In this document: positions 1 through 64,000 of the stretch, piece by piece
How the letters are laid out: each line of letters starts with the position of its first letter
Numbering within the stretch: position 1 is the stretch's first letter
Source of the DNA: an uncultured Gammaproteobacteria bacterium
GTDB taxonomy: Bacteria; Patescibacteriota; Microgenomatia; UBA1406; GWC2-37-13
Length of the DNA: 64,000 nucleotides
Direction of reading: 5' to 3'
NCBI GenBank assembly: GCA_964530235.1
Contig: CAZGYB010000004.1
Location: 10,668-74,667 of the forward strand
Notes under the pieces: generated by a model
Databases searched by the model: none
Told to the model about the DNA's origin: nothing
Seen by the model: only the letters and a program-made list of their open reading frames with translations
Made by a program: the position numbers and the translations under genes

Positions 1-1
1 T

Positions 2-511
2 GAAATTGCGAAAGAATATGAAGAGGCATTCCGGAACGGCGACGATCTTTCAGAATATCCAACACGACTGGCAAAGGCTACAACGAAATGGAAATTTACT
101 CCTGAAAAAGGGAAAGAAAAAGAGCAAAAAAATCCAGCCGATATTTTAACTGCCAAATTTGTTGCTGTTGAGTCACGGCTCAAAAGCAATCTTGAGCAGA
201 GGGTTGGTCAGCTCCAACAGGCGGAAAAAACAGCAGAAGAAGAAAAGCAACGCAAAGAAGCTCAAACAGAGGAAGCACGTCAGCAGGCAGAGGCAAAAAA
301 ACAAATAATTCAAATGATGCGCGATGAAAAAGGAGATCAAACACTGAACCCAACTGACAAAGAAGTAGAGGAATACTGGGTAAAACTTGTCGAAAAAACT
401 CGGGAAGAAGAACGGAAAAGAACTCAAGGGTCAGCAGTCGCTGCAACGCAGGTGAGTACCGAGGGAGGCGATGATTCGGATGGTAACGATAGCGATGGAG
501 ATGGGGAGTAG
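2..511 (+). CDS. 3' part of a CDS entering from upstream; charged coiled-coil-like protein with an acidic D/G/S tail
   Basis: Frame 2 is open from base 2 to the stop at 509-511 (EIAKEYEEAFRNG...AEEEKQRKEAQTEEARQQAEAKK...GGDDSDGNDSDGDGE). The ORF track lists only the part after the internal Met at 314. Confidence 0.4.
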   Translation, partial: EIAKEYEEAFRNGDDLSEYPTRLAKATTKWKFTPEKGKEKEQKNPADILTAKFVAVESRLKSNLEQRVGQLQQAEKTAEEEKQRKEAQTEEARQQAEAKKQIIQMMRDEKGDQTLNPTDKEVEEYWVKLVEKTREEERKRTQGSAVAATQVSTEGGDDSDGNDSDGDGE

Positions 512-1013
512 GTTGACAAATGTTAACAGTTTCAGTAATCTTAAATATATGACAGACCAATCACATATTTCACCGACCAGTTTTAAAAATCAGCTTGCAT
601 TGCTCACCTTTGTTGATACGTTGATCAAAGACCGGAAAGATCCGGGAACAACCGCATCAAACGTCGAAGAAGTAAAAAAGGCACTTCTTATGGAACTGAA
701 CGAATATATCAATACCCATTTGGTTTCATTATTGGATGATTCCGCCCAGAAAGAACTTGAAGTATTGCTTGATCGCAACGAGACGGATGAGGCGCTTGAG
801 TCCTTTTTCAAGAAAAAGATTCCTGATATGGAAGTTGAAGTTGCTTCTGCGATGATGGAGTTTCGTGCAGCATACCTTTACAAACCGGAAGAAACCTCAT
901 TTGCAGATACAGCAGATAAAATTGCATCAGAAATTCCGGAAATAAAACAAGAACCTTCAAAAGATTTTGGCGGTTTGACAAATCCTCCTCCCCCTGCACC
1001 GATCGCGAAGTAA
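471..1013 (+). CDS. small cytoplasmic protein, DUF5663-like (true start probably the Met at 549, MTDQSHIS)
   Basis: The ORF carries LVSLLDDSAQKELEVLL...ETDEALESFFKKKIPDMEVEVASAMMEFRAAYL, which resembles the DUF5663 family as I recall it. The first 26 codons overlap the upstream CDS. Confidence 0.4.
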   Translation: MIRMVTIAMEMGSRLTNVNSFSNLKYMTDQSHISPTSFKNQLALLTFVDTLIKDRKDPGTTASNVEEVKKALLMELNEYINTHLVSLLDDSAQKELEVLLDRNETDEALESFFKKKIPDMEVEVASAMMEFRAAYLYKPEETSFADTADKIASEIPEIKQEPSKDFGGLTNPPPPAPIAK

Positions 1014-1032
1014 AGAAAAATAAGAACTTATT

Positions 1033-3054
1033 TTATGGGGCACCTTGTATTTTAGCTTGAATCGCTTGCCTTTTTGTTTGGTCGGTAATTAATACAAATT
1101 GGTTATTAGTAAGTTCGTATAACTCAGTTCCAATAATGAAACAAAGTGCATTATTAATTACCGGGCCCATATCTGCTTGGATTAGATGTTTTGTGCCATT
1201 TATCGCAACAAAAGTGATACTATCAGCTTCAGGATGGGTTTTTCTTAGGTGCTGTTTTCCATCCGAATGGGTGTATATTTCGGCAAATACGTTACCACCG
1301 TTTAAGGTAATTGGCGATGCGCCATTAACATGACCTGGTTTTTCAGGATCAGCAGCTTTTGGTTCAGTTATGATAGATTGACTTTCACTTGTCATTCGGG
1401 CTTGTTTTGCTACATCTGTTTCATTTGAAGCTAGTGGTGGATTTCCAGGTTTTTGAGGTGTTGCCGGTATATTGATTTTTATTAACGTTCCGTCACTGCC
1501 AATAGAAAACATATCACTACCGATTCTCAATTGACTCCCTGTTAATATGACTATGCCAGCATTCGATTGTACAGGAAATTCTCTTCCGGTGGGATCCACT
1601 AAGGTAATTTCAGGGGTATTTAAAGCAAGAGTTCTTACGCGTATTTCTCCTGGTCTATTTTGGTATTCTATGAGTTGCGCAGGGATTCTTTGTCCTTCAA
1701 TTGATAAAATTGGTCCATTATTATAATATGATCGATTGTCTTTGGAGAGAGGTGGAATAGAGTCATTATTTGTTGTTCCTCTAAGCATTTTGTTGAAGTA
1801 TTCGTCGGGAGGGAAGAGTGTGTTTGAATAATCAGGTTCGGATTCACGTCTAAACGGATTGTGAATTCTCGAAAGCTGTTCTCTCAACCCTCTATGACTC
1901 GTTTGAGCTGGTGGTGGTCCAGGAGGTGCAGTAGTGGGCTGTGCAGTTTGAGCAGCTTTCTGTGCAGCTTTTTCCGCTTGTTCGGCAGCTTTTCTATCTT
2001 TTTCAGCTTGTATTCGTTTTTGCTGATCTTCTCGACTTTCAGCTTTCATTTGACTTACGGTCCAGTTTGGTGAGCCGGTTCCTCCGAATGGATTATCTGG
2101 AGGAGGGGGTTGAGTTGGTGGTGAGTTTAGTCGCTGTCTTTTCATTTCTTTGGTTTCTCCAATCATTTGTTCTGCATGCCAGCCCTTTGGAGCTTGGGGA
2201 GGGGGTTGAGTGGGGGGTGGGGTTGTGGGAGGTGTTGTTGTTGGTGGCCCTTGTGTCGGTGAAGGCGCTGGTTGTGTCGGTTCCGGTATTGTGGGGTCTG
2301 CAACCGTTGGTTCAACCCGCTGTGCTTTTGCTTTGTGCTTCAGCAGGAAGTCAATACAGTCTTTTGACCGCTGTTCCATACCGGATTCTGCAACAAAAGG
2401 AGCTGACTGAGCAACATATTCAGACGAGTCTGCAGCCCGCCTGACCTTTTCATACATTCGCTGGGTAAAAATATCTGCACTGAATTCCTGTCCGAACATA
2501 TTTGCAAGCCAGCGGATTGCGGGTAGGTTTGCTTCAAATGCTGCGCGGTCAAATTGGTTATTGGAGCTAAAAACACTAAAAACTTTTTGTTCAAACTGTG
2601 CATAGTCTGACTTTCCGTTGCAGTATTGATTGTATATTTCCAGAGCATTTGCTTCGGTACATGAGGCAACATTGAGTCCAAACTTCTGAAAAAACTCCGC
2701 AAACTGTTTTCCCTGTTCTGTTTTGGTAAAAAAATCAGAGTTTGATTGTACTGCCCTAACAACATCAGCACACCATTTGCCAACTGCAGTATTTAACTGT
2801 TCCTTTGCAACCTGAGGCCGTTCAGATAGGGAAGCTCCTGCAATGAGCTGATCAACTTCTTTAAAATGGACCTGTTTATCCTTGGAAAGAGCATCTGGAG
2901 TCAATGTGGCTGGTGTTCGGTAATCAAGAAGACCGGGATCTGTTCCGGCAAGAGCAAGTCTGGCCTGCAGACCATGAAGGGGTGGGTAGGAGAGTGTTCG
3001 CTCCGGAGAGGTTAGTGTTTCAGTGTGTACTGGTGCGGGTTGAGGTTCGGACAT
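1033..3054 (-). CDS. large hypothetical protein: shared N-terminal module, Pro/Thr-rich linker, beta-rich C-terminal region
   Basis: 673-aa ORF whose first 247 aa are identical to its neighbour 3128..5914. These are followed by PTQPAPSPTQGPPTTTPPTTPPPTQPPPQ low complexity and a KAAEQAEKAAQKAAQ segment. No signal peptide or catalytic motif was recognised. Confidence 0.6.
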   Translation of the reverse strand: MSEPQPAPVHTETLTSPERTLSYPPLHGLQARLALAGTDPGLLDYRTPATLTPDALSKDKQVHFKEVDQLIAGASLSERPQVAKEQLNTAVGKWCADVVRAVQSNSDFFTKTEQGKQFAEFFQKFGLNVASCTEANALEIYNQYCNGKSDYAQFEQKVFSVFSSNNQFDRAAFEANLPAIRWLANMFGQEFSADIFTQRMYEKVRRAADSSEYVAQSAPFVAESGMEQRSKDCIDFLLKHKAKAQRVEPTVADPTIPEPTQPAPSPTQGPPTTTPPTTPPPTQPPPQAPKGWHAEQMIGETKEMKRQRLNSPPTQPPPPDNPFGGTGSPNWTVSQMKAESREDQQKRIQAEKDRKAAEQAEKAAQKAAQTAQPTTAPPGPPPAQTSHRGLREQLSRIHNPFRRESEPDYSNTLFPPDEYFNKMLRGTTNNDSIPPLSKDNRSYYNNGPILSIEGQRIPAQLIEYQNRPGEIRVRTLALNTPEITLVDPTGREFPVQSNAGIVILTGSQLRIGSDMFSIGSDGTLIKINIPATPQKPGNPPLASNETDVAKQARMTSESQSIITEPKAADPEKPGHVNGASPITLNGGNVFAEIYTHSDGKQHLRKTHPEADSITFVAINGTKHLIQADMGPVINNALCFIIGTELYELTNNQFVLITDQTKRQAIQAKIQGAP

Positions 3055-3055
3055 A
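2306..3055. repeat. copy A of a 750-bp perfect direct repeat (5' coding module)
   Basis: Line-by-line comparison with 5166..5915 (offset 2860) shows no mismatch. Identity ends one base beyond the ATG on one side and at codon ~248 on the other. Confidence 0.95.
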
Positions 3056-3127
3056 GTAGATATTTAGATTATATATGAGTAAATCGAAAAAATGCAATGG
3101 AAACAACATTCTAAGAGAAAGCAACAA

Positions 3128-5914
3128 TTAAATTTTTAACAGTTCTTTAACTTTCTCTCTTAAACCTCCTGAGCGTGGAATTGAACTCAACCCTTTTTTG
3201 TTATGAGAAATTTCTGTAATGATACTTTTTAATTGTTCTGCGGTAAAAAATTCCTGGAATCCGCATAAACCTTGTAGTGAATCAAGTGTTTGGAACAATT
3301 CATCGAGTGTCTTTACTTGTGCAAACGGTAAAACTTCTATTTGATTGTCTTCAAGTAAGCGATCTATCGGAATACGTTTTTCACGTAGCTGTGCAGCATT
3401 AACGACGATTGCTTGGTTCTCATCACTGTTAAATCCGACAATCTGCCAATTATCTTCAACTCGGCCGTCTGTACGAGTAACATTAACAAACCTCCCTCGC
3501 CTAAGTTCAAACGTGCGACCGGTTTCATTTGCTTTTCCGGTAAGAACTACATCACGATCATAACGAGACATAAAGGTAGGTGTTACCGGAATATTCATCT
3601 TTTGCATGTATGCAGCAACATCAATTTCATGATCTTGAAATCCGGCAAGCGGATTGTTATGGAGGAATTGTAATGCATGCAGCCATTCTTCCATAGCAAC
3701 TAATGCGATTTCCTGTCTTAGCTCAGAGGGTATATTTCCTTCAGCTCCACCGATAGTAATGCTTTTCTGATCATGACTAAACCTTGACCATGATGCAATA
3801 ACGTCAGCTTTATCGGCAATTTCATCAGGACTTATTGGTTCGTTAATAAAATAAGAACGACCCGAAGCGATATAGTAGCCGTATTTTTTTGCTTCATTAT
3901 GTGCCTGAGTAAAATATCTGATAGCCTCTTCATATTTTTTTTCTAAAATCAGTTTGCCCCCTTTATTAATAAATTCTTGTAGTTGTATTGCTTCAGGGGA
4001 AAGGGGAACGAAGCTTTCAGGTTTCGCCGGTTGGGTAATAATACGTATTGCAGATACAACATCAGGAATACTGATTTCATCTAAATGTTGAGTCTGACTA
4101 ATTTTAATTTGTTCTGCTGGGGTTGGTTCAAGCAGGAATTTCCCGTTTCTTTTCACAACAACCCTGTCTTCATATTGGATAAGTCCTGGACAGTTCAGTT
4201 TTCTGATTACTTTAAATTTCTTTCCATCGGGGTATGAATTCAGTTTAGTAACATCGGGTTTTTCTGTTTTTTTCCAGACTACACGAGAATTAGCAGTACG
4301 TAATCTTTCGAGACGTTTCGCGTGGTTAACTCCGCTTTTATCGTCGTAGGGAACAATGCCAAGTGCATCGTCTATTTCTTGTCTTCCTGCAGCGTCGTAG
4401 GATTGTACTGAATACATTTCAGAAAACGATAGAGTGTCGTCGATAAAACACCGATATGAGGAAAGAAAGTTTGCTCTGTTTGCAGCACGGTGTTGAGGTT
4501 CAAGGGTAAATAGTTCTGGTTGCTGCTCTCTTGTAGTTTTATACGTTTTGAGAATAGTGTCAAGAACTTTTTCACGATCGGCCTGCTGGGATTTCGTAAC
4601 GTATACAACAAGAGAGTTCATCTCAACTGTAGGGTTTCCTGTTTCTTCTGTTACCAGTGCGACCTGTATATCTGATAGAACGCCTTGGTCAGCCAGATTT
4701 GTTAAAAAAGCGTAAAAAGCGTCAGTAGCTTTTCGGGGGTCTAAACTGATATAAATGCGGGTAAGTTTATCTTCGTACGGCGTCATTTTCGGTTCACGCT
4801 GTCCTATTATGTTGAGTTTGTAGTTGGGTCTATCTTCGACAAATACAGCATTGTCTTTTTTATCGGTTATTGAAAGGACTTTTTTCCCATTTACTTCAAC
4901 TTCAGAAACGGTTGCCTGAGGAAAACAACGTTGGGCTTCCTGAGTATTTGCTCTCTGAAGTTGATGGGTGATCGCACTCATATTCTCAGGTGTTTGAGGA
5001 ATGGTGCTGTCTGCTCCGTTAAACGACGGAAGCATTTGTTCATATATTTTTCCATATGAGGCATTACGCCATATTTCACGAACTTCAGTCCACGATTGTG
5101 CATCTACAATTTTTTGAAGCTCGTGTGGAAACGGATGAAGAACGGTTGATTTTTTATCAGGCGTTGTTGGTTCAACCCGCTGTGCTTTTGCTTTGTGCTT
5201 CAGCAGGAAGTCAATACAGTCTTTTGACCGCTGTTCCATACCGGATTCTGCAACAAAAGGAGCTGACTGAGCAACATATTCAGACGAGTCTGCAGCCCGC
5301 CTGACCTTTTCATACATTCGCTGGGTAAAAATATCTGCACTGAATTCCTGTCCGAACATATTTGCAAGCCAGCGGATTGCGGGTAGGTTTGCTTCAAATG
5401 CTGCGCGGTCAAATTGGTTATTGGAGCTAAAAACACTAAAAACTTTTTGTTCAAACTGTGCATAGTCTGACTTTCCGTTGCAGTATTGATTGTATATTTC
5501 CAGAGCATTTGCTTCGGTACATGAGGCAACATTGAGTCCAAACTTCTGAAAAAACTCCGCAAACTGTTTTCCCTGTTCTGTTTTGGTAAAAAAATCAGAG
5601 TTTGATTGTACTGCCCTAACAACATCAGCACACCATTTGCCAACTGCAGTATTTAACTGTTCCTTTGCAACCTGAGGCCGTTCAGATAGGGAAGCTCCTG
5701 CAATGAGCTGATCAACTTCTTTAAAATGGACCTGTTTATCCTTGGAAAGAGCATCTGGAGTCAATGTGGCTGGTGTTCGGTAATCAAGAAGACCGGGATC
5801 TGTTCCGGCAAGAGCAAGTCTGGCCTGCAGACCATGAAGGGGTGGGTAGGAGAGTGTTCGCTCCGGAGAGGTTAGTGTTTCAGTGTGTACTGGTGCGGGT
5901 TGAGGTTCGGACAT
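3128..5914 (-). CDS. large hypothetical protein: same N-terminal module, unrelated ~680-aa C-terminal part
   Basis: 928-aa uninterrupted ORF. The N-terminal 247 aa are identical to 1033..3054. The C-terminal part has no family I can recognise by eye. Confidence 0.65.
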   Translation of the reverse strand: MSEPQPAPVHTETLTSPERTLSYPPLHGLQARLALAGTDPGLLDYRTPATLTPDALSKDKQVHFKEVDQLIAGASLSERPQVAKEQLNTAVGKWCADVVRAVQSNSDFFTKTEQGKQFAEFFQKFGLNVASCTEANALEIYNQYCNGKSDYAQFEQKVFSVFSSNNQFDRAAFEANLPAIRWLANMFGQEFSADIFTQRMYEKVRRAADSSEYVAQSAPFVAESGMEQRSKDCIDFLLKHKAKAQRVEPTTPDKKSTVLHPFPHELQKIVDAQSWTEVREIWRNASYGKIYEQMLPSFNGADSTIPQTPENMSAITHQLQRANTQEAQRCFPQATVSEVEVNGKKVLSITDKKDNAVFVEDRPNYKLNIIGQREPKMTPYEDKLTRIYISLDPRKATDAFYAFLTNLADQGVLSDIQVALVTEETGNPTVEMNSLVVYVTKSQQADREKVLDTILKTYKTTREQQPELFTLEPQHRAANRANFLSSYRCFIDDTLSFSEMYSVQSYDAAGRQEIDDALGIVPYDDKSGVNHAKRLERLRTANSRVVWKKTEKPDVTKLNSYPDGKKFKVIRKLNCPGLIQYEDRVVVKRNGKFLLEPTPAEQIKISQTQHLDEISIPDVVSAIRIITQPAKPESFVPLSPEAIQLQEFINKGGKLILEKKYEEAIRYFTQAHNEAKKYGYYIASGRSYFINEPISPDEIADKADVIASWSRFSHDQKSITIGGAEGNIPSELRQEIALVAMEEWLHALQFLHNNPLAGFQDHEIDVAAYMQKMNIPVTPTFMSRYDRDVVLTGKANETGRTFELRRGRFVNVTRTDGRVEDNWQIVGFNSDENQAIVVNAAQLREKRIPIDRLLEDNQIEVLPFAQVKTLDELFQTLDSLQGLCGFQEFFTAEQLKSIITEISHNKKGLSSIPRSGGLREKVKELLKI

Positions 5915-5915
5915 A
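5166..5915. repeat. copy B of the 750-bp perfect direct repeat
   Basis: Identical to 2306..3055. Confidence 0.95.
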
Positions 5916-5959
5916 ATTAAAAATATATGCGTTACTGAGGATAAAAAGCAATAGTATTT

Positions 5960-7144
5960 TTAACCCCCAATTTTAAACTCTACCACATCCCCGTCCTTCA
6001 TCACATAATCCCGTCCTGCGCTTACCACTTTTCCGAGTTCACGAGCCTTTGCCCATCCATCGCAGTTTACAAAATCTTCATAGGAGATAATATCAGCTTT
6101 AATGAATTTTTTCTCAAAATCTGTGTGGATTGTTCCGGCAGCTTGTGGCGAAAGAGTGCCTTTTTGTATAGTCCAGGCGCGTGCTTCTAGTGTTCCTGCG
6201 GTGAGAAACGAAATAAGTCCGAGAATTTCGTACGATTTTTTAATGAGTCGGTTGAGTCCGGTATCTTCAAGTTTATATTGATTCAAATACTCTTTTTGTT
6301 CGGGAGGGGAGAGTGCGAGAATATCATTTTCAAGTTTGGCGTTTAAATAAATGAAGTTATAATCGGTTGAAGTCGGCTGAGACGCACCTTCGTTAAAACT
6401 TCGTTGGGCAAGTCGGTTGGAATCGGTCCGATTAAAACTGGTTTCAACTGATTTTAACTTATCAAAGACTGATTGAATCTGTTTTTCCGTTTCGTTCTTT
6501 TTTTCAAGTTGTTCTTCGGAAACATTAAAGGCATAAATTACCGGTTTTATGGTGAGTAGATTCAGTTGTTTTACCATTATCTTTTGCTCGTCAGTTAAGA
6601 TGATATTTCGCGCCGGAATTCCTTTGTTTAACTGTTCCTCGAGTAAGGTAAGAAGTGTGGTAAGCTCGGTTTGACTTTTCACTTGTATTTTTGACTTTTC
6701 ACTTTTGCCTTTTGATTTTCCAATGGTTTCAAGATCTGCGAGAATAAGTTCGGCTTCAATTGTCTCTATATCACTTTTCGGATCAACCCGATTTGAAACA
6801 TGAATGACATTGCCGTCCTCAAAGAGCCGTACGACATGGACAATCGCGGAAACTTCACGGATATGGGACAGAAATTTATTTCCGAGACCTTCACCGACGG
6901 ATGCGCCTTTTACGATTCCTGCAATGTCATAAAATTCAACTACCGCGGGAACAATTTTTTCCGTTTTTACGATTTTGGCGAGCGCAGGAAGCCGTTCATC
7001 CGGCACTTCAACGATTCCGACATTCGGCTCGATCGTACAAAACGGATAATTCGCTGCGTCCGCAATCTGTTTTTTCAAAAGTGCGTTAAAAAGGGTTGAT
7101 TTGCCAACGTTTGGCAACCCTACAATGCCGATACTCAATTTCAT
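5960..7144 (-). CDS. ychF: redox-regulated/ribosome-binding ATPase YchF
   Basis: P-loop [34 protein letters not shown], and a C-terminal ...[37 protein letters not shown]... segment typical of YchF/OLA1. At 394 aa it includes a ~31-aa insert (see the repeat at 6361..6453). Confidence 0.9.
6361..6453. repeat. 93-nt palindromic in-frame insert within ychF
   Basis: The arms AATCGGTTGAA (6361-6371) and TTCAACTGATT (6443-6453, reverse complement AATCAGTTGAA) match 10/11. Inside are repeats of AAGTCGG and CTTCGTT and the palindrome AATCGGTCCGATT. The insert encodes ...[31 protein letters not shown]..., which I do not recall in other YchF proteins. Confidence 0.55.
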
Positions 7145-8714
7145 ACTTGATATTTTCCTGGCTAAAATCTGTGTCAGTTGTTATTGGTAGTCTTCCAGAC
7201 ATGGTAGCTGTAGTACCGTCGGTGACTACTCGTATTGACAGTTTTTGAATAATATGACGACGTTTTTCAAAAACTCGCTTATCCAGGATAGTGTTCATTT
7301 TATCACACACAGCCTTGAAATCGGGTGCAACAAAGAGTGTTGGTTCGTTCTTGTCTGTCTGAGTGCTAAATTTGCTCATGTAGGCTTGTTTTTTGAGTTT
7401 TATTGCATGACTTTGCTCTTTGTATTGGTCAAGGGTAATGACTCCACTTCCGTACGCTTGAAGATATCTTTTTTCCTGTTCGGTAAGGGACTCCATTTCA
7501 GATTGGTATAGTTTTTCTATTTCTGAAGGGTTTGTCTTAACAACACTTTTTTCTGATTTCCATCTTTCATAATATTTTTTTATTCGTTTTGGGTCTGAGA
7601 GGAGTGTAGAAAGTTTGCTCCAAGCGATTGCATCAAGTGTTGGAGCATTTACACCTTTATTATGGCATTGTTTTGGGAGAGGGAAGCGGTGGATTCTATC
7701 CGTACATCGGTAATAAAGATTTTGAGTACCTTTAATTCCTTCACCAGCTCGTGTGTGACCACATGTACAGCTGATAACATTTGATAAAAGATATTGGTTC
7801 TTTTTATTTCGCATCGCAAAAGTGTTATTGATTGCCAGTTGCTTTTGCACTCGGGCGAATAGATCCTTATCAACAATGGCTGGCACAGCAATTGCCTTCC
7901 ATTCGCTACGCTCTTTCCATGTTCGGCTACTTTTTTTGATCCGTTTATATTTATTGGTCGTTTGGGGAGTTTTGGGCTGCACTGACAATGTTTTGTTGTA
8001 ATAAGTAACACCAATATATGTCTGATCTCTGAGCCTTTTTGACAACGTACTTGTAGACCAGTATCCCTTTTTGCTTTTTCGTGGAGAGATACCCATCTCG
8101 TAAAGTCGTTTGATAACTTGTCTGACTGTCATTTCATCATATCCAACCCATGAAAAAATCATCTTTATGACTTTTGACTCGTTCTCATCGATTTCAAAAC
8201 GACCAGGATTGTTGTCGTTTTTCTTGACATACTTATAGCCATATGGGGCTTCCCAACCGAATAAAATACCGTTTCCCGATTTGTGGAGTTTACCTCTTCT
8301 GAACCTTTCAGCAATTTTAAGACGTTCATAGTCATGAAATAAACCCATTACGTTTTGAGCAAACAGATCTTCCGGTTTATCTCCATTTACATCGTGTAAC
8401 GAAATAATACGTATTTTTGCTTCTGCCAGTTCTTTCTTAAGCATTAACTGATTGAGAAAGTCACGCGAAAGGCGTCCAAGATCATATAAATAGAGCGTAT
8501 CAAAGGCTTTTAGTTTTACTGCGTCACGAAGCTTATCTAAGCCCGGGCGGGCGAGTAGGGAGCCGCTCCAGCCATCGTCGATGAATTTTAAATCAGAACC
8601 AATTATATTCCCGTCTTGCTTTGCCCGCTCTTCGATTTCGGCGATTTGAGAATTTATTGTTTGTTCTTTCTCTTGTCCTGCTGTGGAAACTCGAGCATAA
8701 AGTGCTGCTATCAT
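7086..8714 (-). CDS. large serine recombinase (integrase)
   Basis: Architecture of a large serine recombinase. There is an N-terminal resolvase domain (ALYARVSTAGQ catalytic Ser, DDGWSG, YLYDLGRLSRD) and a recombinase domain (EAPYGYKY). A Cys-rich zinc ribbon (CTCGH...YYRC...QC) and a coiled-coil C-terminus follow. Confidence 0.9.
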   Translation of the reverse strand: MIAALYARVSTAGQEKEQTINSQIAEIEERAKQDGNIIGSDLKFIDDGWSGSLLARPGLDKLRDAVKLKAFDTLYLYDLGRLSRDFLNQLMLKKELAEAKIRIISLHDVNGDKPEDLFAQNVMGLFHDYERLKIAERFRRGKLHKSGNGILFGWEAPYGYKYVKKNDNNPGRFEIDENESKVIKMIFSWVGYDEMTVRQVIKRLYEMGISPRKSKKGYWSTSTLSKRLRDQTYIGVTYYNKTLSVQPKTPQTTNKYKRIKKSSRTWKERSEWKAIAVPAIVDKDLFARVQKQLAINNTFAMRNKKNQYLLSNVISCTCGHTRAGEGIKGTQNLYYRCTDRIHRFPLPKQCHNKGVNAPTLDAIAWSKLSTLLSDPKRIKKYYERWKSEKSVVKTNPSEIEKLYQSEMESLTEQEKRYLQAYGSGVITLDQYKEQSHAIKLKKQAYMSKFSTQTDKNEPTLFVAPDFKAVCDKMNTILDKRVFEKRRHIIQKLSIRVVTDGTTATMSGRLPITTDTDFSQENIKYEIEYRHCRVAKRWQINPF

Positions 8715-8832
8715 ATTTTTTGATTGTACATCTTTTGAAAAGATAAATATTAAAAAATAAACACATAGTACATGTAACTCGATAGTACCGTTACGCTATA
8801 GTAACTGTAACTATATAGTTACTTGTTAATAA

Positions 8833-9210
8833 TCAGAGAGGGATATCGTGTGGATCAATAATCTCATCTGCCTTTTCTGATCTGGTCCTGGCGAGACAGT
8901 AAGCATCGTAAATTCTCGCCTCCAATGCAGACCAAGTATCTGGATTCTCAAGATAAACCAGTTGGATGTATCGACCATGCATTTTTCTTGAGGGGGGAGT
9001 GATATTGACAGACTCTTGAAGTCGCTTATTCATATTGTTGCTTTTCCAGATCTGATAGCCCTTTATGTTTATCAATCCAAAATCAACTGTCTTGATAAGC
9101 ACGTCTGCATTTGCTAATAACGAACCCTCATTTTTTATGGAGATGGAAATAGTAAGATTTTCTTCGTTTATAATGGCACTGAATCTGGTTTTTTTCATAT
9201 TTATTTTCAT
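8833..9210 (-). CDS. small protein, possibly SpoVG-like
   Basis: 125-aa ORF. The pattern LANADVLIKTVDFGLINIKGYQIW...ITPPSRKMHGRYIQLVYLENPDTWSALEARIYDAY loosely parallels the SpoVG beta-rich core (AxAxV...V.V.....PS+K...). Confidence 0.3.
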   Translation of the reverse strand: MKINMKKTRFSAIINEENLTISISIKNEGSLLANADVLIKTVDFGLINIKGYQIWKSNNMNKRLQESVNITPPSRKMHGRYIQLVYLENPDTWSALEARIYDAYCLARTRSEKADEIIDPHDIPL

Positions 9211-9304
9211 AAATGGTAACTTCGGTCCTCATTACCTTTTCATGAGTCTTCTTGGTCACTCATAGCCCGTTTAGACCCAACAGACATGGGTTTCAACAAC
9301 TCCA

Positions 9305-9577
9305 CTAACAGCTCTTTTTTGTCTTTTTTTGAAAATGAGCGTAATTCTTGTGATTGATTGAGAGCATATAAGGTTTTTTTCTATCGAGCGGATAGTTGAT
9401 TTTCTTCAGGCTGTTGATGATTGTTGCAAGAATAGGAAAATCTCCAATCAAGGAGTAACACGGATTTTTACGATAAAACCTAAAAACAAAAGATAAGCTC
9501 GTTGATGGCTTCTTTTTGAATGTGTTGATAATCTGTAGACCGATGAGGTCCACATCCTGCATACTATGGCTTTTCAT
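9305..9577 (-). CDS. hypothetical small basic protein
   Basis: 90-aa ORF. Its ATG lies inside the stop region of the upstream 58-aa ORF, which suggests translational coupling. Confidence 0.3.
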   Translation of the reverse strand: MKSHSMQDVDLIGLQIINTFKKKPSTSLSFVFRFYRKNPCYSLIGDFPILATIINSLKKINYPLDRKKPYMLSINHKNYAHFQKKTKKSC

Positions 9578-9740
9578 ACTTTTGATGTGATGAAATTGGT
9601 AATGGTGAAACTACGTCTTGACCTTTTAAACTTGCTACAATATCTTCAAACAACTGTCGATATACTTCATAAACGCTTTCGTCGTCTGCAAGAACTGAGT
9701 CAAATTGATAATCCAAACTTATTTCTCTTGGCTTTCTCAT
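9564..9740 (-). CDS. hypothetical 58-aa protein (below the ORF-track cutoff)
   Basis: Hand translation gives MRKPREISLDYQFDSVLADDESVYEVYRQLFEDIVASLKGQDVVSPLPISSHQKYEKP*. It fills the gap between 9745..10002 and 9305..9577 and overlaps the next ATG by 14 nt. Confidence 0.3.
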   Translation of the reverse strand: MRKPREISLDYQFDSVLADDESVYEVYRQLFEDIVASLKGQDVVSPLPISSHQKYEKP

Positions 9741-9744
9741 GGTT

Positions 9745-10002
9745 TCAAATCCCCAGATGGATCCGCGTCTTCAGGGTCTTCAGAGCCTCAAAAAGATCCG
9801 AACTGATAACCTTATATTGGCCACTGAGATGAGCTTGAATGATGTTTTGTGCTTGAGAATATGGATCATCGAATACAAAAACATAAGATCGATCATTGAT
9901 TTTTTCTAGCCTTAACAGAGAGAGCTGCTTGGATGCAAGAAATAGCGTTGCGATATACAGATCCTTTATTGAGTATGTATTTGGTTTTGTATTGTCTTTC
10001 AT
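9745..10002 (-). CDS. DUF5659-like small protein
   Basis: 85 aa. YSIKDLYIATLFLASKQLSLLRLEKINDRSYVFVFDD...AQNIIQAHLSGQ resembles the DUF5659 family (common in CPR genomes and phages) as I recall it. Confidence 0.4.
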   Translation of the reverse strand: MKDNTKPNTYSIKDLYIATLFLASKQLSLLRLEKINDRSYVFVFDDPYSQAQNIIQAHLSGQYKVISSDLFEALKTLKTRIHLGI

Positions 10003-10396
10003 CTTTATTGCAATAGAACCGCTTGGATTGAAAGGGTTGCATTGCTGAACCCATAGAGATCACAAGCAAATTGCTCTGATTTACCTATGGGTTCCTGAAG
10101 ACTTGTTGCTTGAGTGCAGTGTCTTGAAGAGTATCCTTGTAAAAAAGGCTTATTTCAGCCTTACATATATATTTTAGACAATAAGATCAAGATTTATTAC
10201 TCGATATTTTATATAATGAGTTTCAGTTCGATCGACCTACAACCCTCTGGTTTTCCAGGTGGCATGGTTGAAATCCAGGTTATGGGACGAGAGCTCCTCG
10301 TCAAGCTTTCCATAACCTGGTCTTATCCCGAAAGGGATATGGGTAGATTCCGAAAGGAGTTTACCGGCTTGCGAGGAGCTTTTTTGTGGAGTATAT

Positions 10397-10828
10397 ATGA
10401 AAAACAAAATTGACGAAAAAGTAGAGAAAAATATGAAAGAACTCGAAGAACTAGCCTCGAGAAAACATCAAATGCCTGTTAAAGATGCTAAAGACATTCT
10501 GAGTAGGTTGGGGAAGACAATTGCAGTTTTAAGTGAATCAATGTTATTCCCACTTGCTTTCCCAATTTCATATTTACCTGACGACCCAGAGTCTATTAAG
10601 AGTGCATTTGGAGTGATGTTTGCGACAACAGATGCAAATAGTATTGAAAGACATAATTTATATCAACGATATGCTATTTTTGTCGAATTTGAAGATGATT
10701 CAAAAGCTATGGGGAAAAATGCAAAAGTTATAAAGATGGAGGGTTTTCTGGATTGGGTAGATGATGAAAAAAATACATTAAAAATTCAATCAAAGAAAAA
10801 TGAGAAAAAATCTGATCTTCTACCTTGA
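10397..10828 (+). CDS. hypothetical protein
   Basis: 143-aa ORF preceded by a structured leader. No motif recognised. Confidence 0.4.
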   Translation: MKNKIDEKVEKNMKELEELASRKHQMPVKDAKDILSRLGKTIAVLSESMLFPLAFPISYLPDDPESIKSAFGVMFATTDANSIERHNLYQRYAIFVEFEDDSKAMGKNAKVIKMEGFLDWVDDEKNTLKIQSKKNEKKSDLLP

Positions 10829-10992
10829 CATATTTATAAGTTGTATAGCAGTATATTTCTGGCTCAGCAATCTGTATTACCTTATTTTCATTCAACAGTC
10901 GCTCGTCGACAAGATAATGACAGGGCGTATAGTTGGGGAGGTGATCGCATTATATCTTCCCATGCGAGTACTCATGAAAGTAGGGAAACCTG

Positions 10993-11394
10993 TTATGAAG
11001 TAGTAGTGGGAGAAATCTGAGTCACCCCCTTGTTGGTTTCTATTGTAACTACTGAGAGCTTGGGTCCCTCCTGACGTTTTTGCCCAATAAGAAGTTCAAG
11101 CAGATACGCATGTGCCTTCCAATCCCTACTCTTTTCTATGGCTTGAATGTGTGTATCGATATCTTCGGCAAGAAGACGCTGAATTTCGGGCATTTTCAGC
11201 CAAGATTGGACCGTTTCAGGACGTACACCGATAGTTCGAGCACACATACGAAGACTGGAGAACTTTCCCTCCTGAATCAACTTTTTTAGGAGCCCATATG
11301 CACGCCTCTTATACACAACAGGCTTGTTGGGTGTACGAATTTGATATATTTCACAGGGCAAAGGAACGCAGGAGTTTGTATTATATGATGGCAT
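10993..11394 (-). CDS. helix-turn-helix DNA-binding protein (phage-like)
   Basis: 133-aa ORF. SLRMCARTIGVRPETVQSWLK is a plausible HTH. Its size and position resemble small phage regulators or terminase small subunits. Confidence 0.35.
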   Translation of the reverse strand: MPSYNTNSCVPLPCEIYQIRTPNKPVVYKRRAYGLLKKLIQEGKFSSLRMCARTIGVRPETVQSWLKMPEIQRLLAEDIDTHIQAIEKSRDWKAHAYLLELLIGQKRQEGPKLSVVTIETNKGVTQISPTTTS

Positions 11395-11455
11395 TTACCT
11401 CATTTTATAGATTATCTTGACAATTTATTATCCGAAAAAGTTAAAATTATATTTA

Positions 11456-12580
11456 TTATTTCCATTTTCCTGAATCATCATAGTTCCGCGACCCATCGAA
11501 TCCAAATGCGTTCCAAATAAGATCAAAACTTGATTTCATGATATCCGTCGAATCTGTCTGATATGCTTCTATCATGGTGGAGGGCAAGAAGAGGTGGTCT
11601 TTATTTAGCTTGCTTCTACGGTATGAGTTAGTGCTCAACATATAGTTTCGAACTCCACATAATGATAAAGAACAAAGAATGGGGATGTTTATTCCAATTT
11701 TTTTGTAGAACGATAGATATCTTCTTAAAGCCGTAGTCAGTCGAACTTCATATTCACGACTTGGAATTGAAGGGGTCTCATCAACTGTATGGGACAATAA
11801 AGTTGCATCCACCGCTTCGATGATTCCATTTGTATACAACTGTACGTATGAGAAAGTGTTTTGATCTGCGTCTCGAGTATATATGAGTTGACCTTCAAAG
11901 TTCCGTTGATGACTCCATCCGTTTTGAAAGATAGGTGCCAAATCATTTTCAAATCCCCATTTTTTTATATCAACCTGAAAATTGTCAGAATACGACTCTA
12001 GGGGGATTAAGTGTAAGGCCAACTTTCCACCTTTCCACATTGGAATTGGAAGTTCATCAGAAAGTATTTTTAGTCTCCTTTCGTCTACAAAATTACCAAC
12101 CCTATCACGAAGTGTCTGAGAAGAAGTAAATATCGATCGTAACTCTTCTGTATCCAGCGGGTATTTTCCAGCGGTGTTACGTGCATAGAATTTGTCCCAA
12201 GATTTAAAGATAATTCTATGTGGAGGGTTCCAGCCCTTTTCAACATTCAACAATAGCACATACCCATCTCCTATTTTCACCTCGATAAGAGAGTATTTCA
12301 ATCGTGGCTTAATTCCTGAAGCTATTATTCCATCAATTTTAAGTTTTAGACTGTCCATATCGTCTACAATCATCGGCTTAAGCTCAACCGGCAATCCACC
12401 ATCTTCTCTGACTCCAAAGACCAATTGCCCTCCTATTGTGTTTGCAAACGATGATACATCGGCCAAAAACTCCTTTTTATCACTCTCTGTGTCAATAGTA
12501 ATTTCTTTTTTATATTCAAGAGTTTTTCCCTCTGGAGGACCTTCTGAAACTAAGTTTTGAATTTGATCTATTTTTATCAT
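11456..12580 (-). CDS. Schlafen/AlbA_2 domain protein (putative nucleic-acid-binding, defence-like)
   Basis: The N-terminus EGKTLEYKKEI....KEFLADVSSFANTIGGQLVFGVREDG matches the AlbA_2 (divergent AAA-4/Schlafen) signature ExK...l.sAFANt.GG.l.iGV.D.G. The C-terminal 220 aa are unknown. Confidence 0.6.
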   Translation of the reverse strand: MIKIDQIQNLVSEGPPEGKTLEYKKEITIDTESDKKEFLADVSSFANTIGGQLVFGVREDGGLPVELKPMIVDDMDSLKLKIDGIIASGIKPRLKYSLIEVKIGDGYVLLLNVEKGWNPPHRIIFKSWDKFYARNTAGKYPLDTEELRSIFTSSQTLRDRVGNFVDERRLKILSDELPIPMWKGGKLALHLIPLESYSDNFQVDIKKWGFENDLAPIFQNGWSHQRNFEGQLIYTRDADQNTFSYVQLYTNGIIEAVDATLLSHTVDETPSIPSREYEVRLTTALRRYLSFYKKIGINIPILCSLSLCGVRNYMLSTNSYRRSKLNKDHLFLPSTMIEAYQTDSTDIMKSSFDLIWNAFGFDGSRNYDDSGKWK

Positions 12581-12952
12581 AGCTATGTGATGAAAAATTA
12601 TATTTGACCTGTATATGTCAAACTTGGGTCAATCATATACCCAGCTTTTATTTCATGTCAAGTGTTCTTAAAAATCGTCCCACAAATTGAGATGTTTATA
12701 TATACCGTATGTGCTATTTGGAACCAAAGCATTTGAAAAGGGTTATATTGATTTCAGACTGTTCTGACGAGTAATTATAGTATGCATATTTTAACCTTGA
12801 GGCTAGAATACGGCTTATAAGCAACAATTTGAAGCTAAAATGCATGGTATTTTTCTTAAAACAAAATACTTGAAAACCATTGAAGCGTTGTGTATATTCG
12901 GGTCAGTATAATTTCTTGAACAAAGAAATGAATTATGAGTTGAGCATAAGAA

Positions 12953-13921
12953 ATGATTATCGGTGTTGACGAAACAGGTTTTTTCAAAGGAACGAATAGC
13001 GAACAGTTTGGACTTGTTACTCTTGTTTCGGTAACGGATTCAGAATGGAACAATTTTCAGGAGTATGTAAATCAAAATTTCCCAAAGGCATTTGAAACCA
13101 CGAAAGGGAATAATATTGCATTTGCTGATAGGGTAAAAATAATTAAATATATAGGTCGACATCCTGAGATAAAATACACGACATTTATATACCAGATCAA
13201 TACAGTAGATAAGGGGCTGGTAGAAGAACATCAACGCCGACAAGCGGCAAAACTTCAAAACTGGATTTTTGATCATTTATCCACAGCAGAACCCTCATTG
13301 ATAGATGAAATTAACTTACTGTGTAATCAAATAAACAATTTAAGTGAGAGCGATTATGCCAAATTCTCATTCATAACAAACGCATTTATTGAATGGCAAC
13401 AATATTTCCTTTTTGATTATATTTACACTCATCGAACAAGAGATAAATGGTATATGGAGCATGTGATCGATACGCAAAATAAGCCAGAAAAGTTCAGAAA
13501 ATTAGTTGTGCACACCATACAATTGACTGCCAATGGATATAATCCGGGCTTTTCCGTTAAAACACCAGCGGAATGGGATTCTACTCATCCATATTTACAA
13601 AATCATGCGGTAGATGGAGATGTCACATTGCAAAACGGAAGAATATTTTTCAGAAATATGAAAATTGGCTCAGAACAGACAGATCCTATCTTATTCATTC
13701 CAGACTTGATTGGTAATACAATATTTAATTCAATTCTTCACCCCAATAAGTCAGCATGGTTGAGAATGCTTGCGAGATTAAAACAAAATAGGTCGTTAGT
13801 TATGACACAAAGAGGTAGAGATGATTACTATTATGTTGTAAGCGGATTCAATGGGGCAAGGGTTCGTTCAGATGTGAGTAGGACAATAAAGGCACATTTC
13901 CACGCAATGCGGATCTACTAA
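12953..13921 (+). CDS. DUF3800-like protein
   Basis: It begins MIIGVDETGFF, like the DUF3800 N-terminal (y)iDESG motif. 322 aa, no other motif recognised. Confidence 0.35.
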   Translation: MIIGVDETGFFKGTNSEQFGLVTLVSVTDSEWNNFQEYVNQNFPKAFETTKGNNIAFADRVKIIKYIGRHPEIKYTTFIYQINTVDKGLVEEHQRRQAAKLQNWIFDHLSTAEPSLIDEINLLCNQINNLSESDYAKFSFITNAFIEWQQYFLFDYIYTHRTRDKWYMEHVIDTQNKPEKFRKLVVHTIQLTANGYNPGFSVKTPAEWDSTHPYLQNHAVDGDVTLQNGRIFFRNMKIGSEQTDPILFIPDLIGNTIFNSILHPNKSAWLRMLARLKQNRSLVMTQRGRDDYYYVVSGFNGARVRSDVSRTIKAHFHAMRIY

Positions 13922-14196
13922 GCTACCTAGTCATATCGAGCAAAGGTTTTGAGTGTATTATCTCGCCTAAAATGTTTCTTTCTGTGATGATTCTTGCCTT
14001 TCTGGGATGGGGAAGTGTGAACTTTATGAGGAAAGGGAAGCTATTGTATCGGGTAGTGTTCCATCTGTACCTATTGATAGTTTCATAAGAGTTCATTATA
14101 GCAAACGCATAGAAATCAAAAAATAACGGTTATCTAAATCGTTCTATCGCTCCGTATTGCACCTCGTAGGTGTAATTGTAGATGTAATTAGTTTTA

Positions 14197-14226
14197 TTGC
14201 AAAGTTATTAAGTAACTTTGTATAAT
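14197..14226 (+). promoter_or_regulatory. sigma70-like promoter
   Basis: TTGCAA (14197-14202), an 18-nt spacer, then TATAAT (14221-14226), 8 nt before the ATG at 14235. Confidence 0.35.
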
Positions 14227-14234
14227 GAAATTAT

Positions 14235-14474
14235 ATGGAAATCCAAACAATTTTTTATACCCTTGCAAGTATGTTCATGGTGATGGGAATAGTGTTAGTA
14301 ATCAGCATTTTTTTTATTCTGTGGCGTTTGGAAAAGTCTGTCCTGGCCTTTAAAAAAAAGGCAGTAGACAATTTGACAAAAGTGGTTGACCAGAAAAAAC
14401 TTGTTGGTCTTCTTTCTGTGTTTGGTCTTGGACTCAAATGGTTTATGGAGCGGAAAAACAGAAAAACTACATAA
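14235..14474 (+). CDS. small membrane protein
   Basis: 79 aa with two hydrophobic helices (FYTLASMFMVMGIVLVISIFFILW and LVGLLSVFGLGL). Confidence 0.35.
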   Translation: MEIQTIFYTLASMFMVMGIVLVISIFFILWRLEKSVLAFKKKAVDNLTKVVDQKKLVGLLSVFGLGLKWFMERKNRKTT

Positions 14475-14548
14475 AAATCTTTTCTTATCGCTTCAAGTAA
14501 TACCTTGTAGGAGTAATTAAAACAATTGTAATTTGATATACTCATAGT

Positions 14549-16423
14549 ATGTCACATATTACAGAAAAACCCGCTGTTCCGGTAAAAACAATTGAACAAC
14601 CAGGAATTCCAAGAACAAATGCACTAAATGAAAAAGCATTGTCCGATCAATTGTTAGCTGCAATGAGTTCGGATCGGATTAGTGCCGGGGGTAATTCACG
14701 GGATCTTTTACATGCTGTTGCAGGAGGTGGTGATAGGCCTGATGCAAATATTCAATCTGAAACTCCCGCAGAGTTAAGAAACAAACGGGTGGTGGGAGAG
14801 TTGCGATCACAGCTTGAGAATAAATACAAAGAGTCAAATGATCCAAAAGTAAAAAGCGCTTTGGAATATTTTTCCCAACCAAATCGCGAAAGGGGCAATC
14901 TTACTCCGCTTGATGAAATTGCCTCAATGTACTCATTACTAGAAAATGCAGATGAACAGGTGGTAACAGAACATGCATCCCGGGTTACTGAATTTGCATT
15001 TAATCAACAACTTGATAATCCCGAGGAATACGTTTCACATGGATTTGATCACACGTTAAACGTATTGACGCATTACCGGGAAATTATTGCAAATAATCCT
15101 CAATATATTGATACGATAGCAAAAAAATATGACATATCACAAAGTGAAGCACGATTTTTAGCGGATATGGTAGCGGTATATCATGATTTTGGGTATCCTG
15201 CTGCTGGTGCGAAGCAACTGGGAAAAGCCGTGCATGCACTTGAGGGAGCAGTTATTGCAGCTCGAGAGGATTTTGTTGGTTTACTACAAAATCCAAGTAT
15301 TCATATCCGACATGATTTTCGGGATGCAGTTTTGTATCATGGCGCCGATAAAGTTGAAGCAACATATGAGCGAAAAGTTCAGACGAAACAGGGAGAGATA
15401 CTCATGAATAGAGGACAAACAATTCGGTTGGTAACCCAGCTGGAGGAGAACCAAGCCGATTTAGAGGATGTTCGCGTTGAGGTTGAGGATAGTGACGCTA
15501 AAGATCGTATTATGAAACTTGCGAATGAACGGAAACTTCCGATAAATGCAGATAATATACGGGTAAGGGAAGGAAGTAGTGGACTTGGAGGAAGAAAGGT
15601 GGATCTGGAACAGAAAGGAGATGCTGCTTTGGGAATAGAATATAAGGAAGTAGAGGTTGATCAAGATCCGCTTCTTGCAATGATACGGATTGCCGATAAT
15701 ATGGATATGTTGGCTGAGCGGTTTAGCCCTGCCCAGCGTGAGCCTGCTTTTCAAGAGATATATCATCATTTAGGAGATAAGCGTGAACCGCAATGTCAAG
15801 CATATTATGAAATTCAGGGATTAGCAAAACAGGCACAAAAAGACGGTCAAGAAGCAGGTACTACCTCACTTCCAGACAGGGCTGCAATTGAAGCAAAACT
15901 AAAAGCAGTTGCGTCTTTGGATCCCAATGAAATTAAACTATTTTGCGATTCTTTTTTTGCCGAGCAAACATCAGGTAAACCTAAAACATTCAACGATTTG
16001 GAAAAGGCTTGGAAAATGCATGTAGCCGAGTCGATACTTAATCAGGAAAAATATAGAGATATGGATGTTCAAACAAGAGAAAAAGTTCTTGCAATGGCAA
16101 ATAAACAAACAGGGGAATCGTTTAGACATTTTGGTGGTTGCGAGGCGGTGACCGGCATTCAACTTGTTGACGGGAAAATAATTGTCGATGTCGATGCAAA
16201 AAAGTACGATGATTTATCGCAGACGTATGCCGATGAAAAAAGCAGTAATGGATCTGAAATTCAGGTACCGGTTGCAGATTACCAAATTTGGCGGATGTGG
16301 AGTGCGTTACAATGTGTAAAAGTACAAGCTGGATCAGAAAAGGGAATTCCAATTTTTGTACGAAAAATACAGGATGGAAATTCAGAAAAACCGGTTGTAT
16401 GGCTCAATCCTGAAACCCGCTGA
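14549..16423 (+). CDS. HD-domain phosphohydrolase-superfamily protein with long N- and C-terminal extensions
   Basis: Ordered HD-superfamily motifs: HGFDHTLNV, AVYHDFGYP, HALEGAVIA, VLYHGADK, IRIADNMD. Confidence 0.6.
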   Translation: MSHITEKPAVPVKTIEQPGIPRTNALNEKALSDQLLAAMSSDRISAGGNSRDLLHAVAGGGDRPDANIQSETPAELRNKRVVGELRSQLENKYKESNDPKVKSALEYFSQPNRERGNLTPLDEIASMYSLLENADEQVVTEHASRVTEFAFNQQLDNPEEYVSHGFDHTLNVLTHYREIIANNPQYIDTIAKKYDISQSEARFLADMVAVYHDFGYPAAGAKQLGKAVHALEGAVIAAREDFVGLLQNPSIHIRHDFRDAVLYHGADKVEATYERKVQTKQGEILMNRGQTIRLVTQLEENQADLEDVRVEVEDSDAKDRIMKLANERKLPINADNIRVREGSSGLGGRKVDLEQKGDAALGIEYKEVEVDQDPLLAMIRIADNMDMLAERFSPAQREPAFQEIYHHLGDKREPQCQAYYEIQGLAKQAQKDGQEAGTTSLPDRAAIEAKLKAVASLDPNEIKLFCDSFFAEQTSGKPKTFNDLEKAWKMHVAESILNQEKYRDMDVQTREKVLAMANKQTGESFRHFGGCEAVTGIQLVDGKIIVDVDAKKYDDLSQTYADEKSSNGSEIQVPVADYQIWRMWSALQCVKVQAGSEKGIPIFVRKIQDGNSEKPVVWLNPETR

Positions 16424-16430
16424 TTAAATC

Positions 16431-18629
16431 TTAATTGATTATTTCAAATTTCTGCCCTTTGACCGTGTATCGGTGCACCGGAATACCTTGATTTTGTATC
16501 ACGTCAAGTCGGGCATCATATACATTTGAATGTTCACCTGGATCATTATGATAGCCGATAAGAACGGGGATACCCTTTTCAGTTAATCGTTGAATAAATT
16601 GTATCATAGACTGCCAGGAAGAAGCGTCTTTAACATCAGTATCAAAATTATCAAGCATCAGCACTTTCGCTGAACCAAAAAGTGCATGGCTACCCGTTGC
16701 TGCAAGGGCATACCGTTTTCTGAAGTATGAATCGGTACTTGTCCAGTTGCCGAGTTCAAAGGCGTCAAGCTCCGCTTGAGAAAACAGTCCGGATTCATAC
16801 AGAAAAGTTCGAATTTGCAGTTCGCTCAGGCTTGGGTGGAACGAGGGGATCGGATCGTTGACAGAAACCCCTCCGCACCGTTCATAATGTACCGGATGTT
16901 CATCTCCGGTATGGAGATCTAAGATAGATCCGTCGCGATTTTTTTGAAGCGCAATGCCTCGGGGATGATTTATTCTGTCTGAAAGAGCACCAAGAATTCT
17001 GCTGAGTCCAGCATGCTGGGGAAGTTCAAGCAGTGTTACACCGGGGCGAAGGAGAAGCTCTGTATTGCGAAGTAGTATGTTGCCTTCGATGCCAAGACTG
17101 TAACCAGTAAAAAGCGCAGATCCGGCAGGTTCTGCCTGGAGTTTTTGTACCGCAGCTTCTATTTCCTCGGGTGAATACTTTCCCGCGAGTGCTTCGCAGT
17201 GCTGTTTCCATAACGCAGGAGTGCCAATGCTTAAGTCAAACATGCGTAAAAGTTCTCGGAATAAAATCAAGGAAGCTCGGCCTGCGTGGATATCAGATAA
17301 TTCGGAAAGATTCTCCGTATGATGACCTGCGACCATTGCAATAACTGCAGTCTCAGGCAGGTTTAAACCCGCTGCATTTGCAATGGCGGGAAGATACCGG
17401 CCCAATGCTGAGATAAAATGGCTGCCCAAGTGAAGTGTGTCGCCTGTTGGTCTAAAAGGGTTCGCACGAATGAGGGGTTGAAAATAAAGAGTAAGTGCGA
17501 TTGAAGAACCAAGTATAAATGACATCAATTGATAATTTCCTGAGAGCGCAAGCGCACCAGATATACTCAGAGTTGGCGCCATAGCTTCTTCTACCTGGGG
17601 AGGAATACCTTCTGCTTCAGCAAGCGCCCCTGCGATAGATTGGAGTTGTTTACTCAGGTCACCAGGAGTCAATCCATGCATGCGTGCATCAGACTTATAA
17701 CGTTCACTTAAATAATCTATTATTGGCTCAAGTCCGGCACCGGCCGTTTTTTGTGCACGCTTTTCATAGTATTCAGTGAGGGCTTCAGTGAGGATAAGTC
17801 CGGAAACCAGCAAAAAATTGAGACCATTAAAACGATTCGGCTGTTGAGTTTGAATTCGCGAAACAGTGAGACCTTCGTATAAACTTTGAATAAGTATCAT
17901 TACCCTTTCCATAAGTCTTCGTTTTACCGTGTCTTTTTCAAAAGTATCAACTATTTTAGGGTCGACAAATTTTCGGAGTATATCAAAATCCGGACCTTGA
18001 AGACGGTATTCTGTTCCGGATGGATAAGAGCTTAAGAAACGTTGTATGACTCGTTCAAGCGGTTTGCGTGTTGACTGGGTGAGTTGAGGTTTTTCAGGCA
18101 GAAGCACTGCTTTACAGCGGGGATCAACAGTGAGATGGCCGAGTCCAATATTTGGCGGTGCAACACGGTATCTTTGGTTTGTTTCCAGATGTTTTTTAAG
18201 ATCTTGTTCAGAGAGTATTATAATACTCGTATCTCGCATTTGAAATAGGTGTGTCATCAGCCAGCCGGATGTATTGTAGTCCAAAGCAACAGAAAAAACA
18301 TCAAACTCCCCCCGTTCATCCAATCCGGCTCCTTCATATGCTGCAGCAAAATGAGGAGGTGGATATTTTTTTTGCTTAAATTCTTGAACTAGCGGTTCGA
18401 AGTGCTTATACAGCGTTCCGTTGATATTGTATCGATCGGGATGTTCTAAGTCAGTGGGTTGGCAGGTGAAAGGAGCAAGCTGCAGGCCAACTCTTTGAAA
18501 TGCGTATCCTCCTCCAAAAGCAGGGTGAACTTGTATTAAACAAAGAGCAACCGGAGATAAGTTTGGCTCACGTTCGGGTACCGGTTGTTGTTCCGTTGTC
18601 ATACAAGGGCAAGGCGCATAGTATACCAA
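16431..18629 (-). CDS. large hypothetical protein with a degenerate ABC-ATPase-like C-terminal domain
   Basis: 732-aa ORF; the start is probably MTTEQQ, 9 codons in. The C-terminal ~220 aa show ABC NBD spacing with degenerate motifs (see findings). Confidence 0.55.
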   Translation of the reverse strand: MVYYAPCPCMTTEQQPVPEREPNLSPVALCLIQVHPAFGGGYAFQRVGLQLAPFTCQPTDLEHPDRYNINGTLYKHFEPLVQEFKQKKYPPPHFAAAYEGAGLDERGEFDVFSVALDYNTSGWLMTHLFQMRDTSIIILSEQDLKKHLETNQRYRVAPPNIGLGHLTVDPRCKAVLLPEKPQLTQSTRKPLERVIQRFLSSYPSGTEYRLQGPDFDILRKFVDPKIVDTFEKDTVKRRLMERVMILIQSLYEGLTVSRIQTQQPNRFNGLNFLLVSGLILTEALTEYYEKRAQKTAGAGLEPIIDYLSERYKSDARMHGLTPGDLSKQLQSIAGALAEAEGIPPQVEEAMAPTLSISGALALSGNYQLMSFILGSSIALTLYFQPLIRANPFRPTGDTLHLGSHFISALGRYLPAIANAAGLNLPETAVIAMVAGHHTENLSELSDIHAGRASLILFRELLRMFDLSIGTPALWKQHCEALAGKYSPEEIEAAVQKLQAEPAGSALFTGYSLGIEGNILLRNTELLLRPGVTLLELPQHAGLSRILGALSDRINHPRGIALQKNRDGSILDLHTGDEHPVHYERCGGVSVNDPIPSFHPSLSELQIRTFLYESGLFSQAELDAFELGNWTSTDSYFRKRYALAATGSHALFGSAKVLMLDNFDTDVKDASSWQSMIQFIQRLTEKGIPVLIGYHNDPGEHSNVYDARLDVIQNQGIPVHRYTVKGQKFEIIN

Positions 18630-18687
18630 AAAAATCCCTTTATCTCAATCTAAATATGTATTCATAATCAATTAGTATAATAAGATT

Positions 18688-21183
18688 ATGGTAGAAAAAA
18701 GTCGTGTATCACCAGTAGTTCAGTATCGACCAGATATCCAAAAACTTATCGGTGGAATGAGTAAGTTGAAGGAGAGGAAGCGACTTGATGAGGTGGATAA
18801 ACTGATAACTGTTAAAACAGAAGGGTCATATGATATTTTCTCACTTGTCGAACTGACGCATCTTGGTTTGTCTCTTGCCGTGGGTTCTTCGTATACCGAA
18901 GAAGGAAAAAAAATTCTGCAGGGTGTGGACGGATATCTTGCCCGGCACGATGTACTATGCAAGTATTTGCTTCCTCCGGTTGTGAGAGAATTTGAGTCAG
19001 GAGAGTTAGGAGAACTGCCTGATGCTACTAAATTCGACTCGCTAAAAACGCTTTCCGGTGAAATAGATATATTACTGCAAAGATATAGAGCACGTTATAA
19101 AAAAGACCAGTTCTCTATCGATACGAATCAAATAGAGCTCACTCATTTGTTAGAGAGTCTTCCGCGCTTGCTTGAAGTTTCGAGTGAAGAAGCAGCGGTA
19201 ACCCTGGTATTCAATCGTTCAGCAAAGGCCCGTGAAGCTCGGATTAAATTGCGATTAGCTCATCAGGGTGTTCCATTGCCTTCTGATAAGGTCTCAGCAG
19301 CCGAGAAAGAGGAAGCGGGGATCAGTGAAGCGAACAATCGAAAAAAAAGAGTAGTTGAACAGGGATTTCAGTTAATGTCTGCAAACGACAGACTACTGCA
19401 TTGTCCGGATGAACTGCTTGATATTGCAATGATCGATCATGAGCAGATGGAGGGTTATGATTTTACTCGTCAGGAGTTTGGTGGAGTCAGTTTAACCGGC
19501 TTATTAAGTATGGGGAATCCACGGGATAGGGCTGTGCGGACAATGCGGTATTTGTCTGCTCTTCCAAAAGGGGATTTATTTTGGCGACAGATAATGCAGC
19601 GTGTGTTTTTATTGCCACAGATGGTGCAGTCGCAGGGTGGTTTCAAACATGCAGACTGGCTGGAGGGGATAGTTGAAACCCAACGGTTGCTCGGATCAGA
19701 ATTTTTTGCACAGGCACTTTATCCGGTTTCTGGTCAAGGAAAATCAGAATTGATTGCTGCCATGAGTAAGTTTGTTGGCGGTTTAGACCCTATGACGTTT
19801 CAGTATTTCATAGCAACCATGATTAATGGGGTGCGGTTTACTCCTTCTACAATCAAACTTCTTCGTCCGGAAACAGATGTAAGCGAATATATACTTACGA
19901 GTGATTTTTATTCACGATTGGTGACCGCATACAATCAGGCGATTCTTGCAGAAGGGAGAGTTCTCAAAGTACTTCTTGTTGAAGAAGTTATTGACTGGTT
20001 TATCCGGACTAAGCAAAGTGAGTTAGAGCACTTTGCAGGTATTTTTTTCCGTAACCCGAAACAGCGAGATCATTTTCGTTCAATAATTGCGGATTTATTA
20101 TCCCAAAGCTTTCAAGAATCCCACAGTCAGTTTATTTTACAAGTATTAAGCGATAGGATTGGAGCTAATGTTCTGACTGAGTTTGATGAACAAAAGCAGG
20201 CCGAACTAAGCACTGTTGGAAATTCTATGATAGGAAAATACAGCGATCAAGGAATGATGGGGTACTGGCCTTCCGCTGAAACCCGTTCTACAGTAGTTTT
20301 TGACGGTCGGAGTTTTGAAACACTTCTCGGGTTTGAATCAATTTCTTTTTTTACCCCTCCGCTCGAAGAAGCAGAAGGGGAAAATATTGAATTCTTACTT
20401 AATCTACAGGACCCGAAGGTGAGTATTTCCGGTCATATTCCGGTGAATTTTTTGGCGGGTTCAGAAGACTTGGTTCTGTCTGTTGATTTTTCTCAAAACC
20501 CCGCATTGACAGAACTGATTCGAATTATGGTAGTTTCAAACTTTCATGATCTGGTCCTTCGCAATAGGTTGATGGGTTTAAGCTCAACTCAATCGGGTGG
20601 TGGTTTGCAGAGACAAAAAAGAAGAAATAAAGAAATGGCGGGGGGAGAAATCCGTATTCCGAGAAGTGGAAGAAGTGTATTGGATGGTAATCTTAGCGCT
20701 GGAGAAGTGAGAATTGGATCGAGTCAGCTTGCAGGCGATATCGATACACATAGCAAAATTTCGGATCAATCCTATATCCCTCGACGTATAGATCCGCATC
20801 CGGTTGCGTTGCGGGGAGCAAAAGACTACCAGTCAGCAGTTAGAGAGTATTTAGAGTTAAGAGAGTCGGGAGATTCAGGTGAGGTATTATCAGAAGCCGG
20901 AGAAGCAGTTCGAAGCTCATACGAAGATATGTATCATATAAGTTCTGAAAAGCAAAGATTACTTGATTCGCTGCCTTCTTCATTTCGAGATGATATGCGT
21001 ACTATAATTGATCCATTAACAGGAGAGTTAATATATTTGACGACATGGGTAGTTGAACATGTACGACCAAAACCAAACAGGGAAGAATTGTCATCTCCTT
21101 TCAAAATGTATGAACGGTTTTACAGAAAAGGTCCGCAGTCGCGGTTTCTTGATAGCGTTATGGTTAAGGTTTTCAAAGACTAA
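18688..21183 (+). CDS. large hypothetical protein
   Basis: 831-aa uninterrupted ORF, divergent from 16431..18629 with a 58-bp spacer. No motif recognised. Confidence 0.55.
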   Translation: MVEKSRVSPVVQYRPDIQKLIGGMSKLKERKRLDEVDKLITVKTEGSYDIFSLVELTHLGLSLAVGSSYTEEGKKILQGVDGYLARHDVLCKYLLPPVVREFESGELGELPDATKFDSLKTLSGEIDILLQRYRARYKKDQFSIDTNQIELTHLLESLPRLLEVSSEEAAVTLVFNRSAKAREARIKLRLAHQGVPLPSDKVSAAEKEEAGISEANNRKKRVVEQGFQLMSANDRLLHCPDELLDIAMIDHEQMEGYDFTRQEFGGVSLTGLLSMGNPRDRAVRTMRYLSALPKGDLFWRQIMQRVFLLPQMVQSQGGFKHADWLEGIVETQRLLGSEFFAQALYPVSGQGKSELIAAMSKFVGGLDPMTFQYFIATMINGVRFTPSTIKLLRPETDVSEYILTSDFYSRLVTAYNQAILAEGRVLKVLLVEEVIDWFIRTKQSELEHFAGIFFRNPKQRDHFRSIIADLLSQSFQESHSQFILQVLSDRIGANVLTEFDEQKQAELSTVGNSMIGKYSDQGMMGYWPSAETRSTVVFDGRSFETLLGFESISFFTPPLEEAEGENIEFLLNLQDPKVSISGHIPVNFLAGSEDLVLSVDFSQNPALTELIRIMVVSNFHDLVLRNRLMGLSSTQSGGGLQRQKRRNKEMAGGEIRIPRSGRSVLDGNLSAGEVRIGSSQLAGDIDTHSKISDQSYIPRRIDPHPVALRGAKDYQSAVREYLELRESGDSGEVLSEAGEAVRSSYEDMYHISSEKQRLLDSLPSSFRDDMRTIIDPLTGELIYLTTWVVEHVRPKPNREELSSPFKMYERFYRKGPQSRFLDSVMVKVFKD

Positions 21184-21215
21184 AGAACCATAAACCTTCT
21201 TTACTTAATCTCGGA

Positions 21216-22169
21216 TTAAAGGATGAGCGAGAGGACAAGAATGATTGCGGGAATAAGAATTGCAGCAAAAGCGGGCACTCCGCTTACCGGAACGGGTGGT
21301 TTTGTTGGCTGTGAAGTCGGATATGGCGTAGCCTGAGCAATATATACTTTGGTTGGAGTTGGATATGGCGTGTATGTTGGGTATGGTGTTGCTGTGGGCG
21401 CGACAGTTGGTGGGCGCGGGGTGACTGTTGCAGTAGGCTGGATAGTCGGCACCGGGGTATTTGTAGGTTGCGGAGTTGGTGTTTGAGTTGGTGTTGGCGT
21501 TCGTGTTGGTGTTGGAGTCCGGGTAGGCGTCGGCGTTCTTGTTGGTGTTGGCGTTCGCGTTGGTGTTGGAGTCCGGGTAGGCGTTGGCGTTCTTGTTGGA
21601 GTGGGGGTTGCAGTGCTTATTGGAACAGGCGTATTGGTTGGCTGGGGTGTTGGCGTTCGCGTTGGTGTTGGAGTCCGGGTAGGCGTTGGAGTCCGTGTTG
21701 GGGTTGGAGTTCGTGTTGGTGTGGGTGTATTGGTGAGTCGGGGGGTCGGAGTTGCGCTGGGCCGTGGGGATGGTGTTGCTGTTGGCCGGTTTGTTGGTTG
21801 AGGTGTTGCAGTGGGCTCTTGCGGGTTGGAGCACTCTTTGTCGCAGACGGTGTCGTCGCATTTGAGAAAACATGACTGTCCGCATCCGGTAATATCTGAC
21901 GCATATCGTTTGTAGTTTGTGCACCACCTTACCGTTCCGTCATCACAGGTGTCATAGTATCCATTATCATTACTTGGACAGCCTGGGTCGCTTTCGCAGG
22001 TTGCACGGACTTTTTCGGTTTGCACCGGTTTTTGAATCGCCCTGTTTGTTACAAAAATAAAGAGAAGCCCTGAAAGTATGGTAGTAACAAATACGGCGAT
22101 AGGAATAAATCGCTGCTTATTCATTTTGCTTCGTGTTAAACTCAAAGATCGGGAGCGCTCCAACAACAT
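21216..22169 (-). CDS. membrane-anchored Cys-rich surface protein with a (TPTPTR)n linker and a C-terminal hydrophobic anchor
   Basis: The likely start is MNKQRF at 22124, where ATGAATAA overlaps the upstream stop. The protein has an N-terminal TM, a Cys-rich module ([26 protein letters not shown]...), about 15 TPTPTR repeats, and a C-terminal [24 protein letters not shown]. Confidence 0.6.
21490..21597. repeat. tandem 54-nt unit x2 (each unit is three 18-nt TPTPTR units); a third degenerate copy starts at 21646
   Basis: GGTGTTGGCGTTCGYGTTGGTGTTGGAGTCCGGGTAGGCGTYGGCGTTCTTGTT is repeated head to tail. Confidence 0.85.
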
Positions 22170-22695
22170 ATCGGCAGTTGCCGATTGTTGGGTAGGTCAG
22201 GGCAACAACACCTTTTTTATTTACTGATCGAATTAGAAAATAGTACGTCTGTCCTGCTTGCAAATCGTGAAACTCACGCGATGTTCCGGATACTTTTACT
22301 CCTTTTTCCGCAGGGTCAACTGCGCCGGATTTTGCATAGGGATCGTTACTCAAAGTCACATAGTACCCCTCTGCATCGGGTGCCGGTTCCCACTGAAGGG
22401 TAACACTGCTTGTGCTGACTGTTTCTTTCTGAAAAATTTCTCGTACATCAGATGACTCTGCCATAAACGCTTGGGCTGAATGGGGATTGGAAATTTCCGT
22501 AATGCAAACTGGTTTAGGTTCAGATGCATTTGTTTTATACGACTGTTGTTTTGCAGACTGCGTTCCGACATACACGATGCTGATAATGACTGCGCCTGCA
22601 ATAAATGCTCCAAGACTTAAAGAGGCAGTTGAAAAAATATTAGGCTTTCCAAAGCCCCGTATATGCAAAGGGGTATAGTTTTTACTCTGATTCAT
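22117..22695 (-). CDS. membrane-anchored fibronectin-type-III domain protein
   Basis: TM helix [18 protein letters not shown], then [19 protein letters not shown]...[14 protein letters not shown], typical of FN3. Confidence 0.5.
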
Positions 22696-24475
22696 GGCGT
22701 TGTTTTCGTGTTTCTTTCAAATGGTTTAAGCTTACAGTATAAAGGGGATCGATTTCAAGCGCTTTTTGAAAGTAGAACTCTGCTTTTCCAAAGTTTTTTG
22801 CGTCAAGGTAAGTTAATCCGAGGTTGTCAAGGTAGAGTGGGTCAGTCGGTTCAATCCGAACTGCTTGTTGCAGTGCTTTTTGAGAGCTCTGAAGAAATTT
22901 CCCCCGATTTTTATTCAATTGGTTAACATGTCCGAGCCTGAAAAGCGCAGTACCGTATGCATTCCAATTATCCGGGTGGATCGGATTGACAAGAGTTGCG
23001 GTTTTTAGCCGTTCTAACAGAGTTTGGGAGAGTTCGTTTGCCAAACCATTTGAACACACCGGCTGTACAGAAAAACCAGGGGAACTCTTGCCGTAGACAA
23101 CTGGTTTCATGCGGGTAGACACATTTGGGGTTTCTTTGTCCAAGGCATAACAGGCAAGCGCCTGTTCGAGAAGGGTGAAACTCGATTCCCGAAGCAGGTG
23201 ATCGTTATTCGGTGAATAAAAAAGAGCTTGTTCAGCTCCCTTATTCCGGTAGGCAATCTCTGCTCGAATACCATTAACAACAAAATACACCGCCGGAATG
23301 AGTAAAAATATTGTTGCGATAAAAAAAATCCGAACCTGGCTTCCTGACAACTGAAAAACTTCTTGATTTTTATTGACTTGTTTTTGGCTAAGTACAAAAA
23401 ACAGCATACAGAAAAGAGTGAATGGGAGATAGTACAACAACTGCCAAGTTAAAAAAAATAACAATACCCCTCTTTTGTACAAAGTGTTGCTGTTTTTTAA
23501 TCCCAAATACAGAAGAAATAACCAGCATATAAGTCCTAATATGCCTGTTGAAAAAAATACCTCAATATACTGATTATGAACTGTTGTGAAACGATACAAA
23601 CTTTCGTTATCTTTAGGGAAATTCATATTGCGAAAGGGGAGAAGCAGAAGTCCTGAAGTGTTTTGACCATTGCCTAATAATGAAAGCTTGTTTTGAACGA
23701 GAAACTGCCTGATTGAACGGTATTCAAGGAGGCGTTTTTGCAGGCTGAAATCCTCCTTCGGGAGAAAGTAAGCAAGCAGCAAAGCTCCAAGAACAAAAAA
23801 AGTGAGTATTTTCGTTTTCCATGCAAAACGCAGGAGTACGGCGCTTCCAAGCGATAGTCCAAGCGCAATCCAGGCAGTAGTTGAGTCAAGCACCGTAAGA
23901 CCTGCAACACACAAAATAACAAATAATAATTTTAATATCCGATAGGATTTAAGATCATCAAGAGCTATGAGAAGCCCCAAAGCAATAACTCCCGCAGACC
24001 AGATCGGATGGCCCTCCAAACCGTTTGGGCGGGGGATTTTGAGGGCGACTCCCTGGTATAAAACAAAACAAACATGCAGCATTGTTCCGGCAAGAAAAAA
24101 AAGTTGAGGGATTTTTGAAGGTTTATTCAGACTTGTCAGGAGAGAAAAGGCGAGAACTACGATAACGAATAGATAGTTCTGAACTTCTGCCGTGTATAGA
24201 CCGTAAAAAGAAACAGATCTGCTTTTTGAAAAAAGGAGTGCAAGTGTATGAACGAGTCCGAATGCAATGATAATAACGTGAAAAGAAGTTATCGGGATAG
24301 TTTTTTTCCTTTGTTTTTGTAGAATTAAAAACTGCAGTCCGGCAAGCAGGAATGCTCCGAAAATAAGGATAGTTACTTTGGGAAGGTAAACGGGATTGTT
24401 GAAAAACGGAATGGAGCTAATAACAGTGTAAAAAAGCGTGATTCCAATGATGTAAGAATTTAGCGAAGTAAGCAT
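22682..24475 (-). CDS. O-antigen ligase (Wzy_C)-like polytopic membrane protein with C-terminal TPR repeats
   Basis: About 10 TM helices, an LDSTTAWIALGLSLGS segment resembling the Wzy_C core, and a C-terminal TPR-like ...GKAEFYFQKALEIDPLY.... Confidence 0.5.
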   Translation of the reverse strand: MLTSLNSYIIGITLFYTVISSIPFFNNPVYLPKVTILIFGAFLLAGLQFLILQKQRKKTIPITSFHVIIIAFGLVHTLALLFSKSRSVSFYGLYTAEVQNYLFVIVVLAFSLLTSLNKPSKIPQLFFLAGTMLHVCFVLYQGVALKIPRPNGLEGHPIWSAGVIALGLLIALDDLKSYRILKLLFVILCVAGLTVLDSTTAWIALGLSLGSAVLLRFAWKTKILTFFVLGALLLAYFLPKEDFSLQKRLLEYRSIRQFLVQNKLSLLGNGQNTSGLLLLPFRNMNFPKDNESLYRFTTVHNQYIEVFFSTGILGLICWLFLLYLGLKNSNTLYKRGVLLFFLTWQLLYYLPFTLFCMLFFVLSQKQVNKNQEVFQLSGSQVRIFFIATIFLLIPAVYFVVNGIRAEIAYRNKGAEQALFYSPNNDHLLRESSFTLLEQALACYALDKETPNVSTRMKPVVYGKSSPGFSVQPVCSNGLANELSQTLLERLKTATLVNPIHPDNWNAYGTALFRLGHVNQLNKNRGKFLQSSQKALQQAVRIEPTDPLYLDNLGLTYLDAKNFGKAEFYFQKALEIDPLYTVSLNHLKETRKQRHESE

Positions 24476-24528
24476 GCATATACTTTAGCATACTGTTAGC
24501 AAGTTTATACCTTATCTAAGGAGAAGTA

Positions 24529-25386
24529 TTATTCTGGCTTAGGCGTGTTTTCTATATATTTTTCGAGTATATACATTCTCTCTGCTAGCGTGTCGCATCT
24601 GTCGCTCAGTTCTGTATCTAGGTCTGTAATTCGTGCTTCAGAGTCATCTACTCTTTGCCCTAACTCATTTATATCTTTGACTATTAATTCAAGCCTTCTT
24701 ACTTTTCGCTTGATTTTTTTAAGTTTCTTTCTCATTGTTCCATCTTGTTCGTTTCTTAAATTCGGATCAACTTCTTGGTGTATTTCAAGGTTGTGAATTC
24801 GCTTATTTATCGTTGCTAGTTGTTCAACCAAATTATCCTTATCTACTTTAGTTTTATTTTCTTCGCCTTCGTTGACGAGGGCAAGGCCTTCTATAAACTG
24901 ACCAAGCTCAACAACGTCTTTGTTCGCCCTATTTCTCGGGCCGGTAAAAAGAAACCGTCTAGCGAAAAGGGTATGCAGTGCAATTCCTGCAAGTGTCTTG
25001 ACCGCTTCAGCATTGAACCGTCCATCCCAAACTGGGCCAAGTGCATCTTGAAGCGTTGTATGTCCAAGAAATTGCTCCGCGATAAACTGAGGTTGGGTAA
25101 GCGGTGATACTGCGGCCACATCGGGTGGAACTGAGGAGGTTAATGCGTGAATCAAATGTGCAAGGGACACACCAAAGTTTGCCGGGAATGCAGCGAGATC
25201 CTTTCCTGCCATTTGAGCGAGCATAAGAATGTTATCTTGGTATGCTGCATCGGGAGGAAACGGATACTGCGAACCGAGATACGCCAAACCAGCGCCAACA
25301 GCAAGAAGACCGATAGCATAAATTCCAAAATTTTTTCTTCGGTATCCTTTTTCAAGATGCCAGGCATAATTTTCAGAAGGATTCAT
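24529..25386 (-). CDS. hypothetical membrane protein with a C-terminal coiled coil
   Basis: 285 aa with one TM (FGIYAIGLLAVGAGLAYL) and a charged heptad-like C-terminus. Confidence 0.45.
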   Translation of the reverse strand: MNPSENYAWHLEKGYRRKNFGIYAIGLLAVGAGLAYLGSQYPFPPDAAYQDNILMLAQMAGKDLAAFPANFGVSLAHLIHALTSSVPPDVAAVSPLTQPQFIAEQFLGHTTLQDALGPVWDGRFNAEAVKTLAGIALHTLFARRFLFTGPRNRANKDVVELGQFIEGLALVNEGEENKTKVDKDNLVEQLATINKRIHNLEIHQEVDPNLRNEQDGTMRKKLKKIKRKVRRLELIVKDINELGQRVDDSEARITDLDTELSDRCDTLAERMYILEKYIENTPKPE

Positions 25387-25490
25387 TTGTTTATTATACC
25401 ATTCACTGATAAAATATTCAACCTATAGTTAATAAACGCCTAAGACAGTAATTGGTTCTTGCAGTATGCTAGAATAGATGTAATTCCAGT

Positions 25491-28163
25491 ATGGTACGCA
25501 ACAATCTATCTGTACTATTTGTTTTTATGCTTTTCTTAAGCGTAATCGCAGTGATTTCAGGAATTATTTTTATTAAATCCCTTACTACAAGAATAAAAGC
25601 AACAAATCCGGCTGTACCTGATTATGGCACCTATCCGGTTATTTATGCACGGGATGATTACAATAACGTAAACCCGCAAAGTACATATGGAGTTCAGGCA
25701 GTCGGCCCGATTGGCGGACATATCCGCAAAACCTTTGCGACAGTGACTTCAGCAGAGGTTGCACGTTTTTTAAATGCAGGTCAAAAAATCACTCTGTTTA
25801 GTGGTGAACAGGTTGATCGGCCATACATGCTTACGGTTTCTATCTACGACTACCACTATGAAAATTCAATTCCGGTTGCAGACAGGTTTACTTCTTATTT
25901 TCCAGATCAGTACAACGAACTGCTTTCTGTTCCAAACTGCGGTACGGTGAAAGTTCCCAAATACGATAGTCAAGAACTGCAAACATTTTATCAGCAAAAA
26001 ATAAATTCTCTTGCAAACGCCCTTATTCCCTATAACGGAAATACCATACAACTGCGCGAACACCCGAATCTGGCAGGTATTTTTATTGCTTCTGGGTTTG
26101 AGGATGAAACGACTCCTGCAAAAAACTGGAATCATAACGGTCCAAAGTGTAATGTTCTGACAAAATGGAAAGAACTGCACCCGGATATTGCTGGATACAC
26201 TGAGTGGATTAAGTTCCAGATGAGCGTATGGAGAAATGCATTTCCGACAAAAACAATCGTCATACAGCCTGGAGCAGCAGAAGGGGATAAGATGAGGGCG
26301 CAGCTTCGTGATTTCGGGTTAACGCTCAACCCTCCAGTGGGACTAAAACACAACGGTATGCAGGTTGAAAATCTTGGGTACAACTCATGGATATCTTCAA
26401 GTACAAACTACATAAGACTGCGAGGCGGTCAAATTCAATCGCTTGACTCAGTCAGCGATTCATTTAACCCGAATCCGCGGGCAATAACTGCAATGGAAGC
26501 AACACTGAGTTTAAGTGCATATGGCGACACTGCAAAAAAAAGAAGCGAATTTTTATACTGGACTTTTCTTGCATCACTTCGCGCAAATGTCCATTTTGTT
26601 GATCTGCAGGACGACTGGATATATCCGCAGAGCTTGTTTCAGAACAAATCGCCGATTGAAATTGCAGGGCAAGACACATATTCTCCCTGGCCGGGTGAGG
26701 GGCGCTTGGCCTTTTGGAAGTGGTATTATGAAAACCTTGGAGTTACCGCTTCAAATGCAAAACATGCGTGGGTTGTATTTCGCGATTCAGAGTACCGGTT
26801 TAGCCAGTCGGGAACGCAATCAACATCGGTTCCGGTTGTGATGCGGGAAAAAACCTGGACCGGTGCAAACATGGCTGGCCACGGCATACAAAAAGGGTAT
26901 CCCGCATATACTCAAACTTCCTGTACGGTGAATGCGCAGGATCAATACTGCGATCCGTCGTCTGATCCGGCAAACTACCCGTCAAAAATGGACGGCAACT
27001 TTAATAAATATCTAAAAGTTATCGAGCCGGATCCGACAGAGTTGGTCTTATGGAACGATTCCCAGTTGGTATACCCGCAGGGTGTTACCGCTGAAAATGG
27101 TCAGCAGTATACCCGGCAGATGAAAAAACTTCCGGGGAACAAAAAACTGCTTCTCCAGCTTGATAAACGTTCAACCGGTCAGAACGGTAGATTTTCCGAT
27201 CCAAATGCAGTTATTCACATTTTTTACTTAAACAAAGGTACAGATTTTTTTACGGTAAAGTATAAATCGACAGGCGGGCAGTCTATTGAGAAGCGAATTC
27301 AAAAAGGAAGCAAGACTGGCGTATTGCATAATGGAATGAATGCGGTTCTTCACGAAGCAATACCGTTGACTGATGCGGATTTCAAGCAGTCTCTTGAAGG
27401 AAATGCTTCACTCGTTGTGGAAAATGATAATGGAGAAGAGTTTTTTCACATGATCTGGCTTGAATCGTTAAATCCCCATTTTAGAAATACAGGAGCAACC
27501 TATCCGACCGTTTCGCCCGGACCGAGCATAACACAGACTCCTTCGATTTCTCCCTCTCCGGCTATATCTCCAACAGTTTCTGCAGGTTCTTCAAGCAGCA
27601 GCTCATCCGGTTTATTACAGCGGTCTGTTTCATTACAGCTTAAGATAAAACTGCAAGGTGTAGAAACTCCATCGGTTAACCGTAGTTCAATTCCAATACG
27701 AATAGAGATGGGAAATGCGCAAACAACATATCCTGCGCAGACAATTGATTTTATATATAAGCAAAGTGGAGTTTGGGAAGCAAGCATGTCTGCAATGCTT
27801 CCGCAAAATCAGGATGTTTTATATCAGCTGTTTCTCAAGGGGCCGTTTCATCTGAGGCGGAAAGTTTGCGATCAGCACCCAGAAGATACACTTGAAAAAT
27901 CATATGAGTGCAACACTGCGGGAGTTAAACTTTCTCAGGAAAACACGTTTGACTTAACTGGAATATTGCTGTATGCAGGTGATATTGAACCGTTTAACGG
28001 TGTCATTGATGCGTATGATGTTTCAACAATTAGAAATAACCTTGGGAAAACAGACGCAGCATCACTTTTAAAGTCAGATATGAATTTGGATAGTATTGTT
28101 GATACTCAGGATTTTTCGCTCGTATTAAATAATTTGGGATTTCAAAGAAGATACGATGAGTAA
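25491..28163 (+). CDS. large membrane-anchored surface protein with a C-terminal Ig-like + dockerin-like module
   Basis: N-terminal TM, an extracellular domain of ~650 aa, and a Ser/Pro linker (SPSPAISPTVSAGSSSSSSSG). The 179-aa C-terminal module is homologous to the C-terminus of 39379..41328 and ends GDIEPFNGVIDAYDVSTIRNNLG...SDMNLDSIVDTQDFSLVLNNLG. Confidence 0.6.
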   Translation: MVRNNLSVLFVFMLFLSVIAVISGIIFIKSLTTRIKATNPAVPDYGTYPVIYARDDYNNVNPQSTYGVQAVGPIGGHIRKTFATVTSAEVARFLNAGQKITLFSGEQVDRPYMLTVSIYDYHYENSIPVADRFTSYFPDQYNELLSVPNCGTVKVPKYDSQELQTFYQQKINSLANALIPYNGNTIQLREHPNLAGIFIASGFEDETTPAKNWNHNGPKCNVLTKWKELHPDIAGYTEWIKFQMSVWRNAFPTKTIVIQPGAAEGDKMRAQLRDFGLTLNPPVGLKHNGMQVENLGYNSWISSSTNYIRLRGGQIQSLDSVSDSFNPNPRAITAMEATLSLSAYGDTAKKRSEFLYWTFLASLRANVHFVDLQDDWIYPQSLFQNKSPIEIAGQDTYSPWPGEGRLAFWKWYYENLGVTASNAKHAWVVFRDSEYRFSQSGTQSTSVPVVMREKTWTGANMAGHGIQKGYPAYTQTSCTVNAQDQYCDPSSDPANYPSKMDGNFNKYLKVIEPDPTELVLWNDSQLVYPQGVTAENGQQYTRQMKKLPGNKKLLLQLDKRSTGQNGRFSDPNAVIHIFYLNKGTDFFTVKYKSTGGQSIEKRIQKGSKTGVLHNGMNAVLHEAIPLTDADFKQSLEGNASLVVENDNGEEFFHMIWLESLNPHFRNTGATYPTVSPGPSITQTPSISPSPAISPTVSAGSSSSSSSGLLQRSVSLQLKIKLQGVETPSVNRSSIPIRIEMGNAQTTYPAQTIDFIYKQSGVWEASMSAMLPQNQDVLYQLFLKGPFHLRRKVCDQHPEDTLEKSYECNTAGVKLSQENTFDLTGILLYAGDIEPFNGVIDAYDVSTIRNNLGKTDAASLLKSDMNLDSIVDTQDFSLVLNNLGFQRRYDE

Positions 28164-28881
28164 TGCAAGTAAAATACGCTTTGCCAAAGGCTCTTGGATT
28201 TGCGACATTGACCTTCAGGGAGGAAGAATTACAAAACTTTCATACGGCAATCAAACAGTACTGGGAAGCTATAACCGGATCGACGGAAAACAAGGAAATA
28301 CTCATTTGTGCGTTCCCAACTTTGCTGATGAAGGCGGAGAAACGTATGGTTTGCCGTTTCACGGACCGGCACGAAATTGTATGTGGAAATTGGTGAGCCA
28401 TGATACTGGTTCTATTCGGTGTGTTATTCCGAAAACAGAAAAATATCCGGCTGAACTTTCAGTGATTCAGCGGTTTGTATTGAGCAATACGCAGTTTTCC
28501 CATACGATTACCGTGTCACATATAGGCGGTGAACCAGTGCCAATAAACATCGGCATACATAACTATTGGGATACTCCAAACGGCTGGGAGAATCTGAAAT
28601 TAAACAGCCAGGATGCTGTATATATAGTGAAAAAAAACGGAAGGGTTCCGCTTAAAAAAGAAAATAGTCTGGAGTTTTCGTCAGGCAAAAAAATATATTG
28701 GGAAGTCAGCGGTTTTTCCGAGGCAGTACTGTGGTCTGCTTTTCGGGGGAATGAATTCGATAAAAACTATGTTTGTATTGAACCGGTGTTGGGGTATAAA
28801 AATTATTTTGAAAGCAAAGAAAGTATTCTTCGAAAGGGAGAGAAAAAACAATACAGTCAACAGATTTCGTTTATGTCATAA
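28156..28881 (+). CDS. aldose 1-epimerase family protein (hexose-6-phosphate mutarotase-like)
   Basis: GNTHLCVPNFADEG...GLPFHGPARNCMWKL, GIHNYWDT and YVCIEPV parallel the YeaD-type motifs (G.P.C.P.F...glPaHGfARn..W, H.YF, vCvE). The ATG overlaps the upstream stop by 8 nt. Confidence 0.55.
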   Translation: MSNASKIRFAKGSWICDIDLQGGRITKLSYGNQTVLGSYNRIDGKQGNTHLCVPNFADEGGETYGLPFHGPARNCMWKLVSHDTGSIRCVIPKTEKYPAELSVIQRFVLSNTQFSHTITVSHIGGEPVPINIGIHNYWDTPNGWENLKLNSQDAVYIVKKNGRVPLKKENSLEFSSGKKIYWEVSGFSEAVLWSAFRGNEFDKNYVCIEPVLGYKNYFESKESILRKGEKKQYSQQISFMS

Positions 28882-28887
28882 AATTTT

Positions 28888-29109
28888 TTACTCTTCTTTT
28901 TCTACACCAAGAAGTTTGAGAACGACGTCTTTTTTGTAGCGTCTGTCCCCGCGGGAGTTGATTCGGATTGCTGGAAGCTTTCCTTTTTTCCCCCAGCGCT
29001 TCACGGTTAGATTGGAAACCCGGAGGAGTGAGGCAACTTCGCGGATGGTGAGAAGATCTGGTAAGTCATCAAGTGATACTTTCGGCATAGTTTTGTTTTT
29101 AAGTGACAT
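28888..29109 (-). CDS. excisionase/MerR-type helix-turn-helix DNA-binding protein
   Basis: LLTIREVASLLRVSNLTVKRWGKKGKLPAIRI is a classic HTH_17 pattern. 73 aa. Confidence 0.75.
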   Translation of the reverse strand: MSLKNKTMPKVSLDDLPDLLTIREVASLLRVSNLTVKRWGKKGKLPAIRINSRGDRRYKKDVVLKLLGVEKEE

Positions 29110-29147
29110 AGTTAGTATTATAAAATACGTATTAGATATTTGTCAAA

Positions 29148-29195
29148 CCCTCTTCTCCAATTACGCTTACAAGGCGTAATAGAAGAAGGGGGGGG
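29148..29195. promoter_or_regulatory. imperfect inverted repeat plus a G8 homopolymer in a divergent intergenic region
   Basis: CCCTCTTCT..ATTACGC-TTACAAG-GCGTAAT-AGAAGAAGGG has a perfect 7-bp core at 29160-29166/29174-29180. It is followed by GGGGGGGG (29188-29195), about 52 nt upstream of the ATG at 29247. Confidence 0.4.
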
Positions 29196-29246
29196 AAATG
29201 TGTTGCAAAATGGAACAGGCTTTGTTAGAGTGAATATATTCATAAT

Positions 29247-31493
29247 ATGGATGTAAGAAAACGCAGTCAGAGCGGTGAAATTGCTACGATAATTACTATC
29301 GGTACCCTTGTTGTGATAGGTCTGACAACACTGGTTTCTTCATTTTTTCTAAATCAGAAACGGACAACGAGTTCAAAAGCTGCCGAACCAATATCTCAAT
29401 CATGTTCAGGTTCTTGCAGTATTCCGAATTCATTTTGCGTAACCTGTATGAATCCGAAAGAACGGCAAAGTTGTGCAAGCGATGCAGGGGTTTCACTCGT
29501 CTCTAAATGTATTAGTGGTCAATGGGCGTATCAGTATCCAGAATGTCGCACAGAATGTAATCCTGACGGAGGAGGAGGCGCTTCATCCTCAAGCAGTAGT
29601 ACCGGGGGTGGTGGAGGAGGGGGCGGAGGGGGAAATCCATGCCGTGATAGAGTTGTTGCTGCAGGAAGCGGATGGTATTGGAGAGCTGACTGTGGAAGAA
29701 GCTGCTCCGGAAACAGCGATTGCCCCCAAAATCCTCAGGACCCAAATCCAGCCACTAGTAACTGGTGTTACCTGTTCGATCAAGGTATGCGCTGTATGCA
29801 ACGGATTCAAGAAGGTGGCGGGGGAGGAGGAGGTGGTGGTTCTTCATCATCCAGTGGCGGTGGAGGCGGGGGCGGAGGGGGAGGAGGAACTTGTTTCCAA
29901 TTGTCTGGTGAAACCTATGCAGATTCGACAGGTGGGGGATTCCGTTTTAATACTCATGTGAAAGTGTTCAGTCCTCCGGGCGGAGGTGACGGGCATATTC
30001 AACTTTGGGTTGATGGCGCTTCAAAAGGGTGGAATCAGCCGTGGAACAAAGGCGCAAACAATCCGTTTGATATAGAACCGCAGTATCTTGATTCCCCAAC
30101 ACTTTCAAGCGGGCAAAGTGCAACAAAATCATACCGGGTGAAAATCGATGAATGCGGCGACAGGGGAAACACCGCAGAAATTTCCTGTACCTATTCGGTA
30201 AACGGATCAAGTCCGAATGTAACGGGAAGTTGTTCGTGTGCAAGTGGTAATTGTAGTGCGGGTCCTCCTCCAGTAAGTTCTTCCTCATCTGCCGGAGGTG
30301 GTCCACCCCCTGTGTCCTCATCGTCCCGAAGTTCCACATCATCACGAAGCTCATCGAGTGCACCTAACCAAAACGCCTGTCAGCGAGCAGGACATAATTG
30401 TGAAGAAAGATATCCTCCAAGTATGAATCCTCAAGCGTTTTGCATAAATGCCGGATATACTAATTATTACGCAAGTCTTGCATGTCAAGCGGGATATGTA
30501 TGTTGTGGCGGTGATGGTGCGGGTCAGAGTTCCAATTCATCTCGTTCTTCTTCGTCGCGTCCGGCAAGTTCTTCTTCAGCCCCTTCTGGTTTTAACAATT
30601 GTCCAACTATGTCAAAACCAGAGGGGAAGGACTGTGTTGAGCGACCAAGTTCTGTATGCGATAGCTATTCAAATGGTTATTACTTAAGACAGAATTGTGC
30701 AAGTGGACAACCTTCAAAATGGTGTTGTAAACTTGCAGCTGGATCCTCATCTTCAAATCCGGCAGGTTCTTCCTCATCTAATCCGCCTGCAAATTCATCC
30801 TCATCAAATCCACCCGCAGGATCTTCATCATCTGCGCCTTTAGGTCCGATTGATTATGACAGAGTGGGAAGTATTATTGTTAAGCTATCACTAAATAATA
30901 TTGGTTCACGTAATATTAATACTGAAAAAAACAATTTTAATATTGTTATCGATGGCAACCCAACGTATCCACAGGTTCAAGGTAACCAATTAGTATCAAA
31001 CTGGCAGAATATACAGCGGTATACTCCCGCACCACACCAGGCGATTCCTCATGTTGTGTCAGTATGGTTTCAGGGGAACGTCGATGCAGGTCAAAATTTC
31101 ATTCAGATAATTAATGATGCAAATATAACTTTTCGGGGAGATGAATTTGAAAAAACTATTGAAGCCTCTTTTGACTATGATCGAATTACAAAGCGGTTTA
31201 CTTTAAAAATTAATAATAACCGAAGCAATTGCACCACTATTGCAGTAGGTGGAAATTCTATCTTTAAACTTAACAACACTCATATTTCTCAGGTGCCCGG
31301 AGACAATTTAAGTTTGCCTTATGGGGGAAACGGTTTTGAACGCACGTATACATTTGAGAATTGGGAAGAGGCACTTTCAAGCTTAAGTTATAGAGATTGG
31401 ATATGTAACAGATCAGACGGATATGGTCAGGAAGTTTTACCTAATGCAACCGTGCCAATAAGTGGAAGTACATTTATTATTGATATCCGATAA
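29247..31493 (+). CDS. membrane-anchored secreted protein with Cys-rich modules joined by poly-Gly/poly-Ser linkers
   Basis: N-terminal TM (IATIITIGTLVVIGLTTLVSSFF), runs of G9-G11 and S6-S8, and two related ...C...NYY....C....CC modules. The C-terminal beta-rich domain has no Cys-rich repeats. Confidence 0.6.
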   Translation: MDVRKRSQSGEIATIITIGTLVVIGLTTLVSSFFLNQKRTTSSKAAEPISQSCSGSCSIPNSFCVTCMNPKERQSCASDAGVSLVSKCISGQWAYQYPECRTECNPDGGGGASSSSSSTGGGGGGGGGGNPCRDRVVAAGSGWYWRADCGRSCSGNSDCPQNPQDPNPATSNWCYLFDQGMRCMQRIQEGGGGGGGGGSSSSSGGGGGGGGGGGTCFQLSGETYADSTGGGFRFNTHVKVFSPPGGGDGHIQLWVDGASKGWNQPWNKGANNPFDIEPQYLDSPTLSSGQSATKSYRVKIDECGDRGNTAEISCTYSVNGSSPNVTGSCSCASGNCSAGPPPVSSSSSAGGGPPPVSSSSRSSTSSRSSSSAPNQNACQRAGHNCEERYPPSMNPQAFCINAGYTNYYASLACQAGYVCCGGDGAGQSSNSSRSSSSRPASSSSAPSGFNNCPTMSKPEGKDCVERPSSVCDSYSNGYYLRQNCASGQPSKWCCKLAAGSSSSNPAGSSSSNPPANSSSSNPPAGSSSSAPLGPIDYDRVGSIIVKLSLNNIGSRNINTEKNNFNIVIDGNPTYPQVQGNQLVSNWQNIQRYTPAPHQAIPHVVSVWFQGNVDAGQNFIQIINDANITFRGDEFEKTIEASFDYDRITKRFTLKINNNRSNCTTIAVGGNSIFKLNNTHISQVPGDNLSLPYGGNGFERTYTFENWEEALSSLSYRDWICNRSDGYGQEVLPNATVPISGSTFIIDIR

Positions 31494-31499
31494 ATACAT

Positions 31500-31916
31500 A
31501 TGTTTGAGACAAAAAAACTGAAAATGAGACTTGTTATGATAATTTGCTTGATTATTGCGTATTTTATTGCAACTATGCTCCATAGTACATTATTTATTGG
31601 AAGTTCGCCAAAAATTGACAAATATTTTGCAGATAAAATTAAACGTTCTGTATGGATGGCTTTTACTAAAGCAGGGAGAGAAGAAAAGCAGAAAATAAAC
31701 TCTGTTGAACAACTTGCCACTTCTGGAATGTTCAATCAGATAGCTCCAGGTGTTAAAGCTGCTCAAAACGAAAACGGAACATATGTCATTATTTCGATGG
31801 GGGACGTGCAGTATCAGGAGTATACATTTACCGTTCATGGCAAACCGTTAAAAATCCGTGTTCCTGTCGGTCAGGAACCGCCACCAATGCAAACACTCGA
31901 ACAACTTGAAAATTAA
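31500..31916 (+). CDS. hypothetical membrane-anchored protein
   Basis: 138 aa with one N-terminal TM. Confidence 0.4.
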   Translation: MFETKKLKMRLVMIICLIIAYFIATMLHSTLFIGSSPKIDKYFADKIKRSVWMAFTKAGREEKQKINSVEQLATSGMFNQIAPGVKAAQNENGTYVIISMGDVQYQEYTFTVHGKPLKIRVPVGQEPPPMQTLEQLEN

Positions 31917-31940
31917 TAGAATCACCTGTATAACTTAACT

Positions 31941-32237
31941 ATGTACCTCGGTCCATTTTATTTTGACACCAAAGAAATTTTCCTTATTCTTGCTGCCATT
32001 CTGGTCGGATTCGCCATGTTTTTTGGATGGCAGATTATGTGGTTTAATCCGCGGGTCCTCCTGACGTTGATTCTTCTTATGCTCTTTACCAAAGGTTTAC
32101 TTCCCGCGATTCATAACGAAGCGTTTTTCATACTTGCCCTGGTGACCATTTTTCTCTCGCTCTACCTGCCTTTGTTTCAACTTGTGCTTTTCTACTTTAT
32201 TTCCTTCGCACTCTTCCGGCTTCTTAAGGTGATATAG
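31941..32237 (+). CDS. small integral membrane protein (3 TM)
   Basis: 98 aa, almost entirely hydrophobic helices. Confidence 0.4.
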   Translation: MYLGPFYFDTKEIFLILAAILVGFAMFFGWQIMWFNPRVLLTLILLMLFTKGLLPAIHNEAFFILALVTIFLSLYLPLFQLVLFYFISFALFRLLKVI

Positions 32238-33660
32238 TTGAGGAATAAAAAAATACTACACTGAGAAGGGTAAAAACATTTGGAACAGTGTAATTAATGA
32301 TAGTTACTATTTTCATCTGTTTTTTTTCAAAAAAACGTATACCGTTCATAAAAAAGAAAATAATTGAAAAAATTGAAGGAAAAATGTACCGAAAATCTTG
32401 ATTGCTTGCATATGGTTCTTTGAAACGGAAGAGCAATAGAAATAGTAACGAAAATAATAGATTCAATAAAAAGAGTAAATAGATTGCCTTATTTTTATAC
32501 CGATACAGAGTAAGGCCGATACTCATAATAATAAGTATGTATAGTAATAGCGCACTTAATATACAGGCGATAATCGATTGGACTGTTAAATTAAACTGAA
32601 ATTCGGCGAACAACAGAGATTTCAGAAAAAATTGCCAAAAATAATTTCTTCCCAGATTGTTGTCCCATGTACTCGTGTACGGTTGTTGAACGAAAAGAAT
32701 CGGGTTAAAAGCGAGAAAGGTTTTCAGGCGATTGCCAACATAAAGATCTTTGTTTATATATATTTCACCGGTTATCCAGTTTGCCCGTGGATTGTTTTTT
32801 AAAACAGAAAGATTCCTATATATGCTCAGGTAAGCTATAAAAACAAGCGTTATTAAAATTATTCCAATAATTAGTTTTTGTGATTTTTTGTGGGAGTAAT
32901 AGTGACTGTGGAATAAGGCAAAGACTCCGAGCAATGGAAGCAAAATGAACCCTGTTTTTTTTGAGAAGAGCGTAACTGCCGTTGTGATAAAAGCGAGAAT
33001 GATATATGGAATTTTTTTTTCTAGAATCCAAAGAAGGAGGAAAAAAAATGTCAGCGAATAAAATAAATAAGAGAACACATCATTTCCAATTCTTACTGAA
33101 TGAATAATTCCTGAGGGCCAAAAAACCAACAAAACTGTCGCGATAATTCTCTGCGAAGTTCCTTTAAATACTTTGAAAAAAATAATGATACCAATAACGA
33201 GCAAACACGAAAAAAAGAAGAGTGAAAAAAGCTGTAGCAGATGGTTAAAGTCCTTTTCAGAGTCTATTGAGAGAAATTTAGCAAACACACCAACAATATA
33301 ATAAAAGGGTGGTTGATGGAATTCCCATCCCTGGTCGGCAGGCGGAAGTTTCGAATTTTCAATAATATAGTTGATATAGTCTAGATGCCCACCGGTTTCC
33401 GTGACATCGTATGTTCGTGTTTTGAAATCGGTATAGCTAAGATATGCAAATCGAATGAGCAAACCAAGTATGAGAATTAAAAAAATAACAATAGGAAGTA
33501 TGTATTTGTTTTGCCGGGTTACTTTTGTTAGCATAAAGGTGTTACACACATAATACTGGAATTTTAGTTTGTTTTTCGAAAGTTTTGTTATTCCAATTTG
33601 ATCAAAAAACTGTATGGGGTATAAAAATATAATATTTGGTTTAGTTATCGTTTTAGTCAT
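32224..33660 (-). CDS. GT-C glycosyltransferase, GT39/ArnT (PMT_2)-like; likely start MLTKVTRQ at 33534
   Basis: About 12 TM helices. A first-loop segment TDFKTRTYDVTETGGHLDYINYI....LPPADQGWEFHQPPFYYIV is typical of the PMT_2/ArnT-like families. The annotated 5' end would overlap the divergent gene by 47 nt. Confidence 0.5.
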   Translation of the reverse strand: MTKTITKPNIIFLYPIQFFDQIGITKLSKNKLKFQYYVCNTFMLTKVTRQNKYILPIVIFLILILGLLIRFAYLSYTDFKTRTYDVTETGGHLDYINYIIENSKLPPADQGWEFHQPPFYYIVGVFAKFLSIDSEKDFNHLLQLFSLFFFSCLLVIGIIIFFKVFKGTSQRIIATVLLVFWPSGIIHSVRIGNDVFSYLFYSLTFFFLLLWILEKKIPYIILAFITTAVTLFSKKTGFILLPLLGVFALFHSHYYSHKKSQKLIIGIILITLVFIAYLSIYRNLSVLKNNPRANWITGEIYINKDLYVGNRLKTFLAFNPILFVQQPYTSTWDNNLGRNYFWQFFLKSLLFAEFQFNLTVQSIIACILSALLLYILIIMSIGLTLYRYKNKAIYLLFLLNLLFSLLFLLLFRFKEPYASNQDFRYIFPSIFSIIFFFMNGIRFFEKKQMKIVTIINYTVPNVFTLLSVVFFYSSTISP

Positions 33661-35056
33661 AGGCTATGTAACCTATTTTCATAACTACGCATATCCGCCC
33701 AACCTTTTCTGGGATGAAAACTATCATATTGCTTCAGCCTACAAATATATACATCATCAGTTTTTTATGGAACCGCATCCGCCCTTAGGCAAGCTTTTTA
33801 TTGCATGGGGGGAGCAGCTACTAAATCCAAACAAAGGAGTTGATACATCAGTTTTATCCTCAACAGACTATATAAAAGATATTCCCAAAGGATTTTCCTT
33901 TGTTGGAGTTCGTTTTTTTCCAGCTTTGTTCGGCTGGCTTTCAGCGCCTCTCTTCTTCCTTATTTTATACGCCCTGTTCCCGCATCTCATTGTTTCCCTC
34001 TTTTTTTCGGGTTTGTATCTGTTTGATAATGCGATGATCGTGCATAGCAGGGGAGCAATGCTTGACAGTACCGGTATGTTTTTTACGCTATTAACCCTCT
34101 TTTGTTTTGTTGTGCTGTATAAACAGAAAAAACTGCCAGTTGTGCGGTACGGGTTATTGGGGTTATGTACTGGTTTGGCACTTTCTGTAAAGCTGAATGC
34201 AGTTGTTTTGGGAATGCTCCTCTTTTTTTTATTGGTTAAGGAAGTTAAACAGGAGCATAAAAGACTATTGACCGCATTATCTCTGAGAATAATTATCTAC
34301 GTATTAACGGTGTCTGTTGTATTAAGCGGGATTTACTATCTGCATATTTCAAACGGCGGTTTTGTTTCAAATGGAAATTACTATGAGGCTTCAGAAAAAC
34401 TTAAATCTCTATTGGTCTCAAAGAAATATGCCTTACCTGAAAACTTCATACCTCAATTTATTGAGCATGTTCGGTTTATTCCTCATTATGAAAAAGGGGT
34501 TCCAAAACTCGACGTCTGCAAACCTGATGAGAATGGCAGTTATCCGCTTGTCTGGCCGTTCGGGAACAAAAGCATAAACTACCGCTGGGAAAAAATGGGA
34601 GAGAAAACAGCATATCTGTATTTGCAGTCAAATCCGGTGATCTGGCTTGTCGGATTGGTTGGAGTATTACTGTCTTTGATTTTGGTTTGTGCACGAATAG
34701 TATTTCGGCTTCCGCTAAAAAACCAAAAATTGTTTACCTGGATACTTTTAGTTACCTCTTTGTATGTTGTTTACATGACCTTAACACTTTCTGTATCAAG
34801 GGTTCTTTATTTATATCACTACTTTACTCCGCTTGTTTTTTCGTTTATTCTCGCTTATCTGCAGATGGTCTATATAGGAGAGGAACAGCTGAAGAAACAC
34901 AAGAAGAAAATATATGCTTTATTGATAGCATTATTTTTATGTATCATTTCGGCTTATCTTTTTTATGCGCCCTTCACTTATTATCAGCCTCTTTCGTTTG
35001 CAGAGTTTCAACAGCGCAACTGGTTTCCGTTCTGGCAGATGAAAGCAATTCAATAA
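33614..35056 (+). CDS. phospholipid-carrier-dependent protein O-mannosyltransferase-type glycosyltransferase (GT39/PMT)
   Basis: FWDENYHIASAYKY...FFMEPHPPLGKLFIAWG is the PMT loop-1 signature (DE...HPPLgK). The protein is polytopic, with a C-terminal 4-TM region. Confidence 0.7.
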   Translation: MGYKNIIFGLVIVLVIGYVTYFHNYAYPPNLFWDENYHIASAYKYIHHQFFMEPHPPLGKLFIAWGEQLLNPNKGVDTSVLSSTDYIKDIPKGFSFVGVRFFPALFGWLSAPLFFLILYALFPHLIVSLFFSGLYLFDNAMIVHSRGAMLDSTGMFFTLLTLFCFVVLYKQKKLPVVRYGLLGLCTGLALSVKLNAVVLGMLLFFLLVKEVKQEHKRLLTALSLRIIIYVLTVSVVLSGIYYLHISNGGFVSNGNYYEASEKLKSLLVSKKYALPENFIPQFIEHVRFIPHYEKGVPKLDVCKPDENGSYPLVWPFGNKSINYRWEKMGEKTAYLYLQSNPVIWLVGLVGVLLSLILVCARIVFRLPLKNQKLFTWILLVTSLYVVYMTLTLSVSRVLYLYHYFTPLVFSFILAYLQMVYIGEEQLKKHKKKIYALLIALFLCIISAYLFYAPFTYYQPLSFAEFQQRNWFPFWQMKAIQ

Positions 35057-35104
35057 AATATCTTTTATATTGCAATCATACCTATTAATCTGTATAGTTA
35101 ATGC

Positions 35105-35992
35105 ATGAAACTGGGATGGCTGAAAATGGAAAAAACTATCGTTTTTGTTGTTGTTTTCATTTCATTCCTCCTGCTCTCTCTTTCCGCACTGCTTTATTTT
35201 CGTTATTTAAGGCTTCCGGTAGCTCCAAGTGTTAAAGCTGCCTGGTCTCCGGCAACTATCTGTACTTTAGTGAAAGAAGATGGGTATGCGAATAAAGTCA
35301 ACCCATCCGCATCATTTGGATCTAATCTTTGGTTGAAAGCGGGGTACGATGCCAGCACCCTTAATCTCGCGTATTTTAAGTTTGACCCAACTCAGTTTAC
35401 CCCACTTTTTATGCGGGCCTACCTGCGGTTTCAGTACAAAGGGGAGAGTACGACTCAAACATGTGATACCAGCTTTGTAGTAAAGAAAATAACCTCAAGC
35501 TGGGCAGAACAGACGCTTACTTGGAACAATAAACCCGCAATGGAGACCTCAGGAATTGCTTCTAAGATAAATATTCCTGTTACAGGTACCTTGAGAACGG
35601 AAAATATTGATATCACAAGTATGTTGCGGAGTAAAACAATACCGTATGGTTTAGTACTTCATGAAGCACGGTATCGTCCGGAAGTCTGTAATACCAATCC
35701 AACAGATCCGAGTTGTTTTACGAATTTGCCATGCATGATGAACATTATTGCAAAAGAGGCGAGTACCGGTACTCAGCCAGCTGCACAAATATGTTTCGAC
35801 ACCTGCTACAAGCACCCGGATGGTGATGCGAACTGCGATGGTCAGTTTACCACTGCGGATTTTGAGCTGTGGCTTTCCTTGTATTTGGGGAATACGAATG
35901 TAACCTGTAACGGTTGCTCTGCGGATTTTAATGATGATAGAAAAGTTGATTTAAAAGATTTTGAGATTTGGAGACGGTCACGTTTTCCGTAA
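35105..35992 (+). CDS. secreted DNRLRE/CBM96-like domain protein with a C-terminal dockerin
   Basis: EDGYANKVNPSASFGSN..L.....LAYFKFDP.....MRAYLRFQY......VVKKITSSWAEQTLTWNNKPAM fits the DNRLRE pattern. The dockerin repeats are GDANCDGQFTTADFELWLSLY and ADFNDDRKVDLKDFEIW. Confidence 0.5.
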   Translation: MKLGWLKMEKTIVFVVVFISFLLLSLSALLYFRYLRLPVAPSVKAAWSPATICTLVKEDGYANKVNPSASFGSNLWLKAGYDASTLNLAYFKFDPTQFTPLFMRAYLRFQYKGESTTQTCDTSFVVKKITSSWAEQTLTWNNKPAMETSGIASKINIPVTGTLRTENIDITSMLRSKTIPYGLVLHEARYRPEVCNTNPTDPSCFTNLPCMMNIIAKEASTGTQPAAQICFDTCYKHPDGDANCDGQFTTADFELWLSLYLGNTNVTCNGCSADFNDDRKVDLKDFEIWRRSRFP

Positions 35993-35998
35993 AAGATT

Positions 35999-37771
35999 TT
36001 GCCGAAAGCTAATTATATGCAATCTAACCAGAGAGTTACACCATTACGAAAAGTACTTATATTAGCCACACTTGCTCTTTCAGTGGCATGTTTTGCTTAT
36101 ATAATGAATCTTTATTTGAGTAGTTCCAAGGCTAGTGCAAGTACGCTTTCTTTTACTTTTGTTCCCGGATCAACCAAAGTAAATATCGGTGAAACCTTCC
36201 ATACGTTGCTCACTATTACTCTTCCTGCAAGTAGTAAAACAAATAAAATATCAGGAATGAAGTTGAAATTACAGATAAGCCCGTATTTGCAATATGTTGG
36301 ATACCGGCAGGTTACTGTGCAGTCCGGTGCTGGTTATTTTACTGTGGTTCCGCACGGCGGATTTGTCTATATTCAGTCTGACGCATCGGTTCAGGAAACA
36401 TTTTTGGCGCCAAAGCCAGATACGCAACTTAGTAATGCAGTCGTAATCGATCTCATTTTAAAAGGGAAACAGGCAGGTGCCGGTATCATTTCGGTAGTGC
36501 CCGCAGAAACTCAGATTGTCGGGCAGACTGGAACCAGTACTATGGATTTTGTATTGCCGAGTGGTGGGGGTTTGAATTCTCCGTCTATTACTGTTGGTTC
36601 TTTTTCAAGCTCATCTTCCAGTTCATCGGTTTCATCTCAATCTTCATCAAGTTCCAGAAGCTCTTCATCCAGTTCACGGTCGAGCAGTTCTTCTTCGAGC
36701 TCGTCAAGTTCTACAAACCAGCTTTGTAATATTGGAACGAGCATGTGTGAAAACGGATGGAGTTTTTTTTGCGAAAGTGATGTCACTAAAAACGATCAAC
36801 CCTTTTGGAGTAGAAGAGGGCCTTGCACGTATGCAACGTGTGCACCAAATGGTAAGAGTTGTGGTGATCATTTTTCAGGAAAGTATGAACGCTGTTCTTT
36901 TGATTCTCGTGATGAAAGAACCTATTGGTTTGGATATCCAAATTCCTCATGTGAAGTTGTTAGTTCATGTGTACCTCCAGCTTGGTCGCAAGGTTATGCG
37001 GTTGAATGTATGCAGATAGGCTCAGTATATTGGAGAGTTTCTAACGGAACATCTACACAATCAAACTGTTCCCATTACCGATTTAAGTGCGATAGTGAGA
37101 TCACTTATCAGTGTTTAAAAGATCTTTCGGGGTCAACTTGGTGGGTGAATCAGGGTAGCATTTGTTCTGCCATTGGTTTTCCAGGCGGAAGTTCTTCTAG
37201 TTCATCAAGCTCATCCAGTGGGGGAGGAGCGCGATCGCAGGTTGGCTTACTGTTCAAGGCAAAGTTTCCTGATATTGCTCCTTCAGTCAATCTGATTCCC
37301 GGTGTGCAGGTGGAGTGGTATGACGGCGACCAGCTTTCCTGTGCAGACTGTAGCACCTTTGTTTCACTGGTCCGGGACGGCGCATATTTTAAAACAAACC
37401 AGCCGGTTTCGTTCAGTGTGAATACCGGAAGACAGCATACTGTGAAAATAAAAGCGGGAAATACAATCCGCCGGTCTTTTTCAGGCATTCAGTTTACTGC
37501 AAATCAGACATTAGATTGTACTGGGGGAACTATGCCTTCCGCTTGCGGTGAGCTCAAAACAAAAATCGAAACAAAACCCCTCTGGTCCGGCGACACCGAT
37601 CGCTTTAATAATTATTCAGACAGTTATAGTAAAATTGACTCGGTTGATTTGCAGATGCTTTCTATGAAATACGGTACCACATCATCAGAAGCAGACTTTA
37701 ACAGTGACGGACAAGTTGATATTATTGATTTAGATATTTTAGGACGCAACTACGGGTTGCAGGGGGACTAA
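35999..37771 (+). CDS. secreted cohesin-like + Cys-rich + dockerin protein (start more likely ATG 36017)
   Basis: In order: TM, a cohesin-like module (LSFTFVPGSTKVNIGETFHTLLTITLPA...ISGMKLKLQISP..L.YVGY...), a ~45-aa poly-Ser linker and a ~170-aa Cys-rich region. The C-terminal dockerin is ...ADFNSDGQVDIIDLDILGRNYG. Confidence 0.6.
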   Translation: MPKANYMQSNQRVTPLRKVLILATLALSVACFAYIMNLYLSSSKASASTLSFTFVPGSTKVNIGETFHTLLTITLPASSKTNKISGMKLKLQISPYLQYVGYRQVTVQSGAGYFTVVPHGGFVYIQSDASVQETFLAPKPDTQLSNAVVIDLILKGKQAGAGIISVVPAETQIVGQTGTSTMDFVLPSGGGLNSPSITVGSFSSSSSSSSVSSQSSSSSRSSSSSSRSSSSSSSSSSSTNQLCNIGTSMCENGWSFFCESDVTKNDQPFWSRRGPCTYATCAPNGKSCGDHFSGKYERCSFDSRDERTYWFGYPNSSCEVVSSCVPPAWSQGYAVECMQIGSVYWRVSNGTSTQSNCSHYRFKCDSEITYQCLKDLSGSTWWVNQGSICSAIGFPGGSSSSSSSSSSGGGARSQVGLLFKAKFPDIAPSVNLIPGVQVEWYDGDQLSCADCSTFVSLVRDGAYFKTNQPVSFSVNTGRQHTVKIKAGNTIRRSFSGIQFTANQTLDCTGGTMPSACGELKTKIETKPLWSGDTDRFNNYSDSYSKIDSVDLQMLSMKYGTTSSEADFNSDGQVDIIDLDILGRNYGLQGD

Positions 37772-39382
37772 ATGAAATTAAAACAACGCATAGTATTATC
37801 CGGTATTGTTGGGGTGGTAACTTTGGTTGCAGGGTTTGTATTTTACTACACTCAGCTTCGGACATACACAAAAGCAGCACCCGGCGTGCCTTCTGTTTTC
37901 TTTGCGGTGAATCCTGCAATCTCATCTTCAACCGGCAATTTTGACCTAATACTCAAAGTAAATCCGAATGGTGCTTCATTTAATGCATTTGATTTGCGGG
38001 TCATGTATGATCCGGCAAAAACGGGTTTTCAGAATGAGTCAGATCTGAACGCAAATATTGTTGAGATAAACCCGAATCGAGTTATTAGTAGTCAGTCGCG
38101 GATCGATGCACAGACGCATAAAATTACCGTTGTCGGGTTGCGGGAGGGCGGTGCTAACTTCAGCGGATCATCTGATATAGAAATTGTGAAAATTACCATG
38201 AAACTTCTTCCCGGTGCTGGTCTTCCGGTCGTATTTACCTGGGACAACGGAACAAAACTGGGAGCGGATATTCAGATTGAACGGGTAAATGGTTCATTCC
38301 CTGAGTCTGCGGGCGGAAGTTCGTCTTCTGGAGATCCGAATAAGCCGGGAAGTATTTTTATGAGCTCTGATCGGACTCAGTATCAGGTGGGTGATCATCT
38401 CGATCTTTTTGCATATATTTCGACAGAGGGCGAGCAGGTCAAAACATCGGATATTTACCTCCCTTTTAACTCCGCTTCGGTTGATTTTCAGCGTGTCGGT
38501 GGGATAAGCGCAAATGTAGAAATACTTCCGGGGACCGGGTTCAGTCAGAGTGATTCGGTTGTCGCCTTAAGTGGGAATGTTATTCGCATCACGCTTATTA
38601 CTCCAACTTCGGGTGGTAACCCGGTTCCGGTTGCAGGAAACCGGTTGAAAGTTGCCAAAATTTTGTTTAAAACCAAAAGAACTGGGGACATTTCATTTAC
38701 CGTTGATCAAACAAGGAGCAATTTATACACCTTGTTGAACAGGAATATTTTGGGCCAGACACCCGGATACACAATTACTGTTGAAGAAGAATCCGGTGGT
38801 GGAGGCGGAGGGGGAAGCTCATCTTCATCCGCTCCTGAAACAGTACCAAGCAATGGAGACTTGCTCAATATAAACTCCAATATTTTTGATCAAAGCCCGT
38901 TTCGGTATGAACAGCAGATCGTACTTGATAAAGCAACCTATACTTTGACTGCAAGCGCGCGCACCTATATTTCGCGGGGAAGAGGTGTGTTGGTTACAGT
39001 CGCATGCGCAGAGCAAAATTGCGGAAACGGTAAAACGCTGAATGCAATCATTGCAGAAACACAGAAATTTCCAGTTTCCTCACAGTATCAGGAACAGACA
39101 GTGACGTTTGATATTAATGATGCAACAAAAAATAAAAGATACACAGTGCGGATTTTTGCAGAAGATGGTTCTGAGGCTGATTTTGACATGGTTTCTTTGC
39201 AGAATCAGTGGGGAGGGGAGCAGTTGCAGAATGAGCAGTTCGGATCAAGCGAACAGACGCCGTTTGCCCGCAAGCATCCGGACCTGTGGGATATAGATGA
39301 GGCGGGGAGAATTTACGGAACTGTTGATACAAGTAAAGGCAATCAGGGAGCATTATATATTAACAGCGTTTCACGGGAATGA
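37772..39382 (+). CDS. secreted protein with two cohesin-like modules and a CBM4_9-like jelly-roll domain
   Basis: The two cohesin-like modules are FDLILKVNPNGASFNAFDLRVMYDPAKTGF...IEIVKITMKLLPG and LDLFAYISTEGEQVKTSDIYLPFNSASVDF...VAKILFKTKRTGDISF. The C-terminal ...ATYTLTASARTY...RYTVRIFAEDGSEADFDMVSLQ is homologous to the middle of 39379..41328. Confidence 0.6.
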   Translation: MKLKQRIVLSGIVGVVTLVAGFVFYYTQLRTYTKAAPGVPSVFFAVNPAISSSTGNFDLILKVNPNGASFNAFDLRVMYDPAKTGFQNESDLNANIVEINPNRVISSQSRIDAQTHKITVVGLREGGANFSGSSDIEIVKITMKLLPGAGLPVVFTWDNGTKLGADIQIERVNGSFPESAGGSSSSGDPNKPGSIFMSSDRTQYQVGDHLDLFAYISTEGEQVKTSDIYLPFNSASVDFQRVGGISANVEILPGTGFSQSDSVVALSGNVIRITLITPTSGGNPVPVAGNRLKVAKILFKTKRTGDISFTVDQTRSNLYTLLNRNILGQTPGYTITVEEESGGGGGGGSSSSSAPETVPSNGDLLNINSNIFDQSPFRYEQQIVLDKATYTLTASARTYISRGRGVLVTVACAEQNCGNGKTLNAIIAETQKFPVSSQYQEQTVTFDINDATKNKRYTVRIFAEDGSEADFDMVSLQNQWGGEQLQNEQFGSSEQTPFARKHPDLWDIDEAGRIYGTVDTSKGNQGALYINSVSRE

Positions 39383-41328
39383 ACAGAAACATAAATATAA
39401 ATCTAATTAATAATATTCTCAGAATTTTTTTTGGTGTTCTTGTTTTAAGTTTTTTGATGATAGGAATAGGTAGCTATTGGGAAGTGAAAGCTGCCTGTGA
39501 GCCTCGTGAATGTGATAGCGGTAATTCATGTCCAGAGGGATTTCATTGTACTGCATTTTGTTGTGTTCCAGATTCTGGGGGTAGTTCAAGCTCTGCTGGG
39601 AATAGCAGTTCTGCCGGAAACTCGTCATCGCAAAATAATTCTTCAAGTTCTCAGGGAGGTGGGGGTAGTTGTAGCAAAAATGAATGGAATTCATGTCAGG
39701 GTGGATCGAGACAGTGTGTTACGAGAAATAAACCCGAATGTGATGGCGGAGGATGTGATTGCTATTCTAACGATTGTAATGATGGAGCAGTTGAGGATTG
39801 TAGTGGGGGTGGAAACAGTTCCAGTAGCTCAACTGGTGGTTCAAGTTCGTCAGCAGGAGGGAGCAGTTCTTCAGGCGGGTCAAGCTCATCGAGAAGTTCA
39901 AGTAGCAGCAGCGGAGGCGGAGGAAGTTCTTCATCTGGAGGTGGTGGTAATAGTTCAAGTTCATCAGGACCGACCTGTACGGAGTACCCGTTTAAAGAAG
40001 CAAGTATTGTACCGTATTCAGTCAGTCCGGGAGGAGATGTTATGGTTACCTGCAATTATGGAAAAGACCTTGACTGTATTCAGGTTTCCGGAGGCGGGCT
40101 ATCAAATTGTATTTACCGGTATTACGATGAAGGAAATGCTTTTTTCCTCTGCAAAGCATCGCAGGATGGAGGAGTGTATAACAGCGCAAAGTGTAAACTC
40201 ATTGCAAATACATCTGATAAATGTTGCGCAAGCACCAATCCGGCTGGATCATATAAGGTTCTTTCCAATGCGCCCCATTATAGTCAGCGGATGCGCTTGC
40301 CTGCGGGGACATATACCCTCTCATCCCGTATTCAGCCACTGATTGTGAAAGGAAAAGGAGTCGAGGTTCGGCTCGTCTGCCGGTCGAGCAGTTGTTTTTC
40401 TTCGTATAAAGAAAATTCGGTCATCGGTAAATTGAGTTATTCCGAATCTGCAACGTTTATTGAAAAAAGTCTTCAGGTGCTTATTCCCGGGCAGGGCGCT
40501 AACAAAGACTATGCGGTGATGATTGCGGTTGCAGACGGTTCTGAAGCTTTTGTTGATTCGGTAAAAATGATGCTCGGATCAACAAACTATATCGTAAACA
40601 GCGAATTTAGTTCGGTTGGAAGCACAACTGTCAGTTATCTTCAGCCGGTTTCCTGGAATATTGCCAATAATCGTCTGGGGCTATACTATGGAATGGCTTA
40701 TCAGACTGTGCCAAAAACGATTTTTACACCGCCCGGAGGTGGGGGAGGAGGCGGGGGTGGAGGTGGTGGTGGGGGAAGTGGTCCGCCGGTAGCTATGAAA
40801 CTGCAGTTGAAATTAAAGTTTCAGGGCATTACAAAGAAACCTCTCAACTCGGACCCGATTTCTGTCAAAATAAAGGTGGGGACAGGTGCAACAGCGCAAG
40901 CTGGTTCGTTTACTCCGGATGAAAATGGTGTTTGGAGCGGTTCGGTGTCGGTGAATGCGCCGGCCGGTAGCGGGCATGTAGTCTATGTTAAAGGACCAAA
41001 ACACCTGCAGAAAAAAATTTGTGATATAAACCCGACTGAAAGCCCAGCTGGCACATATCATTGCTCATCAGGTAAAATTACGCTTACCGCAGGGACGAAC
41101 AACCTTGATTTTTCACAGATTCTTTTGCTGGCAGGTGATCTTCCGGATGCATCCGGAAATCAGAGCGGGATTATTGACACATATGATATCTCCTCAGTCC
41201 GCCAGAATTTAGGGACAACAGACACTGCAAAAATTGCAGTCGGAGATCTGGATTTTGACAAAGGAATTACAACGCAGGATTGGTCATTGGTTGTCCAGTC
41301 GCTCGGAATAAAGTATGATGAAGAATAA
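39379..41328 (+). CDS. secreted Cys-rich + CBM-like + Ig-like/dockerin-like protein
   Basis: The ATGA start overlaps the upstream stop. The protein has a TM, Cys-rich modules (CEPRECDSGNSCPEGFHCTAFCC...) and S/G linkers. A CBM-like domain (AGTYTLSSRIQP...DYAVMIAVADGSEAFVDSVKM) and a G15 linker follow. The C-terminal module is homologous to that of 25491..28163. Confidence 0.6.
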   Translation: MNRNININLINNILRIFFGVLVLSFLMIGIGSYWEVKAACEPRECDSGNSCPEGFHCTAFCCVPDSGGSSSSAGNSSSAGNSSSQNNSSSSQGGGGSCSKNEWNSCQGGSRQCVTRNKPECDGGGCDCYSNDCNDGAVEDCSGGGNSSSSSTGGSSSSAGGSSSSGGSSSSRSSSSSSGGGGSSSSGGGGNSSSSSGPTCTEYPFKEASIVPYSVSPGGDVMVTCNYGKDLDCIQVSGGGLSNCIYRYYDEGNAFFLCKASQDGGVYNSAKCKLIANTSDKCCASTNPAGSYKVLSNAPHYSQRMRLPAGTYTLSSRIQPLIVKGKGVEVRLVCRSSSCFSSYKENSVIGKLSYSESATFIEKSLQVLIPGQGANKDYAVMIAVADGSEAFVDSVKMMLGSTNYIVNSEFSSVGSTTVSYLQPVSWNIANNRLGLYYGMAYQTVPKTIFTPPGGGGGGGGGGGGGGSGPPVAMKLQLKLKFQGITKKPLNSDPISVKIKVGTGATAQAGSFTPDENGVWSGSVSVNAPAGSGHVVYVKGPKHLQKKICDINPTESPAGTYHCSSGKITLTAGTNNLDFSQILLLAGDLPDASGNQSGIIDTYDISSVRQNLGTTDTAKIAVGDLDFDKGITTQDWSLVVQSLGIKYDEE

Positions 41329-41359
41329 TCGCATATTAGTTAGAAATTAACATATAATT

Positions 41360-41989
41360 ATGGAAGGACAGAATATGACAACGCAACAGCAGAACAGCCA
41401 CAAGGGAGTGTTTATTCTTTTTATTGTTCTTATTGTAATTTTTCTCGGGACAGGTATCTTTCTGCTTGCGCAAAAAACAAAGCGTGATAAAGACACAAAA
41501 CAGGCCGTTTCCTCGATGAATAAACCGATTGAACCAAGTATTACACCAACGCCAACTCTTATCCCATACGCTAAAAAAGGTTCAATGTATTTGTTTGCTC
41601 CGGAAAGTACGGTAAAAGAGGGGCAGAGTATTACTCTTCAGGTACAGGCAACTTCGGACAAGTCAGACATCGTTGGGTTTGATATGGTTGTGGCGTACGA
41701 CGAAAGCATACTCGAATTTAAATCTGCGGATTCCGCAGTATCTTCATTCAAGTCTTATGTATATCCGCGATCTGGTTATGTATCAGTAACGATGATTAAA
41801 TCACTCCAGGAAACCCAAGCGACGGTTTTTGACAAAACCGATATTGCAACTGTTACCTTTACTGCAAAGAAAAAGGGGAAAACAATCGTAGACCTTACCG
41901 CAAAAGGCAACGACAGCACCAAGTTTGCGGATAACAATGCAAATGTAACATACCCTGATACCAACCAGATTGATCTTGAAATTAATTAG
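41360..41989 (+). CDS. membrane-anchored cohesin-like protein
   Basis: TM (GVFILFIVLIVIFLGTGIFLLA) followed by EGQSITLQVQATSDKSDIVGFDMVVAYDESILEFKSA...IATVTFTAKKKGKTIV. Confidence 0.55.
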   Translation: MEGQNMTTQQQNSHKGVFILFIVLIVIFLGTGIFLLAQKTKRDKDTKQAVSSMNKPIEPSITPTPTLIPYAKKGSMYLFAPESTVKEGQSITLQVQATSDKSDIVGFDMVVAYDESILEFKSADSAVSSFKSYVYPRSGYVSVTMIKSLQETQATVFDKTDIATVTFTAKKKGKTIVDLTAKGNDSTKFADNNANVTYPDTNQIDLEIN

Positions 41990-42012
41990 GAAGTGACAGA
42001 TAATAAATCAAC

Positions 42013-42696
42013 ATGAAGCAGACTTTCGTAACGGTTTTTTCAGCACTTTTTCTGTTTCTTTTTCTCCCTATTTTTTTTCAGGGAGGTTTGGTCCATGCTG
42101 CATATCTGAAATTTGATCAAACTTCTGTTTCGGTTGCAGTTGGAGCAACCTATCAGGCACAGGTGGTTGTTGATGCAGGTACGGATCAAATTACTTCAAC
42201 TGACGTGTGGGTAGTGTATGATACCGCAAAACTAGAAGCGCAAACGGTTTCAGCTGGAACTTTTTTCCCAACGGTAACAAACAACATTTCATCTGGCAAG
42301 GTCTATATTGCAGGGCTTATTGTTGATCCAGGGACTTATAAAACCGGTTCGGGAACTGTTGCAACCATAACATTCCGTGGGGTTTCAAACGGAACAACTT
42401 CACTGACTTTTGACTGTCGGACTGAGGTTAGCAACTCATCAAAAATAATTAAAAATGATGTCAATGCTACAAACGTTATTGTCTGTAGCCAAAATGGGAC
42501 ACAGTCAGTAAACGTCGGAGGAACCTCGGGGGGTTCGAGTAACCCAACTTCAACACCCGCCGTATTAGGCGTGGCGCCGACTGTTATTCCAACCCAGCTT
42601 CCCCAATCGGGAATAGCGGAACATTTCCATAAATTTATAGGACCGGGGATCGTACTATTTCTTATCGGCATATCACTGCGGTTTTTACTGTTATAG
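42013..42696 (+). CDS. cohesin-like surface protein with an LPxTG-like sorting signal
   Basis: Signal peptide, then LKFDQTSVSVAVGATYQAQVVVDAG.DQITSTDVWVVYDTAKLEAQTV...GTVATITFRGVSNGTTSLTFD. The C-terminus is LPQSG, a hydrophobic stretch, then RFLLL. Confidence 0.6.
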   Translation: MKQTFVTVFSALFLFLFLPIFFQGGLVHAAYLKFDQTSVSVAVGATYQAQVVVDAGTDQITSTDVWVVYDTAKLEAQTVSAGTFFPTVTNNISSGKVYIAGLIVDPGTYKTGSGTVATITFRGVSNGTTSLTFDCRTEVSNSSKIIKNDVNATNVIVCSQNGTQSVNVGGTSGGSSNPTSTPAVLGVAPTVIPTQLPQSGIAEHFHKFIGPGIVLFLIGISLRFLLL

Positions 42697-42710
42697 AGAT
42701 ATATTTTCCC

Positions 42711-43511
42711 ATGGACAAAAAAAAGAAAATTATCAAAATTGCTTCAATCGTCGTTGGAGTCCTTCTTGGACTGCTTGTTCTTTTTGTAGGATTTACCCTC
42801 GCACAGCGGTATTTTTTAAAAGCTTCTGATACTGCACCGCGTGATGTGCTTACTGCCTCAGTGACTCAAAATAGTGCGAAAGTGACCTGGACAACCGATC
42901 AGGAATCGCAGGCAGTTGTTGAATACGGAACATCGCCAACTGCGCTTAATTTTTTTGCGCCGGAATCTGCAAAGTCAAAAACACACAGCGTTGATCTTAC
43001 TCTGCTTTCACCCGCAACAACCTATTATTTTCAGATCCGCATCGGTGATAAAAAGTATGACAATGCCGGCGTGCCGTGGTCAATTACGACAAAAACAAAA
43101 GACGGTGCATCAACAGGAACCGGCACACCGGGGCCGACAAATCCTGCAGGAACGCCAACTCCCGGAACAGTACCAGAATCAGGCGGAACAGCAGTTCCGC
43201 AACCGACACAGGTTTTGGTTGTGCCCAATATTCCGACAGCGACCCCGTACGTGGTTCCAACCCTTGCTTCATACGTCTGTGGTGAAACAAGCTGTGACGC
43301 AATCTGCCGGAAAATCGGCACTACCTGCAGTACACAGGATTGGATGAAGTCAGGGTGCGTTGGCAAGTTGACGCTTGGGACCTGTGCGACCATCCAGCCT
43401 ACAAATACGCCAACACCTACAGTAACCCCGAGTACGACCCCGACTCCCACTGCAACGCCAACTCCGACAAATACACCGACTCCAACCAATACCCCAACCC
43501 CAACGCCGTAA
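42711..43511 (+). CDS. membrane-anchored FN3-like protein with a Cys module and a Thr/Pro-rich tail
   Basis: TM, then VTQNSAKVTWTTDQESQAVVEYGTSP...ATTYYFQIRIG (FN3/PAP-N-like). The tail is [36 protein letters not shown]. Confidence 0.5.
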   Translation: MDKKKKIIKIASIVVGVLLGLLVLFVGFTLAQRYFLKASDTAPRDVLTASVTQNSAKVTWTTDQESQAVVEYGTSPTALNFFAPESAKSKTHSVDLTLLSPATTYYFQIRIGDKKYDNAGVPWSITTKTKDGASTGTGTPGPTNPAGTPTPGTVPESGGTAVPQPTQVLVVPNIPTATPYVVPTLASYVCGETSCDAICRKIGTTCSTQDWMKSGCVGKLTLGTCATIQPTNTPTPTVTPSTTPTPTATPTPTNTPTPTNTPTPTP

Positions 43512-43547
43512 ACTGATAGGGAATAATTCGCTTTTCTTTTTTTTGTG

Positions 43548-43556
43548 TGGTATGAT
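43548..43556 (+). promoter_or_regulatory. extended -10 promoter element
   Basis: TGgTATGAT lies after a T-rich tract, 27 nt upstream of the ATG at 43583. Confidence 0.3.
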
Positions 43557-43582
43557 GAAGTATTACCAGTTAAATCAAACGT

Positions 43583-44032
43583 ATGTCAGATACAAAAAAA
43601 TCTTCTAAATTCGGCCTTGGGTTATTATTTGGTACGCTTCTGGGTGGGATTACGGCACTGTTTCTTTCGCCGACATCCGGTCCGGAAAACAGGGAAGCGG
43701 TTGCTAAGAAGGTAAAAGAACTGGAAAAGCTCTTGGCAGATCATGAACTGGATGAAAAAATACGAGAGGTTTTTGGCGAAGTGACTGAGGAGACAAAAGC
43801 GCTGTATAAACAGGCGAAAAAAGAATTGATCAAACGGCTGTCTGAACTCAAAGAATCAGTAGAAAGTATTGACCGGGAAAAATATATTGAAGTAGTCCAC
43901 GAAACCGTTGAAATCCTCAAAAAAGAAGCCCGCAGAGAGGTAAAAGATATGGAACGGTTGAAGGCACAACTGTTAACCGAGTGGAAAAAACTCAGACCCG
44001 AACCAAAATTGATCGCAAAGAAAAAGAAATAA
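43583..44032 (+). CDS. YtxH domain-containing protein
   Basis: FGLGLLFGTLLGGITALFLSPTSGPENRE is followed by a long charged helix, the typical YtxH layout. Confidence 0.7.
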   Translation: MSDTKKSSKFGLGLLFGTLLGGITALFLSPTSGPENREAVAKKVKELEKLLADHELDEKIREVFGEVTEETKALYKQAKKELIKRLSELKESVESIDREKYIEVVHETVEILKKEARREVKDMERLKAQLLTEWKKLRPEPKLIAKKKK

Positions 44033-44035
44033 TCA

Positions 44036-45580
44036 TCAAAGCGATTGACTGATCCAGTCTGCAATTGGTTCAAGATTAAAAGAAGACCAGTGTGAATCTC
44101 CGATCTGGTAGAGCGTTGCGCCCAAAACATACGGATCCTGATTGATTTGGCTATTAAACCAGCTGAGCCAGTTGGCATAGTCAGAAAGAGATCCGCGCAC
44201 ATTCCATCCGCTTGTTTTCGGGTCTCCATTCCGGTCAACGCCTGCTTCAGAAAGAATAAACGGGAGCGAGGCAAGCGATCCGTCAAGTTCGGAAATCGCC
44301 TGATGGATCTGGCGGTAGCGCAGTGAGGTCTGTATTTCCTGCCCAAGATCAGTGGTATAGTTTAATGTATAGGCATGATAGCAGAATGTGCCCTGGTTTC
44401 GGTTTAACTCCTGAAGAGCCGGTAGAAATGGTGCAAGATTGTTTTTTATTTCCGCATATCCGCCGGGAGGGTTCCCGACAGGAATGCTTCCAATACAGGT
44501 TTTTAAGCCCCGACTTCGATAGAGCGAAATGAGTTCTTTCCAAAAGGAATTAAGCCACGCAGTGTTTACCGTGCTTTCCCATCCGGGTGTGTTGTCAAGT
44601 TCATTTGGGGTCTCGATATAATTAAACAGCTCAATATTTTGCCCGAGCATAGTTAATGCGGGTTGTACAATCGTCAGATAAAAAACATTCGCAGACAACA
44701 CAGGATCTTGAATTAACGTAAACCGAAAACCGCTTGTTCCTAAATAAATTCGCAGAACCGAGATGCCGGTTGGATTCAAGCGTCTGAAATCTAAAGCAGC
44801 CTGAAGTGTCGGATTTATATGCGGGTCCATAACTTTAATAATTCGGGGCTTTGCAGATACTATTTTTTGTGCTCCCGCAGAGTACTGGGAGAGAATATAC
44901 ACACCTATTTTTCCTTTGAGAAGTCCGGGCGGGGGAAGGGGGGTGGTGGGTTGAGGAGCGGGGGTGAGTGTTGGTATAACAAAATCTTCTTCGGTTTGAT
45001 CGTATTCGGGAACCTCAAAAAAAACAGAGAAAAGTTTCGTGAGAAGAGTGAACGGTTTTTGATAATCAGAGGTGGATGAGGTTGAACTGTTGGCGGAAGA
45101 TTGAGGAAATAACGGTTTCATCTGCACATCACGCGCAGTTGCAATTTCCCGTTCCTGTTTTTGCGCTTCCTTGGAAAGCGATGTTTCATAGGATTTTTTA
45201 CCGTATTGATTGCCGAGTACCGTAAGCGGGAAGCTGGTTTGAATTGAGGATTTTTCTTCTGCAGAATAGGTTGAGTTTGCTTGCGTTTTTAATGAAGAAT
45301 TGGATGAATTTTGTGACAGGTCGTTTTTAGAGTTTGTTTTTTGGTTAACTGCATCAGATTTAATTTTTTTTGAAGAGGAAGTTTGTCCAATTCCTTCAGA
45401 CTCTTCTTCGCCGGCTCGGTCGATTCTTTTAACACGAAAGACCCGCTGAAGAAGATTTTGAGAGGAATCATCCTGACCAGAGTACTGTGGCAGTTTTATG
45501 AACCAAAAGAAAAGGATAAGAATGAAGAGAATGACAACTGAAACTGCAATAAGTATAGCAAGGCTTCCCGGTTTGCTCAT
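44036..45580 (-). CDS. membrane-anchored protein with a TIM-barrel glycoside-hydrolase-like (clan GH-A-like) C-terminal domain
   Basis: N-terminal TM and a Ser/Gln-rich linker. The C-terminal ~300 aa carry a candidate acid/base YIETPNELD and nucleophile FILSEAGVD. The spacing looks GH-A-like by eye only. Confidence 0.4.
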   Translation of the reverse strand: MSKPGSLAILIAVSVVILFILILFFWFIKLPQYSGQDDSSQNLLQRVFRVKRIDRAGEEESEGIGQTSSSKKIKSDAVNQKTNSKNDLSQNSSNSSLKTQANSTYSAEEKSSIQTSFPLTVLGNQYGKKSYETSLSKEAQKQEREIATARDVQMKPLFPQSSANSSTSSTSDYQKPFTLLTKLFSVFFEVPEYDQTEEDFVIPTLTPAPQPTTPLPPPGLLKGKIGVYILSQYSAGAQKIVSAKPRIIKVMDPHINPTLQAALDFRRLNPTGISVLRIYLGTSGFRFTLIQDPVLSANVFYLTIVQPALTMLGQNIELFNYIETPNELDNTPGWESTVNTAWLNSFWKELISLYRSRGLKTCIGSIPVGNPPGGYAEIKNNLAPFLPALQELNRNQGTFCYHAYTLNYTTDLGQEIQTSLRYRQIHQAISELDGSLASLPFILSEAGVDRNGDPKTSGWNVRGSLSDYANWLSWFNSQINQDPYVLGATLYQIGDSHWSSFNLEPIADWISQSL

Positions 45581-47745
45581 AGTTTTCTTCCGTATTTTTC
45601 TTTGGAAAGAGCAATTATTTTGGTGCGGTTTTCGTTTTTGAGGGAAGGAAGGGGAAGGGTAGTTGCTGGGAATGGTGCCGAAGTCATGTTATCGATAGAC
45701 AGTTTCATGACGGTCTCAAACTTACCAAGTGAAACCAGATCATTTTCCTCATACAGTTCGCCGTATTCTTTGCTTAAGGTATATGCATCCCGTGCGCCAA
45801 CTACAAATGAAATAAGAGTACCTACGTTGCCAAAAATAGCCCGTTCAATGTCTTCGTCAAGCTGTTCGATGTACTGATTGGTTAGACACAAAGAGAGACG
45901 AAATTTTCGCGCTTCAGAAAGAATTTTAATAAATGAGTTTGTCGCAAAGTTTTGAAACTCATCAACATACAGAAAAAAATCTTTTCTATCCTGTTCTTTG
46001 ACAAACGAGCGGTTCATAGCAGCAAGTTGGATTTGGGTGATGATCATGGCGCCGAGAAGCGATGCGTTGTCTTCGCCCAGTTTTCCCTGCGAAAGATTGA
46101 GAATAAGAATTTTGCCTGAGTTCATAATATCCTCAAGGTCAATACTTGATTTGGATTTGCCGACAATATTACGTATCATGCGGGAAGTGACAAACTGTCC
46201 GACTTTATTTTGAATCGGCGAAATTGCTTCTGCTTTGAGCCGGTCAGGCATTTTTGCAAACTCTTTTTCCCAGAATGCTTTAAGTACCGGGTCATTTAAA
46301 CTGCTGACTACTTTTTTCCGGTATTCGGCATGGGAGAGAAGATTCAGTACATCAGGGAGCGTTGAGCCGGGAGTTTCAAGAAGCGTCATAATGACATTTC
46401 GTAAAATATATTCAAGACGAGGCCCCCAGCTTTCTTTATAGAGTTTGCTGAAAATAGAGACAATGCCGGATGAAATAAGGTCTTTATGCTGTTTGTTTTT
46501 TATTTCCAATACGTTGAGTGAAAATGGACGGTCCACATCAAACGGTTCAAGGTATACTACATCGTTTATTCTCCGTTTTGGAATATAGTCGAGGATTGTT
46601 TCCGATAAATCGCCGTGTGGATCAATGATCCCGACCCCTCGGTCTTTCCGGATATCATCAATTGCCATGTTGGCAATGAGAGTGGATTTCCCGGCACCGG
46701 TTTTTCCGATGATATAGATATGTTTACGTCGGTCTGCGTCTTTAATGCCAAAAATGGTTTCTTTATTGCGGAACTCTGTTTTGGCAAAAAAATTGACTTC
46801 TTTTTTGTGTTCATCTGAAATATTGTCAGAAACAGGCAGATTTTCCGGAGGTTCGCCGATGAGTGTTTTTCCCCAGCTTATGTTTTTAATACCGGCTAAA
46901 AGATAGCCGGGGGGATGCCAGAGGGTGGCAAGCTCCTGCGAATTGAGTATTTGATTCCGGTGTTCAAAATAAGAAAGTTTCCGTTTTTTTATGCGTGCAA
47001 TAAGCCGTTCTTTGAAAAAAAGAGGCCGTTTAAACACAAACTGGTTGCCTTCGCCAAGTGAAAAGCTTCCAAATGTGCCAGCAAGCTGACTGACAAACGG
47101 CATGGGATTAAGCCCATTAGTGTTTGTTCCTGCAATTAGGCGAATTCCAACTTTTCCACCCTGAAACGTTGCTTTTTTCATAATGATCATTTTCTGCGGG
47201 TTCATGGTGTATTTCATCGCGTTTTCGTCATACACTTGAAGCCCAGCATTTTTCACCGCCAAGTCCTGCCAGGCAAAATGAGGGGGTGTTACAACAATCT
47301 GAATAGCCATTTTCAGTTGTGGAGGCTGTTTTGATAAAAATCCGACTAAAGCAGACAACGGATCAACATCTTTGAAATCAAAGTACGTTTTAATCGGGAG
47401 ATACGAGTATGAGTTTAAGGCAACTTCACCAACCGCAACTGAGCGAGAATTGAAAATAATGTCCATAGGATCTGTTGTTTTCGCAACTTTAGATTGAGGG
47501 AATGAAGAGGTGACGAGGCTTTGAATAAGAGTTTCACTTTCCTTTGGAGTGGTTATGTAAAAATAGACGAGTTGATTGAGCAGATATATTTCAAATGCAT
47601 ACGTTTTTGGGTGAACAATAAGAGCCCGTTTGAGGAGTGGAAGATACGGATAGGGAAGAACCGATGCAAAAATCTGAGTTGCTGACTCAATCGGCGTTTC
47701 ATCCTCTTTCGGATTCCGGACATGTAAATGAGATAACACAGGCAT
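45577..47745 (-). CDS. VirD4/TraG/TraD-like P-loop ATPase (type IV coupling-protein-like)
   Basis: Walker A IIGKTGAGKSTL, GIIDPHGD, Walker B FFLYVDEFQNF, and ELATLWHPP upstream, as in T4SS DNA-binding-domain ATPases. A 4-nt overlap links it to the downstream gene. Confidence 0.6.
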   Translation of the reverse strand: MPVLSHLHVRNPKEDETPIESATQIFASVLPYPYLPLLKRALIVHPKTYAFEIYLLNQLVYFYITTPKESETLIQSLVTSSFPQSKVAKTTDPMDIIFNSRSVAVGEVALNSYSYLPIKTYFDFKDVDPLSALVGFLSKQPPQLKMAIQIVVTPPHFAWQDLAVKNAGLQVYDENAMKYTMNPQKMIIMKKATFQGGKVGIRLIAGTNTNGLNPMPFVSQLAGTFGSFSLGEGNQFVFKRPLFFKERLIARIKKRKLSYFEHRNQILNSQELATLWHPPGYLLAGIKNISWGKTLIGEPPENLPVSDNISDEHKKEVNFFAKTEFRNKETIFGIKDADRRKHIYIIGKTGAGKSTLIANMAIDDIRKDRGVGIIDPHGDLSETILDYIPKRRINDVVYLEPFDVDRPFSLNVLEIKNKQHKDLISSGIVSIFSKLYKESWGPRLEYILRNVIMTLLETPGSTLPDVLNLLSHAEYRKKVVSSLNDPVLKAFWEKEFAKMPDRLKAEAISPIQNKVGQFVTSRMIRNIVGKSKSSIDLEDIMNSGKILILNLSQGKLGEDNASLLGAMIITQIQLAAMNRSFVKEQDRKDFFLYVDEFQNFATNSFIKILSEARKFRLSLCLTNQYIEQLDEDIERAIFGNVGTLISFVVGARDAYTLSKEYGELYEENDLVSLGKFETVMKLSIDNMTSAPFPATTLPLPSLKNENRTKIIALSKEKYGRKL

Positions 47746-47821
47746 AGTTTGAGTATAACAGAAAGTGTGGAGTGTTTATGGAAAAGTTATACGCATACAT
47801 AACACAAAAGGGGAAGTTTGA

Positions 47822-49573
47822 TTAATATACTTTATATATTTCGTAATAATCATCGGAAAACACAGATTGCAGATTAAATTCATTCAACCGTTCTTGAGTT
47901 TTTAGCCGTAGTTCTGAATCTAATTTTTGTTCAAATATTCCAGGAAGATAAAACTGAGTTTTTTTTTCATAAATAATATATTTTATTTGGTTTTGTGAAA
48001 GCACATCTTTATTTAACACATTTACACATGAAGGTAAAAATATTTGCGGATAATGTATACAGCGTATGGGGGTTGTTGTTATTTTTTTCTCATATAAAGG
48101 GGTTAAAAATGACGCATAACCATTTATAATCGGTTTATGATGGAACACTTGGAATAATTGCGCAGTTGCATTGTGTAAGCCTCCATAATAAATTGAGAAG
48201 GGTAGATGTAAAACAAAATAATAGTTCTGATCCTTCTTTATCTGTTCCAAATATGAAGGTATAGGTAGTTTGTAATAATCGATTTTTTTTATTGGTATTT
48301 GATCAAGAACAATAACGAGAACTAGTAACAATATAATGATTTTCCTGTTAAGGAGTTCTCCAATTTTTGTAGTTGAAAAAACGTATGCAGTAATAATTGT
48401 AGCTAAGGTAAAAAAAAGTATTCCATATCTTCCATATGCTCTTATTGCGTTAAAGGGAAATAAGTTAAGTTGAGAAATAAAATATATTGGCATTTTTAAT
48501 TCTAAGTTTCCTATTTTGAGGTACGGACCACACGATAGAATAATACTTATGCAAATGGAGAAAAAGACAAAAAAAGATATTGACTTCCATCTTCTATTTG
48601 TTTTAATAACATGATAAAAATTATTTTTTCGGATGAAAGAATAACATACATATCCGAGAGTTAAAATATTTACTATGCCTAAGTAATTGAGATGTTCAGA
48701 GGGTATCTTATGAGTGAGGGGTTGCTTTGGAAGCAGGGAATAAAGTATATTTTCATTTGCAGGAAAGAAAAAATTGATCAAACTTGATGAAAATCGAACC
48801 ATTTCATCTAGAGAACGGGATAAAACAAGTTGGTTTTCATGGTCAAACACTATTTTATCAGCATAAAGGTTGAAAAACGGGATTAATAAAATCAGTATAA
48901 GCAAGCATGAAACAGTTAAATAAAGTATATTTATTTGTTTCTTAATAAATTCAGGTATTTGAATACATATAAACAGAGCGAATAACGTTACTACTGCAAT
49001 TGAATAATATTCATGCACATAGAATGTGCATGCAATAATGACAGCAACAGAAAGGTAGTTAATCAGACTTGATTTTAATAAAATACGGTACAGGCAATAA
49101 AAAAAAAGCGGAAACATAAAAACAATAAACACAGAAGGGTGGCCTAAAGAGTGAAGAATGGTGGATGGTGCTAAAAAAAATATTAATCCCGTAATCCAAG
49201 AAATCGTTTTATTCGCACCCATTTTTCTCAGAACATAGTACATGGAAACGAAATTGAGATATAAGAAAAAAGCAACCGAGAAGTTATATGCAATGTAAAT
49301 ATTTTTTATTGCTACAAACAAAATATAAATAAAGCTGTTTTGTAAAATAGAAGATAATGATAAAGCGTAGGGATAAGGCGTTCCGTAAAACGAATCAGTG
49401 AGTATAGAAGTGGGGAGTGATAATATCTTAAACAAATTATATGATTGCCATATTTGCATTTGCGCGTCACCATAATAACCAAAAAAAAGACTTTTAATTC
49501 CTAAATCGATAGCTATATAAGTAACTATAAAGAAAGGGATTAAAAGTAGGAAAATTTTAGATATTTTTTTCAT
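47822..49573 (-). CDS. polytopic membrane protein, possible GT-C-type glycosyltransferase
   Basis: 583 aa with >12 TM helices and a C-terminal soluble domain. It overlaps the upstream gene by 17 nt. Confidence 0.4.
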   Translation of the reverse strand: MKKISKIFLLLIPFFIVTYIAIDLGIKSLFFGYYGDAQMQIWQSYNLFKILSLPTSILTDSFYGTPYPYALSLSSILQNSFIYILFVAIKNIYIAYNFSVAFFLYLNFVSMYYVLRKMGANKTISWITGLIFFLAPSTILHSLGHPSVFIVFMFPLFFYCLYRILLKSSLINYLSVAVIIACTFYVHEYYSIAVVTLFALFICIQIPEFIKKQINILYLTVSCLLILILLIPFFNLYADKIVFDHENQLVLSRSLDEMVRFSSSLINFFFPANENILYSLLPKQPLTHKIPSEHLNYLGIVNILTLGYVCYSFIRKNNFYHVIKTNRRWKSISFFVFFSICISIILSCGPYLKIGNLELKMPIYFISQLNLFPFNAIRAYGRYGILFFTLATIITAYVFSTTKIGELLNRKIIILLLVLVIVLDQIPIKKIDYYKLPIPSYLEQIKKDQNYYFVLHLPFSIYYGGLHNATAQLFQVFHHKPIINGYASFLTPLYEKKITTTPIRCIHYPQIFLPSCVNVLNKDVLSQNQIKYIIYEKKTQFYLPGIFEQKLDSELRLKTQERLNEFNLQSVFSDDYYEIYKVY

Positions 49574-52500
49574 GAGGATGGGGGATTATAAAGACAAGTA
49601 ACATCGAAAATATCAAAAGACCAAAGCCGATATTTTGAATCAATTGCGGAGCAAAAAAATATGAAACATGCATAGCTTCAGAGTTTAAGTCGTTGCTATC
49701 AACTATCCATCCATTTGCCCAATTGTTTACCAAGATATGTTTTTTTTGCTCAATTGAATTAATTGAAGCTTTCCAGTCCTCGTTGTAACTTTGATAATTA
49801 GTAATAAAACCGCTATAAGTATGGGGAGTTGGATTAATAAATTTAAGCTGTGTTAACAGATCGTAAGGAATTTTATATATCTGGATATTGCGAATATCAT
49901 TTATTGTTTCTCCTTCTCCGATAGATATATTATTAAAAGATAAAGTGTATCCTAATCCATACTGTTTCATCGGGGGAATAATAATGTAGTCAGTCGTAAA
50001 CTGGTTGTTATCAGTGAGAGAAACTTCACTATCTGTTTTTCTTGAGTCGCTATTAATAACAGCTAGTCGCATTTGTTTGCCCTTTTCATGTCTATTTTCG
50101 ACAAAGACAATATAAGCATTTCGTTGTTCTAATTTGTCTAAAATAATTTGATAAAAATTTTCAGAGTTTTTTGACGATAGTTGTAAATAGTCATTATTTA
50201 CAATTTTCTGTTGATATGAGCCGGTGTCAAAGACTACATTTTGAGTTGTACGAGAAAAAAAATCATAGTCTTTTGAACTATCGTAAACTAATGTAAAAGA
50301 AGGTGATTTTTGTATGTTGACTGATAAGGTTTGATTGATTAATGTTACTGAAGGGGTAGCATATAATTCTTCGTTGAAAGGGGGAATAACAACTGTATAT
50401 TGTTCTAATCCTTTTGGAATATTGGAATCAAACATAATGGTATTTGGTGTGTTTTTTACCGAAATAGGTAATTCATTAAGTTTTCGTTTTGTAAGAAGAG
50501 ATCTAAACGGATAAAAAACATCATAAGGTATAGTTTCATCACTTATGTAAGTTCCATATTCCCTGTATGCTATGTCATTATCAGTAAAGCCATATATTGG
50601 TCCAATATTTTTAATATTCTCTGTTTTTATGATGGTTTGCTCCGGACTTAACCGAACTTTGTAGATTTTGATATCTCGTGCTAGGGTATTGTTTTTTGCT
50701 TTAAAAACCTGCGATATGGTGTATTTTGGATTTTGGTTAAAGTATTCTTCAAGCCGATCGGCATAGAGAAAGCTTTTCGTATTAGGATAGGGTATGAGAT
50801 TTTTATCGAATAAAACCCATTCTATGCGATATTTCTCAAAAATTGCATCAATTTTATTGAATTGTTCTGAGTATATCGCATTATTAATTTCCCAGTAATA
50901 ATTTTCATTGTATTTTCCCCAAACATCAAATGAGCGGTGCATAATAGGTTGTTCTATGCCGTACCACCAAAAACCTGATCCGCTGTATCCCCATTTGTCA
51001 ACAGTCCATCCCCAATACCATCCTTGTGGAAAATCTGCTATTCTTGATTCTTTATCCTGTTTATTAAAAAATTCAAACGTATCTAAATAATTTGATGGAA
51101 GGACTAATTTAGTGCGTTTATATAGAAAGTTACCGGTAAAAATAGGATATGAAAAATAGATTAAAACTAATAAGACAATAGTCATAGCAACTTTAATGAA
51201 TACTTTTTTTTCTTTTTGATCAAGGAAGTGTGCAAACAAACGAAAGATAACCGACATACCCATTCCAAAAAAAATCGCGTAATAAAAGGATAAGCCTATG
51301 GAAAATTTTGTAAATGCAACCCGAAATGCTTGTCTCAGTGGTGGAATTTTCTGCATTACATCAGTAACGAGCGAAAACGGAAATGTGTTAGTTGCAAGAA
51401 ATGAGAACAACAGAATAAGTCCAACAAAAAAACAGAGTATATATTTGTTTTTTTTATCAAAAACAGATAATACGCCGATCGCAATAAATCCAAATATAGA
51501 GTATCCAAGTATTTTAATGATTGGTTTGTCGATGTGATTTTGCCATTGTTGAAAAATTGAGATGATCTTACCCCCCTCTATTGTATCAATCGACTCAAAG
51601 ATAAATCCTTTTAATAAGGTAACATTTTTTATATCGCCATATTTTTTGTTTTTTAGTATAAAGTCTTCAGTTGATGATAAATTGCTGTAAGCATTCAAGT
51701 AAGTAGAACTATTTGTATTTGTGTAATACAAGACAGGTAAAAGCCAATACGAGTTTATAAGAAGGGTTATTACTACAATTAGCGTAGATGATAAGATAGC
51801 GCGAAGATTAAAATTTGTTATGACATAAACGGTTAAAAAGGTACATAACATGATCAAATAAACAAAGAAAAGAGGAGGGATAAATCCTTGAGCAGTTGTG
51901 ATTACAGATACAATGAAAAATAAAAAAAGATTTTTTTTATTCGGTTTATTTAGATAATAAATAAGGGTTACAAAAAGCCAGGGGAGGCCTGCAAAATGAA
52001 TGATAAACGCCTCCAGTTGTACATAGAAATTTTGGACTGTAGACAAATTGAACATATAATAGCTACCCGCTAAAAATGCAGATGCAAGCTGAATATCTTC
52101 AGAAAAATGTTCAAGAAGTTTCTTTACCAGGAAGAAAATACCAATTGCCCCCGTAATGAGCATCATAAATGTAAATAATGCTCGTATGTATTGTTGAGGA
52201 ATAATCAAAGACATAAAAAAAGTAATGATGGTGTGAGGCAAAGTGGCAGCGTATGCATGACCTCCAAATGTGCCCAATCCCTGGTTTTGCTGCCAAACAG
52301 ATTGGAAAGCTCGTTTAAAATTAAGAAGGAAGTTAAATTCAGGATGTAAGTTGTCCCATCCGGTAAACCAGCTATCAAAAGGAAAGTTAAAAATAAAGAC
52401 TAGACTAAAAAGAATGAAAAGCATTCCTAAATAGAGGAAGATTTTTTTATTTGGTTGTTTATTTTGATGCAAGCGTGTTGAGTTTGTGTCCAAAATAACT

Positions 52501-52577
52501 TCGGGAGAATGATGGTTGAGATTGTTCATGGCTATTATATAATTCATTGTAACACTTCTCAATAAGGCTTTCAGCAT
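49557..52577 (-). CDS. AftD/DUF3367-like GT-C membrane glycosyltransferase (real start probably internal, e.g. 52424)
   Basis: WDNLHPEFNFLLNFKRAFQSVWQQNQGLGTFGGHAYAATLPHTIITF parallels the arabinofuranosyltransferase AftD N-terminal motif (D...P..fl.ra...W....fG....ay....P). There are many TMs and a large C-terminal soluble part. Confidence 0.45.
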   Translation of the reverse strand: MLKALLRSVTMNYIIAMNNLNHHSPEVILDTNSTRLHQNKQPNKKIFLYLGMLFILFSLVFIFNFPFDSWFTGWDNLHPEFNFLLNFKRAFQSVWQQNQGLGTFGGHAYAATLPHTIITFFMSLIIPQQYIRALFTFMMLITGAIGIFFLVKKLLEHFSEDIQLASAFLAGSYYMFNLSTVQNFYVQLEAFIIHFAGLPWLFVTLIYYLNKPNKKNLFLFFIVSVITTAQGFIPPLFFVYLIMLCTFLTVYVITNFNLRAILSSTLIVVITLLINSYWLLPVLYYTNTNSSTYLNAYSNLSSTEDFILKNKKYGDIKNVTLLKGFIFESIDTIEGGKIISIFQQWQNHIDKPIIKILGYSIFGFIAIGVLSVFDKKNKYILCFFVGLILLFSFLATNTFPFSLVTDVMQKIPPLRQAFRVAFTKFSIGLSFYYAIFFGMGMSVIFRLFAHFLDQKEKKVFIKVAMTIVLLVLIYFSYPIFTGNFLYKRTKLVLPSNYLDTFEFFNKQDKESRIADFPQGWYWGWTVDKWGYSGSGFWWYGIEQPIMHRSFDVWGKYNENYYWEINNAIYSEQFNKIDAIFEKYRIEWVLFDKNLIPYPNTKSFLYADRLEEYFNQNPKYTISQVFKAKNNTLARDIKIYKVRLSPEQTIIKTENIKNIGPIYGFTDNDIAYREYGTYISDETIPYDVFYPFRSLLTKRKLNELPISVKNTPNTIMFDSNIPKGLEQYTVVIPPFNEELYATPSVTLINQTLSVNIQKSPSFTLVYDSSKDYDFFSRTTQNVVFDTGSYQQKIVNNDYLQLSSKNSENFYQIILDKLEQRNAYIVFVENRHEKGKQMRLAVINSDSRKTDSEVSLTDNNQFTTDYIIIPPMKQYGLGYTLSFNNISIGEGETINDIRNIQIYKIPYDLLTQLKFINPTPHTYSGFITNYQSYNEDWKASINSIEQKKHILVNNWANGWIVDSNDLNSEAMHVSYFFAPQLIQNIGFGLLIFSMLLVFIIPHPHEKNI

Positions 52578-53808
52578 TTTTTTCTTTAGCTAAATCTTTA
52601 GATACGTGTGTTAAAAGTGTTCTATATTGGGGTGCAAATGCTTTTTTCAATATGGTACTAAATGATTGAGAGCTGTGTGCAAAAGTAACGTCTTTTTTTG
52701 AAAGACCATTTTTTGAATAAATCCGATGTATATCTTCATTTGCAAATAGCTCGCTCATTTTATTACTAAAAATAAATGGTTTTTTATACTTAATTGCATG
52801 AGTCATACTTGCTGACGCTCCAATGAAACCTCGGTAGGGGAGCACAACTAAATCGGTTGCAGCAAAATAAAGCGGAATTTTATGTTCCGGAACAAATCCA
52901 GTTATCGTAATGGATTTTTGGTTTTGCACAGATTGTAAAACTTTTTTATAAAATTGCCGGTAATAAGGTTTATGTTTTAAAGAGTGCGCGTTTCCTCCGG
53001 CTAATACTAAGTGTATTTTTTTAAACGGTTGTTGTTTTCTTAATTTTTTTACTGTTTCAACTATCCAATCAGCACCTTTATAATAGGTAATAAATCCGAA
53101 GCAAAGCAAAACAAACTCATTCTTTGAAAAACCAAGAAGTTTTTTAGCTTTACTTAGCGAAGGGGCAGACTTTATTTTTTCTACCCAAAAATTACTTAAA
53201 AATATTTTATTTGGACTGACAAAGTAAGATAAACGGGTTTTGATTACTCCATCCATAACTACAAACTTATCAACAATTTTATCCAAAACGCGGTAGTAAT
53301 ATTTGATTCCAGTATTCAAAATCCAAAAAGCTAAGGATTTTTGTTTCAGATTTAAATGGGGTGCAATATCATAGAGATTTAACACAACATTATGAGCAAA
53401 ATAGGTAATATTTTTGCGTGCAAGTTTAATGAGGAGTAAAAAAGGAACAATCATAACTTGATTTATTATTCCTCCGTTTGCACAAAACTCAGAATGAACA
53501 TGAACTTGTTTAATATTATGAAATGCAATTAACCATTTAATAATACTTGGGAATAAAGAATGATGTTTTTTTTCAAATATTCGGAGAACAAGAATTTTGC
53601 CATTAACGTACAACTTTGGGCGATTATTCATTCCTTTTTCAGCCAGCACGACAAAATTGACACCGTATTGTTTAGCCATTGGCTCAATTATTTGTTTTGT
53701 ATGCCAGGCAATACCATAGTTGTTTTCACCATATTTAGTCTTCTCAGGATAATCCGAGATGATTAAATAAGTATTTGGCTTATTAAATTGTTTTATTAGT
53801 TTTTTCAT
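52459..53808 (-). CDS. GT-B glycosyltransferase, family 4-like
   Basis: HLVLAGGN.......ITITGFVPEHKIPLYFAATDLVVLPYR...GASASMTHAIKYKKPFIFS is the typical 'glycosyl transferases group 1' C-terminal domain. Confidence 0.6.
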   Translation of the reverse strand: MKKLIKQFNKPNTYLIISDYPEKTKYGENNYGIAWHTKQIIEPMAKQYGVNFVVLAEKGMNNRPKLYVNGKILVLRIFEKKHHSLFPSIIKWLIAFHNIKQVHVHSEFCANGGIINQVMIVPFLLLIKLARKNITYFAHNVVLNLYDIAPHLNLKQKSLAFWILNTGIKYYYRVLDKIVDKFVVMDGVIKTRLSYFVSPNKIFLSNFWVEKIKSAPSLSKAKKLLGFSKNEFVLLCFGFITYYKGADWIVETVKKLRKQQPFKKIHLVLAGGNAHSLKHKPYYRQFYKKVLQSVQNQKSITITGFVPEHKIPLYFAATDLVVLPYRGFIGASASMTHAIKYKKPFIFSNKMSELFANEDIHRIYSKNGLSKKDVTFAHSSQSFSTILKKAFAPQYRTLLTHVSKDLAKEKNAESLIEKCYNELYNSHEQSQPSFSRSYFGHKLNTLASK

Positions 53809-53858
53809 ATATCTTTCCCTCTAAACACAAATGAATTTGTATGTATAGGGAAAGATAT
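53809..53858. repeat. perfect 12-bp inverted repeat (26-nt loop) abutting the GT4 start codon
   Basis: ATATCTTTCCCT (53809-53820) pairs with AGGGAAAGATAT (53847-53858). The repeat lies exactly where the GC-rich island begins. Confidence 0.85.
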
Positions 53859-54034
53859 GGGGTGTTAGGTTTTGGTTGAGAGCCGGTGAGGGCTGTTGAT
53901 TGCGGTAAGGCAATCGGACCAAAACATTGGCACTTCCATATCCTGATGGACCGTGTTGCGGTGGCAACTGTTATGTTGCGGCAACATCTGCTCTCCGTAA
54001 GGAGAATATCCATCTTTTGGGTTAGGTTCTTTGC

Positions 54035-54973
54035 TTAGTGCAAAGGGCGGTGTTCGGGCAAGAGCCACAGACTGACTTCAGCGCCGGCAGGGGCTACATC
54101 CCAGGACTTAGCGTCCTTTTGGATTTGGTCGACCCAGCAGGGCTTGGCGAAGTCCTTCGCAAACGTCATGTGTGCGCCGGCAGCAATCCCCTTATCCAGG
54201 AGTACCTCGAAGGTAGTTCCAGGGGCGGCAAGAGCTTGCAGCTCTGTGATGCTTAGGGCGTTGCACGTGGCGGGTGCGGGGGTCGTGGCAGCGACAGGCG
54301 TGGCGACGGGGGCGCTGATCATCTCGATAGGACGGCAGACGGTTTTGACCCAGATGCTGGCTTGGAAGCCTGCATTGATCATAGGAACCGGTTTACTGTC
54401 CTTGTGGATAGCATCGATTGCCCATCCCCATTCGACGTCAGTCGCTGTGAAGTTCTTACCGAACGTCAGGTGTGCGCCAGAAACCTGTCCGCCTTCATAC
54501 AACCAGTATTCGACGTTGCCAAGATTCTCGATGTCAGTCGAGGTAGGGCAGCGTGGTTCTGGTGCGGTGGCAGGTGCAGGCGTGGCGGCGGGGTCAACGA
54601 CAACGGTGTTGGTGACAGTGGGGCTGGCAGCGGGCACAGGGGTGCTCGAAGCAGCGTCGGTGGTGGCGGATGCGGCGCAGGTGCCGAAGTCAATCTCACC
54701 CTGGATTTCACCAGTCGTCAAGTTGATAGTCACCACGGATGTGGCAACGATGTTGACGCCAGGATCCAGCGTAAGGGATGACCCGCCTGCGTTTTCCACA
54801 CTGCTTTCTGCGCTGATGCAGAATGTGGCATCCGGCTGCATGACTAGCTGGTCTTTGTCAATTGCGACATTGCCGGACGGCGTGCCAGTGATGGCAGCGG
54901 TACCGCCACAAGCAGCGAGCAACAGCGTGACCAGGGTCAGCAAGACTACGATCAGACTTCTTTTGGTGTTCAT
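54035..54973 (-). CDS. lipoprotein of unknown function with an internal duplication; GC-rich and compositionally foreign
   Basis: Signal peptide plus lipobox (LVTLLLAAC|GG) and a strong SD (AGGAGG 6 nt upstream). The duplicated segment is GAHLTFGKNFTATDVEWGWAIDAIHKD / GAHMTFAKDFAKPCWVDQIQKD. By eye, GC is far above the flanks. Confidence 0.6.
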   Translation of the reverse strand: MNTKRSLIVVLLTLVTLLLAACGGTAAITGTPSGNVAIDKDQLVMQPDATFCISAESSVENAGGSSLTLDPGVNIVATSVVTINLTTGEIQGEIDFGTCAASATTDAASSTPVPAASPTVTNTVVVDPAATPAPATAPEPRCPTSTDIENLGNVEYWLYEGGQVSGAHLTFGKNFTATDVEWGWAIDAIHKDSKPVPMINAGFQASIWVKTVCRPIEMISAPVATPVAATTPAPATCNALSITELQALAAPGTTFEVLLDKGIAAGAHMTFAKDFAKPCWVDQIQKDAKSWDVAPAGAEVSLWLLPEHRPLH

Positions 54974-55667
54974 GAGATCCTCCTAAGATCTTCGAACGTT
55001 GGTTGTTGTGTATGATGACCCCTACAGGGTACCCACATACGGGCTGGATGAACGTTTCGATCCACGCGCAGGGGAAAACAGAAGTTTTCCACTATGTGTG
55101 GATCTTCACCCGCCTTAGGCGGGTGAACCTTTTAGCCGATCTTTGTTTTTATCTGCAACCAGAAAATCCGGTTGAGATTACTCACACTGATCATTGGCCA
55201 AAAGGGAATGAGTTCAAGCCGTTTACAACATCCTGTCTGTCACCCTTTGTCCGCCATAGCTTTATGCGTAGGCGGAGCCCATACCTCCATACCTTGTTGT
55301 AGACTTTTATCCACCAGATCTTACCGTTCGCCTTACTTACTATTTGTAGCTCGGCTCACGGAGCGATTCTCGGCGGATAAACGCGAGTATTTCTGTCTCT
55401 TTCGAGCCAGAAACTCGCTTTTACCTAAACCCAAAATTTTAAAGAGCCCTTCGTTACTTCGTTCCTCAGGGTAAACTCCCTTTGGACAAAGCTCGTAAGG
55501 CAGGGTGCCGTATGGTACCCTGGATGATTCGTCCTTTTTATTCCTTAACCAGCTATTGGTTAAGAGACTCCTCATCACGGTTTTATCCCGGACGAGGATT
55601 GGTAGAAGCTATTTCTACCCCTCGCGGGGGATAACTTGGGATTTAAACCCCAAGGAAATACGGTTAA

Positions 55668-55705
55668 AATCAGTTGCAATCAGTTGCAATCAGTTGCAAT
55701 CGGTT
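55668..55705. repeat. tandem 10-mer (AATCAGTTGC) x3.5
   Basis: cagttgcaat occurs three times exactly (55671-55700) and is followed by cggtt. It marks the GC-rich/AT-rich transition. Confidence 0.9.
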
Positions 55706-56164
55706 TAACAATAATTCTTTGAAGTTATAAACAATAAATTGTTTAGTTATTTTCTTTCTCTCGTCTGATTGTTAAAGTGCTCTTCGCTTCGCTCAGAGTA
55801 AACCCTTCGGTTTATTCTCAGGGTAAACTACCCTCAATATTTAATACCTATAATACAAAGATTTATAGATAAAATAATGGTGAACTGCATGGAATATTTG
55901 CTTATAGAAAGGGGGTAGGGCGCAGTATTTTCTGATAATAAAACTATTCAATTTCATATTCCTATAGTATATCATACAAAGGCTTATAAGTCAAGTATCG
56001 GGCAAGAATAATGAAGAAGCTCTTGTTGTTAAAGAGCAGAAGATATTTACCCTTATAGTATATATATATTATTCTAAAAGTCAACCATAGTGGTTGTCAG
56101 AATAATATATCAAAAGTTATACACAGCTCATAAACAATGACCGAAAAAGAATATATATAAGTAT

Positions 56165-56193
56165 AAAAAAACCGAGTCGCTAAGCGACTCGGC
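56165..56193 (-). terminator. rho-independent terminator of the 56218..56976 gene
   Basis: On the minus strand, CCGAGTCGC-TTAG-GCGACTCGG (a 9-bp perfect stem) is followed by a T7 run, 25 nt after the stop. Confidence 0.75.
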
Positions 56194-56217
56194 TCTATGA
56201 AAAAAAGAATAGTGAAA

Positions 56218-56976
56218 TTACTTTCTCCGTGTCATGGTTAATTTAAGTCCTGCGCCGATCATACCGATCTGTCCGGCAAGGAGGACAAGTCCCATTTCAG
56301 GCCCGGCCTTTGGTGTTGCCTTTGCGCCAATGACCTGTTTTTCTACACAAATCTGTGCGGTATCTTCATCAGATACATTTCCGTTGTATGCTTGAGCGCG
56401 GTTTACCATACAGAACAGCCCTTTGTCAGCGGGCATTTTGTCCTGAGGGTAAAGCTGCATTTTAAGTTGATACGTTTTTTCTTCATCCGCCGCAAACGAA
56501 CCGGCATCGAAGGTAATGGTTCGATTTGTAGCATCGAATGTTCCCGGACCTTCAACCGGATCGATATAATTTGGAACAAAGTCTTTGACCGTTACATTTG
56601 AAAGGGTTGTGTTTGATGTATTTTTTACTTTTAGTCGAAACAGTACCTGTCCTCCCGGTGAATAGCGTACATCAGCAGGTGAGAGGTTGTCGACATATTC
56701 ATAGGAAACAACACCACCTTTGGTTTGGGTTCCCCCTGGTTTTGCAACGAGTTTGTCAATAACAATACTTTGAGTTGATGGAGTTCCGCCGTATTGACCA
56801 TATTGTCCGTACTGACCAGAGTCAGCGAGAACTCGTGGAGCGTGTAACGTGTAACGTGTAACGTAAAAAAAAGCAACTAAGAACAAAATTATTTTTGCGA
56901 TTTGCGTTATGCGTTTCGCATTATGCATTTTATATTTCATAGTGGGTATTATACTACAGGACTTATCATTTGTCAA
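56218..56976 (-). CDS. DUF11-like surface protein with a C-terminal sorting-signal-like anchor (true start ATG 56940, MKYKMHNAK)
   Basis: PGGQVLFRLKVKNTSNTTLSNVTVKDFVPNYIDPVEGPG fits the DUF11 repeat. The C-terminus is TPKAGPE, a hydrophobic helix, then TRRK. The TTG 'start' at 56976 is actually the -35 box of its promoter. Confidence 0.6.
   Translation of the reverse strand: MTNDKSCSIIPTMKYKMHNAKRITQIAKIILFLVAFFYVTRYTLHAPRVLADSGQYGQYGQYGGTPSTQSIVIDKLVAKPGGTQTKGGVVSYEYVDNLSPADVRYSPGGQVLFRLKVKNTSNTTLSNVTVKDFVPNYIDPVEGPGTFDATNRTITFDAGSFAADEEKTYQLKMQLYPQDKMPADKGLFCMVNRAQAYNGNVSDEDTAQICVEKQVIGAKATPKAGPEMGLVLLAGQIGMIGAGLKLTMTRRK
56841..56863. repeat. left arm of a perfect 23-bp inverted repeat (GTGTAAC heptads)
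   Basis: CGTGTAACGTGTAACGTGTAACG is the exact reverse complement of 57040-57062. It lies inside the coding sequence and encodes VTRYTLH. Confidence 0.95.
56948..56976 (-). promoter_or_regulatory. consensus sigma70 promoter giving a leaderless or near-leaderless mRNA
   Basis: On the minus strand: TTGACA, a 17-nt spacer, TATAAT, then 7 nt (ACCCACT) before the ATG at 56940. Confidence 0.7.
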
Positions 56977-57039
56977 CTATAGGACATATCTCAAAACGCG
57001 AAGCGTGTAACGCGAGGCGTTTTGTGATAAAATAATCCG

Positions 57040-57062
57040 CGTTACACGTTACACGTTACACG
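57040..57062. repeat. right arm of the perfect 23-bp inverted repeat (GTTACAC heptads)
   Basis: CGTTACACGTTACACGTTACACG ends 2 nt before the ATG at 57065. Confidence 0.95.
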
Positions 57063-57064
57063 TT

Positions 57065-57706
57065 ATGCGACTCAATGCTAAAGAGATGCGGACTGTTGAT
57101 GAAGCGGAAGCGAAACAGCAGCTTGCCAATCTCAAACGCCACCCAATTTTCTTTATCCTTGAAAATATTTATGATACCTATAATATCGGCGGTTTATTCC
57201 GCTTAGCAGATGCAATTGGGGTGAGCAAGATATATTTATGCGGTGAAACCGAGATTCCTCCGAATTCGCGAATCAAAAAGGCATCGATCGGGACGTATAA
57301 GGTTGTGCCGTGGGAGTATAAACGGAGTTCAGAAGAAGCAGTATTGGAATTACGAAAAAAGTTCATAGTTGATAGTTCGCAGTTGGCGGAACTAAAAAAG
57401 TCACAAAGTACCAACTATAAACGGCAAACTAAAAACTACGACCCTCCAACTACAAACTCTTCTTTACAGGTAATCGCTATTGAACAGTCTCCGCAATCCG
57501 TGCCATATACCCAGATTGACTATCGCTTTCCGGTTGCACTCATTATGGGGAATGAGACATACGGCGTGCTTCCTGAAACGATCAAGTTGGCAGACCATAT
57601 TGCAGAAATCCCGATGTGGGGGATCAATAAGAGTTTGAACGTAATCGTATCCGCCTCAATTGTGAGTTATTGGATTATGAATAAGTTTAGAGTCGGTAGT
57701 TTATAG
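57065..57706 (+). CDS. SpoU/TrmH-family RNA 2'-O-methyltransferase
   Basis: ILENIYDTYNIGGLFRLADAIGV, VALIMGNETYGV and IPMWG.NKSLNVIVSASIVSY are the three SpoU motifs. The gene contains a 31-aa insert. Confidence 0.8.
   Translation: MRLNAKEMRTVDEAEAKQQLANLKRHPIFFILENIYDTYNIGGLFRLADAIGVSKIYLCGETEIPPNSRIKKASIGTYKVVPWEYKRSSEEAVLELRKKFIVDSSQLAELKKSQSTNYKRQTKNYDPPTTNSSLQVIAIEQSPQSVPYTQIDYRFPVALIMGNETYGVLPETIKLADHIAEIPMWGINKSLNVIVSASIVSYWIMNKFRVGSL
57368..57460. repeat. 93-nt heptad-periodic palindromic in-frame insert in the trmH-like gene
   Basis: The left arm is GTTGATAGTTCGCAGTTGG. The right arm is AACTnnn heptads (CCAACTATAAACGGCAAACTAAAAACTAC...CCAACTACAAACTCT). It is homologous to 62165..62239. 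Confidence 0.75.
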
Positions 57707-57715
57707 TTTACAGTT
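57695..57715. repeat. left inverted-repeat arm (nnnAGTT heptads) flanking the four-helix-bundle gene
   Basis: GGTAGTTTATAGTTTACAGTT matches the reverse complement of 58082-58102 (GGTAGTTTGTAGTTTGAAGTT) at 18/21 positions. It overlaps the last codons and stop of the trmH-like gene. Confidence 0.8.
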
Positions 57716-57728
57716 AAAATATATAAAC

Positions 57729-58076
57729 ATGAGCACTTATAAAGACTTGGTAGTTTGGAAGAAAAGTATGCAGTTATGTGAAGAAGTGTATAAGGTTACT
57801 AAAAAATTTCCCAAAGAAGAACAGTATGGGTTGAGTTCACAGATAAGAAGAGCGGTAATTGCGATTCCATCGAATATTGCAGAAGGTCAAAAACGTTCTT
57901 ATAAGAAAGAATTTATTCAATTTCTACGGATTTCTCTTGGATCAGGAGCCGAACTTGAAACACAGCTGGAAATAGCGAGGAGGATTGGATATATAAATGA
58001 GGAAAGTTTTTTTAAACTAACAGCGCTAATTGTTGAAATTATGAAAATGCTCCAAAGCCTAATAAGATCACTTTAG
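57729..58076 (+). CDS. four-helix-bundle protein (23S rRNA intervening-sequence protein / Avd-like family)
   Basis: YKDLVVWKKSMQLCEEVYKVTKKFPKEEQYGLSSQIRRAVIAIPSNIAEGQKR....F.QFLRISLGSGAELETQLEIA is the hallmark of this family. Confidence 0.85.
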   Translation: MSTYKDLVVWKKSMQLCEEVYKVTKKFPKEEQYGLSSQIRRAVIAIPSNIAEGQKRSYKKEFIQFLRISLGSGAELETQLEIARRIGYINEESFFKLTALIVEIMKMLQSLIRSL

Positions 58077-58081
58077 CTTTT

Positions 58082-58109
58082 AACTTCAAACTACAAACTA
58101 CCAACTATC
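58082..58109. repeat. right inverted-repeat arm (four AACTnnn heptads)
   Basis: AACTTCA AACTACA AACTACC AACTATC, ending 8-10 nt before the 3' end of tRNA-Thr. Confidence 0.8.
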
Positions 58110-58119
58110 AGCTATTCGG

Positions 58120-58191
58120 AGCCCAAAGCGAGAATCGAACTCGCGGTCTTATTCTTACCAAGAATACGTTTTACCACTAAACTATTTGGGC
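58120..58191 (-). tRNA. tRNA-Thr (anticodon GGU)
   Basis: Hand-folded 72-nt cloverleaf. Acceptor stem GCCCAAA/TTTGGGC and D stem GTTT/AAAC. Anticodon stem TATTC/GAATA with loop TTGGTAA. Variable loop AGACC, T arm GCGAG-TTCGATT-CTCGC, discriminator T. CCA is not fully encoded. Confidence 0.85.
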
Positions 58192-58203
58192 ACTTAAAGC
58201 AAA

Positions 58204-58857
58204 TTATACCGTACCTGATCCTGGGAAAGGGATAAACAGAGGTAATAATACATTTAATGCAGGCTGAAGAACGCCGTCAAGAAGGGATGATCTGCCGATA
58301 GGAATAATAAGAAGGATAAGAAAAAGCATTCCATAGCGCTGTAGCTGATACCACTCCTCTGCTTTACGCTCGGGAAGGATTCCTCCAACGATTTTAAATC
58401 CGTCAAGCGGGTGAATAGGAATAAGGTTAAAAACGCCAAGCACGAGGTTCATCATGATGAACCGGCTGAGAATAATAAATCCTATAGTACTTATTCCCGG
58501 AATTGCAACAAATGTGAACAAACGAAGGATGATAGAAAGTATCAGCGCGAGAAGTATATTTGATATCGGTCCGGCAACTGAGATAAGCGCTGCATCTTTT
58601 CGCGGATTTTTTAAATTATATGGGTCAAACTCAACCGGCTTACCCCAGCCGAATCCAAAGAACATAAGAAACAGAAGGCCGGTAAGATCGATATGAACAA
58701 AGGGGTTGAGAGTGATGCGTCCGGCAAGCCGTGCCGTCGGGTCGCCAAGCCGGTCTGCAGTCCATGCGTGGGCGCACTCATGAATGGCAATCGCCACAAG
58801 AAGACTGACGATACTGACAAGAAAAATGATTGGACTGGTAAAAAAAGTACTGAGCAT
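58204..58857 (-). CDS. site-2 protease family (M50) membrane metalloprotease
   Basis: HECAHAWTA (HExxH) in TM1, GRITLNPFVHID, and NLIPIHPLDG. It has about 6 TM helices. Confidence 0.85.
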   Translation of the reverse strand: MLSTFFTSPIIFLVSIVSLLVAIAIHECAHAWTADRLGDPTARLAGRITLNPFVHIDLTGLLFLMFFGFGWGKPVEFDPYNLKNPRKDAALISVAGPISNILLALILSIILRLFTFVAIPGISTIGFIILSRFIMMNLVLGVFNLIPIHPLDGFKIVGGILPERKAEEWYQLQRYGMLFLILLIIPIGRSSLLDGVLQPALNVLLPLFIPFPGSGTV

Positions 58858-58858
58858 A

Positions 58859-58887
58859 TTGATTTCCGGTATCTCCTATGATATCAT
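58859..58887 (+). promoter_or_regulatory. sigma70-like promoter for rpmB
   Basis: TTGATT, a 17-nt spacer, then TATCAT. The spacer and -10 contain the 12-bp palindrome TATGATATCATA. Confidence 0.35.
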
Positions 58888-58899
58888 AAAAACTCATTA

Positions 58900-59256
58900 T
58901 TGAAATCTATGAAATGTTATCATTGCGGAAAAGGCATACTTTTTGGCAGGACACACACCCATCATCGGGGTGTAGCTGGAGGCAGATGGAAGAAACGTGC
59001 TCCGAAGAAACAGCGCATTTTTGAGCCGAACCTACAGCCGGTACACATTCTCATTGCAGGAAAACTCAAGCGGGTGAAACTGTGTACTCGTTGTTTAAAA
59101 CGGGTCCGGAAAGACATTCGTGATGGCAAAAAACCGTTTGTTACTCTCGCAAAGCTTCAACCTCAACAGTCTGAAAAAAAAGAAGTTCAGAAGGAACCGG
59201 TGAAAAAGAAAACGAAAAAAGTAAGGGCGAAAAAAACCACAAAGAAAGCAGAATAA
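58900..59256 (+). CDS. rpmB: 50S ribosomal protein bL28 with a Lys-rich C-terminal extension (start likely ATG 58909)
   Basis: MKCYHCGKG...G...HH.......R.FEPNLQPV.......KRVKLCTRCLK matches the bL28 pattern. It is followed by ~50 aa of K/E/Q-rich tail. Confidence 0.8.
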   Translation: MKSMKCYHCGKGILFGRTHTHHRGVAGGRWKKRAPKKQRIFEPNLQPVHILIAGKLKRVKLCTRCLKRVRKDIRDGKKPFVTLAKLQPQQSEKKEVQKEPVKKKTKKVRAKKTTKKAE

Positions 59257-59260
59257 TCTT

Positions 59261-60397
59261 CTATTGAGTGCACACTTCAATTGTAAATATTCCTCCTCCA
59301 GAGCAGTTCATTTGAATAGGTGGCATCTGAAGGGGAACACTTCCGCAGTCGCATACTCCTGATGAGCAGTTCGTACAGTGGGCTCGTGCGCAGACTCCCA
59401 TGGTGCAGGTACACGGGCCGTATGCACCGTTTGCCAGATTATAGGTTCCGCCACCGGCAAGAGCCGGTTTTACCGCATGACAGGTTCCGGGTTGAGGAAC
59501 CGGCGTGCTGGTAGGAGTTCGGGTTGGAGTGGGGGTTGCGGTTGGACTATGAGTCGGTTGAGGTGTTGCAGTTGGGCCCGGAGTCGGAGTTGCAAGGGGG
59601 GTTGACGTCGGTGTTGGCGTCATGGTTGAGGAAGGGGTTGGTGCAGTAGTTATAGTTGGTGTTGGGGTAAATTGAACAGTTGGGGTTGGATGCTCTGGAG
59701 TGGGCGAGGGAGTAGAAGCGATGGTTGGGGTGGCAGAAACAGTCGGCTGTGTGGTGGGTGTTGGGGTTGGATTGTGTAACCAGTTGACTTCAGGTTTAAC
59801 CGGATTTACGCCTAAACTGTAGAGAAGGAGGGAATAGTCCTGACCGTCAACAATGCCATCAATGTTGATATCTGCTTTTCCCAGCGAATCCGTATCGTTT
59901 CTTCCCAGATATTGAAACAGGAGAGATGCGTCTGCCCCGTTAATTGATCCGTCATTATTGAGATCGCCGACATAAAACGGTACTGCTGTGTCCTGAATGG
60001 TCTGGCCGTTGGCTTGCAAAATAATTTCTGGACCGGTGCAGTTTTCTTTGTTTGGAACCGCGCAGATTAATCGAGCTACGGCGAACTGTGGCTTGATGAG
60101 AAACGCGTAGAATTCTGTTAAATCCGGATCGGGGAGGGAAACTGCGGTGTGATACTGTTTGTTAACCTGATTCAGTTGCACATCACCAAGCGTGAGAATC
60201 TCTTTTGAGCGGTTATACACCTGTATTGTAGCTTTTCGCGCACCCGAGAATACCTGCGTGCCCTGTACTGCAAAGGTAAAAGCCACAGATACATTGCTTG
60301 CTCTGCTTGCAATGCTCTGCATAAAGATAAGAAGAAAAAAGAAAGTAAAAATTACTCCTGCAATAACAAAACTTCGAAACGGTTTGACGGTTGTCAT
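59261..60397 (-). CDS. membrane-anchored dockerin protein with a Thr/Pro linker and a C-terminal Cys-rich domain
   Basis: Canonical type-I dockerin repeats [22 protein letters not shown] and [22 protein letters not shown]. The C-terminal ~75 aa contain 12 Cys. Confidence 0.6.
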
Positions 60398-60409
60398 ATT
60401 TTCACTATA

Positions 60410-61051
60410 ATGAGAGCAGACTTAATGCTTATGATAGCAAAAAAATATGCGTCTTTTTTAGGATCATTTATTTTGGGATTCTTTATTATGTTTTTGATCC
60501 ATCTTCTGTATGCGCATGAATGGTCAGTACAGCGGGATCGCGATATAAAGAGTGTAAAACAGGAAACATCCGTAGGTCCAACGACACGTCCCCTTACCCA
60601 AAATGAAATCCTGATTCTTGCAGATAAAGCTAAAAAAATGTCCGGATATGAAAAACAATTGGTTACTTTTGGCTCCCGTACGGTTTCACAGAACGGAAAT
60701 GTGACTACTATTGACCTCTTGATTAAGGGACCTGAAAAAACACTGATGGATGCCGCTGATATCCGGTTGGATTTTTCCCAGGGAATTGAGGTCTTGCAGG
60801 TTGAGAAAGGAAAAGCATTTTCTTCATATCCCCATATTTCCGTACGGGGCGCGAGTATTCTTGCGACCGGAATCGCCGATATATCGGATGGTCAAATCAG
60901 CTATGGTTTGATGAATTCCACATTCATTCGGGTTACCCTTCGGCAGTTTGAGAAAACAGGTACCGTGAAAATCATTTCCGAAGGAACAAATGTGTACCTT
61001 ATGGGAGAATCGATTTTGGATCGAACAAAAAGTATAGACAAACTTCTTTAA
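60410..61051 (+). CDS. membrane-anchored cohesin-like protein
   Basis: TM, then [35 protein letters not shown]...[19 protein letters not shown]. It is divergent from the dockerin gene with only a 12-nt spacer. Confidence 0.45.
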
Positions 61052-61057
61052 TCGGAG

Positions 61058-61891
61058 TTATTTCCAGATCCAAGTAGCAAGAATACGTTCGAGTTCTTTC
61101 TGTTGTGTTGTTCTGTTTTCTGTATCAGATGCTGTGAGCAGTTCAAAACCGGTTAAAGGGCTTCCGTTTGCCTCGTAGGTGTTGGGAAGGTACACAAACA
61201 CATGTGTTGTTTGCACTGATTTGTTAGCGTATTCCGTTGTAACTTTGTATCCTTCTTTTCCCCCGACTTGAACCGGAACAGTCTCAACGGTTGTTTCGTC
61301 GCTTCCGTGTTGTTTTTCAAGGGCTAGCCATTGTGTGCCCATATCCTCAGAGTTCGCATATGTTTTATTGTGCAGAAATACCGAAAAACTAACACTTGTA
61401 TCAGGAAGATTTGCATCAGGAAACGTGCGGAAGGTCAGATCACAGTTATTTTCTTTTCCCACCTCATGTTTTTGGGGAAGTGCAAGGGTAAAGCAAAGCG
61501 TTTCTTTTAAAACCGCTTGTTCTGGTTGCGCGGAAAGAGAAGCATCCTGTGTTGGAAGAAGCGTCGGTGGAGGAATTGATATGGACGGGGTTATTTTGAC
61601 CATATTTTTTTGTGATTTTTCTAGCGCTTGAGTGAGGAGTGTTGCTTTTTGATGCATGATAAATCCATAAAATCCTCCTCCAATACCGACCAAAAGGCAA
61701 ATGAGTGAGAAGAATACACCGAGCGGATTACCCTTGCGTGCTGTGTACACCGGCGGGATATCTATATCCGCAGGAGTTTGTTCGACCGGTAACGGCTGAG
61801 GTTGGGGTGGTTGTTGAGTAGGTAGTGGTGTTTGCGGAGTCGGATTTTGTGTTGAGGTTGCTGTCATATAAGTATAACAATATTCTTTCAT
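61058..61891 (-). CDS. hypothetical membrane-anchored protein with a Pro/Gln-rich N-terminus
   Basis: 277 aa with one TM (LGVFFSLICLLVGIGGGFYGFI). Confidence 0.45.
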   Translation of the reverse strand: MKEYCYTYMTATSTQNPTPQTPLPTQQPPQPQPLPVEQTPADIDIPPVYTARKGNPLGVFFSLICLLVGIGGGFYGFIMHQKATLLTQALEKSQKNMVKITPSISIPPPTLLPTQDASLSAQPEQAVLKETLCFTLALPQKHEVGKENNCDLTFRTFPDANLPDTSVSFSVFLHNKTYANSEDMGTQWLALEKQHGSDETTVETVPVQVGGKEGYKVTTEYANKSVQTTHVFVYLPNTYEANGSPLTGFELLTASDTENRTTQQKELERILATWIWK

Positions 61892-61915
61892 ACTACCGGA
61901 AAAAGAGGGAGTTTG

Positions 61916-62482
61916 TCAATACCGCAGAGGAACGAGTTCGCCGTTTTTTTCTTCAAACAACTTTGCACTTTGTTCAACAGCCCTTTGGGTAAAGAGAATT
62001 CCGTTGAGATGGTCGCATTCATGCTGGATAATGGTTGCCTTGAATCCCGAAAACCAGCGGGATATGGTTTTCCCTTCAAGATCCTGGTATGAAAGGAATA
62101 CCTTAAAACTGCGTGAAACAGGACCCCAGATACGAGGAATAGAAAGACAACCCTCAAGTTTTGTAGAGTTAGGAGTTGGTAGTTTATAGTTTTTAGTTTG
62201 CAGTTTATTTCTGTGAACTACTAACTGCGAACTGTCAACATTTTTTAATATTTTAGGATTAATAAAAACCTCTGTTTTTCCTTTGGGTGTAGGTTTCATA
62301 ATAAATAATGTGAGACTAATCCCTACCTGTGGCGCAGCCAGACCAACTCCTTGAGGGTCAACCTGAGCAATAAGCGTTTCTTCCATATCAAATACTAGCT
62401 TTTTAATCTTTCGGTTGATTTCGGTTACGGGTAATGCGGGAATAGTAAGCACTTTCTGGGGTATTTGAACAATCTTAAGCAT
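61916..62482 (-). CDS. def: peptide deformylase
   Basis: The three Def motifs are present: GVGLAAPQVG, EGCLSIP and HECDHLNG. A ~25-aa insert lies just before EGCLS. Confidence 0.9.
   Translation of the reverse strand: MLKIVQIPQKVLTIPALPVTEINRKIKKLVFDMEETLIAQVDPQGVGLAAPQVGISLTLFIMKPTPKGKTEVFINPKILKNVDSSQLVVHRNKLQTKNYKLPTPNSTKLEGCLSIPRIWGPVSRSFKVFLSYQDLEGKTISRWFSGFKATIIQHECDHLNGILFTQRAVEQSAKLFEEKNGELVPLRY
62165..62239. repeat. 75-nt heptad-periodic palindromic in-frame insert in def
   Basis: In the coding sense it reads GTTGACAGTTCGCAGTTAG...CTGCAAACTAAAAACTATAAACTACCAACTCCTAACTCT and encodes VDSSQLVVHRNKLQTKNYKLPTPNS. The arms are mutually complementary heptads. Confidence 0.75.
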
Positions 62483-62597
62483 GGGATTATTATATAATAT
62501 GAACTATGCAATCTCCAATATTCAACGATCAACTACCAATCAGAGATCCTGTGTTTATTGAATCAATGAAAACAGCTTGAATTTTGAGAATTAAATT

Positions 62598-63512
62598 ATG
62601 AAATTATCATTAGCAATCGCTACTTATAACGAGGAGAAACACATTGCAGACTGCATTGCTTCATGCGAAGATCTCGTTGATGAGATTATCGTGGTTGATG
62701 GATCATCATCCGATAAAACTCGTGAAATTGCAAAATCGCTTGGTGCACAAGTGATTACAACCGAAAATCGTGTGATGTTTCACACCAATAAACAAAAAGC
62801 AATGGATCTGGCGACCGGCGATTGGATTTTACAGCTTGATGCAGATGAACGGGTAACCCCGGATCTTGCACAGGAAATAAAAAAAGTGATGCTCCTGTCA
62901 AAGGAAGAATTAGAAGCATATCAAATAAATCTTCCGGAAAGAAAACTTTTTATCCGTCATCAACAGATTACAAATCCTAAACTCCAAACCCTAAACCACA
63001 GTCAGACGTTCAATTCCCAATATAATGCCTTTTATATTCCACGCCTGAATTATTTTTTGGGTAAATTTCTTCGCTATGGGGGAGTTTATCCGGACGGAGT
63101 AATCCGTTTAGTGCGCAAAGGAAAAGCATTTTTGCCGTGTAAAGATGTTCATGAACTGATGCGGGTTGAGGGAACAATAGGGTGGCTGCAAAATCCGCTC
63201 CTGCATTATGACTCGCCTACGTTCCTGAGATACTTGGAACGAAATAAACGATATATAAAGCTGTTAACCGGTGAAATAAAAAGCAATATGCAAAGCGTCA
63301 AAATTAAAAATAATGGTCACAAGCTAATAGTTTTTAAAGAAGAAATTTTATTGGGTATTAACTGGTTATTTGTGAAACCCATTGTTTGGTTTTTCATGAC
63401 AACATTCCGTCATAAAGGGATTTTGGATGGCTGGAGGGGAGTGGTATTTTCTTTCTTTTCCGCCCTTCGTTTCCCCCGGGCATATATTTGCTATAAACTG
63501 AAAAAAATATAG
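62598..63512 (+). CDS. family 2 glycosyltransferase
   Basis: LSLAIATYNEEKHI, IIVVDGSSSDKT and LQLDADE (DxD) form the typical GT2 N-terminal domain. Confidence 0.8.
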   Translation: MKLSLAIATYNEEKHIADCIASCEDLVDEIIVVDGSSSDKTREIAKSLGAQVITTENRVMFHTNKQKAMDLATGDWILQLDADERVTPDLAQEIKKVMLLSKEELEAYQINLPERKLFIRHQQITNPKLQTLNHSQTFNSQYNAFYIPRLNYFLGKFLRYGGVYPDGVIRLVRKGKAFLPCKDVHELMRVEGTIGWLQNPLLHYDSPTFLRYLERNKRYIKLLTGEIKSNMQSVKIKNNGHKLIVFKEEILLGINWLFVKPIVWFFMTTFRHKGILDGWRGVVFSFFSALRFPRAYICYKLKKI

Positions 63513-63519
63513 TAGACAA

Positions 63520-63888
63520 TTAATGTTTTATAGCGAGGGGAGGAGGTATAGGTATTTGTAATTGTTGAGGAAGAGGTGAAAAGTTTTTTCGTGGTGCAAG
63601 AGTTTCAGGTCTGGAACTTTGCGCAATTTGTTGTAATTCTGCTCTTGCTGTAGCCGGTGCCGTTGGGATTATTTCCTTTAAAGCAATATGTTGCGGATAT
63701 TTTTCTTGAAGAGAGGTTCGTGAAAAACCGGGAATCTGTGGTGCTTTTTCTGCTGATCTTCCTTCTACATAGGCCTGAGCTTTTGCTTGTGCAATTTGGT
63801 TTTCTTGTTTAGCTTTTAGCGGAATACCTATTATAGCACCGGCAGCAATCCCTTTTGGTGTGAGTAAATCTGGGTTAATTTCCCCCAT
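63520..63888 (-). CDS. hypothetical protein
   Basis: 122-aa ORF whose ATG immediately follows the stop of the upstream partial CDS (TAAATG). Confidence 0.4.
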   Translation of the reverse strand: MGEINPDLLTPKGIAAGAIIGIPLKAKQENQIAQAKAQAYVEGRSAEKAPQIPGFSRTSLQEKYPQHIALKEIIPTAPATARAELQQIAQSSRPETLAPRKNFSPLPQQLQIPIPPPLAIKH

Positions 63889-64000
63889 TTATTTATTAAA
63901 TCGCGGTAACGCGTTAGTAATATAATTTTCTAGAGATTGGTCGAGGTTTGCTGCAAAGTAAAACAATTGTTCGAAAAGCGAAAGCGGTTTTTCAGCAGCA
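63889..64000 (-). CDS. 3' end of a CDS that starts beyond the window
   Basis: Open minus-strand frame ...AAEKPLSLFEQLFYFAANLDQSLENYITNALPRFNK*, ending at 63889-63891. Confidence 0.35.
   Translation of the reverse strand, partial: AAEKPLSLFEQLFYFAANLDQSLENYITNALPRFNK

Follow-up and report, generated by a model that had tools for sequence, protein, structure and literature searches.

Cohesin-like and dockerin-like modules encoded side by side in the 64,000-nucleotide stretch of DNA analysed here (the window) raise the question of what such surface proteins would do in a bacterium of the Microgenomatia (CPR). The locus probably encodes a non-enzymatic cohesin-dockerin system for cell-surface assembly and adhesion in a Roizmanbacteria-like organism, with attachment, rather than polysaccharide degradation, as its most likely purpose. 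The module pattern across the operon is well beyond chance and is repeated in syntenic loci of other genomes.

Organisation and conservation of the operon

A sequence-only reading of the window had described seven tightly packed genes on one strand, and seven ORFs were found exactly where it had placed them, on the plus strand between positions 35105 and 43511: p1 (35105-35992), p2 (35999-37771, with a TTG start), p3 (37772-39382), p4 (39379-41328), p5 (41360-41989), p6 (42013-42696) and p7 (42711-43511). The successive gaps from p1 to p7 measure 6, 0, -4, 31, 23 and 14 nt (range -4 to 31), and each of the seven products has a hydrophobic secretion segment at its N-terminus. The strings quoted in that reading, GDANCDGQFTTADFELW, ADFNSDGQVDIIDLDILGRNYG and LPQSG...RFLLL, all occur in the sequence. 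The unit exceeds these seven genes, as it also includes an upstream glycosyltransferase gene and a downstream YtxH gene. The former (33614-35056, plus strand), located 48 nt upstream of p1, codes for a PMT-family protein O-mannosyltransferase (Pfam PMT, E=1.7e-32; PMT_4TMC, E=5e-18), whose inferred role is glycosylation of the Ser/Thr/Pro-rich linkers. The latter (43583-44032, plus strand), 71 nt downstream of p7 and possibly the last gene of the operon unit, codes for a small YtxH-like membrane protein (Pfam YtxH, E=1.2e-8; 35.7 bits, below the cutoff of 37.5 bits). A minus-strand gene with no domain assignment (44036-45580) adjoins the unit.

The same gene order is found in six other distinct loci, one of which belongs to a Candidatus Roizmanbacteria MAG. 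The PMT gene is present upstream in three loci for which gene tables were read, and occupies the same position in L002 and L005. In each of the four syntenic loci with gene tables read, a p7-sized gene comes after p6, with Pur_ac_phosph_N on record for the gene in this position in three of them; the YtxH gene keeps its place in three of the four. Beside the conserved anchors, the cargo gene in first position differs between loci, encoding Laminin_G_3+XDoc in L002 and Hint+XDoc in L004. All relatives with an organism name are assigned to Candidatus Roizmanbacteria or the Patescibacteria group, which fits the CPR assignment and agrees with the CPR-type genome surmised from the sequence alone.

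Cohesin modules

Five cohesin-type modules are distributed over four proteins, with one each in p2, p5 and p6 and two in p3, the first of which is weak. The identity of the modules in p5, p6, the N-terminus of p2 and the second position of p3 as cohesins holds. The p5 protein, read earlier as a transmembrane (TM) segment with a cohesin-like module, comprises an N-terminal TM segment (aa ~16-38), a Pro/Thr linker and a cohesin (aa 82-201, nt 41603-41962) that exceeds the Pfam Cohesin cutoff (E=1.5e-11, 45.1 bits) and aligns with the p6 family by hhalign (90%, E=1.5e-6). The N-flank of the TM segment is neutral and the C-flank basic among p5 orthologues, so that an outward-facing cohesin is not guaranteed; p5 is proposed to be a membrane-tethered cohesin, though of ambiguous topology. 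In p6, a signal peptide is followed by a cohesin (aa 37-162, nt 42121-42498) that scores 23.1 bits against a Pfam Cohesin cutoff of 24.1 and matches 4ums, a ScaB cohesin, in the PDB (E=0.019). The p6 family comprises 322 matches and, among those listed, the majority carry PF00963 (Pfam Cohesin).

The divergent N-terminal cohesin of p2 (aa ~40-201, nt 36116-36601) has no Pfam match itself and is supported through its relatives. One of the five found in an exhaustive HMMER search, P0137, lies above the Pfam Cohesin cutoff (29.2 bits), and the profile of the p2 module matches the p6 cohesin family with 89.7% probability (hhalign, E=1.9e-6). Following an N-terminal hydrophobic segment, p3 contains a cohesin-like module 1 (aa 37-179, nt 37880-38308) and a cohesin, module 2 (aa 190-340, nt 38339-38791). 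The two cohesins and CBM4_9-like jelly roll claimed for p3 were borne out for module 2, which matches the p6 family (hhalign, 96.8%, E=2e-10), and for the jelly roll, while module 1 is weakly supported as a cohesin by its similarity to module 2 (E=1.6e-4). The predicted fold agrees, with Foldseek searches of the p3 AlphaFold2 model returning cohesins with TMt values up to 0.79 and the type II cohesin dyad 3l8q (E~1e-8). No dockerin is present in p3, which is therefore not a classical primary scaffoldin.

Proposed wall anchoring of p6

The p6 cohesin is followed by a Ser/Thr/Pro linker, the motif LPQSG, a TM segment and an RFLLL tail (aa 196-227, nt 42598-42693). The LPxTG-like signal ascribed to p6 earlier is upheld by its family. 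The window's own protein misses the curated LPXTG models, and its tail is atypical in having one Arg and then four hydrophobic residues. LPx[ST]G occurs 26-28 residues from the C-terminus in all 120 homologues listed (of 322), the L, P and G of the motif are invariant alignment columns, 11 of 30 family members match NF053819 (a family of surface proteins that depend on sortase), three of 30 match TIGR01167, and some members are named LPXTG-anchored by JGI. We propose that p6 is a wall-anchored cohesin. No sortase gene was found in the window and ~10 kb past each of its edges (about 84 kb), nor in the gene tables read for four p6 relatives, each covering a 20 kb neighbourhood.

Dockerins and XDoc dyads

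Dockerins are encoded in p1, p2 and p4 as well as in at least three further proteins elsewhere on the contig. The C-termini of p2 (aa 416-590, nt 37244-37768), p4 (aa 475-648, nt 40801-41322) and the product of the plus-strand gene 25491-28163 (aa 712-890, nt 27624-28160) are type II-like X-module+dockerin (XDoc) dyads. The XDoc profile matches 5k39_B (E=6e-10), 4wi0_B/4u3s_B (about 3e-8, spanning both X module and dockerin) and 2b59_B (E=4e-5) in the PDB. The dockerin recognised earlier at the end of p4 was retained, with its "Ig-like plus dockerin-like" description refined to an XDoc dyad. This dyad is paralogous to that of the 25491 protein (BLAST, E=4e-32), which matches the local XDoc HMM with E=8e-69. 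The N-terminal region of the latter protein (~650 aa) has no Pfam or PDB match and might conceal an enzyme.

The dockerin of p1 is of the plain two-repeat type (aa 238-292, nt 35816-35980; loops DANCDGQFTTAD and DFNDDRKVDLKD). It matches the local dockerin HMM (E=1.8e-6), scores 15.9 bits with Dockerin_1, and resembles the bona fide dockerin protein encoded on the minus strand at 59261-60397 (BLAST, E=0.002). The latter combines an Ig-like module and a canonical dockerin (aa ~40-200, nt 59798-60280), which exceeds the Dockerin_1 cutoff (E=3.8e-9, 37 bits) and is alignable with the XDoc family, with a Thr/Pro linker and a Cys-rich C-terminus. Five of the six aligned modules match Dockerin_1 (best E=8.8e-10), the Pfam dockerin scores of p1, p2 and p4 each falling below threshold, and the Ca-loop residues and X-Doc dyad are conserved.

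Carbohydrate-binding-like and other modules

In p1, the secretion segment is followed by a CBM96/DNRLRE module (aa 57-186, nt 35273-35662; CBM96, E=6.5e-12; DNRLRE_dom, E=4e-17) and a Cys-rich spacer that precedes the dockerin. The order in p2 is secretion segment, cohesin, poly-Ser, Cys-rich domain (aa 241-394), poly-Ser and XDoc, while p4, a candidate cargo protein or adhesin, comprises a secretion segment, a Cys-rich N-terminal module, poly-Ser/Gly, a jelly roll (aa ~263-440, nt 40165-40698), poly-Gly and the XDoc. As read from the sequence alone, this jelly roll is shared with p3 (aa 347-536, nt 38810-39379; BLAST, E=3e-11). The domain has a CBM4/CBM16-like fold, its model matching CBM4, CBM16 and a porphyran-binding CBM; such a fold does not by itself prove glycan binding. 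The description of p7 also held, with an N-terminal TM anchor, an FN3-like domain (aa 42-125, nt 42834-43085; Pfam Pur_ac_phosph_N, E=9.4e-11; fn3, E=3e-4), a six-Cys module (nt 43275-43385) and a Thr/Pro tail (nt 43395-43508); it is 56% identical to the L002 orthologue.

Proposed surface assembly and alternative functions

The claimed set of anchor, scaffold and dockerin cargo without glycoside hydrolases stands as a predicted architecture, and the earlier interpretation as a whole was largely right. An adhesion precedent is provided by ScaE and CttA of Ruminococcus flavefaciens (PMC4266597). The sortase-anchored cohesin ScaE and CttA, which carries CBMs plus an XDoc, are the closest analogue of the operon. 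A sortase whose gene lies elsewhere in the genome would link p6 to the wall, and the N-terminal TM segments of p5, and probably of p3, would keep these proteins tethered. Onto the cohesins fixed in this way, p4 and p2 may dock through their XDocs and p1 through its dockerin, in a calcium-dependent manner, placing the CBM-like jelly rolls, the CBM96/DNRLRE module and the Cys-rich modules on the cell surface. Since p2 possesses a cohesin as well as a dockerin, it could serve as an adaptor that lengthens the chain, and the upstream PMT may O-glycosylate the poly-Ser and Thr/Pro linkers. The p6 protein and the p4 XDoc are similarly and highly conserved, from which we would guess that they are binding partners. 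In the manner of ScaE and CttA, the assembly would probably mediate adhesion to a surface that bears glycans, for example an extracellular polymer, a particle or the envelope of a host cell.

It is unlikely that the operon instead provides the scaffold and anchor of a degradative, cellulosome-like complex, with dockerin-bearing enzymes from elsewhere docking on p3, p2, p5 and p6. In favour of this reading, the architecture resembles that of cellulosome gene clusters and includes CBM-like modules, and beyond the operon there are at least three further dockerin proteins, including the one with the unassigned N-terminal region; the adjoining minus-strand gene is likewise unassigned. However, six dockerin-bearing proteins were examined and Pfam revealed no catalytic domain in any of them, even with the threshold relaxed to E<=1, and there are only five cohesins. 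The XDoc ends of p2 and p4 belong to the anchoring and adhesion branch of cellulosome biology, as in ScaE-CttA, rather than to enzyme recruitment through enzyme-borne type I dockerins. Reduced genomes are typical of CPR bacteria, which makes a large enzyme repertoire unlikely.

Similarly doubtful is a reading in which the modules do not pair but are structural domains, of beta-sandwich and EF-hand-like type, in wall or envelope proteins that are independent of each other (S-layer, matrix) and are clustered through shared secretion and PMT glycosylation. For many cohesin and dockerin modules of non-cellulosomal proteins, no partner has been demonstrated (Peer et al. 2009, cited in PMC10066038); several module scores here are near or under curated thresholds, and pairing is a prediction. 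Cohesins and XDocs nevertheless occur together in one operon at every syntenic locus examined and Coh+Doc adaptor architectures recur, while the conserved Ca loops and X-Doc dyads and the swapping of N-terminal domains on a constant XDoc, as for a docking tag, argue for pairing.

It is very improbable that the operon supplies the adhesins of type IV secretion or conjugation-like machinery, in the way of PrgA, PrgB and PrgC, the LPXTG adhesins of Gram-positive conjugation systems, or that it forms a surface fibre or pilus. Downstream, the window shares with L004 and L005 a syntenic gene for a VirD4/TrwB-like ATPase (45577-47745 in the window, minus strand), yet this gene is not adjacent in L006, where housekeeping genes follow p7, and the surroundings of the operon yielded no VirB4, VirB6 or relaxase domain. 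CPR-specific pili built of Ig-like and beta-sandwich pilins exist, with remote homologues reported in Roizmanbacteria (bioRxiv 10.64898/2026.03.03.709456). This Pam system, however, has two-domain pilins that undergo donor-strand exchange, together with PapD-like chaperones and a setting among ATP-synthase genes; none of these traits is seen in the operon, and the best matches of the p3 model are cohesins.

Organisation of the operon

The seven genes in the region 35105-43511 (+) are predicted to code for secreted proteins built largely from cohesin, dockerin and carbohydrate-binding-like modules. All seven forward-strand ORFs claimed in the sequence-only reading were recovered at exactly its coordinates, and every peptide string it quoted was found in the translations. 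The encoded products are p1 (35105-35992 (+), 295 aa), p2 (35999-37771 (+), 590 aa, with a TTG start), p3 (37772-39382 (+), 536 aa), p4 (39379-41328 (+), 649 aa), p5 (41360-41989 (+), 209 aa), p6 (42013-42696 (+), 227 aa) and p7 (42711-43511 (+), 266 aa), with successive intergenic gaps from p1 to p7 of 6, 0, -4, 31, 23 and 14 nt. On the upstream side, 48 nt separate p1 from the end of a PMT-family gene, and on the downstream side a YtxH-like gene begins 71 nt after p7. The operon call rests on this packing and on synteny, as consensus promoter and terminator scans of the operon gave results at chance level only. A hydrophobic N-terminal segment is present in all seven products and is followed in most by a [KR]-A-[AST] motif, features that would fit Sec export. 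Two divergent PMT-type (GT-C) glycosyltransferase genes, 32224-33660 (-) and 33614-35056 (+), are located directly upstream of the operon with their 5' ends overlapping by ~47 nt, the latter being syntenic in the related loci L002 (a Roizmanbacteria MAG) and L005.

Cohesin modules

Five cohesin-type modules, one of them weakly supported, can be assigned to the four operon proteins p2, p3, p5 and p6 on the basis of Pfam and hhalign results and, for p3, a structural model, with two at most in any one protein. The p5 module scores 45.1 bits against Pfam Cohesin (PF00963; E=1.5e-11), above the gathering score of 24.1 bits, and p6 falls just below it with 23.1 bits. The p6 family comprises 322 database matches, and PF00963 is found on most of the 120 listed. 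Profiles were needed for p3, p5 and p6, since single-sequence PDB searches with these proteins were too weak, returning nothing or a marginal match only, the best for p6 being the ScaB cohesin 4ums (E=0.019).

Neither p2 nor p3 has a direct Pfam Cohesin match; five relatives of p3 (P0005-P0009) do. The p3 protein was modelled with AlphaFold2 from an alignment of ten sequences; pLDDT averages 60 over the model and lies at 60-85 in the three beta domains. Solved cohesins dominate the Foldseek matches of the model (6kgf_C, TMt 0.79; 2vo8, 0.79; 4ums, 0.71), with target-normalised TM-scores of 0.65-0.79 against single cohesins and an E-value of ~1e-8 against the Acetivibrio cellulolyticus type II cohesin dyad 3l8q, in agreement with the nine-stranded beta-sandwich jelly roll characteristic of cohesins. 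The second p3 module (aa 190-340) aligns with the p6 family with an hhalign probability of 96.8% (E=2e-10), and p5 does so with 90%. The first module (aa 37-179) is only weakly related in sequence to the second (E=1.6e-4) and to p6 (E=0.005), and is probably a cohesin.

The N-terminal module of p2, compared as a single sequence with the p6 family by hhalign, gave nothing, and a word-indexed homologue search with full-length p2 returned p2 itself alone, probably as a result of its poly-Ser tracts. An exhaustive HMMER search identified five distant relatives which have the N-terminal module in common and all show a dockerin match, located at the C-terminus in four of the five. One of the five, P0137, scores 29.2 bits against Pfam Cohesin, above the cutoff, over the region homologous to the p2 module, and a six-sequence profile of this module aligns with the p6 cohesin family over 118 columns (89.7%, E=1.9e-6). 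The cohesin-like modules initially proposed from the sequence are thus upheld for the p2 N-terminus, p3 module 2, p5 and p6, and more weakly for p3 module 1.

Dockerin and X-module-dockerin modules

The duplicated calcium-loop pattern on which dockerins had been proposed in p1, p2 and p4 is present in each, as two repeats of ~22 residues in which a putative EF-hand-like calcium loop precedes a helix. Taken singly, the three score 15.9, 15.1 and 12.1 bits, respectively, against Pfam Dockerin_1 (PF00404), each below the cutoff of 22.9 bits. A plain dockerin lacking an X module, with two canonical loops (DANCDGQFTTAD and DFNDDRKVDLKD), is found in p1. The second loops of p2 and p4 are DFNSDGQVDIID and DLDFDKGITTQD, respectively, and their first loops have the extended form seen in type II dockerins. 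Over its last ~175 residues, p4 is homologous to the C-terminal part of a protein encoded outside the operon at 25491-28163 (+) (E=4e-32), and the p4 C-terminus also matches the product of 59261-60397 (-) (E=3e-6), the dockerin of which scores 37 bits in Pfam, above the cutoff.

A profile of six aligned modules from the window and a Roizmanbacteria locus was searched against PDB sequences. It matched the Clostridium (Acetivibrio) thermocellum type II X-dockerin 5k39_B/5m0y (E=6e-10), two chains annotated 'Cellulosomal scaffoldin', 4wi0_B (E=2.8e-8) and 4u3s_B (E=4.4e-8), which we take to be A. cellulolyticus X-module-dockerin (XDoc) modules, and the CipA X-dockerin 2b59_B (E=3.6e-5). Profile positions 34-172 align with 4wi0_B and 4u3s_B, covering both the Ig-like X module and the dockerin, and the alignments reproduce the extended first calcium loop. 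Since the alignments span both modules and this loop, the C-termini of p2 and p4 are assigned at the sequence level as type II-like XDoc dyads, with the family profile match (E=6e-10) also bearing out their dockerins. The p4 end, previously described as Ig-like plus dockerin-like, is consequently better viewed as a single dyad, and homology to the 59261-60397 (-) dockerin together with the PDB profile matches puts the dockerin identification in p1, p2 and p4 on secure ground.

At least three dockerin proteins are encoded outside the operon on the same contig. One of these, ~5 kb past the window end, is a second adaptor combining a cohesin with a dockerin: the 376 aa product of L011:15224-16354 (~5.3 kb past the end), with scores of 31.2 bits for Dockerin_1 and 23.5 bits for Cohesin. 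The gene preceding it (L011:12777-15233) codes for an unassigned 818 aa protein and overlaps it by 10 nt.

In line with the earlier remark that no canonical glycoside hydrolase is evident in the dockerin proteins, no GH, PL or CE domain, nor any other recognisable catalytic domain, was found in p1, p2, p4, the 25491-28163 (+) and 59261-60397 (-) products or the 376 aa adaptor. The N-terminal region of the 25491-28163 (+) product and the ORF 44036-45580, in which hidden enzymes were sought, had no Pfam or PDB sequence match.

Carbohydrate-binding-like and other modules

The main domain of p1 belongs to the CBM96/DNRLRE family (Pfam E=6.5e-12; NCBIfam E=4e-17), the founding CBM96 member of which binds alginate (PMC9971899). 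A domain of ~180 residues is common to p3 and p4 (BLAST E=3e-11). A model of this domain alone has a core pLDDT of 77-96, with the conserved last ~50 residues lying outside the model. In structure it most resembles a porphyran-binding CBM, CBM4, CBM16, CBM61 and a module that binds hyaluronan, with E-values of 1e-4 to 1e-3 and TMt of 0.45-0.55 (individually, 8xmz E=1e-4 and CBM4 1gui E=3e-4). The earlier designation of this domain as a CBM4_9-like jelly roll therefore holds for the fold, but not for family membership, with neither a Pfam match nor a match to any CBM family profile. In p7, an FN3-like domain (Pur_ac_phosph_N, E=9e-11) and a six-Cys module precede a Thr/Pro tail. The Cys-rich regions of p2 and p4 match no family.

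Proposed wall anchor

The C-terminus of p6 reads TQLPQSG-IAEHFHKFIGPGIVLFLIGISL-RFLLL, where the 22-residue stretch between LPQSG and RFLLL ends in a transmembrane segment. An LPx[ST]G motif occurs 26-28 residues from the C-terminus in all 120 p6 relatives listed (of 322 matches), most commonly as LPQSG (43), LPQTG (26), LPRTG (11) or LPKSG (9), and is followed by a polar stretch, a transmembrane segment and a single R/K with three to five hydrophobic residues. Within a linker that is otherwise variable, the L, P and G positions do not change across the alignment. The pentapeptide, hydrophobic segment and charged tail of LPXTG-like signals are thus all present in p6, with a tail that is atypical in its single R/K. 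Some family members are named 'LPXTG-motif cell wall-anchored protein' by JGI, and among 30 p6 relatives 11 match NF053819 (best E=5.8e-5) and three match TIGR01167, all weakly; p6 of the window matches none of the curated anchor models (TIGR01167, NF-series). The LPxTG-like signal first noted on p6 is thus conserved among the relatives listed but missed by the curated models in p6 itself, and the predicted sorting signal is well supported.

No sortase was detected in the window, either by Pfam on all ORFs of at least 120 aa or by a TLxTC ORF scan, nor within ~10 kb past each window edge or near the p6 relatives for which gene tables were read. Other CPR lineages have been reported to possess sortases and sorted proteins (PMC3812714). 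Two syntenic proteins encoded upstream of the operon, of 138 aa and 98 aa, were considered as cryptic sortases and rejected: the first is a small transmembrane protein, the second a polytopic membrane protein, and neither has a Pfam match above cutoff.

Two further window proteins have C-termini that may act as sorting signals. The Cys-rich product of 21216-22169 (-) has very long TPTPTR repeats and a PxSG motif followed by a terminal transmembrane segment without a basic residue, which may represent a second, degenerate sorting signal. The DUF11/CLIPPER-repeat surface protein encoded at 56218-56976 (-) ends in ATPKAGPEMGLVLLAGQIGMIGAGLKLTMTRRK, with a transmembrane segment and basic tail preceded by a non-LPXTG motif, and is a candidate for another sorted surface protein.

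Conservation and cargo variation

Logan assemblies and an NCBI contig of 137,891 bp each contain a copy of p3 identical to that of the window, and a p3-profile scan of genome contigs identified only four species representatives, three of them under a Gammaproteobacteria title. All homologues bearing an organism name derive from Candidatus Roizmanbacteria or 'Patescibacteria group' MAGs. Three loci with Roizmanbacteria-type synteny (L008, L009 and L010) occur in TPA records titled 'uncultured Gammaproteobacteria bacterium'; these titles conflict with the synteny, look like placeholders or mislabels and were treated as unreliable. In the Roizmanbacteria MAG the order PMT, variable gene(s), p3, p4, p5, p6, p7, YtxH is maintained, with orthologue identities of 37% (p3), 46% (p4), 34% (p5), 64% (p6) and 56% (p7), and the gene order is also observed, with variations, in five further distinct loci. 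Sequence conservation is highest in p6 (57-60%) and the p4 XDoc (51-59%) and lowest in the p3 cohesins (26-37%).

The first cargo position differs between loci. It is occupied in the window by CBM96-Doc followed by Coh-Cys-XDoc, in L002 by Laminin_G_3-XDoc, and in L004 by a PT-HINT protein with a weak dockerin match followed by Coh-XDoc. The L004 p4-type protein also has an N-terminal Hint domain, followed by a jelly roll and XDoc. The L004 cargo genes with N-terminal Hint/pretoxin-HINT domains are located at L004:3196-4518 and L004:7241-9364 on a 1.14 Mb contig; the 707 aa Hint protein ends in an XDoc and the 440 aa one has a weak C-terminal dockerin match. This arrangement suggests autoprocessing or toxin-type heads on dockerin-tagged proteins.

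An upstream block at 29247-32237 (+) is syntenic in every locus for which a gene table was read and codes for three proteins without a Pfam match above cutoff: a Cys-rich/poly-Ser secreted protein of 570-750 aa, a single-TM protein of 130-200 aa and a polytopic membrane protein that is always 98 aa long. Most of these loci also have a small HTH_17/MerR gene ahead of the block, in the opposite orientation (~28888-29109 (-) in the window), and the block may be part of the same surface system. Downstream of the operon, a VirD4/TrwB-like coupling ATPase (DUF8128 in the precomputed table) is encoded at 45577-47745 (-) and is syntenic in L004 and L005. Beside it are genes for two large unassigned proteins, 47822-49573 (-) and 49557-52577 (-), the 1006 aa one of which has a 1086 aa homologue in L002.

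Comparison with known cohesin-dockerin systems

The closest analogue of the operon is the ScaE-CttA pair of Ruminococcus flavefaciens, in which the sortase-anchored cohesin ScaE and CttA, consisting of two CBMs and an XDoc, hold the cell on cellulose (PMC4266597). Like ScaE, p6 is a single cohesin with a C-terminal sortase motif encoded at the cluster end, and like CttA, p4 is encoded upstream and carries carbohydrate-binding-type modules followed by an X module and dockerin; the role proposed for the operon is likewise adhesion of the cell to a substrate rather than catalysis. The R. flavefaciens cluster has the order scaC-scaA-scaB-cttA-scaE. The operon differs in its host, a CPR bacterium rather than a Firmicute, and in having no evident enzyme-loading scaffoldins such as the multi-cohesin ScaA and ScaB. 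It further contains the putatively TM-tethered cohesin p5, the dockerin-less p3 with its double cohesin and CBM-like domain, Cys-rich modules, a PMT and the conserved p7 with its FN3 domain and Thr/Pro tail, and the p6-family sorting motif alternates between LPxSG and LPxTG with a single Arg in the tail.

The clostridial type II pairs of C. thermocellum and A. cellulolyticus (2b59, 5k39/5m0y, 4wi0, 4u3s, 3l8q) resemble the operon in that the best profile matches of the p2, p4 and 25491-28163 (+) product C-termini span their X module, dockerin and extended first loop, and in the match of the p3 model to the cohesin dyad. There, however, SLH-anchored scaffoldins carry an enzyme-loaded primary scaffoldin, whereas here small proteins without enzymatic domains bear the XDoc modules, and anchoring would be through an LPXTG signal or a TM segment. 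Sequence identity between the operon modules and cellulosomal modules is very low. The non-cellulosomal cohesin and dockerin modules reportedly described by Peer et al. in 2009 likewise function outside cellulose degradation, and cohesins of the Clostridium perfringens toxin/glycosidase cohesin-dockerin pairs (2w1n, 2jh2, 2vo8, 2ozn) are among the top Foldseek matches. Most such modules occur singly across genomes or as appendages of enzymes, in contrast to the dedicated, syntenic, enzyme-free operon with its anchors, adaptor and cargo. The NF053819 family (EF2685/EF0750) of Enterococcus sortase-dependent surface proteins similarly comprises small surface proteins with an LPXTG-type C-terminus, but p6 of the window does not match it and its kinship to the p6 family is remote.

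Literature searches on cohesins and dockerins in CPR, Patescibacteria, OP11 and Microgenomates turned up dockerin-like proteins only in passing and gave no account of this operon; in public annotation pipelines, some family members already carry cohesin or LPXTG labels. The parts of the operon are all of known kinds; together they are taken to form an operon for cohesin-XDoc display that is free of enzymes, anchored by sortase/TM and conserved in a CPR lineage.

Proposed function

We infer a function in attachment. The p6 protein would be attached to the wall by a sortase, and p5, perhaps also p3, would be membrane-tethered; the topology of p5 is ambiguous, since its orthologues have neutral N-flanks and basic C-flanks. 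The p4, p2 and p1 proteins would dock to the anchored cohesins through calcium-dependent cohesin-dockerin bonds, with p2 as a putative adaptor, and the displayed CBM-like and Cys-rich heads would bind a glycan-bearing target. Among the possible pairs, the p4 XDoc is tentatively predicted to bind the p6 cohesin. The PMT enzyme may glycosylate the Ser/Thr/Pro linkers.

The idea of a type IV secretion adhesin or a pilus draws on the VirD4-like neighbour, which is suggestive but not constant, the ATPase block not being adjacent to the operon in L006. The CPR Pam pilus (bioRxiv 10.64898/2026.03.03.709456) is described as combining two-domain pilins (beta-sandwich, linker strand and truncated Ig) with PapD-like TM chaperones in an ATP-synthase neighbourhood; the operon has no such architecture or neighbourhood, and PamA/PamB identity was rejected on this description. 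Structural wall proteins that do not pair are disfavoured, since cohesins and XDocs strictly co-occur, Coh+Doc adaptors recur and different domains are joined to a constant XDoc. A true degradative cellulosome, with enzymes docking from elsewhere in the genome, is considered unlikely, since no dockerin-linked enzymes were found among the proteins scanned on this contig and the dockerins are of the anchoring type. The operon is not filed as a cellulosome in the strict sense because no GH, PL or CE domain was found in the six dockerin proteins scanned and no protein has more than two cohesins.

Under the proposed attachment function, it is possible, if rather unlikely, that the operon constitutes a plug-and-play host-recognition platform of an episymbiotic CPR bacterium, in which the anchored cohesins p6 and p5 take interchangeable XDoc-tagged heads. 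Such heads could, equally tentatively, comprise the CBM-like jelly rolls, CBM96, Laminin-G and Cys-rich modules, and Hint/pretoxin-type domains in relatives. Host range or attachment specificity would then shift by the swapping of cargo genes on a constant anchoring chassis. XDoc-cohesin bonds have very high mechanical stability, which such a platform would exploit.

To our knowledge, the attachment of ultra-small CPR bacteria to hosts and surfaces is largely unexplained, with type IV pili and, recently, Pam pili as the main candidates. With five cohesins, several dockerins and an LPXTG anchor, the operon provides small modules that form a well-defined, conserved and experimentally tractable set and whose pairwise binding is open to in vitro study without culture of the organism. 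The arrangement of sortase-anchored cohesin and XDoc for adhesion, known from rumen Firmicutes, would also occur, free of enzymes, in a genome-reduced and deeply divergent lineage, which would support the idea that adhesion and surface display, rather than cellulolysis, may be a general role of cohesin and dockerin modules. The divergent putative cohesin-dockerin pairs may also provide orthogonal parts for synthetic protein assembly.

Further features of the region

A small four-helix protein of the bAvd/23S_rRNA_IVP family is encoded beside a tRNA-Thr gene at ~57768-58076 (+) of the window, as read from the L011 gene table. The family includes the diversity-generating retroelement accessory protein; a search of the surroundings by eye showed no reverse transcriptase gene. 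Another member adjoins the VirD4-like ATPase in L004. Directly upstream of the window start, a 2604 aa ORF (L012:2227-10041) with no Pfam match on record ends inside the first called window gene. The adjacent ORFs 1033-3054 (-) and 3128-5914 (-), coding for 673 and 928 aa, are 99% identical over their N-terminal 253 aa and divergent thereafter, and could represent a recently duplicated or cassette-swapped secreted protein. The 3128-5914 (-) product has a weak match to the HopA1 effector family, and a large serine recombinase is encoded close to the pair at 7086-8714 (-). A full-length LOOT RNA (Rfam RF03000; 64.4 bits, above the gathering score) occupies the intergenic region 10234-10365 (+), just 5' of the ORF 10397-10828 (+).

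Follow-up and report, generated by a model that had tools for sequence, protein, structure and literature searches.

In-frame, ORF-less heptad hairpin elements in the SpoU and def genes of a CPR bacterium and their likeness to the stem of an IVS-type PF05635 cassette

Intervening sequences (IVSs) of the S23p type, known from the 23S and 16S rRNA genes of Leptospira, Coxiella and Brucella, have stood as an unexplained peculiarity since around 1990. Other short repeats of bacterial genomes have features in common with the elements described here: Rickettsia palindromic elements (RPEs) occur in dozens of copies scattered over the genome, their families having conserved consensus sequences and conserved peptides, and the STRR of cyanobacteria are tandem heptanucleotide repeats. 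The protein family PF05635 (23S_rRNA_IVP, for 23S rRNA intervening-sequence protein; TIGR02436, “four helix bundle protein”) is very common in bacteria and has, to our knowledge, no known function outside diversity-generating retroelements (DGRs).

In Coxiella, the IVS is a stem of 28-bp terminal repeats whose loop carries the S23p ORF; RNase III cuts it out of the transcript and the ends are not religated, and tandem GACAGAT heptamers are present in variable number (PMC4990558). Insertions in CPR rRNA genes contain 23S_rRNA_IVP ORFs (10.1101/2024.02.27.582315), and S23p-type IVSs, of which short forms without an ORF exist, are regarded as selfish (PMC4990558; 10.1101/2024.02.27.582315). PF05635 proteins resemble Avd (PMC10053308). 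RPEs are palindromic repeats of ~100-150 bp, lying in frame in unrelated housekeeping genes at fold-compatible positions (PMC10969869). In Beggiatoaceae and cyanobacteria, 7-nt TAACTGA units are repeated in tandem; these repeats abound in the genome, are mostly intergenic and sometimes overlap or enter ORFs. Read in one orientation they have a stop in each of the three frames, and a mobile origin has been discussed for them; they are in essence direct repeats that precede genes, one inverted case being reported, and have no associated gene (PMC4679880). MITEs, REP/REPIN and Correia-type sequences are short non-coding hairpin repeats whose intragenic copies can give in-frame fusions (PMC10969869; see also PMC3116915).

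In the 64,000-nt stretch of Roizmanbacteria (CPR) DNA analysed here (the window), a heptad hairpin element without an ORF is found in frame within the gene of a SpoU/TrmH-family RNA 2'-O-methyltransferase (57065..57706, + strand; PF00588, E=6e-28). Its core insert at 57368-57460, where the earlier note had recognized an in-frame heptad element and where the sequences that it quoted do lie, has 93 nt, a multiple of 3, and encodes the peptide VDSSQLAELKKSQSTNYKRQTKNYDPPTTNS. The full palindromic unit (~57356-57466, 111 nt, + strand) is a bit wider than the span first reported, with nnnAGTT heptads in the 5' arm (~57357-57386) and AACTnnn heptads in the 3' arm (~57410-57462). A similar in-frame, ORF-less element lies in def, encoding peptide deformylase (61916..62482, - strand; PF01327, E=1e-40), where the hairpin unit spans 86 nt (62160..62245, - strand) and the core insert 75 nt, again a multiple of 3 (62165-62239; peptide VDSSQLVVHRNKLQTKNYKLPTPNS), with edges that are ambiguous, a long and variable loop being present in every Roizmanbacteria def protein. 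Both copies have the same orientation relative to the host gene and are open in the host frame only, in agreement with the shared orientation, frame and lengths already noted; in SpoU, heptads in frame 0 read AAG/CAG while the out-of-frame ones read TAG.

When the two inserts were aligned, 74% of all columns were identical, and a block of 44 nt had 36/44 identical positions; heptad periodicity inflates such scores when the null is made of mononucleotide shuffles. Matches to AACTNNNAACTNNNAACT with at most one mismatch numbered 17 against 0.61 expected, all of them inside 57360-58113 and 62167-62240, and those to GTTGAYAGTTCGCAGTT with at most three mismatches numbered 6 against 0.32. The heptad structure goes beyond chance, and the homology of the SpoU and def segments, proposed on first reading, is confirmed.

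The imperfect hairpin described in the earlier note held up in part. The antisense strand of the SpoU insert folds well below shuffles (-32.7 kcal/mol, z=-3.8), and so do both strands of the def insert (z=-2.9 sense, z=-4.6 antisense), whereas the SpoU insert as sense-strand RNA (-14.7 kcal/mol, z=-0.75) folds no better than shuffles. With DNA parameters, z lies between -1.1 and -3.3 for the inserts. From these shuffle tests, the in-gene hairpin is real but degenerate. Antisense folding is stronger than sense folding in 22/34 SpoU inserts, an asymmetry that is not significant.

Structure comparison located both inserts in loops. The TrmH protein has ~34 additional residues between aligned blocks when compared with PDB 1zjr, and residues 82-108 of the def protein correspond to only 6 residues in 1ws0, the element sitting in the loop before EGCLS. 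Residues 106-131 of the SpoU protein and 85-120 of the def protein have AF2 pLDDT<50; both inserts are predicted to be disordered loops inside otherwise confident folds, which agrees with the idea of a surface loop raised before.

Directly downstream of SpoU lies a gene-carrying cassette of IVS type (57684..58113, + strand). Its left arm (57684-57719, TAGTTnn heptads) contains the SpoU stop codon and is followed by a gene encoding a four-helix-bundle, Avd-like protein (57729-58076; PF05635 E=4.5e-43; TIGR02436 140.9 bits), then by a right arm (58078-58113, AACTnnn heptads) which ends 5 nt from the adjoining tRNA-Thr(GGT) (58118..58191, - strand). The arms, which are inverted relative to each other, consist of 7-mers in tandem that keep a 4-nt core (TAGTT/AACTA type in the window); they are 36 nt long and 81% complementary, and make the longest inverted repeat of the 64-kb window. 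They match the SpoU and def inserts, with the same heptad type found at three places within 5 kb. Judged from sequence, this match to the stem of an IVS-type PF05635 cassette points to a closer affiliation for the inserts than the RPEs do.

Like the S23p IVS, the cassette holds a PF05635 ORF in the loop of a terminal inverted-repeat stem with tandem heptads, and the SpoU and def inserts, having no ORF, resemble the short IVSs. Unlike the S23p IVS, it is not placed in a 23S/16S rRNA helix; it stands between SpoU and tRNA-Thr, and no rRNA genes were found in the window. The elements described here are intergenic, tRNA-adjacent or overlapping gene ends, and the ORF-less form lies in coding sequence and is translated in frame. 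A further difference is that the cassettes have arms with stops in all frames, for which no description was found in the IVS literature searched. The cassette protein is also homologous to the Avd protein of DGRs (PF22296 E=4.8e-11). Nonetheless, its identification as a DGR Avd was rejected, as NF033474 gave 40.6 bits against an equivalog cut-off of 80 and the genes within 10 kb on either side of SpoU include no reverse-transcriptase domain.

The same architecture recurs outside the window. Inverted heptad arrays enclose the PF05635 gene at 9/9 Roizmanbacteria loci, and tandem 7-8-mers in inverted arrays do so for 81% of 72 independent metagenome genes compared to 0.6% of 310 shifted controls (inverted-repeat score threshold >=14). 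Similarity between PF05635 proteins tracks that between their arms (Mantel rho=0.29, p=0.0005). The arms stop all 3 inward-reading frames in 53/63 and 54/63 cassettes versus 24/63 for the outward direction, with a stop density of 0.144 inward and 0.094 outward (p=3e-7). None of 89 cassettes examined lies inside an rRNA gene (0/80 in the metagenomes; the nearest 16S start, in L124, is 2 kb away), hence the link to IVSs rests on the protein family and the architecture. tRNA-Asn is found at 58-83 nt from 6/80 metagenome cassettes, and a scan of viral contigs yielded no relatives of the cassette. A specific linkage between PF05635 and SpoU was considered and dropped: all 9/9 cassettes of the SpoU-centred loci are within ~1 kb of SpoU but 0/80 of the unbiased metagenome loci are, and adjacency thus reflects local hotspots and sampling rather than a functional link.

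These data bear on whether the inserts are true MITE- or RPE-type elements, themselves non-autonomous and moved in trans by a transposase whose gene lies elsewhere in the genome, for example one of IS200/IS605 or RAYT-like type acting on hairpins, with the PF05635 association being incidental. Such an origin would fit inserts that sit in frame in permissive loops as RPEs do (PMC10969869), the patchy distribution among orthologues and the near-identical copies in different genes of one genome (L085, below). Yet an incidental association agrees poorly with the excess over shifted controls and with the covariation of gene and arms, and the only gene-carrying relative encodes PF05635, not a known transposase. 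Nor was a transposase family present among the genes called within 10 kb on either side of SpoU. Inspection revealed no direct repeat flanking the inserts or the cassette, and in def a net insertion and a loop replacement are indistinguishable. In contrast to MITEs, REP/REPIN and Correia-type repeats, neither target-site duplications nor a parent IS or RAYT were seen, and the copy number was not high; the arms are tandem heptads of varying number rather than unique, defined terminal inverted repeats. We consider this explanation unlikely.

The RPE-like behaviour pointed out in the earlier note is nevertheless evident, the inserts being hairpin-forming segments of 75-111 nt that lie in frame in protein genes, within predicted disordered loops. 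Membership in the RPEs, which that note did not claim, is not supported here: in contrast to RPEs, three AGTT-type sites only are found in ~68 kb, all within 5 kb and built of degenerate heptads in tandem, different lineages have different inserts, these are tied to a PF05635 cassette, and the host belongs to the CPR and not to Rickettsiales. Sequence homology to RPE-1 to RPE-10 is unlikely given the heptad build and the CPR host.

Among relatives, the SpoU loop is a hotspot, with 0-71 extra residues and unrelated hairpins across 69 Roizmanbacteria orthologues. About 25 of the 69 have a loop of only 4-10 aa, the remainder carry unrelated inserts, and at least 18 gains or losses of the loop state are needed on the tree. 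No single ancestral segment is common to these orthologues, and the claim that the element was inserted rather than ancestral is supported. In the closest def relatives, L083 and L085, the loop is 33 nt shorter, has no heptads and is thus empty of the element. Searching for other copies, which had been proposed before, recovered the arms around the adjacent PF05635 gene as well as orthologous copies in two relatives: the def element is common to the window and L084 at the DNA level, and the SpoU element has an orthologous copy in L082, which also carries the same PF05635 gene and left arm.

Similarity also extends across genes. The SpoU insert of L082 and the def insert of the window are identical at 41/46 positions across different genes and genomes, and in L085 the arrays of the SpoU loop and of a GT2 glycosyltransferase loop share 40/43 positions within one genome, the former being one-armed. 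The SpoU insert of L063 has ~30 nt in common with its own cassette arm and, in general, a SpoU insert has more 8-mers in common with the cassette arms next to it than with those of other genomes (permutation p=0.005). When 1.5 Mb were scanned under strict hairpin criteria for further heptad hairpins within ORFs, the SpoU loop was essentially the only hit, the cut-off being one that passes over degenerate copies, those in the window included; in-gene hairpins therefore appear to be confined to a small number of permissive sites.

Among tandem repeats of these genomes, no period is commoner than 7, with 418 arrays where Markov shuffles have 105, and head-to-tail 7-nt units were recovered here by TRF and by period scans, as in the TAACTGA and STRR repeats. 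Perhaps replication slippage in the AT-rich, low-complexity DNA of the loops created and expanded the arrays where they now stand, their likeness being due to convergent composition and shared periodicity. Slippage has already been discussed as the origin of the heptamer excess (PMC4679880); the abundance of period 7, the one-armed arrays (the L085 SpoU loop and the GT2 gene of the window) and the variable number of repeats would all follow from it. However, slippage does not produce an inverted second arm, and here, unlike in TAACTGA repeats, inverted pairs make stems round one gene family and hairpin copies lie in frame inside genes. Variable positions are shared as well, as the comparisons of L082 with the window, within L085 and within L063 indicate, and it has been partly shown that this sharing exceeds a periodicity-preserving null. 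The excess of third-position conservation described below is likewise unexpected in freely slipping DNA. In our opinion, slippage alone is very unlikely to account for the inserts.

At third codon positions, identity is higher in the inserts than in their flanks, both in SpoU (24/31 vs 90/182, p=0.006) and in def (15/22 vs 64/163, p=0.012). Shared inserts have third-position identities of 0.57-0.92 and their flanks of 0.34-0.55, with the same direction in 10/10 pairs, all picked by insert similarity and hence subject to ascertainment bias; a younger age of the insert or gene conversion could mimic constraint. Codon differences in the inserts comprise 3 synonymous and 10 non-synonymous ones, and conservation at position 3 equals that at positions 1 and 2. 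The flanks follow a normal codon-position pattern, and amino-acid identity of the insert is below that of the flanks in most pairs. The shared inserts are kept as nucleotide sequence rather than as protein. It could still be argued that the insert is a normal loop of the protein, specific to the lineage and under selection for its peptide, for instance as an interaction surface, the DNA periodicity being a by-product, since the reading frame is preserved across lineages differing at ~24% of residues. The codon pattern just described runs against selection on the peptide, as do the pLDDT values below 50 and the hypervariability of the loop across orthologues, and we regard such selection as highly improbable.

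Conservation independent of codon position would also be expected of a structure selected by the host, be it an entry site for RNase III or another RNase, a pause in translation, an antisense transcript or an array bound by the PF05635 protein, rather than of selfish DNA. The stronger folding of the antisense strand is in line with this, and so is the presence of heptad inverted repeats that bracket the SpoU/DUF11 promoter region. The latter belong to a second heptad type at 56841..57065, which consists of two arrays and a degenerate third. The first array, (CGTGTAA)3.4 at 56841-56864, falls in the 5' part of the DUF11 coding sequence, where it is read in frame as YVTRYTLH, and the second, (CGTTACA)3.7 at 57040-57065, is in the SpoU leader; as a pair they are 23 nt long and 100% complementary, and flank the divergent SpoU/DUF11 promoter region. 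The degenerate array (56995-57014) pairs with the right, CGTTACA-type arm, and the whole region folds with -90.4 kcal/mol (z=-7.9). In relatives, a PF05635 cassette with ACGT-type arms occupies this position. A host-selected structure is harder to reconcile with the orthologues, about a third of which have no insert while others have unrelated sequences, or with a SpoU sense-strand structure no better than shuffles. We find it quite unlikely for the in-gene inserts.

We favour the explanation that the inserts are heptad stem elements of IVS type, lacking an ORF, that were copied locally into loops which tolerate them, and give it a probability of roughly 0.6. Accepting this, the 93-nt SpoU and 75-nt def segments would be ORF-less copies of a stem that, when complete, flanks a PF05635 gene. 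Such stems may be copied to other sites over short distances of a few kb, recombination or template switching at hairpin-forming arrays being a more probable route than a transposase; of the signs of mobility looked for, neither target-site duplications nor a transposase were seen, and the three AGTT-type sites of the ~68 kb are all within 5 kb. Inside a gene, a copy would be expected to survive only if its length keeps the frame, if the heptads falling in frame have lost TAG (here AAG/CAG) and if it lands in a disordered surface loop. Once fixed, it would be inherited vertically, as the copies that the window shares with L082 and with L084 suggest, and kept as nucleic acid, not as peptide; the translated insert peptide is most likely a tolerated passenger. 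Direct descent of the SpoU insert from the neighbouring cassette was considered as well. TAGTT-type cassettes of the metagenomes match it equally well or better, so that the window cassette is not the unique best match and the neighbour is no more than a candidate source. The match of the inserts to the stems around PF05635 genes suggests that stem-loop elements known from rRNA genes also settle in protein-coding genes.

A broader and rather doubtful proposal may be added. S23p IVSs might be one habitat only of widespread PF05635 stem-loop cassettes with heptad arms and stops in every inward frame, cassettes and ORF-less stems spreading locally through CPR genomes near tRNAs, in intergenic regions and in in-frame loops, while an Avd-like PF05635 pentamer might recognise the 7-nt register and help to maintain or copy the arms. 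If this is true, the PF05635 family would gain a first function and the bacterial excess of heptanucleotide repeats would be explained. Independently of this proposal, the findings supply a concrete hypothesis for the over-representation of 7-nt repeats. The recurrence outside rRNA of a unit of gene plus stem, with all-frame stop arms and with bare stems in housekeeping genes, makes IVSs a testable class of selfish elements and offers an origin for lineage-specific disordered loops of CPR proteins. Caution is also advisable in CPR gene annotation and phylogenetics, because hypervariable in-frame inserts at fixed loops are likely to represent element DNA and not protein evolution. In the literature searched, no paper connects PF05635 cassettes that lie outside rRNA with heptad arms or with in-frame inserts of CPR genes; coverage was incomplete, which makes this weak evidence.

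Finally, the one-armed heptad array of the window, CAAATCC TAAACTC CAAACCC TAAACCA (62965..62997, + strand), lies in frame in the GT2 glycosyltransferase gene and has an orthologous array in L085.

The SpoU/TrmH-family methyltransferase gene (57065-57706, + strand) and the peptide deformylase gene def (61916-62482, - strand) each carry an in-frame, ORF-less heptad segment, 93 nt long at 57368-57460 (+) and 75 nt long at 62165-62239 (-), respectively. The earlier note had placed and described both features correctly, and the homology it proposed is confirmed by 74% column identity in an alignment and by the host-frame translation VDSSQL...QTKNY...NS in both genes. In structure alignments, SpoU has about 34 residues more than the solved TrmH structures, between conserved blocks, and def residues 82-108 lie opposite 6 residues in 1ws0, directly before the EGCLS motif. 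The heptad build is far beyond chance: AACTNNNAACTNNNAACT with at most one mismatch has 17 matches against 0.61 expected, all in 57360-58113 and 62167-62240, and a period-7 scan gave a signal at just a handful of sites in 64 kb. AlphaFold models bore out the loop location considered earlier: residues 106-131 of SpoU and 85-120 of def form loops with pLDDT<50 between confident elements.

The hairpin that had been proposed is real but degenerate. It held for the def insert (z=-2.9 sense, z=-4.6 antisense) and for the antisense strand of the SpoU insert (-32.7 kcal/mol, z=-3.8), but not for the SpoU sense RNA, which folds much less well and not above shuffles (z=-0.75); with DNA parameters, z ranged from -1.1 to -3.3. 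Folding of both strands gave hairpin units that fold better antisense at 57356-57466 (SpoU) and 62160-62245 (def). Among 34 SpoU inserts, 22 folded better antisense to the host gene, a non-significant excess; the Roizmanbacteria locus L031 is one example (-45.9 antisense vs -27.5 sense), and the same tendency was named for L045, L072 and L033. Each insert has only one of six frames open, that of its host, and heptads that bring their xAG triplet into frame 0 have AAG or CAG there, whereas those out of frame have TAG.

A third site of AGTT/AACT heptads in the window lies on either side of a 115-aa gene at 57729-58076 (+), assigned to PF05635 (23S_rRNA_IVP, E=4.5e-43) and to TIGR02436, "four helix bundle protein"; a profile search made its product a distant relative of the Avd protein of diversity-generating retroelements (DGR), with a score under the Avd cut-off. 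Its two 36-nt arms (left 57684-57719, right 58078-58113), 81% complementary, are the longest inverted repeat of the window; the left one contains the SpoU stop codon and the right one stops 5 nt short of tRNA-Thr (58118-58191). These arms can be aligned to the in-gene inserts, for example at 27/32 positions between the right arm and the def insert.

Among known systems, the S23p-type rRNA intervening sequence (IVS) comes closest. The Coxiella IVS holds a PF05635 ORF in the loop of a 28-bp terminal-inverted-repeat stem that is cut by RNase III, has tandem GACAGAT heptamers in strain-variable number before the ORF, and was termed selfish DNA of unknown origin by its authors (PMC4990558). 23S_rRNA_IVP ORFs also occur in CPR rRNA insertions (10.1101/2024.02.27.582315) and wedged amid cas genes (PMC3936711). 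Both the architecture and the family relationship of the window cassette are established; it differs from the IVS in lying outside rRNA, and we thus call it IVS-type and not an IVS. Rickettsia palindromic elements (RPEs), to which the earlier note had likened the inserts, are palindromes that sit in frame in housekeeping genes, at positions the protein fold can accommodate (PMC10969869). The in-gene copies resemble them in all these respects but are few and local, lack a family consensus and are built of heptads. The RPE-like reading is supported in a sharpened form, in which the SpoU and def inserts are the stem of an IVS-type PF05635 cassette without its ORF. TAACTGA heptamer repeats (PMC4679880) share the 7-nt unit and all-frame stops with the arms, yet these lie in direct orientation and have no gene associated with them. 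In the literature, which was partially covered, no account was found of heptad-armed PF05635 cassettes outside rRNA or of in-frame hairpin inserts in CPR genes.

The cassettes form a class. By tblastn, PF05635 genes were found in 9 SpoU-centred loci, with inverted heptad arrays on both sides in 9/9 and a unit that varies by genome (AGTTnnn, TAGGTTn, nnAACGT, CATTAAA, ACATnAA and others). The SpoU bias was removed with 80 PF05635 loci drawn from metagenomes, of which 72 genes were analysable: an inverted repeat score of at least 14 was reached around 81% of them, whereas among 310 shifted control intervals the share was 0.6%. Their arms are tandem 7-8-mers, most with a TAG core, and they stop all three frames inward in 53/63 and 54/63 cassettes vs 24/63 outward, at a stop density of 0.144 inward vs 0.094 outward (p=3e-7). 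Protein similarity goes with arm similarity (Mantel rho=0.29, p=0.0005), so that gene and arms evolve as one unit. Two cassettes less than about 1 kb apart were found both in L157 (2087-2434 and 3001-3348) and in L116 (1835-2176 and 3001-3348), where the arms are of different types (TAGAAAn and TAGCTTn), so that arm type is tied to the cassette and not to the genome. None of the 80 metagenome loci had SpoU nearby or the cassette inside an rRNA gene; 6 (L086-L089, L091, L118) have it 58-83 nt upstream of tRNA-Asn, and tRNA-adjacent spacers may be preferred sites. Some PF05635 genes of genome loci are apparently decayed, with an in-frame TGA where others have Trp in L011 (8693-9028) and a product cut to 92 aa in L063 (1693-1980), in keeping with the reductive evolution described for the S23p ORF of Coxiella (PMC4990558). 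The commonest tandem-repeat period in Roizmanbacteria loci is 7 (418 arrays vs 105 Markov-shuffled), and periods 6, 9 and 12 have similar real/shuffled ratios, as expected for coding repeats.

Judging from the names carried by homologues, the host is a Roizmanbacteria-like CPR bacterium. We surveyed the SpoU loop, bounded by ...EAIxEL and xIIAVEQ, in 69 orthologues out of 80 genome loci, and it proved a hotspot of turnover, 4 to 71 residues long. About 25 of the 69 have the basal 4-10 residues; in the others the loop is filled by unrelated inserts, of which many have a period-7 score >0.5 and some are plain strong hairpins (to -58 kcal/mol); no common ancestral segment was seen, and insert presence and absence require at least 18 changes on a neighbour-joining tree. 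The window shares both the insert and the downstream PF05635 gene with its nearest relative, L082 (76% aa identity). The L082 SpoU insert matches the window def insert at 41/46 positions, closer than the window SpoU insert does, which argues for one element family spanning genes and genomes. The def insert is common to L084 at the DNA level; in the closest relatives for def, L083 and L085, the loop is 33 nt shorter and free of heptads. L085, syntenic with the window, has no PF05635 gene, and its SpoU-to-tRNA-Thr gap holds an ORF-less hairpin of a different heptad type (-30.9 kcal/mol).

Sharing of 8-mers between SpoU-loop inserts and adjacent cassette arms is much higher within than between genomes (permutation p=0.005), with 26 in common in the window, 36 in L071 and 38 in L063, and the likeness in L070 follows the same pattern. 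Near-identical copies occur in one genome in L085, where arrays in the SpoU loop (gene 16055-16648, -) and in a GT2 gene about 7 kb off (9046-9978, -) are identical at 40/43 positions; the window GT2 glycosyltransferase array (62965-62997), one-armed and in frame (NPKLQTLNHSQ), is orthologous to the latter. In a stricter control, the window cassette shared first place among matches to the def insert, but several metagenome TAGTT-type cassettes match the SpoU insert as well as or better than the window cassette, which limits the claim of same-genome copying for the window. The AGTT-type copies found in about 68 kb all fall within 5 kb of one another.

Conservation is at the nucleotide level. 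Between the window and L082 SpoU genes, third codon positions are identical at 24/31 in the insert vs 90/182 in the flanks (Fisher p=0.006), which are near saturation, and no such difference is seen at positions 1+2; the insert codons show 3 synonymous vs 10 non-synonymous differences. For def vs L084, the third-position counts are 15/22 in the insert vs 64/163 in the flanks (p=0.012). Third-position identity exceeded that of the flanks in 10/10 pairs sharing a SpoU insert, non-heptad hairpins included (0.57-0.92 vs 0.34-0.55), pairs that were picked by insert similarity, and 8/10 were significant singly; amino-acid identity of the insert was below that of the flanks in most. The inserts thus do not evolve as protein: either there is constraint on the nucleic acid, or, compared with the genes that host them, the inserts are younger or have been homogenised. 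Because neither a transposase nor a target-site duplication was seen, local copying probably takes place through recombination at the hairpin-forming arrays, or template switching there. Probably only frame-compatible, TAG-free copies in disordered loops survive, with the peptide as a passenger.

On either side of the SpoU/DUF11 promoter region lie the arms of a second heptad type, (CGTGTAA)3.4 (56841-56864) and (CGTTACA)n (57040-57065), which make up a perfect inverted repeat of 23 nt. The first array lies in frame in the N-terminal part of the DUF11 protein (gene 56218-56940, -), reading YVTRYTLH right after a hydrophobic signal-like stretch; DUF11 orthologues of L070, L071, L063 and L013 have heptad arrays at the equivalent place, and the syntenic L085 protein has ordinary sequence there. 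A consensus sigma-70 promoter (TTGACA-N17-TATAAT, ~56947-56990, -) directed at the DUF11/CLIPPER-domain gene is conserved nearly base for base upstream of the orthologue in many Roizmanbacteria loci, and the extended -10 TGATAAAAT lies upstream of SpoU or, in loci with an inserted cassette, upstream of the PF05635 gene.

Elsewhere in the window, an ORF-poor stretch of about 730 nt (54985-55715) in a 1.2-kb gene-free gap has 46-52% GC vs about 33% nearby. It folds well beyond shuffles (z=-10.3 at -281.7 kcal/mol on the minus strand, z=-9.1 on the plus strand), matches no Rfam family save a spurious miRNA match on the (AATCAGTTGC)x3.8 repeat at 55668-55705, and has partial blastn matches in five other Roizmanbacteria loci (L003, L049, L020, L012, L033). 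This makes the stretch a candidate for a large structured RNA without a family. A LOOT RNA (Rfam RF03000) was found at 10234-10365 (+), with 64.4 bits vs a gathering score of 46.4. Tandem repeats include a TTTGACT-type 7/20-nt array at 6670-6720, a 17-nt ATAGTAACTGTAACTCT array in an AT-rich spacer at 8765-8823, and a long GTTGGN hexamer/54-nt array at 21475-21722, which is probably a repetitive protein.

What the first reader, a model, noticed from the sequence alone, without database searches (positions are those of the whole stretch)
62165..62239. Same palindromic heptad element inserted in frame in peptide deformylase, just before the EGCLS metal-binding motif
Between the GxGLAAxQ motif and EGCLS, this Def has 57 residues. 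By my hand count from memory, E. coli Def has about 37. The surplus (VDSSQLVVHRNKLQTKNYKLPTPNS) is encoded by GGTAGTTTATAGTTTTTAGTTTGCAGTT-type heptads (plus strand, 62178-62205) facing GAACTACTAACTGCGAACTGTC (62215-62236), a self-complementary pair. The core AGTTCGCAGTT and the stretch TAGTTTTTAGTTTGC are shared with the trmH-like insert. GGTAGTTTATAGTTT is shared with the repeat flanking the four-helix-bundle gene at 57695. An essential enzyme tolerating a mobile-looking insert next to its active-site Cys is notable.
Basis: partly seen in the sequence, partly recalled or inferred. Interest (0 to 1): 0.7.

Follow-up and report, generated by a model that had tools for sequence, protein, structure and literature searches.

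The report
Heptad-repeat hairpin translated inside peptide deformylase
A 75-base palindrome built of 7-base repeats sits in frame in a surface loop of the peptide deformylase of a Roizmanbacteria-like (candidate phyla radiation) bacterium; it is a copy of the element in a nearby tRNA-methylase gene and resembles the repeats around a four-helix-bundle gene, much like the palindromic elements translated inside Rickettsia genes.

Summary
Window 62165-62239 encodes 25 in-frame residues of Def (61916-62482, minus strand). It consists of six (NNNAGTT) heptads facing three (AACTNNN) heptads. Such arrays occur at only three loci in about 82 kb of this genome, far above chance.

The def copy and the copy in the SpoU/TrmH-like gene align end to end and share the same order of heptad variants. 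The arms around a four-helix-bundle (4HB, PF05635, S23p/Avd-like) gene belong to the same repeat family.

The insert is not a one-off hit on a canonical Def. In 120 Roizmanbacteria Defs this loop is 17-40 residues long (query 32). All eight long loops I read as DNA are hairpins, built from heptads, nonamers or a GTAG-tagged REP-like doublet. The two 21-residue loops are not hairpins. AlphaFold2 gives a confident Def core and one disordered segment, residues 88-105.

Wider context: 58 of 68 metagenomic 4HB genes are bracketed by inverted repeats, mostly with a 7-base period. This resembles the 23S rRNA intervening sequence of Coxiella.

Best reading: an ORF-less, IVS-like heptad palindrome tolerated in a permissive loop, analogous to Rickettsia palindromic elements. 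How it spreads is unknown. I rate it a new variant of a known kind, of moderate to high interest.

The parts
61916..62482 (-). Peptide deformylase gene (188 aa), intact. All three catalytic motifs are present.
   Evidence: PF01327; best hits Candidatus Roizmanbacteria; Foldseek 1ws0, target-normalised TM-score 0.88
62165..62239 (-). In-frame element: 25 codons, VDSSQLVVHRNKLQTKNYKLPTPNS. It is open in only one of six frames, the host frame. With its outer stem the wider palindrome spans about 62156-62243.
62167..62205 (+). Long arm: six (NNNAGTT) heptads on the + strand. Read on the mRNA strand they are AACT heptads encoding KLQTKNY KLPTPNS, a 7-aa period.
62216..62233 (+). Short arm: three (AACTNNN) heptads on the + strand. 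On the mRNA strand this reads GTTGACAGTTCGCAGTTAG, encoding VDSSQL.
57065..57706 (+). SpoU/TrmH-like methyltransferase gene (213 aa) carrying the sister element. Its stop codon TAG (57704-57706) lies inside the upstream heptad arm of the 4HB cassette.
   Evidence: (PF00588)
57354..57464 (+). Sister in-frame element in the trmH-like gene (KKFIVDSSQLAELKKSQSTNYKRQTKNYDPPTTN). Short arm 57360-57384; long arm 57413-57458. It has the same orientation relative to its host gene as the def copy. It is absent from the orthologues in L203 and L204.
57684..57715 (+). Upstream heptad arm (AGTT-phased) of the four-helix-bundle cassette. It contains GGTAGTTTATAGTTT, identical to def 62178-62192.
57729..58076 (+). 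Four-helix-bundle protein gene (115 aa; PF05635 23S_rRNA_IVP / PF22296 bAvd). It is absent from the syntenic position in the relatives L202-L206.
58075..58113 (-). Downstream heptad arm of the 4HB cassette (AACT heptads on +), inverted relative to 57684-57715. It abuts tRNA-Thr (58118-58191, minus strand).

Best explanation
The def segment is an ORF-less copy of a genome-specific family of heptanucleotide-repeat palindromes, which I call heptad hairpins. In this genome the same family forms the inverted arms around a four-helix-bundle (S23p/IVS-protein, Avd-like) gene. That cassette has the architecture of the intervening sequences known from 23S rRNA.

The copy sits in the loop between the INP strand and the EGCLS strand of Def. 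Across Roizmanbacteria this loop is long, hypervariable and repeatedly occupied by palindromic DNA of different families.

Why it survives there (partly shown, partly inferred):
1. The loop is a permissive, outward-facing, disordered segment.
2. The element lies in the only orientation and frame that is free of stop codons. The G/T-rich strand carries TAG-containing heptads, and a 7-nt period rotates them through all three frames. Only the A/C-rich strand can therefore be the sense strand. That strand reads as a hydrophilic K/N/Q/T/S/P peptide with a 7-aa period.
3. The same orientation makes the mRNA the weakly pairing strand, because G:U pairs on the other strand become A·C mismatches.

I infer that the element is selfish or neutral DNA filtered by selection, not an adaptation of the enzyme.

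The def and trmH copies are about 82% identical in their arms, whereas Def is only about 66-70% identical to its nearest orthologues. I infer from this that one copy was templated from the other, or from a common source, after the split from those relatives. Candidate routes are re-insertion, short-tract gene conversion between resident heptad arrays, or hairpin-mediated template switching.

Shown: anatomy, family membership, frame and orientation constraint, loop location, differences between lineages.
Inferred: the copying mechanism, neutrality, and any role of the 4HB protein.
For: - Heptad arrays at three loci only, far above chance.
- The def and trmH elements align end to end with one central 25-nt gap. 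The long arm is 34/42 identical with the same order of variants (5 of 720 permutations reach this). By my reading, with the register shifted by one heptad, the short arm is about 18/20 identical.
- An exact 15-mer is shared with the 4HB arm, and the arms are alignable.
- The 4HB gene is PF05635/PF22296.
- Each coding copy is open in one of six frames.
- The mRNA strand folds weakly and the other strand strongly, in both host genes.
- Loop lengths are 17-40 aa in 120 relatives.
- Eight of eight long loops are hairpins at the DNA level and two of two short loops are not.
- The SpoU loop shows the same pattern, with unrelated GC-rich palindromes in L202 and L206 and no insert in L203 and L204.
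- AlphaFold2 with a 120-sequence alignment gives pLDDT 88.4, with only residues 88-105 below 50, flanked by strands. The core matches solved Defs.
- 58 of 68 metagenomic 4HB genes are flanked by inverted repeats, against 2 of 46 controls. A period of 7 is specifically enriched, 35 of 68 against 4 of 46.
- The Coxiella 23S IVS has the same ingredients: an S23p ORF, a terminal inverted-repeat stem and tandem heptamers of variable number (PMC4990558).
Against: - Only three loci in about 82 kb, all within 57.36-62.24 kb, and none in 18 kb of extra flank. The family is therefore low-copy or only locally spread in the part of the genome I could read.
- I saw no obvious target-site duplication on reading the flanks. 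There is no Y1 transposase in the window. I did not scan for other transposases.
- The closest relative (L205) has weak A-rich heptad-like traces at both the def and SpoU sites. Part of the long arm may therefore be old and resident rather than newly inserted.
- Similarity to the 4HB arms is at the level of the repeat unit and not statistically ordered.
- No strain-level relatives were available to show a recent gain (nearest Def 67-70% identical).
- Neutrality is assumed, not tested.
Confidence: 0.6

Rival explanations
1. In-situ low-complexity evolution. The Def loop is an old, rapidly evolving low-complexity segment. Replication slippage of 7-nt units and fold-back or template-switch errors build palindromes locally. 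Similarity to the trmH loop reflects occasional gene conversion between two nearby arrays. No element ever moved as a unit.
For: - A continuous loop-length distribution of 17-40 aa in the clade.
- L205 carries one-armed, decayed A-rich heptads at both sites, so the window mostly adds the AGTT arm.
- All three copies lie within 5 kb and no further copies occur in about 82 kb.
- Heptamer copy number varies by slippage in the Coxiella IVS.
Against: - The same two loops hold unrelated palindromes in other lineages: a REP-like GTAG...CTAC doublet in the L210 Def, and GC-rich palindromes in the L202 and L206 SpoU genes. That is easier to explain by repeated arrival of foreign palindromes.
- Both arms and their order are shared between def and trmH.
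- The same family brackets a gene cassette that is absent from five syntenic relatives.
Confidence: 0.2
2. Functional cis-acting RNA or DNA hairpin. The heptad hairpins are binding or processing sites, for example for RNase III as in rRNA IVSs, or for the neighbouring four-helix-bundle pentamer. On this view the copies in def and trmH place those genes under a common post-transcriptional control.
For: - The 4HB gene lies between the two host genes and is bracketed by the same repeat.
- 4HB genes are almost always bracketed by such repeats.
- IVS stems are RNase III substrates (PMC4990558).
- AGTT-phased heptad palindromes recur across many phyla with the AGTT core conserved.
Against: - In both host genes the mRNA is the weakly folding strand. 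The trmH sense strand has z -0.7 and the def sense strand folds at -13.8 kcal/mol, with 4-bp helices broken by 3x3 internal loops. These are poor RNase III substrates.
- Stop codons alone explain the orientation.
- No Rfam family matches.
- The loop content differs completely between related genomes.
Confidence: 0.1
3. Adaptive protein loop. The extended loop is a functional extension of Def in the candidate phyla radiation, for example a ribosome or partner contact. On this view the heptad-coded peptide is selected for its K/N/Q/T-rich composition.
For: - All 120 relatives keep at least 17 residues here, against 6-10 in solved Defs.
- The loops are typically lysine-rich near the EGCLS side.
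Against: - There is no sequence conservation in the loop, and its length varies more than two-fold.
- The extra part over the 21-aa baseline is exactly the part that is palindromic DNA.
- The same peptide (VDSSQL...KNY...) occurs in an unrelated enzyme.
- The segment is predicted to be disordered.
Confidence: 0.1

Closest known systems
Rickettsia palindromic elements (RPEs; Ogata et al. 2000, 2002, as summarised in PMC10969869)
   Same: Palindromic repeat DNA found in frame inside unrelated housekeeping genes. It is translated with the host protein and tolerated at surface positions. It occurs in a reduced-genome bacterium.
   Different: RPEs are about 100-150 bp, are not built from 7-nt tandem units, and reach tens of copies per genome. 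Here the element is 75-110 nt and made of heptads. I saw it at three clustered loci. It is linked to a 4HB gene cassette and comes from a different phylum. Sequence homology to RPEs was not tested.
23S rRNA intervening sequences carrying an S23p (four-helix-bundle) ORF, e.g. in Coxiella burnetii and Leptospira (PMC4990558)
   Same: Terminal inverted repeats forming a long stem, tandem heptameric repeats of variable number, and a PF05635-type ORF in the loop. The window cassette 57684-58113 has exactly these ingredients. The def element is the same kind of stem without the ORF.
   Different: The window copies are not in rRNA. The cassette is intergenic, between SpoU and tRNA-Thr. The def and trmH copies are inside protein-coding sequence and are translated rather than excised. 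RNase III processing is untested, and the heptad unit differs (GACAGAT in Coxiella, NNNAGTT here).
Heptameric tandem repeats in inverted pairs: Xanthomonas GGGAATC, and Nostoc/Calothrix STRR-type heptamers (PMC4692102)
   Same: Arrays with a 7-nt unit, frequently as convergent inverted pairs able to form stem-loops. They are genome-specific and of unknown function.
   Different: Those are G-rich, intergenic, and discussed as G-quadruplex formers. Here the unit is A/T-rich with an AGTT core, and two of the three loci are coding.
REP/REPIN elements mobilised by RAYT (Y1) transposases
   Same: Short imperfect palindromes that spread within a genome. A genuine GTAG...CTAC REP-like doublet occupies the same Def loop in another Roizmanbacteria lineage (L210).
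   Different: The window element is not a 20-40-bp GC-rich hairpin with a terminal GTAG or CGTC tag. No Y1 transposase was found in the window.

Membership tests
Peptide deformylase (PF01327), host gene | Motifs GxGxAAxQ, EGCLS and HExxH, and the Def fold | tested here: met
   All three motifs are present. PF01327 is assigned to the identical database protein. phmmer against solved Defs gives E 1e-22. The AlphaFold2 model matches 1ws0 with target-normalised TM-score 0.88 and rmsd 1.9 A.
Rickettsia palindromic elements (RPE) | Palindromic repeat inserted in frame in protein-coding genes and read through by the host ORF | tested here: met
   Two of the three loci are in frame and free of stop codons in the host frame only. 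Translation itself was not shown.
Rickettsia palindromic elements (RPE) | Sequence homology to RPE families 1-10; occurrence in Rickettsia | not tested
The organism is Roizmanbacteria-like by best Def hits, so I claim analogy only.
Rickettsia palindromic elements (RPE) | Many dispersed copies per genome | tested here: inconclusive
   Three loci in about 82 kb, all within 5 kb of each other. The rest of the genome could not be read.
MITE | Terminal inverted repeats | tested here: met
   Arms of 23 nt at 78% complementarity in def. The stem extends to the element ends in trmH.
MITE | Target-site duplication, and a related autonomous IS with a transposase | tested here: inconclusive
   No direct duplication was evident in the flanks of the aligned copies. 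tblastn found no Y1 transposase in the window or in loci L201-L210 apart from the query's own source, L207. I did not run a full transposase scan of the window.
REP/REPIN-RAYT | A 20-40-bp GC-rich hairpin with a conserved terminal GTAG or CGTC tag, and a RAYT gene in the genome | tested here: not met
   The element is A/T-rich and heptad-periodic, with no terminal tag. No Y1 gene is in the window. By contrast, L210 has a true GTAGGG...CCCTAC doublet at the same Def site.
23S rRNA intervening sequence (IVS) element | Inserted in a 23S rRNA helix (9, 25 or 45) and excised by RNase III | tested here: not met
   The window has no rRNA. Rfam finds only tRNA-Thr and LOOT RNA. The copies lie in ORFs or intergenic DNA. 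RNase III cleavage cannot be tested with these tools.
23S rRNA intervening sequence (IVS) element | Terminal inverted-repeat stem with tandem heptamers, optionally enclosing an S23p/4HB ORF | tested here: met
   The cassette 57684-58113 has heptad inverted arms and a PF05635 ORF. The def copy has the arms only. The Coxiella description is in PMC4990558. The same layout holds in 58 of 68 metagenomic 4HB loci.
Heptameric SSR inverted pairs (Xanthomonas GGGAATC / cyanobacterial STRR) | Tandem 7-nt units in convergent inverted pairs | tested here: met
   The pattern AGTT(N3)x3 ... AACT(N3)x3 hits at least 120 genome loci across phyla, including Nostoc.
Heptameric SSR inverted pairs (Xanthomonas GGGAATC / cyanobacterial STRR) | The same repeat unit, and intergenic location | tested here: not met
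   The unit here is NNNAGTT, not GGGAATC, GGGGAYT or an STRR unit. The def and trmH copies are coding.

The most novel reading that the evidence does not exclude
Four-helix-bundle (S23p/Avd-like, PF05635) genes together with their bracketing arrays of inverted heptanucleotide repeats form a widespread, uncharacterised mobile or self-copying system found in many bacterial phyla. The classical 23S rRNA intervening sequences would be one special case of it. Its ORF-less heptad hairpins can seed themselves into other loci, including in-frame positions in essential genes such as def. The pentameric 4HB protein may recognise the 7-nt repeat.
Probability: 0.22. Interest if true: 0.85.

Novelty: new variant of a known kind. 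Interest (0 to 1): 0.62.

Why it matters
In-frame 'selfish' palindromes have been treated largely as a peculiarity of Rickettsia. This finding shows the same outcome in a candidate-phyla-radiation bacterium, inside an essential, drug-targeted enzyme. It also shows that one particular Def loop is a recurrent landing pad for at least three unrelated kinds of palindromic DNA across a whole clade.

The element is tied to the repeats that bracket four-helix-bundle genes, and the survey here shows that layout to be the rule for such genes in metagenomes. The origin and mobility of rRNA intervening sequences and S23p proteins have been open questions since the 1990s. That link gives them a concrete, testable handle: heptad arrays as the cis element.

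On the practical side, such inserts inflate apparent protein divergence and can mislead alignments, phylogenies and structure models of candidate-phyla-radiation proteins.

Tried and rejected
- Rfam at permissive E-value over 56900-62600, and at gathering threshold over the whole window: nothing matches the heptad elements. The only hits at gathering threshold are tRNA-Thr and a LOOT RNA.
- Looking for 4HB genes next to the 120 short AGTT palindromes from genomes, by phmmer and by an HMM of 120 homologues: only L043 has one. Short palindromes are therefore not generally adjacent to a 4HB gene.
- Looking for a Y1/RAYT transposase in the window and in the Def loci of relatives: none, apart from the L207 gene used as the query.
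- Extending the census 9.5 kb upstream (L211) and 8.5 kb downstream (L201): no more copies.
- A permutation test for ordered homology between the def arm and the 4HB arms: not significant. I claim only family-level relatedness there.
- The first AlphaFold2 run, with 31 sequences, gave low confidence even over EGCLS. I discarded it in favour of the 120-sequence run.
- My first ORF-spanning script printed mis-framed peptides. I redid it.
- One alignment (A6) used wrong coordinates and was not used.
- Literature searches for a description of heptad repeats around 4HB genes, or of in-frame palindromes in Patescibacteria, found only the Coxiella IVS paper, the Xanthomonas/Nostoc heptamer paper and a MITE review.
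- Programmed frameshifting, bypassing or an intein were considered and dropped. The ORF is continuous and the motifs are in frame.

Full report
**What is there**

The minus-strand ORF 61916-62482 encodes a 188-aa peptide deformylase with the three catalytic motifs G45VGLAAPQ, E110GCLS and H154ECDH. An identical protein in the database carries PF01327, and the best hits are Candidatus Roizmanbacteria, a candidate-phyla-radiation lineage. Residues 82-106, VDSSQLVVHRNKLQTKNYKLPTPNS, map exactly to the flagged 62165-62239.

On the + strand the segment is six perfectly phased heptads (NNNAGTT, 62167-62205), a 10-nt spacer, and three AACTNNN heptads (62216-62233). The repeat finder reports 23-nt arms at 78% complementarity.

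- AGTTCGCAGTT at 57374.
- TAGTTTTTAGTTTGC at 57424 (minus strand).
- GGTAGTTTATAGTTT at 57695.

The four-heptad pattern occurs 11 times against 0.01 expected. Phased runs occur 6 times against 0.28 in shuffles. All fall at three loci:
- the SpoU/TrmH-like gene (57360-57384 and 57413-57458);
- the two flanks of a four-helix-bundle gene (57684-57715 and 58075-58113);
- def.

**Is it the same element?**

In sense orientation the def and trmH segments align from end to end with one central 25-nt gap. The long arms are 34/42 identical and keep the same order of heptad variants; only 5 of 720 permutations of the def heptads do as well. The short arms share GTTGAYAGTTCGCAGTTRG, which gives VDSSQL in both proteins. 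These two are copies of one element.

Against the arms of the four-helix-bundle (4HB) gene the relation is weaker. There is an exact 15-mer and the arms can be aligned. However, the order of variants is not significantly shared. I call that family-level relatedness.

The 4HB protein is PF05635 (23S rRNA intervening-sequence protein) and PF22296 (bAvd).

**Is it an insert, and where in the protein?**

Solved Defs align to query 2-81 and 109-169. That leaves 27 query residues opposite 6 in B. cereus Def1. The trmH-like protein has 49 residues opposite about 20 in solved TrmH structures.

AlphaFold2 with a 120-sequence alignment gives mean pLDDT 88.4 and pTM 0.84. The single low-confidence stretch is 88-105, between strands 71-82 and 109-112. 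The model superposes on Def structures (1ws0, target-normalised TM-score 0.88, rmsd 1.9 A). The insert is therefore an outward, probably disordered extension of a beta-hairpin loop. It is close to Cys112 in sequence but does not disturb the predicted core.

**The clade context changes the picture**

In 120 Roizmanbacteria Defs the segment between INP and LEGCLS is 17-40 residues long (median 27, query 32) and has no conserved sequence. I read the DNA of ten of these loops.

- The eight long loops (32-39 aa: window, L202, L203, L204, L206, L207, L208, L210) all fold as hairpins, with z from -2.9 to -10.
- The two 21-aa loops (L205 and L209, from the closest relatives at 66-70% identity) do not fold, with z near 0.
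- The palindromes differ between lineages:
  - AGTC- or GTC-phased heptads in L202, L203 and L206 (L208 also appears heptad-like);
  - 9-nt units in L204 and L207;
  - a classic GTAGGG...CCCTAC REP-like doublet in L210.

The SpoU loop behaves the same way. L203 and L204 have no insert. L205 has a one-armed A-rich heptad array. L202 and L206 have unrelated GC-rich palindromes. The window has the heptad element.

Both loops are therefore permissive sites that palindromic DNA has colonised repeatedly. The window's def insert is the current occupant, adding about 11 residues to the 21-residue baseline of its nearest relatives.

**Why this orientation and frame**

Each coding copy is open in exactly one of six frames, the host frame. 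The G/T-rich strand carries TAG-containing heptads (TAGTTTN). A 7-nt period rotates each TAG through all three frames, so that strand cannot be the sense strand. The A/C-rich strand reads as KLQTKNY KLPTPNS, a 7-residue period.

The same orientation makes the mRNA the weakly pairing strand:
- def sense -13.8 kcal/mol, against -27.8 for the other strand;
- trmH sense -14.8 (z -0.7), against -33.7.

Stop codons are enough to explain the shared orientation. Selection against a strong mRNA hairpin cannot be separated from that.

**The cassette next door and the wider family**

The 4HB gene with its inverted heptad arms lies between the SpoU gene and tRNA-Thr. It is absent from that position in five syntenic relatives. 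The SpoU stop codon lies inside the upstream arm, and the SpoU C-terminus diverges from that of L205 after IMNK.

I asked whether this layout is general by fetching 80 metagenomic loci that encode relatives of the 4HB protein.
- In 58 of 68 loci with enough flank, the two flanks contain an inverted repeat of at least 16/20. Controls placed 500 nt further out give 2 of 46.
- Strong 7-nt periodicity occurs in 35 of 68 loci, against 4 of 46 controls.
- Period 8 occurs in 8 loci. Periods 6 and 9 occur in none.
- The heptad unit differs from locus to locus (TAGCTTT, TAGGTTN, TAGTGAN, AGTTAGT and others).

This is the architecture described for the Coxiella 23S rRNA intervening sequence. That element has an S23p ORF, a 28-bp terminal inverted-repeat stem cut by RNase III, and 2-3 tandem heptamers whose number varies between strains (PMC4990558).

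The hits come from Acidobacteriota, Bacteroidota, Cyanobacteria, Planctomycetota, Chloroflexota, candidate-phyla-radiation lineages and others. My own estimate of the chance expectation is about 0.1. Of 123 elements, 116 are not spanned by a long open frame. Only one, in L043, is adjacent to a 4HB gene, with the layout AGTT arm | AACT arm | 4HB gene | AACT arm.

Heptameric repeats in inverted pairs have been reported in Xanthomonas and Nostoc without a known function (PMC4692102). No Rfam family covers these elements.

**Mechanism**

My best reading (confidence about 0.6) is as follows. The def segment is an ORF-less, IVS-like heptad palindrome. It is translated as a disordered hydrophilic loop and tolerated because the site is permissive. 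It has passed the filter of frame, orientation and absence of stop codons. This is the analogue of Rickettsia palindromic elements (PMC10969869).

The def and trmH copies are about 82% identical in their arms, while Def is only about 66-70% identical to its nearest orthologues. I infer from this that copying or homogenisation occurred after that split.

I cannot say how the copy was made. Arguments against classical transposition:
- only three loci in about 82 kb, all within 5 kb;
- no obvious target-site duplication on reading the flanks;
- no Y1 transposase;
- heptad-like traces at both sites in L205.

Short-tract gene conversion between resident arrays, re-insertion into heptad targets, or hairpin-mediated template switching all fit.

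The rivals are:
- purely local slippage (0.2);
- a functional RNA or DNA site for RNase III or the 4HB protein (0.1);
- an adaptive protein loop (0.1).

**Comparison and novelty**

The outcome is RPE-like and the architecture is IVS-like. The element fails membership of both families: it comes from a different phylum and has a different structure, and it is not in rRNA. It is not a REP/REPIN and cannot be shown to be a MITE.

I found no paper that describes in-frame palindromes in candidate-phyla-radiation genes. I also found none that describes the general bracketing of 4HB genes by heptad inverted repeats. The library searched is incomplete, so this is absence of evidence only.

I rate the finding a new variant of a known kind, with interest 0.62. 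The most novel reading not excluded is that 4HB genes plus heptad arrays form a widespread self-copying system that seeds ORF-less hairpins into genes. I give that a probability of about 0.22.

**Limits**

- No strain-level relatives were available.
- Only about 82 kb of the genome could be read.
- Expression, RNase III processing, Def activity and 4HB binding are untested.
- Whether this is the only def gene in the genome was not checked.

Noticed in passing
L121-L200 (80 metagenome loci); window 57684-58113: Four-helix-bundle (PF05635) genes are almost always bracketed by inverted repeats: 58 of 68 loci against 2 of 46 controls. The repeats usually have a 7-nt period (35 of 68 against 4 of 46). 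The heptad unit differs from locus to locus. I found no paper that describes this as a general rule.
   Followed up: partly
L001-L120 (genome collection): Palindromes of three or more AGTT heptads facing three or more AACT heptads occur in at least 120 genomes across many phyla (Acidobacteriota, Bacteroidota, Cyanobacteria, Planctomycetota, Chloroflexota, candidate-phyla-radiation lineages and others). The AGTT core is conserved and the 3-nt spacers are genome-specific. Most are intergenic.
   Followed up: partly
window 56841-56864 and 57040-57065: A second heptad family. (CGTGTAA)3.4 and its inverted partner (CGTTACA)3.7 are both 100% regular. They bracket the about 175-nt divergent region between the CLIPPER-like gene and the SpoU gene. 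The second array ends at the SpoU ATG. The first lies in frame in the N-terminal region of the CLIPPER-like ORF (FYVTRYTLH).
   Followed up: no
window 57684-57706: The SpoU/TrmH-like gene ends inside the upstream heptad arm of the 4HB cassette (stop TAG at 57704-57706). Its C-terminus (NKFRVGSL) differs from that of the closest relative (NKLVVISNDK). The cassette has therefore rewritten the end of the gene.
   Followed up: partly
L202-L206 compared with window 57065-58857: The SpoU gene alone is flipped between related genomes. It has the same orientation as def in L203, L204 and L206, and the opposite orientation in L202, L205 and the window. Its neighbours, the M50 peptidase and CLIPPER genes, stay put. 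Inversion between flanking inverted repeats is a possible cause.
   Followed up: no
L210 6229-6327; L202 and L206 SpoU genes: Other palindrome families sit in frame at the same two loops in relatives. The L210 Def carries a GTAGGG...CCCTAC REP-like doublet (peptide GEQFIAPKIKGVINHAPT). The SpoU genes of L202 and L206 carry GC-rich palindromes.
   Followed up: partly
window 10234-10365 (+): Rfam LOOT RNA (RF03000) match at 64.4 bits, above the gathering score of 46.4.
   Followed up: no
window 6670-6719; 62972-62997; 55668-55705: Further short tandem arrays. (TTTGACT)7 lies at 6670-6719. An AAACCCT-type heptad array lies inside the glycosyltransferase ORF, encoding NPKLQTLNHSQT, which resembles the def insert peptide. 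(AATCAGTTGC)3.8 lies at 55668-55705.
   Followed up: no
L207 1-358: A Y1 (IS200/RAYT-type, PF01797) transposase gene lies about 2.6 kb from the def gene of a relative whose Def loop carries a 9-nt-unit palindrome. No such gene was found in the window.
   Followed up: partly
L043 5481-5942: In a Bacteroidales genome the layout is AGTT arm | AACT arm | 4HB gene | AACT arm. It looks as if a 4HB gene plus one arm had entered an existing heptad palindrome, or as if one arm had been duplicated.
   Followed up: no
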